Below the pieces are notes generated by a model that was not told the origin of the DNA, made no database searches, and worked only from the letters and a program-made list of their open reading frames with translations. The translations under genes and the position numbers were made by a program. From Podarcis cretensis (taxonomy: Eukaryota), in NCBI GenBank assembly GCA_951804945.1, contig OX638156.1, positions 35,030,001 to 35,094,000 on the forward strand: a DNA stretch of 64,000 nucleotides. Reading direction: 5' to 3'. Positions 1-64,000 of the stretch are shown one piece after another. Position 1 is the first letter of the stretch. The number at the start of each line of letters is the position of its first letter.

Positions 1-57
1 TATGATACCCACAGACTGCACTGAATCATTGAAGGATGGAGCCAGGGAATCACAAAC

Positions 58-261
58 CTGGGTTGACTGTGAGACAGCCTCATCCATCGCCAGAGCCCGT
101 TGGCGGACATCCTCCTTGATGCGGGAGTACATGGCTTCTGCCGTCAAGTATTTCTCCTTTACCATCTCTCCTTCTTCTGGGTTCAGCTCACTCAGCTGTG
201 GCCCGATTTTCAGCAGCTTATCAATATGGGGTTTGTGTTCCGCAATCAACTCTCTCAGTTG
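58..261 (-). CDS. MACF1: MACF1 exon ([20 protein letters not shown]...AVSQSTQ), 204 nt, phase 0-0
   Basis: tttgcag|CAA acceptor, CAG|gtttg donor; read by hand. Confidence 0.94.
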
Positions 262-1602
262 CTGCAAAGCGAAGAATTGCAATGAGACTCAAAGATGATA
301 CCTCCTTGCTTTATGCATTTCACTACACTGTGATCCCAGGTTCACAAATCAAACAAAAGAGCAGATTCTGCAATTAAACCAACTGCGTTTATTGGCTCCA
401 AAAAGCTAAAGAACTTGTGTTTGCTCAGCATCATGTGATAAGATGCAGAGACCATATTAACCTCGAGCTGTAATGCTCAAAGCCAGCCTGGTGCCCTCCA
501 GAGGTGTTGGACTACAATTCTCATCTCCTTCAGCCAGCAGACTGTGCTAGCTGGCATTGGTGGGAATTGTACTTCAAAATATACTGAATATATACTAAAA
601 TAAAGTGTGGAAACACTGGGTGGAATTCAAGGTCGCACTAATGCAATCATTCCGTCAGCGCACGCATTTCTGCTAGCCAGATGGAGCTATCTCCCCTCTC
701 CCCTCCCCCACCCCCAGTGCTGCTCTGGGTTTCTCCCCAAAACTCCAGAGTGGAATTGGGAGAAGCATAGGGTGCAGAGAGCAGTCTCACTGTGCTAGTG
801 GGAGTCCTTGTGCTGGCTTCTGCTACTGCACTAGGTTAGCTGAATCCGTCCCAGACTGAATTCATAATCTGCATTGCAGAGATCTTTTATCACTACATGA
901 TTCAGTAACTACTTCTACCGTTTTCAGCAATAAGATGAGGGCATTGTGATGCCCTCTCTCTGCTGCCTTGGGTAATCCAAAGGGGATCCAAAGAGAGTTA
1001 CGAGGGCAAATTTAACTGTCTTTCCAAAATTCCAACAGGGCTTTGGGATACAAAACCCTCACCCTCCTACCCAACCAATCACTAACTCCAGTCTTTCCCC
1101 TCCTTCCATTCCCTAACCCACTTGCTTCTCTAGTTGACTGCTGCCCAGTTTCCACATGTTCTGCTCACCAACCTCCCTCAGCTTGCAAATGTCCGCTTGC
1201 AAACAACCTCTGTCCCTCAGGAAGGGCCCCTGGCAAAGCTCAGCAACTCTCCTGAAGCCAAATGTTTTCATGGTCCGCACATTTGGGGCTTGCATTATCG
1301 CCCGAACACAGAGGGACTTTTGCTTGCTTCTCACAATCAGAGTTCTAAAGGTCTATACTTTTTTTAAGCCACACAGATTCATACCATGGGTGTCTGCAGA
1401 ACTTTTTTTTGAGGGGAAAGTCAATGCAAAGTGGGGAGCAGGCTATTTCCCCCCGCCACAAGCACAAAAGAGAAAACTAAAGCCTGCAAATTTAGCCTCA
1501 TATCTCAGGTTATACAGGTGTGAGAAACTTAAGTTTTACAAAACTGAAAGCTGGTGGCCTGGGCATTCATGCTTCTCTCTCATGCCCCCACCCCCTTCTT
1601 AC

Positions 1603-1821
1603 CCTCATGTCTTCCTGCTGCTGCTTGAGGTGCTCATGGTCAATGGCCAGAGGGGGCAACTGCCCAATCAACACCTGCGTCTCTTCCAGCCAAGGGTTGA
1701 GCTCTTCGTAGGTCTCCCAGAACTGGTTGACTAAGACCTGGGCACGCTCCAAGCGGGCGTAGCGCTCTGAATTGAGGTGGCTGATGTCATCGTACTGCTT
1801 CAGAAGACACTCCGTCTTCTC
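1603..1821 (-). CDS. MACF1: MACF1 exon (EKTECLLKQY...QQQEDMR), 219 nt, phase 0-0
   Basis: cctgcag|GAG acceptor, AGG|gtaag donor. Confidence 0.96.
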
Positions 1822-2152
1822 CTGCAGGAAGAGTAAGATGTGAAGCTCAGGGAGGACGTGCAAGGATTAAGAGGCCTAGGAGATGTCGGGTGACGGTTTT
1901 CATGACCCAGGTCAGCAGGTCTGCTCCATTCTGTATTCATTTTCTTATATGACTGGATTATGTTCCAGCCTGTTTTCCTAAATAAATCTCCCCACACTGC
2001 CTCTTGGGCCCTTCACATAGCTCTTGCCACTAGCCAACAGGCACACATCATTTGGTACTCTGAATTTTGGATATAATATACTTTAAGAGGAGGGGAAATG
2101 GTCTATCTGAGTCAAAGAACAAAAGCAGATGCACGGAATACCAACTTGATTC

Positions 2153-2360
2153 TTTTTATTTATTAGTTTTATATCTCACATTTCCTTCAAGGAGCTCAAA
2201 GGGGTGTATATGGCTCTCTGCCTCTAATTTATCCTCACAACAATCCTGTGAGGTAGGCTCAAAGATGATGACTGGCCTCAGGTCACCCAGTGAGCTTCCT
2301 GGCTCAGATTTGATCCCTGGTCTCCTAGGCCCTAGTCCAATACTCTAACCACTACACCAA
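2153..2360 (-). mobile_element. Older Squam3/MIR-like SINE (related decayed copies near 13400-13630 and 41588-41720)
   Basis: cctcacaacaatcctgtgaggtagg core and ctaaccactacacca end. Confidence 0.72.
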
Positions 2361-2565
2361 ATCACCTTTTGCTTTGCGCTAACTAGACATTTCTACCTAC
2401 TGGCTATAAATGCATAGTGCAACTTCCAATAGCTAAGTACTAGCAAACAAAAAACAAAAAAACTTGGTTAGCCCAGGGGCAGGACCACTGAAAACATGCA
2501 CCAGTAAAACAGGGCTGGCCCCTGGCTGAGTGTTGCCCTCTGCAGCTTTCTTGTCTCTGACTAGA

Positions 2566-2690
2566 GCAGCCTTAGTCAACCCAGTGCCCTTTGGATGTTT
2601 TGACCTACAACTCCCATCAGCCTCAGCAAGCACTGGGGGCTGCTGGGAGTTGTAGTGCAAAAACAACTGGAGGGCAGCAAGTTGGTGCAT
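2566..2690. mobile_element. Palindromic MITE copy (others ~485-580, 7062-7178, 9298-9385, 13700-13792, 16740-16850, 18638-18750, 30045-30130, 39328-39457, 55665-55760)
   Basis: ctacaactcccatcagc / gctgggagttgtag inverted arms. Confidence 0.72.
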
Positions 2691-2708
2691 GCAGGACAAG
2701 AGATTTAC

Positions 2709-2816
2709 CTGCAGTGTGGCTTTCTGTTCCTCCCCACAGGTTCCAAAGATCTCATTCCGCTGGCTGAGCAGCTCGTCCACAGAATCTTTGTGTCGGATGA
2801 TGTCAATAGAGAAAGC
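2709..2816 (-). CDS. MACF1: MACF1 exon (AFSIDIIRHKDSVDELL...QKATLQ), 108 nt, phase 0-0
   Basis: tttcag|GCT acceptor, CAG|gtaaa donor. Confidence 0.95.
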
Positions 2817-3000
2817 CTGAAAGGTTGAACAAGCACAAAGCCATTTTTGTTAAAAAGAAGTGGGTGATGAGAGACGGCGCAAGCACCCTGCATCCATCCT
2901 GCAATGTCATTCTTGGCCTGACTGTAGCCATTGTGCCTACGCTTATCAGGGCCATAGGGTTCAAGTCTGCCTAACTCTAACCATCTAGTATGATTCAAAT

Positions 3001-3134
3001 CAGCCTTTGCCAACCAGGTGCCCCCAGCCAAATGCCTTTGGGGTACAGCTCCCATCATCCTTAACCCTTGGCTGTGCTGACTGATGGGTGTTGTAGTCCA
3101 AAACATCCGGAAGGGACCATTGTGGGGAAGGCCA
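3001..3134. mobile_element. Palindromic MITE copy with 8-bp TSD
   Basis: TSD attcaaat (2993-3000) / atttaaat (3135-3142); same family as 60965-61103. Confidence 0.72.
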
Positions 3135-3870
3135 ATTTAAATTTCTATCCTACCCATCAATATAGTGGTACCCAAGACAATTAACAACAAATAAGATAAA
3201 ATACAACTTGAAGAACAAAGCTGTAAAATAAAAAAAAAACTGCAAAAAGCCCACCGCAGACTTGTAAAAAACAGATTAAGGAAACAGCCCGTTAAAAATA
3301 ATGAGAACAGAATTGGATACAGTCTGTTCTGCTAAGCTGGAGTCCGGATGCCCCCACTTCCCCAACTCCCTTGCCCACAACACCTCATCCAATCTGCCCA
3401 ATCTGAACAGCAACTCAGATTTTATTCAGAACCACCCAAGCCCGCTGATCCCCCCTCCCCCTTGTCCTTCTTATCCCTGTTGAGATCAAAACCCAAACAC
3501 TGAATTGGTTCCAGAAAAAGCCAGTCATTCTTTAGACCAACTGAAATCAGCAGACTATGTAAGACAGTCATTACTAATCTGTCCTGGTGATTTCAATGGG
3601 CAGGAAGCATGGCTAAGTCTGGACCTAACCTATGGTTTCATCCATGATGCCTTTAGACCACCACACGACTCCCAAATGCCTCAAGAAATCTCAAGAGCTC
3701 CAGCTGATGCTGATGCTTCCGTGTTATTCTTCCCTGGAAGCACCCAGCCTCTCTCCTGGCTTCCCAGCACTCAGGGCCATCATCTACTCTTCTGCAACGG
3801 CACGGTTAAAAGTACCACTTTGCCCTCCAGCTCACTCCATCCAACAAGCGTTCAACCCAGAGTCCCGCAC

Positions 3871-3990
3871 CTTTTGGACCTGAAGCTGGGCTGTAGTCTG
3901 GTCTTGCTCCAGGCGAATTGGGCCAAGCGCCATCAGCTTCCGTTTCGTCTCAGCAACCCAGGCAAGCTCTGAATCAGCTGCCTGTTCATA
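3871..3990 (-). CDS. MACF1: MACF1 exon ([11 protein letters not shown]...AQLQVQK), 120 nt, phase 0-0
   Basis: ggacag|TAT acceptor, AAG|gtgcg donor. Confidence 0.95.
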
Positions 3991-5035
3991 CTGTCCGGGG
4001 AAAAGAGAGGAGAATTTAGAGCCGGCAAGACACAAACCAGAAAAAGCCTGGCATTTGCCTTTGAATGTGGGGCAACTATGAGGCTGCATGAACATTAAAT
4101 GAAGAGCAAGGTGGGGGAAAGGAGGTTTTGGCTAAAGCAGTACATTCAGACCAAGCTGCAGTTTCATCTTAGGCACAGCATTGCTTTCTGACATATCCAC
4201 AAGCCCCAATGCTGTTCTCCAGATGCTGCTGGGACTCAGACTCTCCTTAGTAAGGCCAATGGACAGAGGTGATGAGTCCATCAGCAGCACCCAAAGGGCC
4301 ACGTGAGAGAAGGCAGCTTCTAAGCAGTGTGTGAAAATAATTTTAAGTTCATAAGTGCTGAGAAATCAAAGTTTTAAATCTACTAGCCCTGTGCAAAGAT
4401 GGAAAATTCTTAGGAATCAACATTAGTGTTTCAGGCACTTGACTGATCAAGAGATGAGATTTACGGAGTTAATTCCGTATCTGAAATGAATGAATGTGTG
4501 TGAGAAAGATGACCTGAAGCTTGTGGTTTTTTGCTTCACTATTCTCGAGTGAAAACTCTGTTTTCATCCAGTTCTCCATCAATGACTCACTCATTACCCT
4601 TGAAACTGACCTTGGCCTCGCTAGTGTTACTCTGTCCGCAAAGCAGAAGACAGCCCAGAAAAAGGACCACCCAAGACAGGCTAGAAAAATAAACTGATTT
4701 TACAAATGTTTGATTCCTTGATAATATGCTCCATGAAGAAACATTACGTTTTGTGAGTTGATGTGTATCCTGTGGGTGAAATCACGTGCTTTACTGACTG
4801 GCTGTACACATATATTTAGTTCTTGTTTTGTGTTTGTGGCACATTGTACCAGTCCCGATTACAGCTTACTGAAGGCAAAGTCTCCTGTTATCTGTGTGGA
4901 GGAGTGGGACCTATTTTCTTTTTAATTTAGAAGCTTGCCCACTCCCTGCCTCCTCTGCACCAAGCCTTTTTCCATAGAAGGTCTTTATGAGGGAAGAAAC
5001 AAGGGCCACTAAAAAAGCAAACTCTCAAACTCTAC

Positions 5036-5242
5036 CTGCTGGGACCTCTGTATAGCAGCATCTATTTCTTCCACCCTTTGCTTGATGGTGTCACTGATCA
5101 TCTTGTAGCGCTCATTAGTATCCGAAACCAACTTATCCAGCCCTTCGCGGGCACGCCAGGGCACCAGCTCCAGGAGGGCACGGCTGACTTCGTTCACAGT
5201 ATCCAGGATAAGCCTGTGTTCCATCACCTCCTTCTTCAGTTC
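5036..5242 (-). CDS. MACF1: MACF1 exon (ELKKEVMEH...AIQRSQQ), 207 nt, phase 0-0
   Basis: tttgcag|GAA acceptor, CAG|gtaga donor. Confidence 0.96.
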
Positions 5243-5998
5243 CTGCAAAAGAAAAGGAATAAAGGTCCAGCTGTCTGTGGTTGTGAATCCACTTGCCCTT
5301 TGGGTTGTACACAAAGGGTATTTTTTCATGATCAAAGACCGGCACAGGGCCCCCTGATGTTGGAAATCCAGGCCTCCAGTTGTTGAGATGGACAGAGGTA
5401 TTTCATTTGTAGTGGAAGGAAAGAGGAAAGAACATTTCCCATCCCAGCAGAAGTGGGCAAGGCATCTTCCTGGCTGTGGATCACAGGCCAGTGTATGATA
5501 ACAACCACTTTTACTTGCAGGTGCTTTAAACTAAAAAGCAGACATAGCTGTGTCAGTCCATTAAAAAACCCTCCAAAGTCTGCAAATGCCTTTATTAGGA
5601 ACAATCTAAAAGCTTCTAAGCTCTCCATAACTCTTCAGAATATCACACAAAGCTGGGAGTATGGACAATTTTTTTTTAAAAAAACAACCCAAAACCCAGG
5701 GAAGTAGAGCAATTAGCAAGCCATGAAGTCAGCACTTGTAGACACATTCCAAGAGGAGGATTGCAGATGGAGAAGGTTCCCTCTCTGATACTACAAACAA
5801 CAGGTTACACAGCGAGGCTCATTTGGTAAAGTAACAATGGCTTCTTGCCTGCTGAGAAGTCCTAGAGAACTTACAAGCTGGTCACATCTTTGTGAGTTTT
5901 TGGTCCGTTAGTTACTAACTACTTAGCACACTCACTGTTACTACCAAAGCCCACTCTCCTTTGAAAACACTCTGCCTGAGTGTGGAATGGCTCCTGAC

Positions 5999-6240
5999 CT
6001 TCTGCCTCTGCTGGAACTGAGGGATCTGCTCCCCGACAGGAGAGTGCCCTCCACCCGACGTCAGCTCCTCTTCCACCAGACCCATCCAGTCTGTCAGCTC
6101 CTCATGCGTGGACTGGAACTTGGTGGCCAGCTGGCGGGCCTGCTCCAGAGTGCGGAGAGCCTTTGAGCTGGCTGTGGTGATATCCGAGTAGCGGGTCTTG
6201 ATGCCGTCCAGCTTCTCCTGGATGAGCAGCACCTCTTCCC
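5999..6240 (-). CDS. MACF1: MACF1 exon (GEEVLLIQEKLDG...QFQQRQK), 242 nt, phase 1-0
   Basis: cctgcag|GG acceptor, AAG|gtcag donor. Confidence 0.96.
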
Positions 6241-6670
6241 CTGCAGGGAGCCACCAAGTGTTTAGCTGCAGCAAGCTCTAGTCATTTGGTTTAGAGACTT
6301 CTTTTGTTTTGCCACTTTATCTGTAGGCTTAGAAACTACTTCTCAAACAAAAGCTACCAAAGTAGAATACAATAAGATTAACTCCCCACATGTTATAGAC
6401 TCAATAAGCTAAAAACAATAAAACAATTTCTATACTTAATGTTCTAGAAAATGACAAGCCTTCTTAAGCAAAAAGCAGCAAATACTTGGGATTTAAAGCC
6501 CCTGCTTTCAACCCCACTCCAAGCCACCCTTTATAAGAAAATAAGAAATGAAGTGGGTGAATCTTTTTTTGGGGGAAAGTTGTACTATGTTCTGCAGCCA
6601 TTGGTACAGAGGAGTCAATGAAGAATGACAGGAAGGATTGTGGGGAGCGCAACAGGTTGGCTAGCCTTAC

Positions 6671-6755
6671 CTGTGGTTTGCTTCAGAAGGGCCTGCCCGT
6701 TCTTAATGGCCTGGTCTACATTCTTCTTGCGGTTCATAATCTCATCATTCAAGGC
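6671..6755 (-). CDS. MACF1: MACF1 exon (ALNDEIMNRKKNVDQAIKNGQALLKQTT), 85 nt, phase 0-1
   Basis: cctag|GCC acceptor, ACAG|gtaag donor; read by hand. Confidence 0.95.
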
Positions 6756-7424
6756 CTAGGCGGGGGGGGGGGAAAAACCTTGTGTCAAAGGCGAGTTCCC
6801 CTGGAGAGGCTCCTCTTTGACCAAAAAAAGTTTCCCCCACTGGGGCTCCAACAACATTAGCACATAGACGGAGTAAAGGTGGCACCCAAGAGACATCTGT
6901 GGCTCCCTTCCACACAGGAAGCCTCTGGGAGGGGACACAGAAGCAGCCTGAAGCCTAAGGAAGGCAGGGCATTGATGATGCTCACTATTTCCACCAAAAA
7001 GAAGAGGAGGGAGAGTCTTAGGCAGACCACCACTGCATCAAGCTAGGAGGAATACTTACACCAGCCTTTCCTAACCAAGTCCAAATGTTCTGGACTACAA
7101 ACCCCATCAAGCCCAGGATCATGGGGCTGATGGGAGCTGTAGTCGAAAACCTATGGAGAGCGCCTTTGGGAAGGGCTGCTTTAAGTAGAGGGTGGCAGCC
7201 TTCTAAAAGGCTTGACTGGGACAAGGGTTGGTCATCATTCTCTCTCTTTTTTTCCCTTTGGCACAGCGATAACGCCGGTTTGTGTGGTGGTATGGGGCAG
7301 CAGCAAGGGTGGGGCTGGTGTTCTAGGGAGATATTAATGGCCCAGATCAAAATCAAAAGACTCAAAGCAACAGAAACAAAGGAAAAGATAAGAAGAATAA
7401 GAATACATTATGGAAGATGGGAAA

Positions 7425-7426
<2 letters not shown>

Positions 7427-7468
<42 letters not shown>
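7427..7468. repeat. (AAT)n microsatellite
   Basis: direct reading. Confidence 0.95.
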
Positions 7469-7469
<1 letters not shown>

Positions 7470-7499
7470 ATCATGAAAGATGGGAAAATGAGTCAGTAC

Positions 7500-7826
7500 C
7501 AGGTGGTCGGCATGCTGCCTCTGCAGGATGTCCCGCTTGTAATCCTTGACGGCTACTGAGCTGAGCTTGTCCTCAACCTCAGCCAACCAGTTGAGCACCT
7601 CCACCTCGTCCTCCCCAAAGAGCCGGGCGTTGGACAAGGCCTGGTCAAGAAGGGCAGCCTTCCGGCCACACCGGTCGCAAACCTCTGCATACCGGGACTC
7701 AAGCAGGTCAAGCTTCTCAGCCAGCGAGGCCTGCTCAGCCTGACAGCTCAAGGAGGCCAGGGACTGTCCAGTGTTGACTGCCAGAGCCACAGCTGAGCCA
7801 TGACTCTCTATCTCCTCATCGAGGGC
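7500..7826 (-). CDS. MACF1: MACF1 exon (ALDEEIESH...RQHADHL), 327 nt, symmetric phase 0-0
   Basis: ctccag|GCC acceptor, CTG|gtact donor. Confidence 0.95.
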
Positions 7827-8924
7827 CTGGAGATCCGTGAGATGGTTTAAGAGAAGGGGGAACACAAAACAAGTAGACAGAAACTTATGACTGAAAATGG
7901 AATAAACGGGAAACAAATCTAAAACAAAACTGAGAAATGAGCGTGTCTGATGATCATGCAAACTCAAAGTAAAAATATCCACCCACGAGGGCAATAACAT
8001 ATATGAAATAAATTGTTTAAATAAAGAAAAGTGAGAGATGGGAGTTTTGTTTCATTCTTCTCCGGAGGCCAGGTAATCTCATGAACAGGAGTTATAGCTG
8101 TGGCTGCTATTTTCATAGCTTAAAGAGGAAAAGTTACTGAATTTGGGAAAAGGTGTGTGTGGTGGGGTGTATCTCCCACACAATTCCCTTCTAATGAGCC
8201 AGGATTCTTCCTACCCAGAGACCCCTGATTGACACCAACAATGATTCCTTCTTGCGATTGGCTGAGCTGACGTGACAACACTCAAGTGTTCAAACACGCT
8301 AAGGCTGCAATCCTATACACAATTAGCTGGGAGTATGTCCCACTAAACCCAATGGACCTTATTCCAAGCAGACCCATCTAGGATTGCACCAAGTGCAGGA
8401 TTCTAGGATTTAGTGATATGGGCAATATGCTAGGAACTACTAAAGTTAAAAACCTAAGAACAACCCTGCTGCCGGATCAGTCCAATAGCCCAGTATCCTG
8501 CTCTTATACTGGCCAAACGAATGCCTGTAGGAAGTCTGCAAGCAGGACCCAAGTGTATCGGCGTTCTACCTGTCTCTGATTCCCACACCTGCTATTCAGA
8601 GGTATACTATGTCTGACAGTGAAAGCAGAACATAAGTCATCACGGGTAGTAGCCATTGGCAGTCTTGTCCTGCATGTTCTGAGGCTCAACATTTTGCTTG
8701 GATACAAACCATGAGACTCTTCATTCTGAATTCCAAGCAACTCAACTTGGCTTAAGGATTGTTCCGTTATGACATGCATGTTTCCAACCTCCCCCACCCC
8801 CGCCCCCAAATCTTATTCAGGTACCCAGGTTCCACAGCAGCAGCTATTCTTACTGAAGTGCCTACCGCACAGTGCTCCCCCGTCACCCCCACATTTCACA
8901 ATTCCCTGGCAACCCTTTGCCCAC

Positions 8925-9084
8925 CTTATGCCGGCTTATCTGCTGCTGGATTTTGGCCGTCTGAGTCCCAATGGGCTCCGAGTTGGCCAGTTTCTTCTCA
9001 GTCACCGACAGCCAGTCAGAGATGGGCTCTGATGTCTCGTGGAACTGCTTGGCCAAAACCAGGATCTCCTCCAGCTGGTTTTGC
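8925..9084 (-). CDS. MACF1: MACF1 exon ([14 protein letters not shown]...QQISRHK), 160 nt, phase 2-0
   Basis: ccacag|G acceptor, AAG|gtggg donor. Confidence 0.95.
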
Positions 9085-9599
9085 CTGTGGCAAGAAAAAA
9101 ACAAATCCATCAGCAACAATGGGGGGGGGGGGAGCGAGGAAGAAGATGAGGCTACTTTGCAATTCCTGCAATAACGAAGAATGAAATGAGCACCCAGAGT
9201 ATTTATCCTGAGAAAGTTGAGCAGATAACCAGGTTCAGCTTTTTCACCAGGGATTCTGCTAGAAAGCATTTTAAGAGACTTCCAGGACTGGCTGGAACAG
9301 CCTTCGCCAAGGTGATGCTCTCCAGATGTTTTGGCCTACTACTCCCATCAGCCCCAGCCAACATCTGGAGGGCATCATCTTGGCAAAGGATGGGCAAGAG
9401 CCCCTAGGGTCATTAACTACATCACCCTTTTTTGAAGACAGGATTAATGTATCAAGAGCCTGCCTCATCAACCTTTCAGAGTTCGAGAGTGCCAATAAGA
9501 TTGCTGAAACATGTAGTCTGGCAGACACTGGCAGACACTGCATAGTTGAGCTCCCTAAAAGTTTTCCTCTACCCAAACACTTCTGAATAAACTCAGCAG

Positions 9600-10110
9600 T
9601 CACAGGGTGAAAGGACAGATCCTCTTAAGGATCAGCAGTTGGTTAAAGAACAGGAAACAGAGTGTGGGAATAAACAGACAGTTCTCACAATGGAAGGAAG
9701 GAAGCATGCAGTAAAGTTCCTGAAGGATCTGTGCATTGGAGCTGATGGTGCCCCTGAACTTGTTCAGGAATGATCTGGAGACAGGAGTGAGAAGGGAGCT
9801 GACAAAGTTTGTGGATGACACCAAAGTATTCAGTATGATGAACAACCAAGCGGGCTGTGAAGAGCTCCAAAAGGATGTCTCCAAAACAGGGCAGGCGGTA
9901 ACAAAATGAGAAATGCAGTTCAATGAATATATGAATAAAGTGATAGATGCATGAAGCAAAGCAAAACAAAACAAAAACAAAAACAAAAACAACCCCAAAA
10001 CCTTAATGATATATACACTGATGGGGCCTAAAGTGGAGATGATTGACCAAGAAGGGAATTGTGGGTTCAGTGAAAATATCAGTAATTTTTGTAGCCCCGT
10101 GCAAAAGTTC
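9600..10110 (+). mobile_element. CR1 LINE reverse-transcriptase fragment, decayed
   Basis: encodes NDLETGV...KFVDDTKVF (FADD motif region)...CEELQKD. Confidence 0.8.
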
Positions 10111-10775
10111 TCCTGCACTGACTGCCTCCTCTGAAATGAACCACAGCTGTTATCTGTTCTTGCACAGCTACCATTCATTGAAAGGGGACCTCCCCCTTTT
10201 TCTTACATCTGCAAGGGTGGTCTTGAGGACTGCCCTCCACAGACATTAAAACATCCTGGACTGGCCCTGGATGGTCAAAGGTTATCTGCTACCACTGCTG
10301 GTTTAATTGGTATCTGAATTCTGTATTTTTGTTTTATGCCGATTTAATCTTACAGTTTGATTTTGGTTTATACTGCACATATCTCTATCTTGGCATCTTC
10401 AAGTGAAGGGCAGATGATAAATATTTTAAAGATGAAAGAAATACTGTGGCACAGAAGCGTGTTCCACACGTGCTGCTCATGGTGCTCTAGGACTCACAGG
10501 ATCAATAGGGTTTTTGTGTGTGTGAGTTTTACAAGCAAGAGACTCTCCTGCAAGTAGTGCATCCCATCCTGTGGACACAGTTTGTATTCTTCAGTCCTGC
10601 TAACCACATTCAGCTGCAATGTCCTAGCCATAGGGCTCAGAAGTTCAGAGTGATTTCATTCAGAGCACAGGCATGAGACAACAGCTTGTTTTGCAAAGTT
10701 ATTGTGTGCAATGCACAGGCAGTCACAGTTCATAAAATAACTCGTGTTATGAAACAGCAGGGTTACCAGAGCAAA

Positions 10776-10963
10776 GGGCCACAGCTCAATGGCAGAGTAT
10801 CTGCTGTGCATGCAGAAGGTCCCAGGGGTGCAGCCCCCAGCAGCATCTCCAGGCAGGGCTGGGAAAGGCTCCCTGCCTGAAACCCTGGAGAGCTGCTGCC
10901 AATCAGAGTAGCCTGTACTGAGCTAGATGGACCAATGGTCCGACTCAGTATAAGGCAGCTTAC
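10776..10963 (+). mobile_element. Squam2-type tRNA-derived SINE
   Basis: gggccacagctcaatggcagag head ... ctgaaaccctggagagctgctgcca ... gactcagtataaggcagctt. Confidence 0.8.
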
Positions 10964-11083
10964 CAAAAGAACATCAAAGTATACTTCGCTGGGAGAGGAG
11001 AGCGCAAAGCAAAGGTCACTTTCTCCCGCTTCAGTGCTAAATTACAACAGACAAGCTTGCATCCTACAGGCCTTGTAGCTTAC

Positions 11084-11250
11084 CTGGCTGTAGCTTTGCT
11101 GAGAAGTCCTGCCCAGTGGCTTCCAAGGCTCTCCAGTTGGGCAACTATCTTCTCCCTGTCTGCTGGTTCAGCAGACTGAGCTATTCTCCCACCCTCTGCT
11201 TGGATCATCTCGACAGTAGCTTTCCGGTCATCCAGGAGACGCTGGAGCAG
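11084..11250 (-). CDS. MACF1: MACF1 exon ([17 protein letters not shown]...SKATAR), 167 nt, phase 0-2
   Basis: ttccaaag|CTG acceptor, AG|gtaag donor; read by hand. Confidence 0.94.
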
Positions 11251-11772
11251 CTTTGGAATAAAGTATTAGAAAGTGATAATTATTCTGCTAAGGAAGGAAT
11301 TACCCTTCTGCTTTCAGTAAGGCCAACAGTCCCCAGAGCTCCCCCTCTGCTAAACTCACATTTCCCTCCTACCACTCTTTTAACTGTGCCCTCTTTCTCC
11401 CCTTTCACTCACCACCATCAACTTCAAGTTCCCAGACCTCACCCAACAAAGGCTGCCTTTTATGCCATTCCTAGTGGGGGCTGTCTCCACACTAAAGGTT
11501 GGGTGTCTGCCCCCTATATTGTCCCCTCTCTGTTCTGCAAAGCTCATCAACTACCAACCTCTTTCCTTCCTTCTCCTGCTTATTTGACAATGGCACAGTT
11601 GGTAGATAGAAGCCGTCTGCCAAAAGGAAAGCAAGTGAAACCTTTCCTGTCAACTGGGGATACCTGGGGCTGCTGGTGGAGCTGAGTGCCCAGAGCAGAG
11701 AGAGGCCATGGAGGGTCCTGCCAGCCAGCTGTGCTCTGTGAGTTCAAGGTCCCCTGGCTTCCAACTCCTCAC

Positions 11773-11943
11773 CTTTTGCTCCTGAATCTGAGCCTTCACT
11801 ACTTTATATTCAGCAGATGGCGGCTTCTGGTTGGAGATGAGCTCCTCCGTGTCGGCCAACCAGCTCAGCAAAGGCTCCAAGGCATCCTGGAACTTTCCAC
11901 AATGCAACAGGGCTTCCTGCAGCTGTGCGATCCTCTGCGCCAC
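11773..11943 (-). CDS. MACF1: MACF1 exon ([16 protein letters not shown]...AQIQEQK), 171 nt, phase 0-0
   Basis: atgtag|GTG acceptor, AAG|gtgag donor. Confidence 0.96.
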
Positions 11944-12084
11944 CTACATTTTGCCAGAACATAACAGTCACACATATATATTGCTACAGAAGCATTTACT
12001 GGTCAACCATTTGGAAAGAGTGCTTCTCAGATTCGCTTCATTTTCACAGTCACTGTGCAAGGTAGAACATTACTTCTCTTGAGT

Positions 12085-12557
12085 TCTTCACGGCCTAGGA
12101 CCCTCGTACCTACGGGACCGCCTCTCCCAGTATGCCCCACGGAGGACCTTAAGGTCCATAAATAGCAACACCCTAGAGGTCCCGGGCCCTAAGGAAGTTA
12201 GATTAGCCTCAACCAGAGCCAGGGCTTTTTCAACACTGGCTCCAGCCTGGTGGAATGCTCTGTCTCATGAGACCAGGGCCCTGCAGGATCTGATTTCTTT
12301 CCACAGGGCCTGTAAGACAGAGTTGTTCCGCCTGGACTTTGGCTTGGAGTCTGTTTGATTCCCTCCCCCTCTTTCTTTTTCCCTTTCTCCTCCTGCGATG
12401 AGGATGCATTTTAATGTTTTAATGTTGTATTTTAATCTTGTTTTCAAGTTGTATTCATTCAACTTGTTTTTTGTTATTGGTTGTTAGCTGCCCTGAGCCC
12501 GGCCTTGGCTGGGGAGGGCAGGGTATAAATAAAAATTATTATTATTATTATTATTAA
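12085..12557 (+). mobile_element. L2-clade LINE 3' end
   Basis: translates to LHGLGPSYLRDRL...RAFSTLAPAWWNAL...KTELF (L2 ORF2 C-terminus), then 3'UTR and (TAT)n tail. Confidence 0.85.
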
Positions 12558-13146
12558 TTTTTTTTAAGTGACTATTAACATTTATGTAAAAATCGATTTC
12601 CCAATAATTGGTCACTCTCTAGGATGACCAAGCAACAGAATCCAGAATGAATCTATACAGAGAGAAGCAAACACAACTCACAATGGTGGACAGATCCACT
12701 GGGGGACACAGTTATCTCCCACCCCCAGCCACTTCCCTAAGAGTGCCCCTTTTACCTTCTTTTATACGCAGGAATAGACACTGTGAAGACACTGTGGGGG
12801 GGGGAAGGCCCACATCTATTCTCCATGCCTAGCACTAGGTGGCCTGGCGTTCACTGACAATGATCTTCACTCTGCTCATGGGCAGGCACCCTCCTCCTGC
12901 ATCCTAACAGCTCCCATGCAATATAAATAGTTGAAGTGCATTTTAAATCCCACCTTTCTTCCATCGTGGAACCCAAAGTGGCATACCTGGGGTTCCCAAG
13001 GCATCTCCCATCCAGGCATCAACCATGTTCAGGCCTGGTTAGTTCTGCAAGGTGGTCACCTTGTGTGCCTGCAGGCTGTATCCCACTGCCCCTCCCAGCA
13101 GAAGGACGTTGTTAGTAATGCCGAGGAGCCACCAAGTGCAGCTCAC

Positions 13147-13308
13147 CTTCTTGTTGAGGGTGTTCCAGCGGGTGTTGATGTCCTCCATGTCATGTTCCAA
13201 GCCCTGGACGTCACAATTCTTTCCTGCACTCTGGATGAGTCCCTGTCTGAGCCCATTGACTTGCTGCAGTTTTGCCTGAAGGGGGTCAACTTGCTCCTTC
13301 TGGAATGT
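13147..13308 (-). CDS. MACF1: MACF1 exon ([11 protein letters not shown]...WNTLNKK), 162 nt, phase 0-0
   Basis: ttcctcag|ACA acceptor, AAG|gtgag donor. Confidence 0.96.
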
Positions 13309-13955
13309 CTGAGGAAACATGGAAGCGGGGGATGGGGGAGGGAGAGACAAAGGATGTGAACCTCCATCACAAATCATCAACTGTCTTACTTAGCCTCTTT
13401 ATTTGCTATAGTTTTATCAGGCCGGGAACTCAGGGCAGCATACTGTACATGATTAGCCCCACTCCAATTTTATCCTAACAACAAACTTGTGAAATAGATG
13501 ATGCATTAGTGGAGATTCTTACTGTCCCAAGGTCAAGATGACTGGCTGTCAGTGAACATCAAGGCTATGGAGGGATTTGAATCCAGGTCTCTGTCAGCAC
13601 ACAACATTGATCTAAATCTAACACCAGACTGGCAAGAAGCTGCTCAGTACTTTCAGGCACCCTTGGCCTGCCTTGTACCCCCAAGACTTTTCGACAACAA
13701 TTCCCATCATTCCTGAATATTGGCAGTGCTGGCTGAGCTGATGCGAGTTGCAGTACAAAATATCTGGAGCACACCCAGTTGATGAAGGCTGCCTTAGGGC
13801 AATCCCTGGAGGCTACTGGCTAACCATTTCATTCTGTCTCCAGCTGTGGCTGAGAGCATCTCCTACATATGAATGCCAGACTTCATTTACAGATCACACC
13901 AACCCATGAATGAAGCTTGCAGACATAGCAAGTTAATGAGAATGGACTAGCTTAC

Positions 13956-14010
13956 TAATTGGCTATCAGTATCTTTAGCTGAGGATATAAAGGTATTTGC
14001 AGAGAGGAAT
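13956..14010 (-). CDS. Candidate MACF1 cassette exon B (FLSANTFISSAKDTDSQL), 55 nt, phase 2-0
   Basis: ctttttccag|A acceptor with U-rich tract, donor TTA|gtaagc; open in the phase-2 frame. Confidence 0.5.
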
Positions 14011-14663
14011 CTGGAAAAAGGTTTTAAACACAAGCAAAAAGAAAGAAAATACTGTGTGCAGCTGAGCTATAAAGGGTATCTCTGTAAAAACCAGCCAGCC
14101 AACCTGATAGACAAGAAGAGTGTTAGCTCTGTTGCATTTAGAGTCGGGAGGAAAAGTCATAGCAACAAATGAGGCTGTACTGAAACACAACATGTGGCCC
14201 TAGAAGGCAAAGTGGCCAGCAGCTACATCTCTCTCCACCACCACCTCCTGCACCAGAAAAGCCAGATTAGCTACACACCCACACTCCTCTGTAAACTTGA
14301 CAGGCACAATTCACTCTCTCTCTTGGAGAAAAGCTTATCCACCTCCCTCTCTCAACACCACTGGAGAGAGCACCACATTCCACAGCATGTTCACACCAGC
14401 TGCACAACTGCTTCCTATACACTGCCTTCCACATGCACAAGGTATCATAAACATATGGAAAGTTTGCTGCATTATCACTCAAAAGGACAAAAGAAAGATG
14501 AGTGCAATTGCTCAATCTCCAAGATCTTCCCACGACCTTGTGAGAGGAAAAAAAGCTCCATAAGGCAAAGCAAGGTTTAGAAATAAAGGGAGGGAAGAAG
14601 GTGCGAGATAAAATCAGGAGAAGGCTGTTCCTATCAGGGAGCCCTGGATCTTCTGAAAAGTAC

Positions 14664-14725
14664 CTGATGACAGACAAGACTCTGACAAAGAGCTGCCATT
14701 TCTCCTTCCCAGGAAAGGGAGGCTC
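14664..14725 (-). CDS. Candidate MACF1 cassette exon A (EPPFPGKEKWQLFVRVLSVI-R), 62 nt, phase 0-2
   Basis: long pyrimidine tract ending ttcacag|GAG, donor CAG|gtactt; frame complements candidate exon B. Confidence 0.5.
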
Positions 14726-16225
14726 CTGTGAAGGGGAAATGGTAGCAGAGGAGGAATTAAGAAAAAGGGGAAGGCAGGTAGCTCCTTCACTTGGGAACAC
14801 TACAGCAGAAGAGGCCATTTAGCCATGTGGGCACGTGAAACGCCAAACCTCTGCAACTCCCAGGAATACATATGATCACAGGTAGGGAAGAATCCAATGG
14901 CTGGAATCAAGAGAGAGTCATATGAACACAAATTCCTACACAAAAGATGCTTCCATGTTGGAATTTGCACTGCCTATTCAAGGCTCAGGAAGGCAATCTC
15001 ATCCAAACTGCTCACTGTCAAGCTAAAGCATCCCTGGAAAGAGACCCTTGGGCCCACTAAGGACCAGTTTAGATATGTTTTGGACTACCTGATTCTCAGC
15101 TTGTTGACTCCCAGCTGCACATGTAAACTGATCTCAGTGACGACGACAAGCCCTGTGTGTTTCTGGGAGTTCTGATAATATACCATGATAGAGCGCATGG
15201 CATGTTGCTCTTTCATGTCACTTGGTTCCCTCCCTGTGGAATGGGAAGAACAGTGGCCTGCTTCACACAGAGCTGGGCAAACTCCAAGGAACCATCAACA
15301 GCAGCCACAGTGGCAGATGACATAGGACTGCTTGCCCTGGATGGTTGCTAAACAGCAGAGGCCCAAAGCCAAGCTGGCAGATGGAAATTAAGGAGGATAT
15401 ACTTTATGCTGCAACTTCCTTTTGTAGGGACAGAGCAAAGGATGAGTTTACTAAACCTGCATCCCAATCCCTTCTGCCTCACTTCCATGTCTGGCGCAAA
15501 ATTTTCACTGTGATCTTCAAAGTTCTTTATAGAGGGCTGGATTTACTATTTTTTTATTTAATGAACACAAAGGAGTTATGTGAGTCAATAAACACCTGAA
15601 GGTTTGATGCTGTCCTGGAGAAACATCAACTGTCATTCCAGCGCCTTCCCCTCCCCCCACCTGACCATATCATTCCTGTTTGATTGGTCTAGCACCTCAT
15701 TCTCTTCCCAGCTGCCTCCCGCTCCTCTTGCTGCCCTTTCTCTCCCAGAACTTCCTTTTAAAATGCACACAGTCCCTTCTCCTTCAGCTTACATTGATTC
15801 AACTTATGGGAAGGGCTGTAGCTGCATGGAAGAGCACCTATCACAAGATGCAGGAATAGTCACCAACCTAGATGGCTTTAAAAAGATTAGACAAATTCAC
15901 AGAGGAGAAGGCTATCAATGGCAATTAGCCACAACGGCTATGCTCTGCCTCCATCACTGCATTCAGGTCCAGGCTTCCCATCTTGCTGGCCAGCCGGAGA
16001 ACAGGATGCTGGATTAGTCAGTTCCTCTGGCCTATCAAGGCTCTTCTTATAATTAACTGCTTTGCATGCAGAAGCTCCTAGATTCCTCCGGGCATACTGT
16101 ATTTACAGGAGGAAAACAGGGCAGTTGCCCAGGGTGGCAAATTAAAGGAAGAGGCATTGCATTTAATCTGTTGGGAGCTGCCCAGAGTTGCTGGGAAACC
16201 CTACTGGATGGGTAGGGTATAAATA

Positions 16226-16265
16226 TATTATTATTATTATTACTATTATTATTATTATTATTATT
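16226..16265. repeat. (TTA)n microsatellite (tail of a LINE remnant)
   Basis: direct reading; preceded by gggtagggtataaat. Confidence 0.9.
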
Positions 16266-16996
16266 ACCACCTCCCCACTGCCCTACAAGACAGCAACTCC
16301 TCTCCTCAGAAGGAGGCGAGAAAAAGGGCAGAAGAGCCTCCCATCCCACCATGCCCTTCGAGCCACACCAGCTGCATGCAGCCCCTGGACTGGTTCTTAC
16401 TCTTTGCACGAAGGCTGCCATCATGCACTGCAAGAGACAGTTCTGTGCACACCTTACTTCGGAGGCAGCAAATGTTTTCTGCTTGGGACAGAAGACAGAA
16501 TAAATACATTCACTGTATCCAAGTAGGGGTGGGAAGGAATCCCTAGAGACCTGCTGCCAGTTGTGTAGATACTCCTGGGCTATATGGACCAATAGTCTGA
16601 CTTAAGATTAGGCATCTTCCTACATCCTGGCAGTCTTCCTTTGGACCTCCATTTTAAAACAAAAAGTTGTCTTTAATGCTTCTTCTTATTGGGCCAACAT
16701 CTATTGGCATATCACTGAGACCAGGTGCAAGGAACCTTTCGCCCTCCAGATGTTGCCAAACTGCAACTCCCATCAGCTCCAGAAAGCATGGCTGAAGACC
16801 AAGGATGGTGGGAGTTGTTGTATTTCAGCAACAACTTGAGGTTCCGCACATCTGGTCTAGGCAAGGAGTTTTGTGTTACTCGAAAGCTACAGACATTGGT
16901 TCAGTTATAACAGAGAGCTTTGTCTTGCTGGGATCCTGCCAAGATACGCCACCTAGAAGAGCCTCTTTCTCATGCTTCATTGGGAGAACCCTTTTT

Positions 16997-17002
16997 TTTA
17001 TT
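16997..17002 (-). terminator. Candidate intronic poly(A) signal (AATAAA) for the unspliced KIAA0754-like mRNA
   Basis: first minus-strand AATAAA I found downstream of the 20977 stop (manual scan), at the end of an AU-rich UTR-like stretch. Confidence 0.35.
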
Positions 17003-18103
17003 AACAAGATTTATCAGGTGCCTTTCCAAAAGATCAAGTCAACACACAGCAATTCTGTAAATATCATATTAAAATGCATGATTTGTGCAGGTGTAAGCGG
17101 TAGAATTCATCTGCTGTGGCATTTAAACACAATTACTTCAAACTACAGACTTTTGTTTTATAACAAAAAAAAAAAAAATTAGATGTGTGATTAAATCCCA
17201 TAGGGCATTTAACCATGACCAAATGTATTAAGGTCCAGAGCTGAAAAAACATTCAAATTTCAAGCAGTGCATTACGCAACATGCCCCCCCCCCCGCAATT
17301 TCTTAGTACCTGGTTGCTGGGGTTTTTTTAAGCTGCTGAGTAATTGCTAGAACACAAGACTCCCAGGACGAAGTCTCTTATTCATCCAATAGCCCTGAAT
17401 CACCACTATTTGTCAGTTTGCCCTACCTCATAGGGGTGTCATGATAAATGTCAGCAGCAGGAGTGGGAGAAAGAAAAAGCACGCTCATACTCATTCACAG
17501 CCTCCCCAGGTGCTCTGGACTCCCACTCCTGCCAACATAGACAATGGTGAGGGATGATGGGAGTTGTAGTCCAAAACACCTGGCAAGGTAGTTTTTGGTG
17601 ATCTTTAAGGAGCCCTTTGCTCCCAGGGGAAAGTGGCACATGAAAAGTAAATCAGCAGCAAAAACCACCAAACTGAAGCAATAAATTGCTCTGTTCATAA
17701 GAAAATGAGGAACAGCAACACATTTCTAAAGCTTTGCAGCCAGCTAAAGATTTACCAGCCACTTCCAAACAAAACTGTGCCCAAACTTCCCTATGGTTTA
17801 CGGAGGGCCCTGAGCGAGACAGCTGCGATGCAAGGCAGCAAGAATCTAAGCTTGGAAAAGTCAGGGGGAAATGTTTTCCTCCCTTGCAACGTTCAGCAAC
17901 TTGTCTCCAGAAATGGGAACATGCCAGGATATTAAATGAAGATGCTGTCCAGAGCTATAGAGCCATTCTGCCATAAGAAGGATTGATGGCAACATAACAG
18001 CAAACGACTCACCCAGCCCTTCTGCTGGGACTGCTTATTTTATATTATATATTTTATAGATAGATATAAATGGAAAGGGCCCTCCTACATGCAACAGCAG
18101 CCA

Positions 18104-18104
<1 letters not shown>

Positions 18105-18137
<33 letters not shown>
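18105..18137. repeat. (CA)n microsatellite
   Basis: direct reading. Confidence 0.95.
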
Positions 18138-18140
<3 letters not shown>

Positions 18141-18229
18141 CAGACCGATAAGCCAGGCATGCAAGCTCTCTGAAGGGACATGCCGCCACCTCTTCCTACA
18201 CGCTCCGGCCATAACCTCAAATACAAAAC

Positions 18230-18330
18230 TTATTTTTAAAACGAACACAGGAGAGGACTCCAAAGCATTTCGCTCTGTTCAAGCAAAATCCCCACCCCCA
18301 CCCGCAATCAGGAACAGCTGCCATATTTGG
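18230..18330. promoter_or_regulatory. Candidate muscle-type enhancer: MEF2 + E-box + CArG
   Basis: TTATTTTTAA 18230-18239; CAGCTG 18315-18320 abutting CCATATTTGG 18321-18330. Confidence 0.4.
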
Positions 18331-19003
18331 GTGGGAATGATCCAGAAACCAGAGACAGGTTTAGTGGGGGAGGCTTAAAAACGCAAAACCCAGCCTTAAC
18401 AACCGCCTCGGCAAAAAATACTTGGAAGCATAGCTTAGAGCTTCAAATACAGAACGCGGAGAGGATGCTAGAGCGCTGGCTGGCTAGCTCTCACTTGGAC
18501 AAAGGCGCAAACCTTTCCCTGATTCAGAGAAGCAAAAGCAGCAGCAGGAGGAAAGACTGGAGGGCAAAAGAAAAGGGAGAACAGACACTAACTGCCTTGC
18601 AATAGGAGGGCCAGCATGTGACCCTTTTCCTCACACCAGCCTTCCCCAACATGGCGCCTTCAAGACACACTGACCTACAACTCCCGTCAGCCCCAGTCAG
18701 CACAGCCAAACTGTAGTTCAAAAAATCTGGATGGTGCTACACTGGGAAGGGCCATTTTTAGACAGTAAATATGTGAGGGGAGAAAAGGGGGGGTCTACCT
18801 CTTCCCACTCTTCATCTTAAGAATCTTACCAGATGCAGAAATGGATGGCTTGACAAAAGTACCTTCTTCCCATCTAGACCAATGAAAAGTTTTGGCGAAC
18901 TTAAAAGCTTCTGTACCATTTTGTGACATTTGGGTTAGCCCAATAGAGAAACTAAATGTGCGTGTGTTTGGGGTGGAGAATGCCAGTCCGTGTTCCTATT
19001 CAC

Positions 19004-19222
19004 AGGAGTCAGTGTGGTGTAGTGGTTAGAGTGCTGGGAAATCAGGCTTCAAATCCCCACTCAGCCATGATGCTCACTGGGTGTGGTCTTGGGCCAGCCA
19101 CTCACTCTCAGTCTAACCCACTTCACAGGGTTGTTGTGATTAAGAAATGGGGAGAAGCTTGTAGGCCATATTGAGCTTCCTGGAGAAAGGTGGGATATAA
19201 ATGTAATGAATGAATGAATGAA
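19004..19222 (+). mobile_element. Older Squam3/MIR-like SINE
   Basis: cagtgtggtgtagtggttagagtg head, CORE-like acagggttgttgtga, (AATG)n tail. Confidence 0.75.
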
Positions 19223-20976
19223 TTTGGAAGCAAGTCCTGCAGAATTACCCAGAAAATAAACAGAATTCATCTGTTTGTTATTCTCTGCTTCCCTGCCCTC
19301 CTAATGATGCTACCAGGCTTTCATTTACAAGATGCTTCTCTCAAGACTCTTTTCTAGTATCCTGTTCCCATTCTTCATGGTAAACCTGCTGACCTCTTTC
19401 TCCTACCTAACAGCTGGTTTATATTTTATCCAAGTGCAAATGCAACACACACACACTTGCAATAAATGTATCATGCAGACACACCAATCAGAAAGCCAGG
19501 AGAAGTCATGGCTTCTTGCCTAATGTACTTGCCTGTTCCCCCATCATCACACAGCTAAAGTGAGAATGGAGGATTAGATCAGGAAAACAAGAGATGGTTG
19601 AGTAAGTGGCAGCAGCTAAACACTCTCTCCCTAGTGCAGTTCCAACCATCCAGTTTGGGGGCTCACAGCTGCTTTGCACCATATTAAAAAGTGGGAGATC
19701 CTATCTCATACCTAGCAGCACAACAGTTTGGCAATGTGTGAAATGCCCCATAACCCCTCATAGCTTCTCTTCTCCCCTGTAGAACCAACCATGGCAACAG
19801 CTAAGAGCACCTTCCATATACTTCCCTGGCTGTTTTGACCCTGGGGTGTTGAGCAAATATCTCCCACTCTGGGCACCATAGGACTGATAATGTTTTCTAT
19901 CAAATAGGTCTCTCTCCTCAGACTCAGCTGGACAGACTGTAATAAACCCAGAGCGATAATTCATGTCAGTTTGGCTTAGCTTGGCATCCCCTGCTCCCCT
20001 CCCCCCCACCTTTCTTCCTAATTACAGGTCTGAACTGTACAGTCTTGGCTGTGGGTGCTGCATTTTTTCACTGAGAAAAACTCAGCCTTCTGCCCACAGT
20101 TGGAGACTGTTTTCCACATATGAATTGAACACTACATCATAGCCCTTCTCAAGCCTCTGGCTACTTCTGCTTTTCTTGTTTTTCAAATGTGCAACTGTCT
20201 GAAGCGTGAGAAATTGCAACCAAGCCAAGTTCCTAGGCAGGGGGGTAGGGGGGAAAAACCAACGTCATGACAGTTTAAAAAGTACAAAAAACTAGCTTAG
20301 CTTGGTTGACAACTGTCAAAATCAGTATCCAAAAGAAAACAATGCCCTTTTATAGACGTTTGGTGCTGCAAACAGACTTGGCACAAAAGATTCTCTTTTC
20401 CAAACCCCTTCTTTACTTGGAGATTTAAATAAAAAGTTTTCAGCAACTTCTTTTCTTCTCTATGGATTTGAAAGAACCTTGACTAGGCAGTTGGTTGGTT
20501 TTTATCATTTATGTAATGTTGTTAGCTGGAATTTGCCTTATACTATTTCCCTCTTAGCAACACATTTTCCCATCTATGAGCTCTGCAGCTACCCACACTT
20601 AATCACAATCTTTCACAAGAAAATGTATAATTTGCTTCTAAGCGCATGAACATAATGCTACTTGAATAAGTCAGTTCAAGACATTGGTGGTGGCAAGAAT
20701 ATTTTTACGTAAGCAAGATAATGACAGGTTTGTTCTTGTTTGAAACCCTCCCCACACCTGAAAAGAAAAAGAAACCCACCAACCCAACACTGTTTCTATC
20801 AAAACCATTAAATCTGCCTACAAAATGTAACCCCCTTTCAAAGGGAAGGAGAACCCAAATTTTAACAAAAGGGAGAAAAAGTCAGGCGTGCTTTGTACTC
20901 CAAATTACATCAGTCAGTCAACTATGGATTAACTCTTCGCTTCCTCCCCAACTCCCTTCCTACAAAAAAAGTAATT

Positions 20977-23900
20977 TTATGTCTGATATGGCAGCGTGTG
21001 GGGACCAGGGGAAACAAATACCTCATTATCTGGAACCAATCCATTCGTTTCAGCAGGAGGCCCTTCAGCAGCGAGGGAAGAAAAGGAGGTACTTTCTGAG
21101 TCTGGCACAGCAGAGGTCAGCTCCTCCTCTCCACTTTCAGGTGCTGCAGAAGAGGGCAGCTGTGGTGTGCTGCAAACTGTATCCCACACTGCTCCAGGTG
21201 CCAGAGAGAAGCCAACTTCTGGTGGCTCTGGCACACCATCTGCACCCAATGGCATAGAGATGGCAAGGCCTTTAATTGCTTGGGCCACCTGAACAGGCTC
21301 CTTGGTGGAAGTGGACATTGTGGCATTGGCCAGCTCTTCCAGAGCAGGCCGTTCCTCTCTACTTAGAGGCATATTTTCCAAGGAGAATGGCACAGAAGCA
21401 GAGGACATCTCCTCTGCATTTGGTAAGAATGATATCAGATCCTCTGCTTTGGGCTCTGAAGTGACTCCTGGAAGACCATCTTGATCACAAACTTCTTTAT
21501 ATCTGGACAAGCAGGCAGCATCCACAACAGGCCCCTCTGCCTCTGGGGTTGAAGCAAGTGAGGATGGCAAAGGCAGGGTGGAACATGTTACAGCTTCTGG
21601 ACCATCAGTGATAGAAGGCTCCACTCCAGCAGAAGGAAAGGGGTCAGCAAGCACCTCTGGGCTATCTGGAGGGGCATCAAGAGCCTTGTCACTAGGGAGG
21701 GGACTGACAGAAGCAGATTCCTCTCCAAAAGAAGAGGCCAAGTCTTCCGAACTGGGCTGTGCAGCAAACAAATCTTCAACAAAAGCTTGTGAGTTGGTAC
21801 ACACAAACTTGGCACTACATTCCTCATCCTTTGTTATCTCACTGTCCCTGCTCTGCCCAAAAAGGAACTCCAAGTCTCCAGCTTCCAAGCAATATCTCTT
21901 CTCTTCCACTGGGCTGCCTTTGGCTGCTGCTGCTGCTCCCTGCTCAACTACCTCTGGTGTTTCCTCCTGGAGAAGGGCTGCACTCGCTGACACTTCTCCA
22001 TCACACAGCAGCCTTGTTAAAGGCTCAAGTTGACACACAGCCTTCAAGTTCTCAGAGGAGCCTACATGTTTTAGAGGCTCCTCAGAGTCCCGCAATACAA
22101 ACTCACTTTGTGAAGGCACCCAAGAACTATCTACATCCTCTATGTCACTAACGTGGCCCCCACAAAGGAGGTTTTCTTTATCCAGTTCTGCAACTTCATC
22201 CTCAGAAACCAGCTCTGGGACATCCCAGTTGGAGAAGTCAGTCCTTTCTGATGGGTTGAGCTCATCGCAAGCCTGCAGCTCTTTCCCCATAGCGCTCACC
22301 ATCTCTTTTGCCAAGCCAAAATCTGGTTGGGAGTCCAGCTCCTCAGCAGTTGTGGCAAGTTCATCATGACTCGGGGATACCTCCTTTGCTTCATAGCAAA
22401 TGACAGGCTGCATTTGCTGCTGCTCAGTTTCTCTGCCAATGGCAAGAACATGGATGCAAGGAGGTGGTTCTCTACAGCAAGGGAAATCAACTGAAGCCAC
22501 AGGTTCACCCATGGCAAAGTCCAACAATCCTTTGACCCTCTGGCTTTCTGCAGGGTCATGACCTGCCAACAGTTCTGCCCCATACTCCTCTATCTGACTA
22601 ACTAAGGATGAGAGTGATTGTTGGGATACAGCATCTTTTTCAAGCGGAGGACTGGAAGATGTCACCTTTTCAGAGTCACCAGAAGTTTCCCGTTCAGAGT
22701 AGCACTCTGAAAGGGTAGCTTCTGCTGTACTTACTGCTTGAGAACCACATGTGGCATCAAAGTCTTCCAGATCTGAGACCACAGCAGAGTCTGCCATGCT
22801 GACTTCAAGGTGAGTCAAGGGCTGGGAGGCTCCCGCCATGTCCTTCTGCATGTCCAGCCCTTCTGAACACTGATTAGCATCCTGCACCTCCAGATCACCT
22901 GGAGCCACTCCATCCCCTCCTTCTTCGAGCATGCAAAGCTTTTCTAGTTCAAGGAACATCTGCACAGAATCCGTGTCAGAGAACTGCTCTGGGGCAAGAG
23001 AGCTGGCACAGGCTTCTAGGCCAGAAGCAAATTCCTCCTCTTCCACTTTGGCTGCTACAGCTTCAGCATTGCAGGCACCAGCCTCCTCCTCCTCCTCAAG
23101 AGTAGCGTTTAAGTCTTGGTGCGTTTCCTGGGGAACGGGAGCAGAGTTGACAGCTCGCAGCTGTGAGTCATCCCACAGCTCTTGCCAGTGAGATGGGTGG
23201 TTAGAGGTCCCTTGGACACCAGCAAAACTCTCTACAGCTTCCGTAACTGTCACGGCTGGAACACTTAATTGTTCCTTTTCTTCAGAAATATCTGTCAAGT
23301 AACAACTTCTTTTCTCAGCAGCCTTCCCTGACAGCAAGCCTTCCTCCCACTCCTCCCCAGCCTCCATCATGATCAATCGCTCATCCTCCTCAAACCTCAG
23401 CTCCGACTCAGTCTTTTCCCGGAGGTTGGGGGCGATGAGAATGCTCATTCCGGGGTCCAGGAGCTCTTCACTCAGGCAAGGAGACAGTGGCACCGTTTCT
23501 ATGACACAGTCTGTGTTGTCTGCCTCCAAGGTGTCATGATGCCCACTGCCAAGGCCTGCTCTGATGGCATTTTTCATCACCCGTGGCCACGTGGCGCTCG
23601 AGAGCCTGTGGTCCCGCCGCCTGCCGCCGGTCAGGTCAACTACCATGTCCTCTGGTCCCAGAAGAGGCTGGCACTCATCCTGAGACAACTCACAGAAGGC
23701 TTCACTTAGCTGCTTCACTTCCTGAATTTCTGGAACTCCAGACAGTTTGGGAATGTGCTCCAGGGTCAACGGCTCTGACATGCATTCCCCCTGGTCGGAC
23801 TGCCTAGGGCTCTCTGCCAACATGGCAGTGGACTCCTGCTTCTCTTGCAAGGATGGGTTAGAAACTCCAGCTTCTGAGACTTCACTCAAGGAGGCCTCAA

Positions 23901-24339
23901 TTCTCTCAGCAAACTCAGGGAAATTGGGTGGCATAAAGGACTTCCATGACCGCCTGTTGACATTCTCCTTCTTCTCTGGATTTGGCCGCCGCCTTGGGGG
24001 TGCCGGTGCTGACTTGGAAACATCACTACTAAGTTTCAAGGCATCAAAAATGACCCTCTCGTCTAACTTTTTGCTCTCGGGTGCCTTTGATTCAAAGACA
24101 CTGGGTGCCCCTAAAGTTCCATTGCTAGAGATTGTGCTGCCATCCCCTTTTTCAAGGGTACTCTTGGAAGGCTGGCTAGTCTTGGACCCCTGATCAATTT
24201 GCTCATTTATCCTCATGGTGTCATAGATGGACCTCTGAGGGACGTAACAGTCTTCTATATACCCATCCTCATCCTCTCCTTTCCCCAAGCAAGCAGGACT
24301 CTGCCTTAAACAGTCAGGCCTGCTGAGTGGCTTGCCCAT
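20977..24339 (-). CDS. KIAA0754: KIAA0754-like 1120-aa single-exon ORF / MACF1 alternative first coding exon (spliced form 21022-24339)
   Basis: N-terminus MGKPLSRPDCLRQSPACLGKGEDEDGYIEDCYVPQRSIYDTMRINEQIDQGSK matches recalled human KIAA0754, which is nested in a MACF1 intron; good Kozak context (agtATGG); acidic low-complexity remainder. Confidence 0.9.
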   Translation of the reverse strand: MGKPLSRPDCLRQSPACLGKGEDEDGYIEDCYVPQRSIYDTMRINEQIDQGSKTSQPSKSTLEKGDGSTISSNGTLGAPSVFESKAPESKKLDERVIFDALKLSSDVSKSAPAPPRRRPNPEKKENVNRRSWKSFMPPNFPEFAERIEASLSEVSEAGVSNPSLQEKQESTAMLAESPRQSDQGECMSEPLTLEHIPKLSGVPEIQEVKQLSEAFCELSQDECQPLLGPEDMVVDLTGGRRRDHRLSSATWPRVMKNAIRAGLGSGHHDTLEADNTDCVIETVPLSPCLSEELLDPGMSILIAPNLREKTESELRFEEDERLIMMEAGEEWEEGLLSGKAAEKRSCYLTDISEEKEQLSVPAVTVTEAVESFAGVQGTSNHPSHWQELWDDSQLRAVNSAPVPQETHQDLNATLEEEEEAGACNAEAVAAKVEEEEFASGLEACASSLAPEQFSDTDSVQMFLELEKLCMLEEGGDGVAPGDLEVQDANQCSEGLDMQKDMAGASQPLTHLEVSMADSAVVSDLEDFDATCGSQAVSTAEATLSECYSERETSGDSEKVTSSSPPLEKDAVSQQSLSSLVSQIEEYGAELLAGHDPAESQRVKGLLDFAMGEPVASVDFPCCREPPPCIHVLAIGRETEQQQMQPVICYEAKEVSPSHDELATTAEELDSQPDFGLAKEMVSAMGKELQACDELNPSERTDFSNWDVPELVSEDEVAELDKENLLCGGHVSDIEDVDSSWVPSQSEFVLRDSEEPLKHVGSSENLKAVCQLEPLTRLLCDGEVSASAALLQEETPEVVEQGAAAAAKGSPVEEKRYCLEAGDLEFLFGQSRDSEITKDEECSAKFVCTNSQAFVEDLFAAQPSSEDLASSFGEESASVSPLPSDKALDAPPDSPEVLADPFPSAGVEPSITDGPEAVTCSTLPLPSSLASTPEAEGPVVDAACLSRYKEVCDQDGLPGVTSEPKAEDLISFLPNAEEMSSASVPFSLENMPLSREERPALEELANATMSTSTKEPVQVAQAIKGLAISMPLGADGVPEPPEVGFSLAPGAVWDTVCSTPQLPSSAAPESGEEELTSAVPDSESTSFSSLAAEGPPAETNGLVPDNEVFVSPGPHTLPYQT

Positions 24340-24405
24340 ACTTTTCAAAACAATAAAAGAAAACAGAACAGAATAGAATGGGGGGGACCCTGCAGAGAAG
24401 AGTCC

Positions 24406-24428
24406 CACAACAACAACAACAACAACAA
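24406..24428. repeat. (AAC)n microsatellite in the KIAA0754-like leader
   Basis: direct reading. Confidence 0.9.
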
Positions 24429-24699
24429 AAACCTCCCCTGCCTCACAAGCTCTCCATTCAAAGCAAAATGAAATAGATTATGGTGGAGCAAGGTGTCTTT
24501 TGAAAATCCCTAATAACCACTTGGGAGGCCACAATTTTGTATTCCACAGAAGTTACAGAGCTTTCCAGAGAGAAGTCATCTTCCACCGTGGAAGTCCTTG
24601 AAAGAGGCAAGGCATTCCATGGCTCCTGCGGAAACGCTAGCAGTCCAAGGCCAACACATAAAGCCGTTTCTGCCGATCGCTATTTGCAAGCCCTCTGCC

Positions 24700-26350
24700 T
24701 CCTCCGGCTGCTCGGTAGGGCTGCTCTCCTTAAGGCAAGTCTTCCAGCCCGCTCCGACAAAGCCTCTTCCAGAGGGCGCCCCGGTCGGAAGCTCAGCAGC
24801 GGCGGCGGCGAGGAAAAGGCCAGCTCTCGGGAAGGCGGCCGCAGAGCGCGCTCTCCTGGCGGAACAAAGGCCCGGCCTCCCGCGCGCCTCCATGCCCGGG
24901 CAGAACTGCGCTTTGCAGAGGCTGCTTCGTCGGCCCCTCGGCGCGGCGCGGCTGGCTCGGACTGCGCCCGGCGGCGGAGATCCCTCGCGGTCCCAGCGCA
25001 GGAAGTTCTTCATGCCGGGCGACGTCGGGCGCCTCCAGTCGGCCCAGCATCCTCGGCCGGCGGGCGGGATAGCTGGTTCAGCCCCGCTAGCAAAGGCCCC
25101 GGAAGGTAGCGGGCAGCTCTCCCCGTGCAGTCTGGGAATCTCGGGGCGAAGTCTGCTCGGCGTTCCTCCCTCGCTCAAGGGCGGCGGCAGCCGGCGGACA
25201 GAAGCAGAGGCGCCCCCGCAGGGGACGGGCCGGGACAGCCGGCTGCCGGTGTCCTCGCCGGGCGGCTCTCGGCTCCTACCATGCTCGGGCCGCGCAGACG
25301 GAGCTCTCTCCGCTTGCTTGCTTGCTCGCTCGCTAGCTCTCCAGGAGGGAAGTTTAGTTGGAGCCTTTTGTGCGTCGCGGCGGCGGCAGCGGCGGCAAGA
25401 GCGGGGCCCGCCTCCCCCGGCAGCCGTCCCCGCCGAGCCGAGCCGTGGGCTGCATGTCAAGCGAGCAGCAGGAGCAGGAGCCGCCGCCGCCGCCGCCGCC
25501 CCCTCTTCTGTGCTCCCGAACGGGGCTGCAGCTGTCACGGCCCTTCTCAGCGCACAAACTTCTTGCCGGGGGAACAAAAGGCTGCGCGGCGAGGCTCGCT
25601 CGGCTGGAGGGATGCAGAGCGCGCGACGGCTGGCTGGCTGGCTGGCAGGCCGCTCCTCTTGCTCGCCCTTGGAGGAGGGCCGGCGGGGCGAGACCAAGCA
25701 GCAGTCCGCCCCCCTCCCGGGAAGCCCAACTCCGGCAGGAGAGCTCCGGCCCTCAGCGCCAACGGCTGCGAGATTCCGGCTGGGCCAGCGAGCTGCCAAC
25801 TCCGAAGGGAGGGGACGCGCCGAGTGGCGGGGAGGGAGAGAGGGGAGGGAGGAAGGAGGCGGGGACCAGCAGGCGAGGCGAGGCGGAGCGGGGAGGAGGT
25901 AGGATGGGGGCGGCCTTAGTGAGCCCCAGGCGGGCTCGGCGAAGCCAACGGCCACGGGCGGATCGAGGCGCGGAAATCCAGCCCCGCCAGTCAAGGACCC
26001 GGCCGCTCAGCAGCGGGAAACGCGGCTGGGCGCTGAGCCTGGTCCGCGGGGGAGAAAAGGAATCTTGCTGCTTCAAGGGGAGAAACAACCCCTCCCCCGC
26101 CTTGTCTGGGTCTCCCCCTTCGCCTGGGGCGGAGGTAGCAGCGCAAATCCCTTGACAAAGAGCAGCGGCGCCCTGCGTCCCTCCAACGCGCCCCTCCGCT
26201 GGCTGACTCCGGTTCGCGGAGGCCAAGACTTTTTGGGGGGCGGGGGCGGGGGCGGGGAGAGACGCCTTGCGATCAGCAACCGCCCGCACGACTGCCAGCG
26301 AATCTCTCTCCACCCTCTCTCCGGCAAACAACCGTCCCCCAAACCAGAGA
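24700..26350. promoter_or_regulatory. Intragenic CpG island; probable internal promoter for the KIAA0754-like/short MACF1 transcript
   Basis: abrupt rise in GC and CpG density, GC boxes (ggggcggg) and a (GCC)n tract, directly upstream of the KIAA0754-like ATG on the minus strand. Confidence 0.88.
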
Positions 26351-27313
26351 AATAGAAGGTTCTGCCTCTAGTAGCACACTGGAGCCGCAAAGATGGTAGA
26401 GACGTTTCGTTGGAGCGTGAGAACGCGCCGCTTGAACATGTGCAGAGTGCAGAGCAAACAATCTTCTCAAAGCTGCAATTTTCACTAGGAGGCGGAAATG
26501 ATAGTACCTCACCACTGTCTTCCTCCTAGGCATACAAAACCACTATTCTAAATTGCTGACGTTGGGTTTTTCCAGGAGAGGGCAGGGGAAATAACTTGCA
26601 GATGAGCTTATTAATATGATGGAGCAGGGGAGGTACCTGTGCAGAGTAAATCCCTCTTCCTTAGCTCTTATTTGCTATCCAGCAATTGGCTAAGGAGTTG
26701 CAGGTCATTTAAATCTGCAACCTTACAGCTTTGACAACACTGTGTATGAAAGCATCCTCAATTCCATTTTTTTTTAAAGCACAGGTGTGCATGTGTGAGA
26801 AAACAGCAGGACAGGGTCAAGATGTGTCTTTATGTGGAAATATCTGCACAAAGGTATGCTAGGATATTTCAAATGGGGCTAAAGTTTCATAGTTGGATTT
26901 CAAAGGCGTTTGCCTGACATTTCCCTTGCAACACACCATTTTAGGAGGGCCATAGCAAAGACCCAGCATAACCTGCTTCTAACTACATGATAGGATTAAG
27001 CCCTGTGAAACAAAGAATAAAAAAGTTCCTCTTTTGGGGGCCTTTCTCACACAACATCACACCCACAACCAGCCCTCATGGTACTGTACACTTCCAAAGA
27101 ATAGAATGTGAAGAGTGAGCCTCGGTTAGTAAGGTGTAAAGCCTCACATGAAAAGCTGTGATTCGTCTCTATGCCTCCTTTAAATTTTCAGGGCAATATG
27201 AATGGAGACAGGTAAGTTGGGTCAGATGGAGAGGAAATGCAGCAAGCTTCCCACTTTAGCTGTGGCTAGGGTGGGGTTGCATTAATGAATCACAGCGCAT
27301 TTTGGTCACGCTG

Positions 27314-27315
<2 letters not shown>

Positions 27316-27346
<31 letters not shown>
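27316..27346. repeat. (CA)n microsatellite
   Basis: direct reading. Confidence 0.95.
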
Positions 27347-27348
<2 letters not shown>

Positions 27349-30300
27349 CAAAGGTGGGGTGAAATGTAGGCAGCATCACCCCAAGGAGTGAAAAGAGCAG
27401 CCCTGCAGTGACATGCAGTGGCTCATCCAGAGGCTCAGTTTGGGCCATGGATCTCCACAGCGTACTTGTTTTTACTGCAAGAGTGCCTCTGACCATGTGC
27501 AAACACTTTTAAACAAGTCACTCCCTGCCAATCTGGCTTCACTGCAACATGACTATTTGCACAAACAAAGCACCAAGAGCAAGCAAAGGTGAAGGTTTCT
27601 AGCTCTAGCAACACTGCACAAAGCGAGGAAGGACTCAGGGGGAGCTGGCAGGAGAAACTTTGCACAGGCGTTTGCCTCAATGAGGCCCTGAATCCTTAAT
27701 GCTCAATAGTCCCAACTCCTTGTAGTCATACAGTTTTCAAGCTTTTCTACCTTGAACTTGCCCACCTTGACATGTAGGAGGGCATCATTCTCAGCTCATA
27801 CCAGGTGTCCTGGGCTTGTCCCTGGAAACCAAAAGCACAGCCTGCAACACCCTGTGATTGGTGAAGGGAGTTGCTGGTAGCCTTGGGGCAAACACTCTTT
27901 CAGGGAAGATTGTCTACCTTGATTTGAGGAACCCACAGTGAACACTTGACAAAGCACAGATTTCCTCATTATACGATCTGGAAATCATGGCCAAAAAGCA
28001 GTTGCCTCTTCTGCAACAGCACGTTCACGCACCTTCTCCCCACAAAACCTGCAAGGTTGTGATTAAAAGCAGCAACTGAACCCGGATTGTATGGGTGGGG
28101 GTAGAAGTGGGCGAGTGCAATTCACTTTCCATGCAAAGATAGCTCACACTCCTACCCAAGAAATCACCCTCCTAGGAGCTTCCTCCCACAATCAACCAAA
28201 GCAATCCAGGGCACAGGTATGCTGCATAAAGCAGGTGCACAATCCAGCGAGGCAATTCTGGGGGAGGAGCAATTCTTGTCAATCAAATCAAACTTTAAAT
28301 ATGATTTCCTCCCCCAAGGCGAGGGAGAAAACTTGGCAAAAAGTTAAGGGATGGGCCAAGTAAAGTTGATCCAGATTATCTGCTTGGATTCTGGTACCAC
28401 AGAGCATTCATCTCATTAACCAACATTTCATTGCATCATTTATACCAAACAGGAAATTTCACCACCAAAAAGCCCTATAGCAATGGCTGCATACAGGGTT
28501 AGAGAGATTGCCCAGCCTCCTCTCTTCCCAGAGCCCCACCAGCCAATATACTGTTTTGTGTGCACACAGAGACCCCCTTCCTGGCCTTTCCCTTGCTTGG
28601 CTCAAGAGCGCAGTAGACAGCCAGACATTACAGTCACAGAAGAACGTCTAGGCTAGCTGTAATAATTGGATGCAGCTGCAACAATAATCTGGCCAGTAGT
28701 TTCACCAAAGCAGGCCCTTCATGTGCCACCGCCGCCTTCGCTGTTCAAACTGCCTTCAATTGCGCAGGGCGAGTTTTTCTTTTTTAACGGCTCTCCCAGC
28801 TTCCTGCAGGAAGAATCTGAGGAATTCCATGTGAGGTTTTCCCCCTCACTTATAAAAGGACGATGTGTTGAGTTTGCAGCCAGGAATTCTTTGGCTATTT
28901 CCTCATCAGGTCACATGCCAACAAAAGGAGTGCCAATATACATTCATTCCCCTCCTCCTTGGAAGAGGGAATGTAGGCCTATCCCCTTCCCCACTAAAAT
29001 CAAATATGCACATAAAGATACATAAAGATACTGACATCGAAATTGGTCTGTCCTTCATCACACAAACTGACTCTCTTGAAGCTGAAATATTTGCTTTGAA
29101 CTGGCATTACTTCAAGCCTGCTTGACGGTCTTGGAAAAATTCCAAGTGGCAACAACTCACACAAGATGCCCACGTATAAGAATGGTAACATTTCTTCCAC
29201 TCCACCCACTTCCTTGAAATGGTCTCTAAAATTTCAGCTCTGGCAACTATGAATCTAAAATATCTCTTCCCCTGCACCAACTGATTCTTTAAGATAGGGG
29301 TAGGGAACCTGGAGTCTAAGTACTGCAGACCTCACTTTCTGGTCCTTGGGAGTCTCCACAGGCCACACCTTTCACTGGCCCTGCCTAAAACCACTATCCT
29401 GGAGTAGTTTTGCTGGCTTAAATGTGCCCTCAAACTTGGATAATGCCTCTTCCTTGCCTGGAGAGAGTAGGAACTAATGCCTCCCTGCTCCTATATATGT
29501 TTTTCAAAAACCTGGAAGGACATTTTACCTGGTTGGGGGGGGGGAATCCTTTTGGGTTCATAACAAGAGGGCACTCCTTTAAATGAATAATGGCTACTTC
29601 CTTATGACTGTCTTCAGCACTTTGAGTGTTCTGGGGTCCTTCCAATAAGATGCTCTGAGCACCCAGAAAATTGGCCCAGGTGTAGGAGATTGGTGGAGTA
29701 CAAGATTTCTGAGGGATCCATGGGGACGATGGTTCCTTTTGCATTTCTTGCAGTGTGATGTAGAAAGACCGGCCAAGCAGCCAGCTGTGGCACTGAACTA
29801 TATTTACCTGATGATGGAACTTCCAGACTCTGTATCCCCTAGCGACAATTTAGAAGGAAGGGCGTGAGAGAGAGGGAGAACAAGCCAAAGGCACGTCTGC
29901 TGATTTCAGTTTATTTGTGGGACTACAGTATGCCTGGTGAGCAAAGAAACCCAAGGCAAATTCAAGCAAACTCCCAAGCCCACATGCACAGCAAAGGTTT
30001 GTTAGCTCAAGAAGCTCATCCTTTCGAGCAGCCCCAACCTGACACCTTCCAGATGTTTTGGACTACAACTCCACCAGCACGGCCATGTGATGCTGGGGCT
30101 GCTGGAAGTGGTAGTCCAAAATGCCTGGAGGACAATAACTTGGGGGGGGGGGGCACTTTTAAGCCAAAGTTGGTTTCCTTCTGTAGCCAGCAGCTTTTCA
30201 CAAAGCATTTCTTTAAAAGGAGGAGCTGGGACTTTGCCCACTGTTGCACCTGGGTCCCCGCCTTGTTAAACTGATTGCAGGGTTTGCTGTAGTAGCTCAA

Positions 30301-31419
30301 CAGTGGATGGAAAGCAGTCTACATGCTCAGAAGTACAGTGTTAATCCACATGTTTTGGGAATGTGGCTTGTAGCCACAGAGCTACAAGCAGATTCCAGGA
30401 CTGTGCTCTGGTGCCACTGAGCAAATTAATCCTACAAACTGATCTTAAGTAGGGCTGTCGAGCAATTAATGAATGGCAGTTGATAACTCACAAGGCAGGT
30501 GGTATGAGGCCGCTTCCTATGTTCCTGACTCAGACCCTTGGACCCATCTATCACAGTACTGTCTACACTGACTGGCAGGGACTCTCCAAGGTTTCAGGCA
30601 GGAGATCCCAAAGTCTAAAATATTTCTACTGTATTGAGACAGCAGCAGTGGCATTTTAAAGCACACTATTAACAGGAAAAGACCACCTTCAATGTTTTCT
30701 TTTTGTCATTTTCTTATGGCAGTGGCACACTGTACTCAAAATAGCCTCAGAAAATAGGTAAGTGGTTTTTTAAAACTCTGCTAATTAAAATCTGTTCCCA
30801 TGGATTCATCAGCAAAAGATTTAGTTGATTGATCTACTGATTAAATCAATTAAAGCTTGAAGCTCAAGTCTTAAACTATGGGTTGTGTTTCACAAACAAG
30901 GCATAAGAAGACTGTTGATGGTTAAACGGCACCAAGGATTACAGCAAAACTCCCTATTTTTCCTTCAGAAGGCAGAGCACCTCCATATATGGGGCTTGCT
31001 GGGCATGCAAAAGTATACAACACAGCCTGTATTTTGCTTATGGGCCTTGCCTCGTGCACCCCCCTCCACACCGCCCATTTGCAGACTTCAGCGCCCTCCT
31101 TACCCCTATCTGCTAAACAACTGCACAACAGCTCCTCCAGGCAACAACACAAACTGCTTGCACGGGCAAGCCACATCAGGAGGCTATTTGGATGGGTATT
31201 TTTAGGTCCCTTGTAATGCAACTTAGCAGCTGGAAGTAAGCAGCAAAGCAAAGCACTTTCCTCAAGACTTCATTTCTAAAATGTGAGGGGCCCAGACCCA
31301 ATATTAGCCTAGAAGGAATTCTTCACTATTCTACCTTGGTGTGTGAGCGGCTTGAGGCTGCTCAGTGGTGAGAATTCACCTAGCACGTGCCCAGTAACAT
31401 GTTCACTTCTTTAGAATGA

Positions 31420-31750
31420 CAGAACGTAAGAACAGCCTACTGGATCAGGCTCACCTAGTCCAGCATAGGTGGACATCCTTTTCTTATAGTGGCCAACCAG
31501 ATTCCTGTAAGAAACCCTCAAGCACAGCTCAGGCATAATGGAAGCATTGCTGCTTCCAACTGTGGAGGTAGAGCATAGGCATCGTGGCTAGTAGCCAATG
31601 ATAGCCCTCCCCTCCATGAATTAGTCTAATCTTCTTTCAAAGTCATCCACGTTGGTGGCCATCACTGCCTCCGGGGGGAGCAAGTTCCATAATTTGACTG
31701 TATGCTGCATGAAGTACTTTCTTTGATCTGTCCTGAATCGTCCAGCATTA
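31420..31750 (-). mobile_element. Old CR1-family 3' end (related fragments ~8455-8680, 15840-16050, 31915-32100, 56230-56460)
   Basis: shared taagaacagcc...ggatcagg...gtggccaaccag...agccaatgatagcc pattern. Confidence 0.6.
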
Positions 31751-34700
31751 ATTCACACACTCCAAGGCTAAGCCCATGGCAGTGGAAGCAGGCTTTGATT
31801 CAAACAACACCCCCTGATTTCCTAGGCCCAATCCGCGATCTTTGACTGGACTATGATGGGGTTATTGGGGAAAGATGGGGGGGGGGCAGTTTTGGCTAAC
31901 ACAGAACTATGATGTAAGGAGACACCTGCTGAATCAGGCCAAAGGTCCATCTCAGCCCAGCATCCTGTTTCCAACAATAAGCAACCAGAGACATCTTGGG
32001 AGGCCACAAGCAGGTCAGGAGGAAAATAGGCTGATCCTCACAGTTTGTCCCAGGTTTCTGGTAGGCTGCCTCTGCACTTGGAAGTTCTAGTTAGCCATTA
32101 TGATTCTTGGAAGTTCATAAATGTACAGCACCTTTTCTTTTTCACTTTTTTTGTCAGTGACCTTACAATCTTATCTGCTTCTTTTTAAGGATAGTTATGG
32201 AGATTTTGCAGCAATCTTCCTCAAACTGGTACCCACTAGATGTCTTAAGACTACAGCTCCCATCAACCCGAGAAAGGCATGGCTGATTTACAGGCACAAA
32301 GTTTTTCACAGGGAGGTGCTCCTCCGCAACCACAGCCAGCAGCATTAAAGTTATCCCAGTGCTAAGCTCTCTGTGATTATGCTAATTCAGAATTTAACAC
32401 TGAACCTTCGCACAAGCACACACCCTCCTACGAAAGAAGCGGGATTTGTATAATTTATTTTAAAGCCCCTCCTTCACTCACGCTCAGCTAGTACTTACGA
32501 AACACAAGGGATTTACTTTATCTTTCCTCCTCCATTCAACCTCTTCCAGCCTAGATCCAGCAGTTCTGCCTGCACCAATCTTTGAGGGGAGGAAATTACA
32601 TTTCTGTGGACATAGGGGGTAGCTGTGACACAAGGCTAAACCCTCAGCTCCAAACGTGCTCTAGACAAAAGCTGCCAGGCTAATCCCACCCAACTGCACT
32701 GCACTGGGCAATTCCTTTTATCTGCTTTGCTCATGACAGACTTCAAACTGATTTCATGTCAGGTCTCAGGCACCTTACAATCCTGCTTTCCTAAGAAGAA
32801 AAGCCTCTTCTCTTCTTGCAGATTGTGGTTAAAAGAAGGTGGCCTTGTCCCAACAGCCAGAGTTAGCATTTCTGCAAGCGATGCAACAGAATTTCCTAGA
32901 ATGCACTGCAGAAAATTGCTCCCCACAGCAGCCCAACCAGGCCATGCCTGGCAAAGTGCCTGGATTAAACCTGCTCACCAAACTGACTGAAGCCCACCAG
33001 GCACAGATAAAACCTTGCTAGATGCTAAGCAACCACCAGGAAACAAAACCAGGAAGTTTCTGGAGCCCTACAGTCTGGCATGGTCCATTTAAGGAGCATA
33101 TTTCATCCACAGAAAATAAGGAAGCACAACACCACTGAAAGAAAGTTGCAGCTCCAATACAAGCTTCTCTTTCTGCCACTGGAAGGAATATCATCTCACA
33201 CTGGTGGTGGCAAGCCCTTGTTCTAGCTCCTTTGGGGAGTAGTGGAAGAAAACTGGTCTATATAGTACAGCAACCCATGTCCTGCAATCCTGGTTACAAT
33301 ACCATTCAGAGAGAGTGTTTTCAGTGTCCTCAGATGTGACATTTGGCACCAGCAAAGGCCACTTCAAGTGACAGGATTAGGGCTACTCCATCAACTCAGC
33401 TGTGAACTGCCACAGTTGGGCTTCCCACTTGCCCAGAACTCACCCTCTCAGTGGCCATTCCTCCTAGTTGCCCAACATTTACTTTTTTTTGAAGAATTTG
33501 TACCTAAAATTGCTCATTCTCCAGCACTAGATGCTACACTGAAGAGTGGCCCTCACTTCAGCCATCCCAGGGAGTGGTGGATCCTTCCCACTGCCATGCC
33601 TTCATCTATTCCTCAAACTGAAACCCTGCCTGGCCTTCTGATTGGCTGGGAGATCCCTATGTAAGCTTCCCACCTTTGCAGCTCATCCAGTCCTTGGGCA
33701 TTCTGTTTGCAATCTTCCATCTGCACTTCAGGCCTCTCCTGGGTTTCCCACCTGATTAAGAGTCCCCTCTGATGCTTCACCTGGGTTGGCACTCAGCTGA
33801 GCTAAACCCTGGGCTTGTTTCCTTAAGGTTAATTTTCTTTTAAACATATACCAAATGCATTCCTCTTGCCACTAAGTAGCTTGCTTTAACAGACTGGAGA
33901 TTTTGGAGCAGAGCTTCCAGGCGAAAGATGCCAAATTTGAGCCCTGGGCACCCAATTGTACGTACAACATACACTCTTCTATCTCCTTTTCCTTTTCTTC
34001 AGAAAAATAACCTCTGTCGCCAGCCTCCAGCTCATGAGTCACCTGCTCATTCTTAGTCTCTGAAACTGTGTTGCCTTAAATTTTGGGAAACTATGTAAGT
34101 GGACATAAATGACTAGTTTGTTGTCGGGAACCGAAAGCGCCCTGGTGATGCCAACCTCAGATAAAGCGGGTATTTTGCAGAGCTGCTAAGTAAACAGCCT
34201 CTTGGCTTGCCAGGCCAAACACTACAGTGCTCACAGCTGCTGCCCATTCTGGGACGCACCCTGCAGGAAACACAACTCTCTCTCCCTACTCTGCTTGGCA
34301 AACTCAGCTGCTGATTGATTTCCACAACAGGAAGGTGTGGCAAGCAATGGGAGCTGATGAAGCATCCTTTTATGTTGTTTACCAAAGGGTCAAATTAGAT
34401 ACGCACACATTTCCCCAAACACAAGGCCAACTTGCCTTCCAGCACAGGGGAGCTTGAGAGCTGTTAAGAAGGCAAACACGAATGCCCACCCATCTAAAGC
34501 AGCCTTTGCCAACCTGATCAGACTACATCTCCCATCCTCAGCTACCACAAAGGCTGCTCTAAAGTGCTGAATTGCTAGCAATCATCAATCAGTGGACAGG
34601 TGCTTGGCTCACACCCTCCAGTTACTGAATCTGCATCTGCCTTCTCTCAACTTGGGGCATTCTGTGCTCTGAACTCTATGGGGAATGGCCCTGTTATATG

Positions 34701-35310
34701 ATCAGGTGGTCCTTCCAGGATTCCCACTCCTCCTTTTCACTCTTCCCAGCTGTGCATGAGTGCTAACTGTGGTTAGCCGTTGGAGAAACATTCAGCACAT
34801 AAGCAGAAGCAATCTTGCTTATTGCTACTTCGCATGTTGCAGGGCTGAACTTTGCACTGCAAACAAGTCCTGGGAGAAGACTCTAGCCTGGGTACCTGCT
34901 CCCCTTGATCAGAAGGGGAAACCCTGTTGATTGTGGTGCTGCCCGGCTCATGTTTTTCTGTAACAAGGCCTCCTTGGTGGTGGATCCCCATTTTTGGAAT
35001 GACCTCCCTAGTAAGGTGTGTCCAATTTACATTCAGGGGGCATTTGCTGACTGAAAAGATCTTTATAACTATTTGCTGTGAGGATATGCAGCTGTTTTAA
35101 AATGTTTTTAGGTGGCCTTAATGTTTATAAAGAGATTTTTATTTTATTGTAATTGCATTGTTTTACTACCTTGTTGCTTACTGCCCTGGGCTCCTTTGAG
35201 AGCAAGGTTTGGGCAGAAAATTAATTAACAAATAAGCAAACAAATAAGCAAACAGGGGAGAAACTGAGTTCAGCATCAACTCCCAAGGGAGCCAGATTGC
35301 ACCTCATCCT

Positions 35311-35349
35311 GAGAGAGAGAGAGAGAGAGAGAGGTAGAGAGAGAGAGAG
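35311..35349. repeat. (GA)n microsatellite, interrupted
   Basis: direct reading. Confidence 0.9.
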
Positions 35350-36872
35350 CAAACTGCAAGACTGACCTCCCACCAAAAGGCCAAGGTCATGGTTAATCAG
35401 GGTTTTTTCCCCCCGTCTTCCACAGAACGAACAATGGCAAGATTCTTTGGCCAATGCTGCTTTTGGCAAGCGGAGGCTGTCTGGGTTCCTGCTGGCTTCT
35501 CTTCCAAAGCACTTTTATTCCTTGAGTAAGAAGGGTGTTGCCTGACACAACTCATTAAGACTTCTTACTGGAGCTGGAGAACATCTCTGCTTGCACACAG
35601 ATCTATTTGCAGCACCTGCACATTCACACATTAGGAAGGGGCCTGCCACCCTCAGTGCCATCCCCTTGTTACTTATGTGCACGGTGCCTAGGTGTATGCT
35701 GGCAAGAAGGGGGAGGAACCATAAGCAAACATTTAAATGCAAGGAGTCTAAATATAAAGTGACTTAATTAATTCAGTCTGATTTGATTAAAGTTTAAGCT
35801 AAAAGAATTAAACCTTGCTGATAATGCCAGTGCCTCTGCACTCATTGGCCAAGGCATTGGAAGGGATTTGAGAGCAAGCTAGCTTCTTCCTGAACAACCA
35901 GAGAAGAACACAGATGGATTGCATTATGCACCTCCCTTTCAGAAGCAGGCACACCAAACCCTTTTGCCTCCTCTCTTTTTTTCCATGAGAGCATTAATGG
36001 GAGACGCCTGAGGCACCCCCCCAAAAAAAAACTTCATGGGGACTGGGGCCCCAGAGCCCTTCCCTTGCCCCCCAATTCAACTGGCTTCCAAGAACAGCAA
36101 CTATTTCACATGGGAGAGCCCCAACTCAACCACAGTTTTAACTCTGCAGTCAATTACATTGATTAATGCCTAATTCATTTCAGTCTTCTGTTATAAAGCA
36201 CTATTAACATGCAAGGCACATCTTGTTTGTCCTCTCACTTCCATTTTGCAGATGGAGAAAACCAGGGGCCCTTTTTTCTGCATGGAATCCCCCCACCACA
36301 CACACAGAGCCTTCCTTTTCTTGAGCTCACTGGGTCAGGTAACTGGAAAACAACAACAGATCATTTTTTCACCCTTATATACACCTCTACAGGCACCACC
36401 CATAGAAGCAGGGTGGGTAGGTTGCATGCAAACCTTAATCTTGACAGCATTTCCACTGTTAGAAGAAATACATCATCACCACCTTGCCACCCCTGGAAAA
36501 GCCTGACATCTATTGTTAGGATGGATGAATATGTGCACATTCTGTGCTATTTTATAAGAAAGAAAAGGCTTTGATGAGAGAAGAGTAGCAACAGTGGGGT
36601 ATTTTGGGTGAGGGGCAGTACAGGATGTCAATCCAGCCAAGAACAAAGGTGCAGAGGTTAGTGCCTGCTTAATGAGGCACTATGTTGGAAAGTCATGAAT
36701 GGGAGGCACAGGTAGGAACCAACTATGCAAAGCACCTGGAGGAAAGAAAAACACCCTAAGGGCTGAGCACTAGATGCTGGTCCAAGGCCACCCAGCAAAA
36801 TGGGTGTATCTCTGGCCCAGGTGCTGCTGCTCTCCAATCACTGGATAGAATTGCCCACAGCCCCAGTTCTAA

Positions 36873-36888
36873 CACTGCCCCCTGGAGG
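36873..36888 (-). promoter_or_regulatory. Candidate CTCF site
   Basis: minus strand CCTCCAGGGGGCAGTG, one mismatch to CCASYAGRKGGCRSYR. Confidence 0.4.
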
Positions 36889-39800
36889 TGCTGGTGCCAT
36901 GACTTGAAGAAGGTTAGGCAGCTGGGGAAGAGGAAGCATTCTGCTGGGTGATGCTGGCCCTCAAAACAGCAAGGCGGTGGCAGCAACAGCAACAATTTAA
37001 GTGGGCCTGGAAAGCATCCAACAAGGAAAACAAAATAGCTACCCTGTTCACCTCCCTCCCACCCCTTCCCCACCCCCAGCTGTTCAGAGCTGGACTGGAA
37101 GGAGCCAATGCACATCAGAGAAGGGTTAAAAATATTGCCAGCTGGGCCATCCGATCTGGCAAGGCAGAGGAATGAGCAAGGGTGGATTTATCAGCATCAC
37201 AGCATCCATAAAGGCACCAGGATTACAGAGGAGACGATTCCTCCTCCTGCTACCCAGCAGGGCCAATGCAGCTACACAGAGAAATTAGGATTTCAAGTTA
37301 CAGGCATAAAAATGTCAACCACAGGTGCTGGTTCAGATCCCTACTATGCCATGAAACTCACTGCCTAACCTATTTCAAAGTATCTTGCATGGCCATCATA
37401 AGGTTTAGGTATGTGCAGTGCTTCACACATCCTCAAGCATCCTTTCCCAACTTCAGCCACTTTGGACTACAGCTGTGCTGGGGGGTACCAGGTTGATAGG
37501 GCTACTTTAAAGGACTACGGTACCTTATGTTAATTGAAATGATGGTAACTGGGCCTGCTGCATTCTGCACAATTGCCCTGACAAAGTCAGCCTTGGTTCT
37601 CTATGGCCAAAATCGGTGTCCAAAGAATGTCAACTTTTATGAAACCCCCCTTTTTTAAAAAAACCCTGCCAACTGTGGGGATAAGTGCAGGGCAGCACCC
37701 AGGGCTAACCCAACCACAGAAGCAACCATCCAAAGCATTTTGGAAAGGTCCACCCCAACATCATCTTCAACACTGGAAAGGCACTGGTTTTGGGTGCAGG
37801 ATGTAGATAATTTCCCTAAAACATCAGCACAGATCGACCTTTAGATTTAGGGGGTGGGGGAGAGGAAGGAAGGGATGGAGAAAGCTGCAAAATAATTATT
37901 CTCCTAGGCACATCTAAGTTGCAAGGTGTTAGAAAGGTGGGGAGATGATAGGTTCAGAAGTGTTAATTCGGCAGTAAAATCCCTTCCATTCAAGTGTAAC
38001 TAAATCCTATATGAACGGTAAAGATCATTTACAAGAGGGAAAAGGATCACCACTCCTAGCTTTGTGGACAAGGAAGTCAGGGGTAATGACTGGTGAACTA
38101 GTGGGCATTTGCAACCCTCTTAAAGCACAGGAAAGCCTCACCTCACACCAGGGTTTTCACATTTGATCACAGAGGCAAAGGAAGGCTTTGTGTGCAGACT
38201 AGACTAGCTTCACTCATGGTCCGTTTCAGGCTGGAATGATGGGTTATTCTGTCCTACATCACCATTTGTGCCTTTTTGTTTCTTAACACACAGGAGCCCC
38301 TATCTGCCTCTTTTGCATAAAAACTGAAAAGCACAAACTATTCAGAATAAAACAACAACCACTCAGCCTGCAAAGGTGATGATGTTGGTGTGTGTGATGG
38401 ATCTAGCCTTTCTTCCTTCTCCCTCATGGCCGCCCCCACAAAACGGCTCTATTGTTAGCCGAACTCCCATTCTGCCAAGAGCACGCAGGTGCTTTTCAGC
38501 TTTTGGGTGGATGAAACCACCTGGAAAATCTGCATTCAATTTCATCCCCCTTCTGGCCACAGCGCCTTTGTTCCTGCAGTTATTATACAAAGCTGGCAAA
38601 GGATGGCAGCCAGACAGACAGCAAAAAGGAGAGAGGAGGACTTGGGGGCGGGGGAGAGGAGGAGGAGGAGAAGGAGGAGGCTATGGTTCTTTTAGGGTTG
38701 CCAATATGCAAAATCCCATTTCCAACAGGGCACTGGCTTCTTTTCTCCCCCAAAACAAAAAAGGCCATTGTAGGGAAAAGGAGCTCATGAACAGGAAACC
38801 CATGAATGTATTGTCATCATTGCCACTAATACATTTCTTGAATCCCACCACTAGCCAGACCACAGGGGCAGCTTGGACCCTTTCCGGTGGGGTTACAATC
38901 TGCACAAAACAGGTGACGCAGGGGGGTGGGGGGAGAGGATAAGAGACAAGTGCAGGGCTCAGTTTCAGTGCCAAGACTCTGCAACATACAAGGGTGAGAT
39001 ATTCATCCACTGAAATGGATGTTGGCTAGCAAACAGGCTGGAAGGGAGAGTACCTCTGAGCATCTGCAGAGTTTCTTTCAGTCATAGGTATTTATTTCTT
39101 GGGCCATGAACCAGGCTGATTAACAGGCCTTGTTAGATGGAGCAAGAGAGATGAATCTGAAGGTGAAAAGTGAAGGTGTGTGCTTGTTTTTGCTATAGTT
39201 TGAACATTTCATCATCTTGGAACTTTTCTGAAATGTTTTGCTGGTTCTTATTGTTCTCATGATCCCACTCATGCCACCCTGGCAAATATACATAAGTAAA
39301 GGGTGGGATTAAAAATATATTTTAAATCGGCCTTCCCCACCCTAGTGCCTTCCAGATGTTTGGGACTACAATTCCCATCAGTGCCAGCCAGCATAGGGAA
39401 TTCTGATAGGAACTATAATTCAAAACATATGGAGGGCACCAGGTGGGTGAAAGCTGCTTTTAGCAAATTAGCAAGCCTCTCTCTTAGTAACGATTGGAGT
39501 CTCTTTGGCATCCTGTATGGTGCCTGGCACATTCCTGAGGCTTATTAAGCACCAGACAACCATATTTCTGGGTGTGTAGCAGCAAGCGTGGAATTACATT
39601 GGCATACGTGTAAGTGCGGAGGGAGGCAACTGAAGATGAACATCAGCCTTGCATGAAGTCCTTTCTGGGTCTGGCTGGATGCTTTAATGTATTTCCTGGT
39701 AACCAGTCATAGTCCCATCCCCCTATGCTGCGCATGGTAATTTGCACTCTTAATCAAATAATTGGAGTGATTAGGCAATGGATGGTTTGACTGCAGATTA

Positions 39801-42800
39801 AAAACAGAGCTCCAATAGACTGGAACCAGCCATCTGGTCTCTCTTGTGTGTCTCTTTGCTGCCTCTCAATGACTCTTCAGAAGCTTCTGCTGGGGAACAC
39901 CAAGGCAGCTCTGCTTGCAGGCACCCATCCCAGTGTTAACCTACCCTCCTCCATAACTTTCTACCTACAGGGTTCAGGTTTTAAGGCCTGCACAAGTCCT
40001 GTCTCCTCCATAGCATCCCACCAACTGTGATCTTCATCACAGACCAAGCACACCTTTTTGACCACACCAACCAAGTTCAGACAGCAGAAGCAGTGTTAGA
40101 AACTGAAATACTGTATGAAGCTAGGAGCTAAATGGCACCTTAAACCTAGGTTATGGATGCAACAACGGAATGCCTAGGTGCACTTTTTTATAACAAGAAT
40201 ACAAAGCTGAAAATGAATGAACTGCAGCTAAAATATTATGTTCATTTTTTACATGGTTTAGTCTTTCCCCTGCCCACCCCCCCTAATATTCTTAAGAGGG
40301 TCTCTTCTCCAGTCTTTGGAGAGTGGCTGGAAGTGTGGAGGCAGAAAAAGGTCCCCCTTTCCTTCCACTCTGCAGTTTTAATTTGAAATTTTAGGTGCAG
40401 TACTATGCCCAGAGCTCAGAAACTGCTGGCACTAATGAAATTCCCTGTGACAAAATGTGCCTAGAACAATGGGAGTTTCAAACACTGAGCAGAAGCGCTG
40501 ACCAGGGACATCCTCAGTAGCTGTCCCTCTCACACAAAACTCACCAAGAGTCCAAGCCTGAGCACTTTCCATGAATCATATCAACACCATTTGGCCTGGG
40601 GTGGATTTGGTGGGCTGAGATTAAGCCAGCAGCAACCCACCTCTGCCCCAATCTCATTAGCCGGCATTAAGCAAAGCATGATTCTCCCCTTCCTCTCTGC
40701 TCCACATCTGCAATATGGGGCAGTAACAATGGCATATATTCCTGTGACATAATTTTTTCCTTACCACTTTTAATACTGAATTCCAAATTGTTGCAATTGT
40801 TGGTGAAGGGCAGATAATTCTAATATACTAGCACTAATTATACCACTGGACTGGTTTAAAGATTACAGAGATAATGTGCTTTGAAAATACAAAAAGTGTT
40901 GTATAAATGCTATTACTAATTCAGTATTGGCAGTTTTCATTTGAGAAGCAATTTTGCTCTGGAGTTATTAGCTGCAAGTCTTTGCAGCAGATGTGACTTG
41001 ACTAAGCTGCCAAACAAAAACAAAACTGAATTTGATGCTCTCCAGATCTGGTGAGTCCCAGGGACATTCATGACTCTTTCCCCTAGCAAAGATCCCCCTT
41101 CATGCCATCACTTCACCTGAGGCATCACAAACCTGAAAGCATACAAAAGGCTGTGCCAGCAGCAGCCTTCTTGCTCTGTGTCCTGGCTGTCCTTGTGGTG
41201 AGTGAGCCGCCCAGGGATGCAGGCCATGTAGAAAGGACAAGTGCTGCCCTCTCAGGGCCCTAATCGAGTATATTGGTTCGGGCTATAAATACTTCCAGGT
41301 GAGGCCTGACCTATTGCACCTGAGCAAGAACCAAGCTCTGAACTTCTGAGTTTGTCTTCCTGCCACTGCTGCCCTTCTGCCTGCACACACATTCCAGTCC
41401 TTCCCCTTTGGACTATGGAGAGCAATTGGCTTTGCCTTTGGCTCTCCAGTGAATCTGCCCCAGTGTTTTCTCCAAGTCTGGCCCCAAACCTATGAGGACT
41501 TGCAATAGGTGCTACAGATGCTCAGCTGCCCACAGTCAAGTGCTAACAGTTTGGGATAGGAGAGGTCAATGAGCAATTGAGAGGATCAGCACAGTGTAGT
41601 GGTCAGAGTGCTGGAGACTAGAGTTCAAATCCCTGCGGCGTCATAAAGGTCACAGGGTGACCTTGAGCAAGTGACCAGCTCTCAGCCTGTCCTACCTCAC
41701 AGAAGCAGCTTGGAGGATAAACTAAGGAGGGGTCAGCTCACCCATGAGGCAAGATGAGGCAACCGCCTCAGGTGGTAGGATTAGCAGCGCAGCAAACCCA
41801 GCCTCCAAGGAATGAACCCCTGCAGCTGCTGTCATGGTGGCATCAACAGCTGAAGCGTACACCTTAGAGACAAAATCTGCCCCCCCCCCGGCTGCCTCTA
41901 TAGCATCCTCTTGGTGAATGGGTGCTGCTGCTGGTCTCCTCTACTCTTGTTCACTCACCCCTTCTTCCCTGGTGGTGGTGGGTGCCATTTTGTGGTTCAC
42001 CTCAGGTGCCAAAATGTATTGGGCCAGTCCTGGGGCCAGCCTTCAAAGGATATAAAGAATTCTCTCCAAGACAGGAATAACAGAGCGCTCAGTGACTGGG
42101 AACAGCACTTGGAAGGCTGCACGTTGCTCACACCACCCACTAAGCACCCGCCTCATATCTAAACGCTAAGAAATGAACGGCTATTTTGATAGTTTGGGGG
42201 GTGGGACTGCAAATTGTGCCAAGGATAGCCTTTTCCTTCCCTTCTTAACACTTCCCTCTGCCAGTCTGCAGCCTCTCTTTTGCAGCCTCGACAGTAGCAG
42301 TGAGGGCAACAGCTCAGAGCAAAAAAAGCGACAGGAAGAAAAATCAGATTGGGAGGGCCCTCTTGTCTTACACAGGCTGATTCTGATGGGAGCTGCAGCA
42401 CCAAACATCTGGAAGGCACCAGGTTTGCAAATGCTGCAATAGGGAACTCAAGGTAAAAAGCAAGCTTTGGGTTTTTATTTGAGGGTGGTGAAAGTAAACT
42501 CTGTAGAAGGTAAACCAATTATGCACTCATAGGATGTTTGAGAAAGGGGATACTCTGCTCTCGAAGCTATGGAAATGAGCCTCAGGAGAAAGCTCTGCCC
42601 AGTCACAGACCCTCTTGGGGGTATAAATATAGCCGACAGAGACAAATCCTTTCCTCCCATTGTTCTAACTTCCTGTGAGCTCAGCACAACACAGATCCCC
42701 CTTATCAGCCAGCCTGCTGCCAATCCCGGTTTCTGCAACATGAGAACAGCAGAAGAAAGTCACAGAATTGCTGCAAGCTCTGGGAAGAGAAGCTTCTGAG

Positions 42801-43060
42801 TTGGCGCCTTTCCAGTCTCTGTCCCAAAGGAAAACACTTACAAGCCCAGGGTGTGATTTCATGCTGATGAGGGAAACCATTCAAAGTTCCTTCCCCTGCA
42901 GCAAGTTCAGGAGGCACCTGAACTCTCCTTTTTTGTGAGGAAGGACAACTATCATACTGACCCTGCCCTCATATCACCAACTCTGTGTGAACTGCTTTAT
43001 GCGTTAAATTGTTTTATGTGTTGTTATTTTGTCAAATCAATTTGAAACTTTTTATTGTAT

Positions 43061-43249
43061 AAAGGTAAAAGGTAAAGGACTCCTGGACAGTTAAGTCCAG
43101 TCAAATGTGACTGTGGGGTGAAGCACTCATCTCGCTTTCAAGCTGAGGGAGCCAGCATTTGTCCACAGACAGCTTTCCGTGGCCAGCATCACTAAGCCGC
43201 TTCTGGGGAAACGGAACACTGTGATGGAAACCAGAGCGCATGGAAACGC
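43061..43249 (-). mobile_element. 5'-truncated Sauria SINE
   Basis: aaaggtaaaaggtaaagg tail; body similar to the 45152-45505 copy. Confidence 0.85.
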
Positions 43250-45151
43250 AAGAGACCACCACCAACATCATCAGGAACAAGCAAGTTACACAGTCCTTCT
43301 GTATTCCTGGTAATTACCGGCACTCCTTCATCTTTGGTTAAAAAGTATGTCACTTACTGTAACAACTTCATGGTGAGTACTGGCAAGTACCAACACCAAT
43401 TTTTCTAGAAAAAAACACACTGCTAGTGCTGAACAGAATTTCAGGCACTTTCTAGACCTTACGATTTCATAGACTCTTTTGTAAAGTGGCCTGGTGAAAC
43501 CTAAGAAGGATTTCCAGAGATCAGGTAGGAGTGTGATGTGGAAGGGCAGGGGAGCCTTAGGTGACCTGCAGTGTTCTCAATAGTTTATAGTCTTCATCCT
43601 ACAGCTCCCATCAGCCCCACAACCAGACAGGCTACCCATAGTTAGTCAACATAATCTCCCTCCTCTCTATCCTTTGAAAACTTGAAATCTTGGAAGCACA
43701 ATAAATTTCACATAATGTTCAAATGATGCATACACATAATGTTTTAATCCTGTATTTTAAAAATATGATCAATTTTTTAGATTTTTCTTCATTTTGTTTC
43801 ATGCTAGTTTTAATGTAGGTGTTTATTGTGAGCTGCTTTTGTAAAATAAATAAAAATTAATAAGTTTAATAAATAATAATTTATTCTGATTGAAGGGTTA
43901 GGATTTCCTTGGTGCAGATGATATACGTTACCAGTTAGTAGAACTGGAAAAATTGGGGAGTCCACTCCCCAGGCTCTGTATGCCATCAGACACAGCCATG
44001 CAGTTCAGTATTGTGGACCCCAACCCTGTTAAACTTGCTCCTGACTGAGATTAGACAGGCCCCCTCCCTGCCGAACTTGAGATGATTGACAAACACTTTC
44101 CTGTTTCAGCAAGCATTTTAAGGTAGGCATTCTAGGATGAATTATAATTGCTCTTATTCTTTGTATTGCTTAAAAAAATCATTTTATGTACATCACTTAG
44201 AAATTCTAAATATTAACCAGTATAATAAATAAATAGCTATTTTAATTGTCTCTCCCCGCAATTGCAATTTTACTTGTTATAATGCACCCTGCCTGATTTA
44301 TGCATCACGGCTGGGCAGAAATTATTAAATAGATAAACATATCAAGGGTGAAATTACAGAGGGTCCTCAAAGCCTTCTACTCTCTACACAGAAAACCTGA
44401 GTCACAGTGTTTGCCCCTTCCCAACTTTTCCATGTCAGCCAGGACAGCTAGAGGACAGCTCCTTCTCAATGTAAAGTTTGCTCAATCTCAGTTTCCAATC
44501 AAAGGCACTCAGGCTAGGAGGAGTCCAGAGCCTTATGCTTAACTGAGTCAGCACCAGATGCCCAACTGAGATCAATTCACGGTGTGATTCACCGAGATTG
44601 TTAAAACGTCCCCTGTCTTTCCTGGCAAGTGGAAAAGTTGTGTGTTCAAGTCAGTTGCCACAAACAGCGAGACCAACAAGGCAAACTGGCTCAGAGTTCT
44701 TGCACAACAATACATCCTCAAGAGTAGAGTTTCTCAGACCTCTGAAGCACAATTCACTTTTGCAGCCAGCAAGACTTTTGTTTAAAGTAGAAAAGACACA
44801 CCCTCTGAGGATGTTCTTCCATGATTTGTGATTCATTGATCTGGGTCCAGGCTCTGCAATGGGACAACAGCCAGTCTGTTTCCTCAGAGGAAACTGTGGC
44901 ATCTCTGCATTGAGAATGGTTCAACAATTCGAATTGCGTCCAGTGCTGGGATGTGGCAGAAACTCCTGCCCCCACTGGATGAAGAAGGTAAGGTCAGAGC
45001 ACCAAGTCATACAAGGAAGCCTCTAGCAACCTCCCCATGGAGTGAGCAGAAGAATACAGAATTATTTGATGATTTAACTGATTCACTTCTCATTCTGTGG
45101 TGTAGGAGTTACTAGTACAAAAGTAATAAAAGTGCAGTTCATTATGTCTTA

Positions 45152-45505
45152 AAGGTAAAGGTAAAGGGACCCCTGACCAATTAGGACCAGTCGTGGACAA
45201 CTCTGGGGTTGCAGTGCTCATCTCGCTTTACTGGCTGAGGGAGCCGGCGTACAACTTCCAGGTCATGTGGCCGGAATGACTAAGCCGCTTCTGGCGAACC
45301 AGAGCAGTGCACAGAAACACCATTTACCTTCCCGCTGGAGCGGTACCTATTTATCTACTTGCACTTCATGCTTTCGAACTGCTAGGTTGGCAGGAGCAGG
45401 GACTGAGCAACGGGAGCTCACCCCGTCGCGGGGATTTGAACTGCCAACCTTCTGATTGGCAAGCCCTAGGCTCTGTGGTTTAACCCACAGCGCCACCCGC
45501 ATCCC
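45152..45505 (-). mobile_element. Full-length Sauria SINE (Squam1), different subfamily
   Basis: (ACCTTT)n tail, tRNA-like head, 13-bp TSD tcattatgtctta at 45139-45151 and 45506-45518. Confidence 0.93.
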
Positions 45506-46142
45506 TCATTATGTCTTACATGCTTCTAAATATCAAGAGCCTTTTCACAGAATACCTGTGGCAGCTGAGAGCTGTTAAAATATTCAAACCAAATTCAAGT
45601 TAAATATTTAGAATAAGTAATCCAAATAAGTGGAGGGTCATTGACCGCTGTGGGTTGTGAGGGACAGATGTTTTTTAAGCACAATATATTAAGTTTTTGG
45701 TGTGTTGCAATACATGCACACACTAAGATTTAATGAATGAATGAAGAGCCTCCTAAATTGGGCTACACAAGTTGCTCATGCGAATGAAAGAGTCACCCAT
45801 GGAGAATGACACGGATGGAAATTCACCCTGTGCTCTTTGTTTTCTGCCCAACCTGGCAGTGTTTATACAAACAAGTGATAAAGGTCTTTTAAAAATAATA
45901 TTATACTATTTCTAGAACTCTTTTATCTCCCTCGTTTGTATAAAAACTGCTAAGGTAAGCTGAAAGATCATATATGGCAAAAAGAAAGAAAGAAAGAAAG
46001 AAAAAGAATGAGCACAGGGTGAATTTTCACCCATAGAGCAGTGCAGGCCCTACACTCTAAGGTCCCAGGGTGGGTTACAGCATTAAAAACAACTCATCAG
46101 TAGATTCAACATTAGCCACCTGCAGCATAGCCAGGTCCTTAC

Positions 46143-47614
46143 CTTGAAATCTGCCAGCTGCTGGCTGATGACCTCCACTTCTGTCCCAACGACCCACTGC
46201 AAAGCTTCGCTGTCTTCTGCTGTGGCTGTCATGTAGTTCAGCTCCTTTAGTTTGTCATAGAAGTCCTTGACGCGAGCCAGCGTTGTGTCCACCTGCTCCA
46301 GGCGACTTTTGCCTCTTTCGTTCAGTTTGCCACATTGCTTATTTAAAGTCTCCAGCTCACGTTTCAACCCTATGAGGTCAGGGCTTCCTTCATCATCCAA
46401 CATCTGCCTGCATTTCTCTTCAGAAGCTTGGATATCCAGCCTCAGCCTCTGAAGTTTGCCCAGGAATTCATGGACATCCTCTGCTTGAGACTGCAGGCTG
46501 TCCATGTCTCTCCCAACAGAGCCCATGCTGTCCAACTCGTCATCTAGGTCAGCCAGCTGAGAGAACATCTCCCGAACATGATTATTAAACTGGCCAATCC
46601 CTTCAAGCTTGCTCTCCATAAGTTGACAACATTCGTTAACTTTTTGCTTGACTGCTTTGAAGTCTTGCTGGGCAACCTCAGCTTGACTTAAGAGATGGGA
46701 GGAGTCAGACCCATCTGGAGCATCTTCCACCAGGCCCTGAGTGAAATTCCTCAGGTAATCCACCTGGGGTTCCAATGCCTGGATAACCTCCTGTTGGGCT
46801 CTCAGCTTCTCCAAGTTCTTAGTGCTGCAGGCCTGTGGGCCAAGAGCCTCATAGATTTCCAGCTGATGCTTTGTCCCATCTAGTTTCTTCTCAATGTTCC
46901 TAAAGCTTTCTTGGAACTCCTTCAGCCTTTGCGACATTTCTTCCAGGGAACCGGTCTTTGCTTGGAGTTCTTCTGTAATAGCGTCCATCTTCTGGTTGAT
47001 CCCAGCTTTCTCATCCCTAACATCATCCTCATCCATTTCTGATGCATTGATGAGGATATCAGCGGCGCTGTTCAGCATCTCCAGAAGGGAGCGGCGCTTC
47101 TCCACATCGCTCAGCATAGCCTTTGACCTCAGGAGTGTGGCTTCCAGTTGCACTGGATCCAGAGTGACTTCCAGCTCTAGCATCTTTGACCTGCAGTCCT
47201 CCACCCACGGGAAAAGGTCTTCCACATGACGCTGGTATTTCTGAGCCTTCTGTAAGCAGTCCTTGAGTTTAGCATGTCGGTCTGTGATCTGTTTGCTAAG
47301 CTCCTCCCAGTTTGCTTTCAGGTTGACCAGCTGGCTTTGCAAACTGGCTCTCTCCTCGCCGGGATGAATGGAGTGAAGCAAAGACTCGCCCTCTACCACA
47401 ATCAATTCATAGGAGCCCCTGTGCTGGTTGAGGCTCTTTTGGAATTCTTCCTGCTCCTGGATCTGAGACTGCAGCCTCTCCAGCTTAGCTGAGATGGGCC
47501 CGCTCTGTGCCTGCTGCCTCAGCTTGTCATCCAGCCAAGTATGGAGCTCATCAAACATCTGTTGGAATTGCTGGGAGCTGGCAAGCACTGTCTGCAATCG
47601 ATTCATCCGGTCAC
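46143..47614 (-). CDS. MACF1: MACF1 large exon (GDRMNRLQ...SQQLADFK), 1472 nt, phase 1-0, several spectrin repeats
   Basis: ttttcag|GT acceptor, AAG|gtaag donor; lies within the 524-aa ORF. Confidence 0.97.
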
Positions 47615-48282
47615 CTGAAAATTGGAGGAGGCAGGAATACATTGTTAAGATATGCATTTCATAAAGCTAGGAACCTCTCCTAATGTGCCTGATGCACAAA
47701 TCTACATTCCAGTCTTCGCAAATAAGCACCTTTCAGTGAAAAAGCAAATTGGTATACCATTAAAGGTAAGGCAATCTTATAAACCTAGGAAGCCACAAAT
47801 CATAGAACATAGAGTCTATTCAGGGGGATTTAATTGATTCTGTAGGATCCCCAGAACATCTGTTTCCTTAAAAAACGGTTTCTAGACCTTACATTTACAT
47901 AGAGGCAGTGGTCAAAATGGGCTGGGGTGGCATTCCAATTCTTTTCAGACAGACAAAATGGAGCCCAGCTAACCATCCCACTTCTTCTACAGATGCATTA
48001 GGGAAAAATACACCTGAGAGGTGGCATTGGCTGGGGCTTCCTATTGGGCCTGTGTTGGTGACACACTGAGTTTGCTTCATAATGTGTGGAGTGGCCCTGA
48101 GGTTAAGCCTTTCACCACATCTGGTGAGCCAAGGATCTATTGGGTCTTTATTGCCCACACAACTTTCCTGGCTGTTGGGAGTCCTCCTTCTTTGACTAAA
48201 TGCTGTTTGTGTTTCTAAATTCTGCAAATGGTGTTATATAGCACCTGATGACCCCATGTTTTCAAATGATTCATTTCCATAC

Positions 48283-48778
48283 CTGCCAAATCCTCCAGCC
48301 CTTTGAGAGGGAGGGCCACAGTCTCCAAGCGCTTCTTCAGCTCATCCTTCAGGTACTGCTCCCCAATGAGGACTGAGAGCTCATCACATAGGGCCTGAGC
48401 CTCCGTCATCTCCTCTTCCAGCTGTGCCAGGTTGGACCGGATTTCACTCGTTTCTTCCAGCTGTTGCTTCACAGCCTCCGGCTGGGTGCTGATGGTGGAC
48501 TGGGTGCTCAGGCACTGCCCAGCAGCCTTCACCTTCTCAGACAGCCCCTGGAGCAGCTCTTGGTACTGGGTGCTCTTGACAATGGCCTGGTCGATTTGGC
48601 TGGAGCGTGAGTTGAGCCTCTCTGTGAGTTCAGTCCACTTCTGGTTGACAGCCTGGAGCTCCTCCTGCATGTTGCTGATAGATGGAGACCCTTCGCTGGG
48701 GCTGGTGAGTATCCCTTGGGCAGCCTCATTCAGCTGATCATACTGGGGCTTGCGGGACTCAAATTCCTTCAGCATGAA
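48283..48778 (-). CDS. MACF1: MACF1 exon (FMLKEFESRK...LKGLEDLA), 496 nt, phase 0-1
   Basis: cattttag|TTC acceptor, GCAG|gtatg donor. Confidence 0.96.
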
Positions 48779-49314
48779 CTAAAATGGGGGAGGGGGGTAG
48801 AGAAGCAGTGCATATGTTTTTAATGAGAGACCAAGATGGTTAAAAAAAGATTAAAGAGGCCAAGGAGAATGCAACCATAGCACTGTCAGTCTTGGTTGAA
48901 TAATAAAACACTTTTTTAAAAGGACCAAGGGAATGGCTGCCTTCTTAAACCTGATGAAAATAATGACTTGGTGTTACTACTGGGCCATTTTCAAGGTGTT
49001 ACTATTATATACTGGCATTAACAGCCAGGGACCGGTTTACTTATAGGATCACCCTATATGTGCCCACTCAGCTGCTTCGAACTGTGGAACTGATACTGTT
49101 ACAAGTGCCACATAATGCTCATTCTGCAATAAATCAATTTTTAGAGTGGCAGCACTTACACTTTGAAATTCCCTGCCCATTGACATCAGGCTGTACAATT
49201 TCTGGTGTCTCTTTACTTGCTTTTAACTGCTTTTATTGATAACTTTAATGTTTCTTTTAATTTTTGTAAAACCACTTAGAAGGTGCTTTGTTTTTTACAA
49301 TCAAGCAGCACATA

Positions 49315-49342
49315 TGTGATGATGTGATGTGATGTGATGTGA
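49315..49342. repeat. (GATGT)n pentanucleotide repeat
   Basis: direct reading. Confidence 0.85.
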
Positions 49343-51073
49343 GCAATGCCTTTCCTGGGGATATCAGTGGTTTCCAAACTTCCCATTTTCACATTAATTA
49401 ATCTGAGAACACGTTCTACCCCTCAATATACTGCAAAGGATTCTAAGGCGGAGGTGGACTTCAGGCTTGTTGGATCTAATCTGTTTTTTCACCAGAACCC
49501 CAAGATCTACCAGTGAGAGCCGGGTGCAAAAGACATGCAGAGTGCCTCCAGACGATCTCTATTTGGGGCATTTAAAGTGGATTAAAAGGGTTCAGTCACC
49601 CAAGTGCAACAAATCCATTTTTTACACAAACTCCAATTTATAAAACAAGTCCCACTTTGCAGCACAGAAAATGATGGGGGAAGCTGTGGGATGAATGATT
49701 GACTAAGACGAAGATCTGTAAATCCCCTGGAAGCAAGTCAGGGTGAATGCAGAAGAAATGCTAAATGGCATATATACAAACAAATCAGAAGGAGTGTGCA
49801 ATGAAGACCAGACATAGTTGAACTACCATGTAAACAAATTAATATGAGTGCTGAATAAATGGAATGTCTGAAGGAGCCCATAGTTAGAATTAAATACCAG
49901 GGTGCCTCTGAGCTCATTTTTTTCCGAGCCCAGTCCTTTTGCACAAAAAATCCACTCCCTGTTAGCCATCTCCATTTCAGCAGCCTAAATTAGGTGAGAA
50001 AAGTCATTTTGCTGTTGCTAATGTTGAACAACTGAGAGATCAACCAGTTGCTGACCCCTGTTCCAGGACATGCTCTTGGTTCTTGCAAGTGTTCCAGATG
50101 GCCTCACATGACCCGAGTTTATCCTGGAGCACACCTAACATTTCCCTGTGTGTGCACACTAGAAGGGAAGTGGTAAACGAAAGCTTGCCTGCCATGCCTG
50201 ATTTGATTCTGAATGAGAAACCCCTGATAAGCTTCCAAGGAAGTCCAAGGCTCCTTGGAAAGCTGAGGTCTGAGCAATGAGGCAGCCAAAGATGAACTGT
50301 CCCTCTTCATTGAGGAAGATACATCCAATGAGCTGCAAATGTATGTGATGTCAGCTGATGAATCAATTAAACAAGTTAGTCTGCTGCAAGAGTTTAGGTT
50401 GGCTGACACACAACTAAAAGCATATTGAGTTGCTATAAACCATCTGTAGAGTTTCTGGAAAGAAGCTGTGGGAAGTCAGCTTGAAACAGGATTTCAGCTT
50501 TAAAAAAATGTCAGGGATGATGATGACATTCAAAAGACATTCCACTCCCCTGCCTTATTTGTCCTGCTGCTGCTACAGTTCATATAAACAAGTTGCAGAC
50601 TGAGAGTCAAACTGTATAAGCATGGAGATCTCCCGACAATCCTAGCGTTTGACTGCCTACAGGCCTCTTCTGAGCAGCATGATTCATAATCCAAGGGAGA
50701 GGAAGGCAAATGCAAGAGATGGGCCTGCTGTTCAATGAAACTAAGCATTTCTGCACAAGCACCCCTTCTGTCAGGGCTAGTGATCTGGAGCTGGAAAGCA
50801 GGTAGGCAAGGACAGGCACCCTGTGTTGCTCAAACTGATGAACCAGGGGACAGGTGGAAATATATCAGCCCCTTATACCAATTGATCATTGCTGGGCTAG
50901 AAGCTGTGACTGCTCAGGCCATCTGCAGTGGTGACAGTGCAGTGCAAAAGGTCAACAGTTCCCTCTCACTGGCAGATGACCAGCATGGTGCACTCTTGTA
51001 GTCACTTCCACCTGCATTGACCACCATACTCTTTTCAACCTGGTTGCATAAAATGCCTTTGCTGGCTTCTCAC

Positions 51074-51273
51074 CTGAACTTGCTGCTTCTGTGCATTCAG
51101 CATGTTGGGATCGATGGAGAGCGGGCCCAACACGCTCATCATGAGCTCCTTCTCCATCAGCCAGGGACGCAGCTGGCCCTCAGCCACCTGGAAGCTGGCC
51201 AGCTCGCTGGCTGATTTCTCCAACTTCTGCTGGCGCTCTGCTGTCACCTGGTTGGCATGTGCCCACCTGGAAT
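51074..51273 (-). CDS. MACF1: MACF1 exon (NSRWAHANQ...AQKQQVQ), 200 nt, phase 1-0
   Basis: cattcag|AT acceptor restores the NSRW junction, CAG|gtgag donor. Confidence 0.94.
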
Positions 51274-53202
51274 CTGAATGCCAGAAACACCATGACTGGG
51301 TACATTCCCTCCACAAAGGCTTCCATAGGACTCATTGGCTACGGGTGAATGAAGGCCTCTAAGGGAAATACTTGATCAGGTATTTACAGCAAGAGTGGGA
51401 AAACTCAGGCCCTTGGGCCAAATGAGGCCAGGTCTCCCCTCCCCAGGTGACATGGGCCTAGGTGGTTGGGACATGGTCGTCACAGCATGCAGGCATGTGT
51501 ATATGCATATGGGTGTGGGGTGGCCTTGCCCTGTATGAGCTCTGGCCACACCTACTTTCATTTCTACCCTGCTCATGGCTAGAATGTGGCCCGATGGAAG
51601 GTTAAGTCTGTCCCTCCTGATTTAACTGAAGATACTGCAGACTGAACCCAAAATTTAACGCAGGTGCACACTGTGTCCTACCCCCACGCTAAGGGCTCCC
51701 CCTACCCGCAAAATGAGGTGGTGCACCTGATCTCAGCTGAATGGCAGAGCCTCCTCCATGAGCTTTTGGAAAGATTCCATACAATGCTTTTCATTGGCTC
51801 AGTTCCTATGCAAACAGGGAGTGTCTCCTCTCAACAAACAGAGGTGGAACTGCTCTTAAAACTGCTCGTAAAAAAAAATCTTTTCAGGGGAAATTTTGGC
51901 AAATGAAGCAGTTTCAATATTCTTTTGCAAATATGAATTACAGTTTAAGCAAACATTTAAAATGTCAGGCTTCATCTTTCGTGGGGGTGGGGGTGGGAAA
52001 TCACACCGCATTCCTCCAAAATAACAACAGTAAGACTGCAGTAGCTTGGGCAAGCTGACAGGCACAATCAGCTCTGACACTCATTCAAAAACTAGATCAT
52101 GCTATGTGCTAACTAATGATTTCTGGCTGCTTCAGAAATAAAATGTCATTATAAACTGGCCAGGACATGAGCCTGTTCTACCCAGATTTGGAGTGGGCTG
52201 TGCAAGGGAAAGTCTGGAAAAGGAAACACAACCAAATATGAGGGTAAGGGAACTCTTGACTATAAGGCATGCCCACAACTGCAAGCTTCAGAGTCTGCAA
52301 CTGCTACACACTACTCAGGAGGGCCTTGTGCAACTCCATCTCTCTGGCCAGTGTGGATCCTCTGTTGCATGCAGAACAGGGAGTGGGGTGGAGAGAGACC
52401 ATGCACTCAGCCTGGGAGGGGCTAGAGCTCCCAAATGGAAAGAGCTGCACATTCCTGTGGAATAATCCACTGGGCCAACCCTGTGGGAAATGAATGCACA
52501 CCCACACACATGCACTTAGGATGGCCCCTTTTCTCACACCAAGGATAACTGCCTAAGACACACCTCCTCTCTCAGCCTCTCCACCCCCCGATTGCTGAAC
52601 GCTCTTCTCTGCCTGCTGCACATGCTTTCTCCACTTGTGATAGCCTGGTTTGTTCAGAAGCAGGATGTGCTGGCCTGCTTGCCACCAAAGAGGTTTACCT
52701 GATGATACCCCAAGAATGTCAGTAACACAATTTCTAAATGACTCCCCCTCCTCAGCCAGCACAAGACATTTTGCTTCTACAGGCAAGGACAAGATGGCAC
52801 CCCTCATTTCATACACAGATGCTGACTGGACTGGTAGCTGAATCTTATTTTGATACTGGTGATAGGACAGCAGCGCCCTGAGCATAGCAGGCTTCTTTAG
52901 GGGGCACAGAGTAGGCTGCTGTCCGCCATCTCACTGCCATTCCCTGGCCTTCAGCATCTGCCGTCTGAGGCAGCCAGCTCTCATTCACTTCCACAGCACT
53001 AGAGTTAAGAGAACTTCCTGGACCTTTGGCTTCCTTGTCTTGCTTTCCACACTTTCCCCTTAGCCTACAGTCCTTTCCCGACTGCCACGGCACCACCCAC
53101 CGCACAGTCTATATTTCAGCTGAGCTCTGCTTTGCCTTTCTAGAACTGGCCCAGTCTTGCTCAGCCCCAGATGACTTTCTCAGAGGTCTCTGGGTCACAT
53201 AC

Positions 53203-53332
53203 TTAAGTCCTCCAGCATCCGCTTCCAATTTCCTGCTTCTGGCGATTCGGGATATTTCTCCAGGAGTCCAGAAAGAGACTCTTTTGCTTTCTGGACTTTC
53301 ACAGCATTCTGCTCCAGCTCAGCCAGAAATGC
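53203..53332 (-). CDS. MACF1: MACF1 exon (AFLAELEQNAVKVQK...KRMLEDL), 130 nt, phase 0-1
   Basis: cctgtag|GCA acceptor, TTAA|gtatg donor; read by hand. Confidence 0.93.
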
Positions 53333-54254
53333 CTACAGGGTCATGGGCAGGGAGGGGAGAGAGCCACAAGAGACAATTGCAATATTATTATTATTCTTAG
53401 AAACATAATATGGTTTGTTTGTGGATTTGATGAAGCAGCAGAAATCTCAAGGTGTGGGGTGGGTGGGTGGGTGGGAAGAAAAACAGCTGCCATTTACAAG
53501 GGATTTAAGTGCCACATGCATTTCAAGCTGGGCCTGGTCATGAAGGGCAGAATCTAGAAAATACTATAAAATAAGCACACTTTGAACTTTTCTGAAAAAG
53601 ACAACACACCCAACAACACTTCCACTGATAACCAGAAATATATTACAGGCCATAATGCAAAGCCACATAATGAACTCTCAGGGCAAGTCAGTTTGAAAAA
53701 TGCACAATAATTTTTCACAACACATAGAAATGTGTTTATAAATGCAGCTTTGTAAAGTATCACCAGTCAGACCAACTCAGACTGATTGCCAATCCTGAGA
53801 GACAGTGCTTCATTCTCCAGTTTTGTTAAGTCAGTTGCAGTAGCAGATTTTCAAAATTAGACTCTCAGGGCTGCAAGGCCACCATCCAGTCAGCATTTAA
53901 GGGACATGTTATCTTTAAAATACATTCATCAGTTTCAGGTGGCTCTTCAGAAGTGTTTGTTAGCATTGAACCTTTTGTCTGCTTAGGGCCACACTATGTT
54001 ATTTTGGCCAGGCCTTCCTCTTTGACAGATCAGATGAACTTTGCTCAGTTACTTCCTCCATGTCCAGTGTCAGGAATTTACCTTCTTGTCCTCAGATTAC
54101 TGCAACATGTTATAAGTATGGCTGCCTCTAAAGACAGTTCGGCAACTTCAGCTGGTGCAGAATTCAGCACCCAGGTTACTGACCGGGGCAGGATGATTTG
54201 AATATATTACAAAGATACTGGCCTGACTGTACTAGCTGCCAGTTAGTTTTGGGG

Positions 54255-54728
54255 CCCAATTAAAAGTGCTGGTTTTAACCTATAACCTTAAACGACTCAG
54301 GACCACAATACCTCCAGGACTGCCTCTCTTCATATGAACTTAACTGGGCCCTGAGATCACCATCTGAGGCCCTACTTCATGTGCCTCCTCCATGATAGGA
54401 ACTGAGGGTGGGAACATGAGAACATGAGAACAGGCCTTTTCTGTGGTGGCTCTCCACTTGTGGAATGCTCTCCCCAGGGAGGCTCACCTGGCGCCTTCAT
54501 TATACACCTTTAGGCACCAGGAGAAAACAATCCTCCTCATCCAGGCCTTTGGCTGATTACACCCAATACCCTTTTTAATGTCTTGTGGGTGGTGGATACT
54601 TAGTTTGCTCTTGCTTTTATTATGCATTTTGTATTTTTTGGGGTCTTGCATTTTTATGTTGTGAACTGCCCTGAGATCTGTGGATGGAGGGCAGCCTACC
54701 AACTTAAATAAATAAATAATAAAATAAA
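54255..54728 (+). mobile_element. L2-clade LINE 3' end, decayed (similar remnants near 34880-35250 and 48990-49300)
   Basis: gccttttctgtggtggct...tggaatgctctcccc motif and (AAAT)n tail. Confidence 0.78.
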
Positions 54729-55082
54729 AACACTTTCCCTTCTGTACTCCCTTTTTAATGCTACGTCTGGGGCCCTGCTTAGTTTTTTGGATTGCGCATA
54801 AAGGCCTTAAACCACCTGTGGTTGTCACGGTGCAACTAGATTCTTGTCATTAAGCTCAGTGGCTGGCCATGCACCAGCACCAACAGTTAGATCAGCCTTA
54901 TAAAAGAGTACCTCCTGTGCCAGATCTATAAAAATGACCACTTCCAAATTGCGTATCTTTGCGATATCCCCCCCCCCCCAAAGTTATTTCATGTATGGAC
55001 GTTCTCCCCTTAAATTATCACGAACTGCTGCAAACAAAGTGAGGAGGTACATTTCAAGGTATGTATGAATAACAATAGGAAC

Positions 55083-55324
55083 CTTGTTATGGTCCGCCTG
55101 AGCCCTCATCGTCTCTGACTTGGTAGGTGAGGAGGAAGCTTCCAGCGCGGTCAAGGCCCGCTCCTTTGACTCCAGCCACTTCAGCACGGAGCCCACCTCC
55201 TCCTGGACATCTCTCATCTTGGCCAACATGGAGGACAGCTGCTCCTGGTGCCCCCGTAAGGTGGCACCAAGCCCCTCATACTGCTGGTTGACATCTGACA
55301 CGTCACACTGGATCTCTGTCAAAT
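55083..55324 (-). CDS. MACF1: MACF1 exon (DLTEIQCDVSDV...AQADHNK), 242 nt, phase 1-0
   Basis: gtttag|AT acceptor, AAG|gttcc donor. Confidence 0.94.
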
Positions 55325-56069
55325 CTAAACAAAACAAAAAAAAGAGGGGGAGGACTGAATCTGAGCTGGAGAAATGATTTCATTTCCATATTGATGTTAA
55401 TATAAAGATAAAAAGTTAGAGATGTGTTCATATGGACAAAGACAGGACACCTAAGCAGATCAGCTGAGGTGATTCCAGGGGTACCTATGTGGTTGTACCT
55501 GTGCGGTTCACAGGCACACCAGCTATACATACAAATGTGTGCTTTCCATACATTCTGATGGAAGGCAGGGCCAATGAAGTCACAGAAACAGGAAATGCCA
55601 AGTTATTCGCCATGCATTTGAGAACAGACCAGACATGAGTTCCAAAAGGCACTTGAAATAAGCCAGTCTTCCCTACCCTGGTGCCCTCCATGTGTTTTAG
55701 CCAACAACTCCCATGAGCCCCAGTTGCATGTAGTCCAGCAACAGGTTGTGAGGAGGCTGTTCTAAACCCTCCCCCAAAATATTCACTTCACACAGAAAAA
55801 CCTTTTGCTCTTATTCTGCAAGTTCTCAGTATTTGCTCTGACTCCCACCATCTTGGCCTGAGGAGCAGCAGGCAGGCCTCACAATTTGGTTGAGGTAAAG
55901 CAGTCAGACTGTTGTGAGAAGGTATCCTCCTTGGACACCAGGTGAGGCTTGGGAGGGGGAGGGAAAGGACCCTGCAAAGTTTTTATTCTGCAGCATGCCC
56001 TCTTCCCTCTCCACAGTTCGAACGGAGGGGACACATGCTCTGGGGTTAGAGCAGCACCTTCTTTTCTCC

Positions 56070-56214
56070 AGCTGCTTTATATCAAGCCAGACCATTGGTC
56101 CAGCTCACTCAGTGTTGCTTGGACTGACTGACAGCAGCTCTCCAGGGTTTCCGACAGAGGACTTTCCCACCTGGAGATGCTGGGGATTGAACCTGGGCAG
56201 GTGCTCTACCAGTG
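56070..56214 (-). mobile_element. Squam2-type SINE (further fragments near 16055-16625, 30510-30605, 58965-59178, 63375-63425)
   Basis: reverse-complement similarity to 10776-10963. Confidence 0.72.
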
Positions 56215-56580
56215 ATATTTTGCCTTGAATACAGGGGACAACAGTGGGCACCCAAACACAATCTCCATCCATAAGGGATAGAGGATGCATTGGAATACCA
56301 GCTGCTGGGGATCACAAGACAGTAGGAGAGAGCTGCTGCTATACTCAAGTCCTGCTTGTGGGATTCCCATTGGGGCATCTGGTTGGCCACTGTGAGAACC
56401 GAGGACTGGACTCGATGGGCCCCCTATGGCCTGATCCAGCAGCCAGGCTCTTCTTCAGGGTAACCAGCAACATGTGCCTCGGCCTTACCAACTTCCCTGT
56501 TACTTTGAGAGAACAACAGGACAACACCAGCCACAGGACACAACTCACACAAGCACGCATAACAGTCTGGGCTCTCTCAC

Positions 56581-56643
56581 CTTTGCAGGTGTGATATCCA
56601 TTAACGCTGCCTACAGAACTTCCCCCAGCGGGCAGCACAGAAC
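56581..56643 (-). CDS. MACF1: MACF1 small exon (GSVLPAGGSSVGSVNGYHTCK), 63 nt, symmetric phase 1-1
   Basis: cgctcag|GT acceptor, AAAG|gtgag donor; matches recalled mammalian GSILPSVGSSVGSVNGYHTCK. Confidence 0.92.
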
Positions 56644-57187
56644 CTGAGCGAAACAACAGGGAGACAAGACAAAATGACAAAGACAAAACATGTTAGAAAT
56701 ACGGGCGTCTGAAAACACATGTAAGCTGTGCCCTTTGAAGCCATAATACAGCCCTTTCTAGGAGGCCACGAAGGGGCTATGTGCAAACAGAGACCAACAT
56801 CTGAGAGGGGATGTTGCTGTTTTTACAGCATCCACAGGACAGCTTCAACAGCATCGAAGTGGCAGCCCAAACTTTTGAAAACAGTGGGTCCCAAAGTAGG
56901 CGATACTGCCCTGGGAGCAGTATTGCTTAGTGGGGTGCCAAGAGGCAAATGGGGGGGGGTGAGGGGGATGCTGGAGGTGCAAATGACTACCAAACATTGA
57001 AAAGCTGGCATTACTGGATCAAGTTCATCAATTTTGTTGAATTAATTCAACTAAATAGATTTAATTGGATTTTGATTAAATGTGCAATTAATTATTCCTG
57101 TTTAGAATTTTATTGTGCTATTAGTGGGTTGTGCAAACTGCTATTCTGAATAATGCTTTTTATAAGGTAGGGTACAGGGCACTGGGA

Positions 57188-57551
57188 GGGACACAGGTGG
57201 CGCTGTGGGTTAAAGCCTCAGCGCCTAGGACTTGCCGATCGAAAGGTCGGCGGTTCGAATCCCTGCGGCGGGGTGCGCTCCCGCTGCTCGGTCCCAGCGC
57301 CTGCCAACCTAGCAGTTCGAAAGCACCTCCGGGTGCAAGTAGATAAATAGGGACCGCTTACCAGCGGGAAGGTAAACGGCGTTTCCGTGTGCGGCTCTGG
57401 CTCGCCAGAGCAGCGATGTCACGCTGGCCACGTGACCCGGAAGTGTCTCCGGACAGCGCTGGCCCCTGGCCTCTTGAGTGAGATGGGCGCACAAGCCCAG
57501 AGTCTGTCAAGACTGGCCCGTATGGGCAGGGGTACCTTTACCTTTACCTTT
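57188..57551 (+). mobile_element. Full-length Sauria SINE (Squam1), young copy
   Basis: tRNA-like head with A/B boxes, (ACCTTT)n tail, perfect 14-bp TSD tacagggcactggg at 57173-57186 and 57552-57565, CpGs largely retained. Confidence 0.93.
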
Positions 57552-58351
57552 TACAGGGCACTGGGGATGAGTTTATGGAGTCAAGGGGGCAGTGGCCCAA
57601 AAAGGTGTGGGAGCCATTGTTGAATAATGGTTAGAAATAACTCATTATACTTCTGCAGTGATTGCTGGTGTGGAAGCTCGTTAGCACATTTTTTGCTGTG
57701 GGTGTTTTATCTGGGGGGGGGGACGTTTCCATGGAGATTGTCTATTGCAACAACCTGACTTCTGCTGGATCCTCACCCAAGTGCACCTCTACCAGCTTGT
57801 TTCCGGCAGCCCCCAATGCCAAACAAAAGGCCCTCATTTCCACTGATGGCCAAATGCCTGGTTCAGAGGAGATATTCTCTCAAAAGCTCTGCAAGCAAGA
57901 GACTGTGATTCTAGTACACATATCAGCCTAAAGAATCCATAATAACAATGTAGAACTCTTGCACAATATGTTTTTATCACTCTTGCATAAGACTTTATTA
58001 TTTAAAACAAAACAAAACAAACAAACAAACAAAAAACAGATGGAGATGAATATTTCTCCCCACGACAAAAAAGCACAAGCCTCCATTACGCCCACTGCAA
58101 AATATGAAAACTGGCTGAAAACATTTGCTCTAGTGCACTTCCTGGTTTGTTGTTCATTTTTAATTAAAGTTGTGCACTGGTACAAAAATATCGCCACATA
58201 TGCCCAAATGTGGACCATTTCATGGAACCTCTCTATGATAAAGGCTGTGTGTAAATAAAATCCCACCCCCAAAGGTGGTTCATTGTTGTCTCAGTAGCCA
58301 GTAGTGATGACATGTCACAACCTCAGCTTCGGGTGTTTGCCTGAAGCTCAG

Positions 58352-58458
58352 TTCCTTGTCGTTGCCTGGGTAACAACAAGGAAGACACCAAAGAACAATC
58401 TCCATGAAGTCATGTGGCTTGGTACTGCAGCAGGAAGTAATCCTGTCACCTGGGAAAC
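58352..58458. promoter_or_regulatory. Candidate RFX enhancer: two X-boxes
   Basis: GTTGCCTGGGTAAC 58361-58374 and GTCACCTGGGAAAC 58445-58458, with an ETS site CAGGAAGT between them. Confidence 0.45.
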
Positions 58459-60004
58459 CAATGTGACTGACCTTTGCATATATTAACACTGTAAAGTGCG
58501 GGGCCAACAACACAAAAGCAGTATTTGGGCGGCTATTATGTTGCCCAATTCATGCACAAATTGAGCCACAATTCATTTTAGAATGATGGATGTGACTGGG
58601 AGAAAAAAGCCTCAGCATAAACAAAATTAGCACAGCACAAGACCACACAGCTTTCTCAATACTTCTTCCCCCACATTTTATTGAGTCCTGGGAACCAAAT
58701 ACCAGGGGGAGCTATATATGGTTCAGAGAACAGGAGGGCAGACTTCAGGTTTGTGAGGTCTAATAAACCCCCAAGATCTACTAACAGAGCCAGGTGCAAA
58801 AGATACACAGTGAGACTGAAAGAGAAGCATATTCTGAGTGAAGGAATTTGCTTTCAGAGCAAAGGCTGAACTGAGTTCACAGTCCTAGTTGCCACAAGCA
58901 CAGCAGTTCAGACAAAGGGCATGTCCAGGACTCTGTCTGCTCGGGTCTTGTGGGTTCACTGGAACAGAAGAAGCTACCTTATAGAAAGTTGGACTATTGG
59001 TCCATCAGCAGGCTTTACGTGGTTTCAGGCAGGAGTGTTTCATCAACCCTCCTTGGAGAGATTAAAAATGGGACCTTCTGCACACTAAGCATTTTTTAGT
59101 TATTTTAATTTATATACTGCCCTTCTCCCATTGATCTCAGAGTGGTTCACACAAAGCATGTGCTCTACCACTGAGCAGCAGTCAGCTGCTGCAACCTGAA
59201 GATTCAGACAAGGGGCGTGTAGAGGTGTGGCCTACGTCATGCTTGCTCATCCCTTGCCCTTCATGGATAATTACATCTAGGAGAAGAAGAAAATGAACTG
59301 CCTGCATCCAGGTGGCAATCGATGGCTTTTAGGAGAGAAGGTCTCTTGAAAACCAAAGTCATCTTAGGTCTCAAGGATGGATAACATCTGTTAGACACTA
59401 GGGAACATCCTCTTCCTGAGCAAGGTGCTTGAGCAGATGGTGACCAAACAACTGCCACATTTGAGTATTATTTAGCTGTTAATCCACTCCCCCACCTCAT
59501 TCAAATCAGAGCAGAGTGATCCACACCTGCACATATTTGAATTTGTACTTGAGGAACAACTTCAGTCATCCCTATTCATCCCCAAAAGGCATTTCCTTTC
59601 ATGGCCATCCCTGCCTTCTAATTTGTTGATTCTATTATGCTAATTAAGTACCAACAGGGCATGTTGCTGAAAGCTGCATGGACACCTTGTTCTTTAAAAA
59701 AACCAGCCCGCCCAAGAAATGTGCAAAAGCACAGTCAGGCAACTGTAAATTCTCTCTCACACTTTTCTGGCTTTGTGCAATTGAGGGCATCAAAAGGAAA
59801 ATAGGGAGAGAAGGAGAGAAGGGGTATAGATAGGGTTAAGCTCTTGACATGCCCTTACCAGCGGGGTGGAAAAGAAATGAAAGCTATTGATAATTCTCAG
59901 CACACACTTTTTAGGTTGCTGCACAATATATCTGTTGCAGCCATTTTTAATGTGGTTTGCTTGTGCAGTTTTCTGGTTTTGTGCAAATCTGACTAAGCAT
60001 GCGG

Positions 60005-60192
60005 AAAAACTTTCTGACAGTAAGAGCTGTTTGGCAGTGGAACAGAGTGCCACGAGAGGTGGTGGAATCTCCTTCCTTGGAGGTTTTTAAGCAGAGGTTG
60101 GATCTGTCATGGATGCTTTAGAGAAGATTCCTGTATTGCAGGGGGTGGACTAGATGACCCCTGGGTCCCTTCCAACTCTAAGATTCTATGAT
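60005..60192 (+). mobile_element. CR1 LINE 3' end
   Basis: NFLTVRAV.QWNRVPREVVESPSLEVFKQRLD, then ggtcccttccaactct and the ATTCTATG terminal octamer. Confidence 0.88.
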
Positions 60193-60964
60193 CAAAAGAA
60201 AAAAAGTTCCCCTCTGGAGTGTACTGGGAAAAGTTGCAAAAACAGCTGGAAAAGCAACGAAATCACTGAGGAAGTTGTGGGCATGGAAACGGGAGTAGCA
60301 GAAAGTGACAATCTAACCACCCAAAAATACCAAAACAAATGGTCAGCGACCCCAAGTGGAGTGGTTTGGAATCTAATTTCCTGCAAGGGAAGAAGTATTG
60401 AATTTAATCTTGTCCAAGGGTTACACGTATTAAATGGAGACGCAAACAGCTGCAAAAACACTGTAAACTCCAGGGTGGACAAGCCCCCAATTCAATCTGG
60501 GTCTTGGCATAGAAACCAGATTAGTCACCCTGATAAATGATTTATGTCAAGAGAGTGATGGAAAAGTGCTACCGTACTGAATATCCAGGACCACTCATGA
60601 CTTCCTGTATGTTCTAGGTTGCCTCTGTAGGTTAGGAGTTGTGGGTATGGCCATCCAGTGGCTTCACTCCACTTCTGGTGATTTCCAGAAGATGGCGCTG
60701 GGGGACAACTGCTCAGCCCTGTGTCATTTATACTATGGGGTCATGCAAGTCTTCATCTTTTTTCCTTTTTAGTCTGCTAGGCTTTTAAAACGTTTTACTA
60801 CTTGAAATTCTGGTTTTCTGCTGCTCTGCTTATTCTTTCATTGATGATTTTTTTGACTTTTTATAGCAACTTGCTGTATTTTGCTGCTTTATGTGCTGCA
60901 AAAATCCCTGGAATCATGGATGAAGGGCAGTATAAAAATCCCAAAATGAGTATAATTAAATAAA

Positions 60965-61103
60965 TAGAGCAACCTTCACCTACTTGGTGCCCTCCAGATG
61001 TTTTGGACTAAAATTCCCATCTGCCCCAGCTAGTATGGTTGGGGCTGATGGGAGTTGTAGTTCAAGACATCAGGAAGGCACTAGGTTGGTGAAGGCTGCT
61101 CTA
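60965..61103. mobile_element. Palindromic MITE (hAT-like non-autonomous DNA transposon), best-preserved copy
   Basis: whole element is an imperfect inverted repeat: ccagatgttttggacta...cccatc / gatgggagttgtagt...catc. Confidence 0.8.
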
Positions 61104-61470
61104 CTTGGAATAGAGAACTACAGCTGAAGTTTCAGGCAGAAATGGGTCTTCTTGAGATCCTTTAACTAAGGTAGCCTGGGGACTGAAGTGCTCCACCACA
61201 TGGTCTCTGACCATCAATGTGAACACAAAACAAGAATGCCAGAAATGGGCCAGATCTTCCAAGATCTTATGCAGAGTGCAGAAATGCTGAATCAGGACAA
61301 GCCTTATGGCTTATTCCCCAATCCACCCCCTGCCACACACCTCAAGTTTCTATGGTTTGGACAAATCAGCAACTGAAGTCAGGAGGGCTCCCAAAGTGGA
61401 GGAAGGACTGTGCTGTCTCTGTGGTCTCCAAACAGCTTTGAAGACACATGCCCCTGTCTCTCTCACCCAC

Positions 61471-61588
61471 CTGACTTGGACTGGGCATCAGGAGCTGTAA
61501 TCTCAACTATCAGACTCTCCAAGGCCGTCCCCCTGCGGTTGATCTCATCCACAAGAACTCCTTTCCCTGTCCATTCTTCCAAGATCAC
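61471..61588 (-). CDS. MACF1: MACF1 exon (VILEEWTGKGVLVDEINRRG...APDAQSKS), 118 nt, phase 0-1
   Basis: ttaacag|GTG acceptor, TCAG|gtggg donor; absent from ORF track, read by hand. Confidence 0.92.
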
Positions 61589-62519
61589 CTGTTAAGAGAT
61601 CACAGTCAGGCATCAGAAGGTGGCCAAAGGCAAGTAGGGCATCCCAAGACTTGGCTGGCACTGGTGCACATTTATATCTGATCTATCCTCTTAACATCAA
61701 GTGAATACTTACAGCGGCTTACAAATTTGTCAGAACAACAAATGATGTAACGTTAGAACATGGGAAACTATCAGAACACATTTAAAGCATTTAAAATGCC
61801 CAGTAAAACAAGTGTGTTTTCAATGCCTGCCTAAGGCTGGGCAATCAAGGGAACAGACATGCTGTAATCTGGATGCTGCAACCCAAGAAAGACCTCTCTC
61901 TTATCCCTACCTACTGATGGGTGAAGGGGGAGCAGGAAACATAAAGAAGGGGCCACAGCAGAAAGTTCTCAGGCAGTTTTCTATGGAAGGAGGCAATTCC
62001 TGAAACACCAGGCTGGGCCCCAGGGAAAGGTATCCTCCGCCAAAAGTATTATTGGATGCAAAAATCCAACATCTGGAGAACTTCAGCTTCCATGTTTTCT
62101 TTCAAAACCCATAATGATGTGAAGACAGGCCTGAATAGATGGCCACAATCCTGCCAAGTCTCAACAGAAAAGCGGGGAGGGGCAGAGCAGCTTTTGCCAA
62201 CCTGGTGGTCTCCAGATGTTTTGGATACTGACTCCCCTCAGTCCCAGCTGTCATGTTGGGAAAGGGCAAGCAGAATTTCTAGTACTCAGGAACTGGAGCC
62301 TGGTGCTCTGCATATCTCTTTGCCTCAGGTCAACCTCAGAAGCAGAATATATTTTGCAAAACAAGCAAACTGATATAAACCTGCAATGGCCTGAAGGCAC
62401 ACAATGCATCAGTCTTGCTGATGCTTAACGGGTGTGTCTGCCCAGCACTTGGGATGCATCACCCACCTGGGCAGCCCTTTGGGTTAATTTAATTTAATTA
62501 GCTAACTGCAAAATTTATA

Positions 62520-62773
62520 AAGAAGAAGAAGAAGAGTTTGGATTTGATATCCCGCCTTTCACTCCCTTTAAGGAGTCTCAAAGCGGCTAACATTTTCCTT
62601 TCCCTTCCTCCCCCACAACAAACACTCTGTGAGGTGAGTGGGGCTGAGAGACTTCAGAGAAGTGTGACTAGCCCAAGGTCACCCAGCAGCTGCATGTGGA
62701 GGAGCGGGGACGCGAACCCGGTTCACCAGATTACGAGACTACCGCTCTTAACCACTACACCACACTGGCTCTC
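62520..62773 (-). mobile_element. Squam3-type tRNA/CORE SINE, young copy
   Basis: minus-strand head gagagccagtgtggtgtagtggttaagagc, CORE-like centre, (CTT)n tail. Confidence 0.85.
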
Positions 62774-63126
62774 ACCACACATTCAGAGGCTACCTGATAG
62801 AACAAAAGACAAATATAATTTTAACAATGCCACAACCCAGATCTCAAGATTAATTTTGGGGGAGGTGCAGAATTGTGATTTGTTCGTTCACAGAGTACAC
62901 CACAGCTCTAGCTATAGGAACCTGGAAAGACTAGAGAAAGCCTACAAGAGAGGGTCCCCCCAAGAGCTTCCTGTATTTGTTGCAGTTTCAGAGGAAACTA
63001 GCCCCTATTCAGACCATCAACACAGATGCAGTGAAGCTCTTCTGTTTATGTTGTTGTGATCTCCCTCCCTCAAGAGCAAATCTTCCCTAGCAGGCTCTGG
63101 GACTCTTTCCTTCCTTCTCTGCCCAC

Positions 63127-63283
63127 CTCAATTTGCTGCATCCGCTTCTCCAACTCATGGGTGCCCAAAGAAGCCTCTGTGGCTGGGATAGTCGCCTCTG
63201 TTTCTTTCAGCCACTGCTTGGTGGATTCAACCAGTTTTCGGAATTCGTCCAACTGTTCTTGGCAGGAGGATGCGCCCTTCTCT
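63127..63283 (-). CDS. MACF1: MACF1 exon (EKGASSCQEQLDEFRK...RMQQIE), 157 nt, phase 2-0
   Basis: ttcccag|A acceptor, GAG|gtggg donor. Confidence 0.93.
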
Positions 63284-63482
63284 CTGGGAAGTGAAGAGAA
63301 AGGAGGCAGGTAAAAAAAGTGGGTCAGCTCTGCTAGCCCTTTTCCTAGCACAACACTGTCTCTTGTGCATGTGGCACAACCCTCGGTCCTTCTGCATGCA
63401 AAGCAGATGCTCTACCCCTGAGCTGCAGAGTGTCTGCTCATCACCACCTTTGTATCACAGAGCAGGAAAGAGCACCCCTTAC

Positions 63483-63652
63483 CGTTCCCTTGCTGCTTTC
63501 TGCAACTGCATGAAGTCTTTCCGCAAACTGTGCACCTTCTCCTGGTGTGAGGAGGAGCTTGCTGCTGCAAAACCACAAGAGCTCAGCTCCGTGGTCAGAT
63601 GTTCCAATGTGTCCAAGTCCTCATGGTGCTGCTTCATCTCAGAATTCAGTTC
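63483..63652 (-). CDS. MACF1: MACF1 exon (ELNSEMKQHH...LQKAARER), 170 nt, phase 0-2
   Basis: gttgccag|GAA acceptor, CG|gtaag donor. Confidence 0.94.
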
Positions 63653-63838
63653 CTGGCAACAAAACAGGGGTGGATGGAATGTTGCCATTAGAACAAAGAG
63701 AAGTACCCAACACACGGGTCCAAGTTGGTCCTCTGGGACAAATTCACTACAGAAAGCCACCAATGGAGACTGCACAGCTCATGTCAGCTCCTGGAAGCCA
63801 TGTGTGACTGGGGGTGGTGTGGGGAGGCAGAAGGGATA

Positions 63839-63858
63839 TGTGTGTGTGTGTGTGTGTG
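63839..63858. repeat. (GT)n microsatellite
   Basis: direct reading. Confidence 0.9.
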
Positions 63859-64000
63859 GACAAATTTTATTCAGTTCATGCTGAAAGGCAATTCTACCAA
63901 ATTTGCACTTCCCGTAACAACACACAAGCCAAAATGCAGTCATCCTTTGAAATTCACACTTCTCTAAATTTTGCAGTTAGCTAATCAGGTGTTCGAATTG

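Follow-up and report, generated by a model that had tools for sequence, protein, structure and literature searches.

Here, we show that the large KIAA0754-like open reading frame nested within MACF1 of the lizard Podarcis cretensis is spliced in frame from position 21022 to the distal MACF1 exon at 13308. The frame is best read as belonging to a ~4.8 kb internal alternative first exon, not to a balanced composite exon. The window analyzed is 64,000 nucleotides long (GCA_951804945.1, contig OX638156.1, positions 35,030,001 to 35,094,000), and all coordinates below refer to it. We lean toward a model in which the resulting short MACF1 protein is held by a lipid anchor at its own N-terminus and serves as an actin-independent tether between membranes and microtubules.

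The nested frame occupies 24339-20977 on the minus strand and is listed as 1120 codons (1120 aa). From 24339 to the exon edge at 21022, it runs for 3318 nt, or 1106 codons (21022..24339), encoding an acidic and mostly predicted disordered chain, and the edge reads AATGAG|GTATTT, a phase-0 donor (GAG|GTATTT, 21016..21024). As the sequence-only reading had noted, a transcript left unspliced here would meet a stop 14 codons later (tail and stop, 20977..21021). The acceptor at 13308 (...TTTCCTCAG|ACATTC) is also phase 0, encodes TFQKEQ, and opens the 162-nt first shared exon of the MACF1 spectrin rod (13147..13308, minus strand). The same acceptor presumably serves the canonical upstream spectrin exon, which is placed at 46143..47657 (minus strand; 5' edge not mapped) by its open reading frame, Pfam matches, and sequence. 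Because that exon ends at the phase-0 donor 46143 and the next rod exon begins at 13308, the nested frame sits inside a 32.8-kb intron, on the same strand as its host and ahead of the FQKEQ exon; a GAS2 exon of this genome lies 26 kb past the left edge of the window, also on that strand. Scored as matches to the nine-letter donor consensus, donor 21022 and the donor in use at 13147 each have 6 of 9 letters, and the canonical donor at 46143 has 7 of 9.

Splicing was assessed in 8 of 24 sequencing runs, four examined as assembled contigs (X16, X1, X13, and X14, from four studies with four organism labels) and four as raw reads (organism A). In every contig run, assembled contigs end exactly at 21022 and then carry 28 loose letters, which are identical to window 13308-13281 in X16 and X14 and depart from it at two letters in X1 and X13, confirming the junction that the sequence-only reading had proposed from phase compatibility. 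The contig runs are guessed to be RNA or are unlabelled, and none of the runs is recorded as RNA; a contig end that skips an intron argues that these runs derive from RNA. We take the contigs to have been built with 31-letter words. The length of 28 letters would fit a merging of this junction with the canonical one in the assembly graph, where a 30-letter overlap loses the AG common to both donors. Raw-read depth over the nested exon is thin (0-2.7 across the four runs), and the exon at 13308 carries 12-29 reads in three bulk runs. First mates map to the plus strand in the three stranded bulk runs, indicating RNA of the minus strand in most libraries. The 21022 joint is absent among the joints listed (15 of 63) from raw reads over 8800-26600; interspersed repeats filled these tables (15 of 63 joints and 24 of 769 loose ends listed), so the ratio of junction to read-through reads is uncountable from them. 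A second acceptor suggested earlier, at 14725, is preceded by AG and so exists as a candidate in the sequence. It was rejected, as loose ends reach it in none of the four contig runs and depth in the bin 14146-14739 is 0-0.04 in the four raw-read runs.

A contig running unspliced from a CpG island at ~25.8 kb to the donor suggests that the nested exon is an internal first exon (21022..25825, minus strand, 5' end approximate). One X14 contig of 4777 nt spans 21022-25822 without a joint, X1 contigs cover 21022-23822 and 23891-25825, and joints are absent within 20150-26600 in all four contig runs. The longest contigs end at 25822 and 25825, inside the island (24501..26500), where GC content is 0.62-0.73 and CpG observed/expected is 0.77-0.94, vs 0.06-0.35 in the flanks. 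Contigs cannot reveal the true start, but base composition and contig ends suggest that the island is likely both an internal promoter and the 5' part of the first exon, with transcription beginning near 25.8 kb. The long 5' leader (24340..25825, minus strand) holds ten upstream ATGs, none in open frame with the main frame. This CpG-island first exon had gone unremarked in the sequence-only reading, as had the dystonin paralogue and the invariant extreme N-terminus described below.

The same junction recurs in gene models of other vertebrates. Protein searches returned 247 near-length matches, of which those listed (120) bear the name KIAA0754 homolog or "MACF1 isoforms 6/7"; the best named homologues among the matches listed come from a skink, snakes, and a gecko, in keeping with the squamate context of the sequence-only reading. 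The human protein KAI2516368.1 (P0073; E 3e-144 against the lizard frame, 57% identity over the N-terminal 41%) joins ...NSDE to MFQKEQ, turkey P0045 has the equivalent junction, and the fused form is already present in public annotation of human, birds, snakes, and fish as "MACF1 isoforms 6/7," so the earlier suspicion that the architecture is not new was well founded. All 71 longer matches contain spectrin repeats and a CH domain is listed in none; 49 of them contain the junction motif, with VPDNE directly joined to xFQKEQ in 12, and since most fused models are gene predictions they do not count as independent evidence from RNA. The shared MACF1 part measures 2,169-2,290 aa in eight complete fused models. 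A Pfam scan of four fused models found spectrin, EF-hand, and GAS2 domains in three and spectrin only in an incomplete hagfish model, with no CH or plakin match in any of the four, in keeping with the earlier prediction of a product that lacks the CH and plakin domains and retains the distal spectrin repeats and C-terminal domains. Conservation of the donor, on which the earlier reading also depended, extends through squamates and beyond: the exon-end motif occurs in the last 80 residues of 93 of the 118 stand-alone-length matches (many of the 25 without it are truncated or amphibian) and is followed by Val, as encoded through the donor GT, in 88, by the end of the protein in 2, and by a different residue in 3.

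The N-terminus of the exon product carries an invariant motif (Gly2, Lys3, Ser6, Cys10, Cys17; 24289..24339, minus strand) that is a predicted myristoylation and palmitoylation signal. The start is MG in 164 of 191 matches, and residues 1-6 and 8-12 are identical in 164 of these 164 and Cys17 is present in 162, an apparent conservation favored by retrieval with the lizard sequence itself. In a 36-row alignment reaching from hagfish to mammals, with both paralogues and teleosts, Gly2, Lys3, Pro4, Leu5, Ser6, Pro8, Cys10, and Cys17 are all invariant. Proteins that are both myristoylated and palmitoylated follow the pattern Gly2-x-x-x-Ser6-basic with cysteines close by, and this N-terminus, with its Met-Gly start, Ser6, basic residue 7, and neighboring Cys, fits it. 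From this invariance and motif, we infer that Gly2 is myristoylated and that Cys10 and Cys17 are palmitoylated. Pro at position 4 may disfavor NMT. NMT tolerates Lys3 in some twelve human substrates, ARF6 among them (PMC7048800).

In the 36-row alignment, invariant columns also occur across residues 29-49 and 92-103, and a block reaching well past an acylation signal makes a protein partner likely as well. A rather unlikely alternative is therefore that the same spliced short isoform has no lipid anchor and is placed by a partner, with the conserved N-terminus being a protein-binding module (or degron). The first 160 aa (23860..24339, minus strand), common to the dystonin paralogue, show mean identities of 0.82-0.93 to 14 homologues in steps of 40 aa, and further conserved islands, which would suit such a module, lie near 250, 285-320, and 453-467; past residue 560, identity drops to roughly 0.2-0.3 in an acidic chain. 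AlphaFold gives the N-terminal model low confidence (pLDDT 57.4, pTM 0.19) and predicts three short helices (38-49, 94-104, and 141-151) with no compact fold, as would fit coupled folding on a partner; a second low-confidence model of the exon product has a mean pLDDT of 42.6. The exon product has no Pfam family, CH and plakin included, residues 1-164 match no PDB sequence, and the ESM Atlas holds nothing for it. The supplements of one HeLa myristoylome hold no entry for KIAA0754/O94854 (PMC4200515), a cell line that may not express it. Set against a purely protein-placed product, the strictest block of both paralogues opens directly with Gly2 and includes Ser6 and two Cys, and divergent teleost copies carry additional Cys near the N-terminus. 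The two readings can both hold.

The sequence-only reading had proposed a composite exon giving both a stand-alone KIAA0754-like protein and a new N-terminus for a truncated MACF1, their ratio being set by a weak donor. The second half of that proposal stands with the splice found in all four contig runs; the stand-alone half is not supported, as no read-through was seen, and that both products are functional with donor strength setting their ratio now appears improbable. Contig depth below 21014 is 0 in all four contig runs, and depth at 19492-20679, beyond 20680, is 0 in all four raw-read runs, but contigs drop rare variants and reads resembling human DNA were filtered out, such that a minor read-through form could be missed. 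A stand-alone product is also favored by the curation of the mouse protein as "Isoform 7" (NP_001161390.1, P0092), by the stand-alone length of 118 of the 120 near-length matches listed, by tails whose first 5-6 residues are alike among mammals and among birds, and by ATTAAA signals within 0.5 kb of the stop of the dystonin paralogue. In the lizard MACF1 copy, however, the first AATAAA is at 17002, ~4 kb beyond the stop, the read-through tails are 4-62 aa long and differ between lineages, and the donor proposed to be weak scores like a constitutively used one. The stand-alone protein is thus likely a minor read-through product. It is very improbable that the exon is transcribed and spliced yet hardly translated, with the internal promoter or the RNA being what matters: the ten upstream ATGs could suppress translation and raw-read depth is low, but across vertebrates a reading frame of some 950-1,600 codons has stayed open and near-invariant amino acids are kept, and X14 indels are frame-preserving in the coding part (3, 6, and 9 nt) vs 1, 4, and 10 nt in the leader.

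A genome search revealed a second copy of the exon in the same lizard genome (G000:C3:92087015), within dystonin (DST/BPAG1), with 61% identity over 152 aa. This copy is flanked by the counterparts of the 46 kb and 13308 exons; its donor, which follows residue 429, is phase 0, as is the acceptor, and its N-terminus groups with dystonin-type rows in a clade with 100/100 support in a midpoint-rooted tree. The two nested exons thus share intron, phase, and first 12 residues, and the dystonin exon, known here from sequence alone, differs in being shorter (429 codons) and in having no CpG island of MACF1 size. Fused short dystonin models are also annotated in mammals, birds, reptiles, and teleosts. 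A HMMER scan gave 52 matches, and the 20 named clusters looked up are all from vertebrates, including whale shark, sturgeon, and hagfish; invertebrates are absent among the named matches of this single-sequence search, in which unnamed matches remain. In the hagfish model P0215, the nested-type N-terminus leads, after about 607 residues, straight into the homologous FQK exon. Hagfish is in neither the N-terminal tree nor a spectrin-part tree (6 of 22 rows dropped for want of an anchor motif, P0122 on a long branch), and with midpoint rooting in each, the trees do not assign the hagfish copy to a MACF1, DST, or pre-duplication type. Given the paralogous exon in the same dystonin intron and the hagfish fusion, the arrangement is older than the divergence of MACF1 and dystonin and likely older than the cyclostome-gnathostome split. 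A Fig. 1 legend from 2017 (bioRxiv 10.1101/122010) mentions one more exon that dystonin and MACF1 have conserved and that may form a separate isoform or an alternative start; it is probably the nested exon described here.

In the lipid-anchored tether model, the 4.8 kb exon, joined in frame to the distal rod exons, would give a product of ~3,300 aa, with 1106 novel residues and, judging from homologous gene models, about 2,170-2,290 shared ones. Contigs do not prove a single transcript from ATG to GAR exon, and it is the homologous models that suggest the full short transcript. The shared part would contain 12-15 Pfam spectrin matches, EF-hands, and the GAR domain, but neither a CH nor a plakin domain. 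A stretch of about 900 residues that is acidic, poorly conserved, and predicted to be disordered may serve as a spacer, with the EF-hand/GAR region binding microtubules while the lipids hold the membrane, all without actin. If so, MACF1 and dystonin have an actin-independent mode of linking membranes and microtubules. Since the short form starts mid-gene, it would escape knockouts that hit the 5' half as well as truncating variants found there in patients, and alleles truncating upstream of the host intron would leave it intact. More tentatively, it may represent a third, overlooked class of spectraplakin, older than the hagfish/jawed vertebrate split and present in both paralogues, in which an acylated N-terminus replaces the actin-binding half and pins microtubules to membranes; such a class could explain why 5' truncating variants differ from GAR-domain variants. 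The value of these data lies in the deep conservation across two paralogues and in a lipid-anchor hypothesis that is open to testing.

Compared with known forms, the lizard exon is orthologous to the first exon of human KIAA0754 / MACF1 isoform 6, with the same junction to the FQKEQ exon, and is without the long EEP-type repeats of mammalian KIAA0754; the runs used here gave no sign of the stand-alone form (mouse isoform 7). With classical spectraplakin isoforms, the fused form has the spectrin rod, EF-hands, and GAR in common and lacks the plakin and usual CH domains. Alternative starts that drop actin binding are already described for MACF1c and MACF1-4 in a 2021 review (PMC8012552), which gives six known isoforms of 600-800 kDa, all said to keep the plakin domain. 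Unlike these, the nested-exon form loses the plakin domain along with about half of the rod, counted from its start, and it is missing from the six-isoform lists in that review and in a 2026 clinical paper giving the same six (PMC12918444). Per the same review, Rab21, CAMSAP3, ELMO, GolginA4, and EB1 act at the distal repeats and C-terminus and would mostly be kept in the short form, and Axin, LRP5/6, MKKS, and Talpid3, which act at repeats 0-2, would be lost; retention of the CAMSAP3-binding repeat (residues 4023-4134; bioRxiv 122010 Fig. S4 legend) depends on isoform numbering. Lipid attachment has precedents in this family, with a putative myristoylation motif for membrane anchoring in dystonin-a3 (PMC3352338) and a caspase-made C-terminal MACF1 fragment (G5087) that is post-translationally myristoylated (PMC4200515). 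The Asp-Gly site homologous to G5087 lies at window 46712, 190 residues ahead of the host intron. That fragment would likewise be a myristoylated rod-plus-GAR piece, but it arises by apoptotic proteolysis with no promoter of its own and is without the 1106-residue leader. Among the matches listed, our literature searches found no paper linking KIAA0754 to myristoylation and none on this isoform beyond the 2017 legend, and, judged by title and abstract start, no functional study stands among 36 listed papers that name KIAA0754, with subscription literature mostly outside the search scope. The exon structure is thus already known to databases and the protein is unstudied within the literature searched; to this, we add the paralogous exon in lizard dystonin, the hagfish fusion, and the invariant first residues in 164 of 164 MG-starting homologues.

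The 5′ leader of the nested exon extends for ~1.5 kb (window 24340-25825) and contains 10 upstream ATGs, which open ORFs of 4-145 codons, a pattern that suggests translational control. A good-looking splice acceptor also lies within the leader, at 24390/24389, and no splicing at this position was seen in any of the four runs aligned as assembled contigs. Some bird and snake gene models add upstream residues ahead of the N-terminus.

Four teleost proteins (P0216, P0217, P0221, and P0226), one of them named si:ch73-305o9.3, are divergent copies that retain the first 8 residues of the nested exon and have gained Cys residues in adjacent pairs. Annotation treats them as stand-alone genes, and they possibly represent a duplicate retaining only the nested-exon start. 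In the lizard dystonin gene, a paralogous nested exon (G000:C3:92087015-92088301, equivalent to L002:1501-2787) runs for 429 codons to a predicted phase-0 donor.

Downstream in the window, two similar exons form a tandem pair (7695-7829 and 6666-6755), of which the human fused gene model (P0073) takes the former and the turkey fused model (P0045) goes instead to the latter. The dystonin gene carries a matching tandem pair, and this region looks like a conserved alternative segment. Interspersed repeat fragments at 9306-9364, 11770-12480, 13693-13723, 16740-16792, 17542-17583, and 18686-18710 draw numerous reads originating elsewhere in the raw-read alignment.

Finally, sequence comparison shows that lizard MACF1 keeps an Asp-Gly site (46712, minus strand) 190 residues upstream of the host intron. 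This site is a predicted second route to acylated C-terminal MACF1, besides the nested exon; its human homolog, G5087, is given in the supplements of a published study (PMC4200515) as a myristoylated N-terminus produced by caspase.
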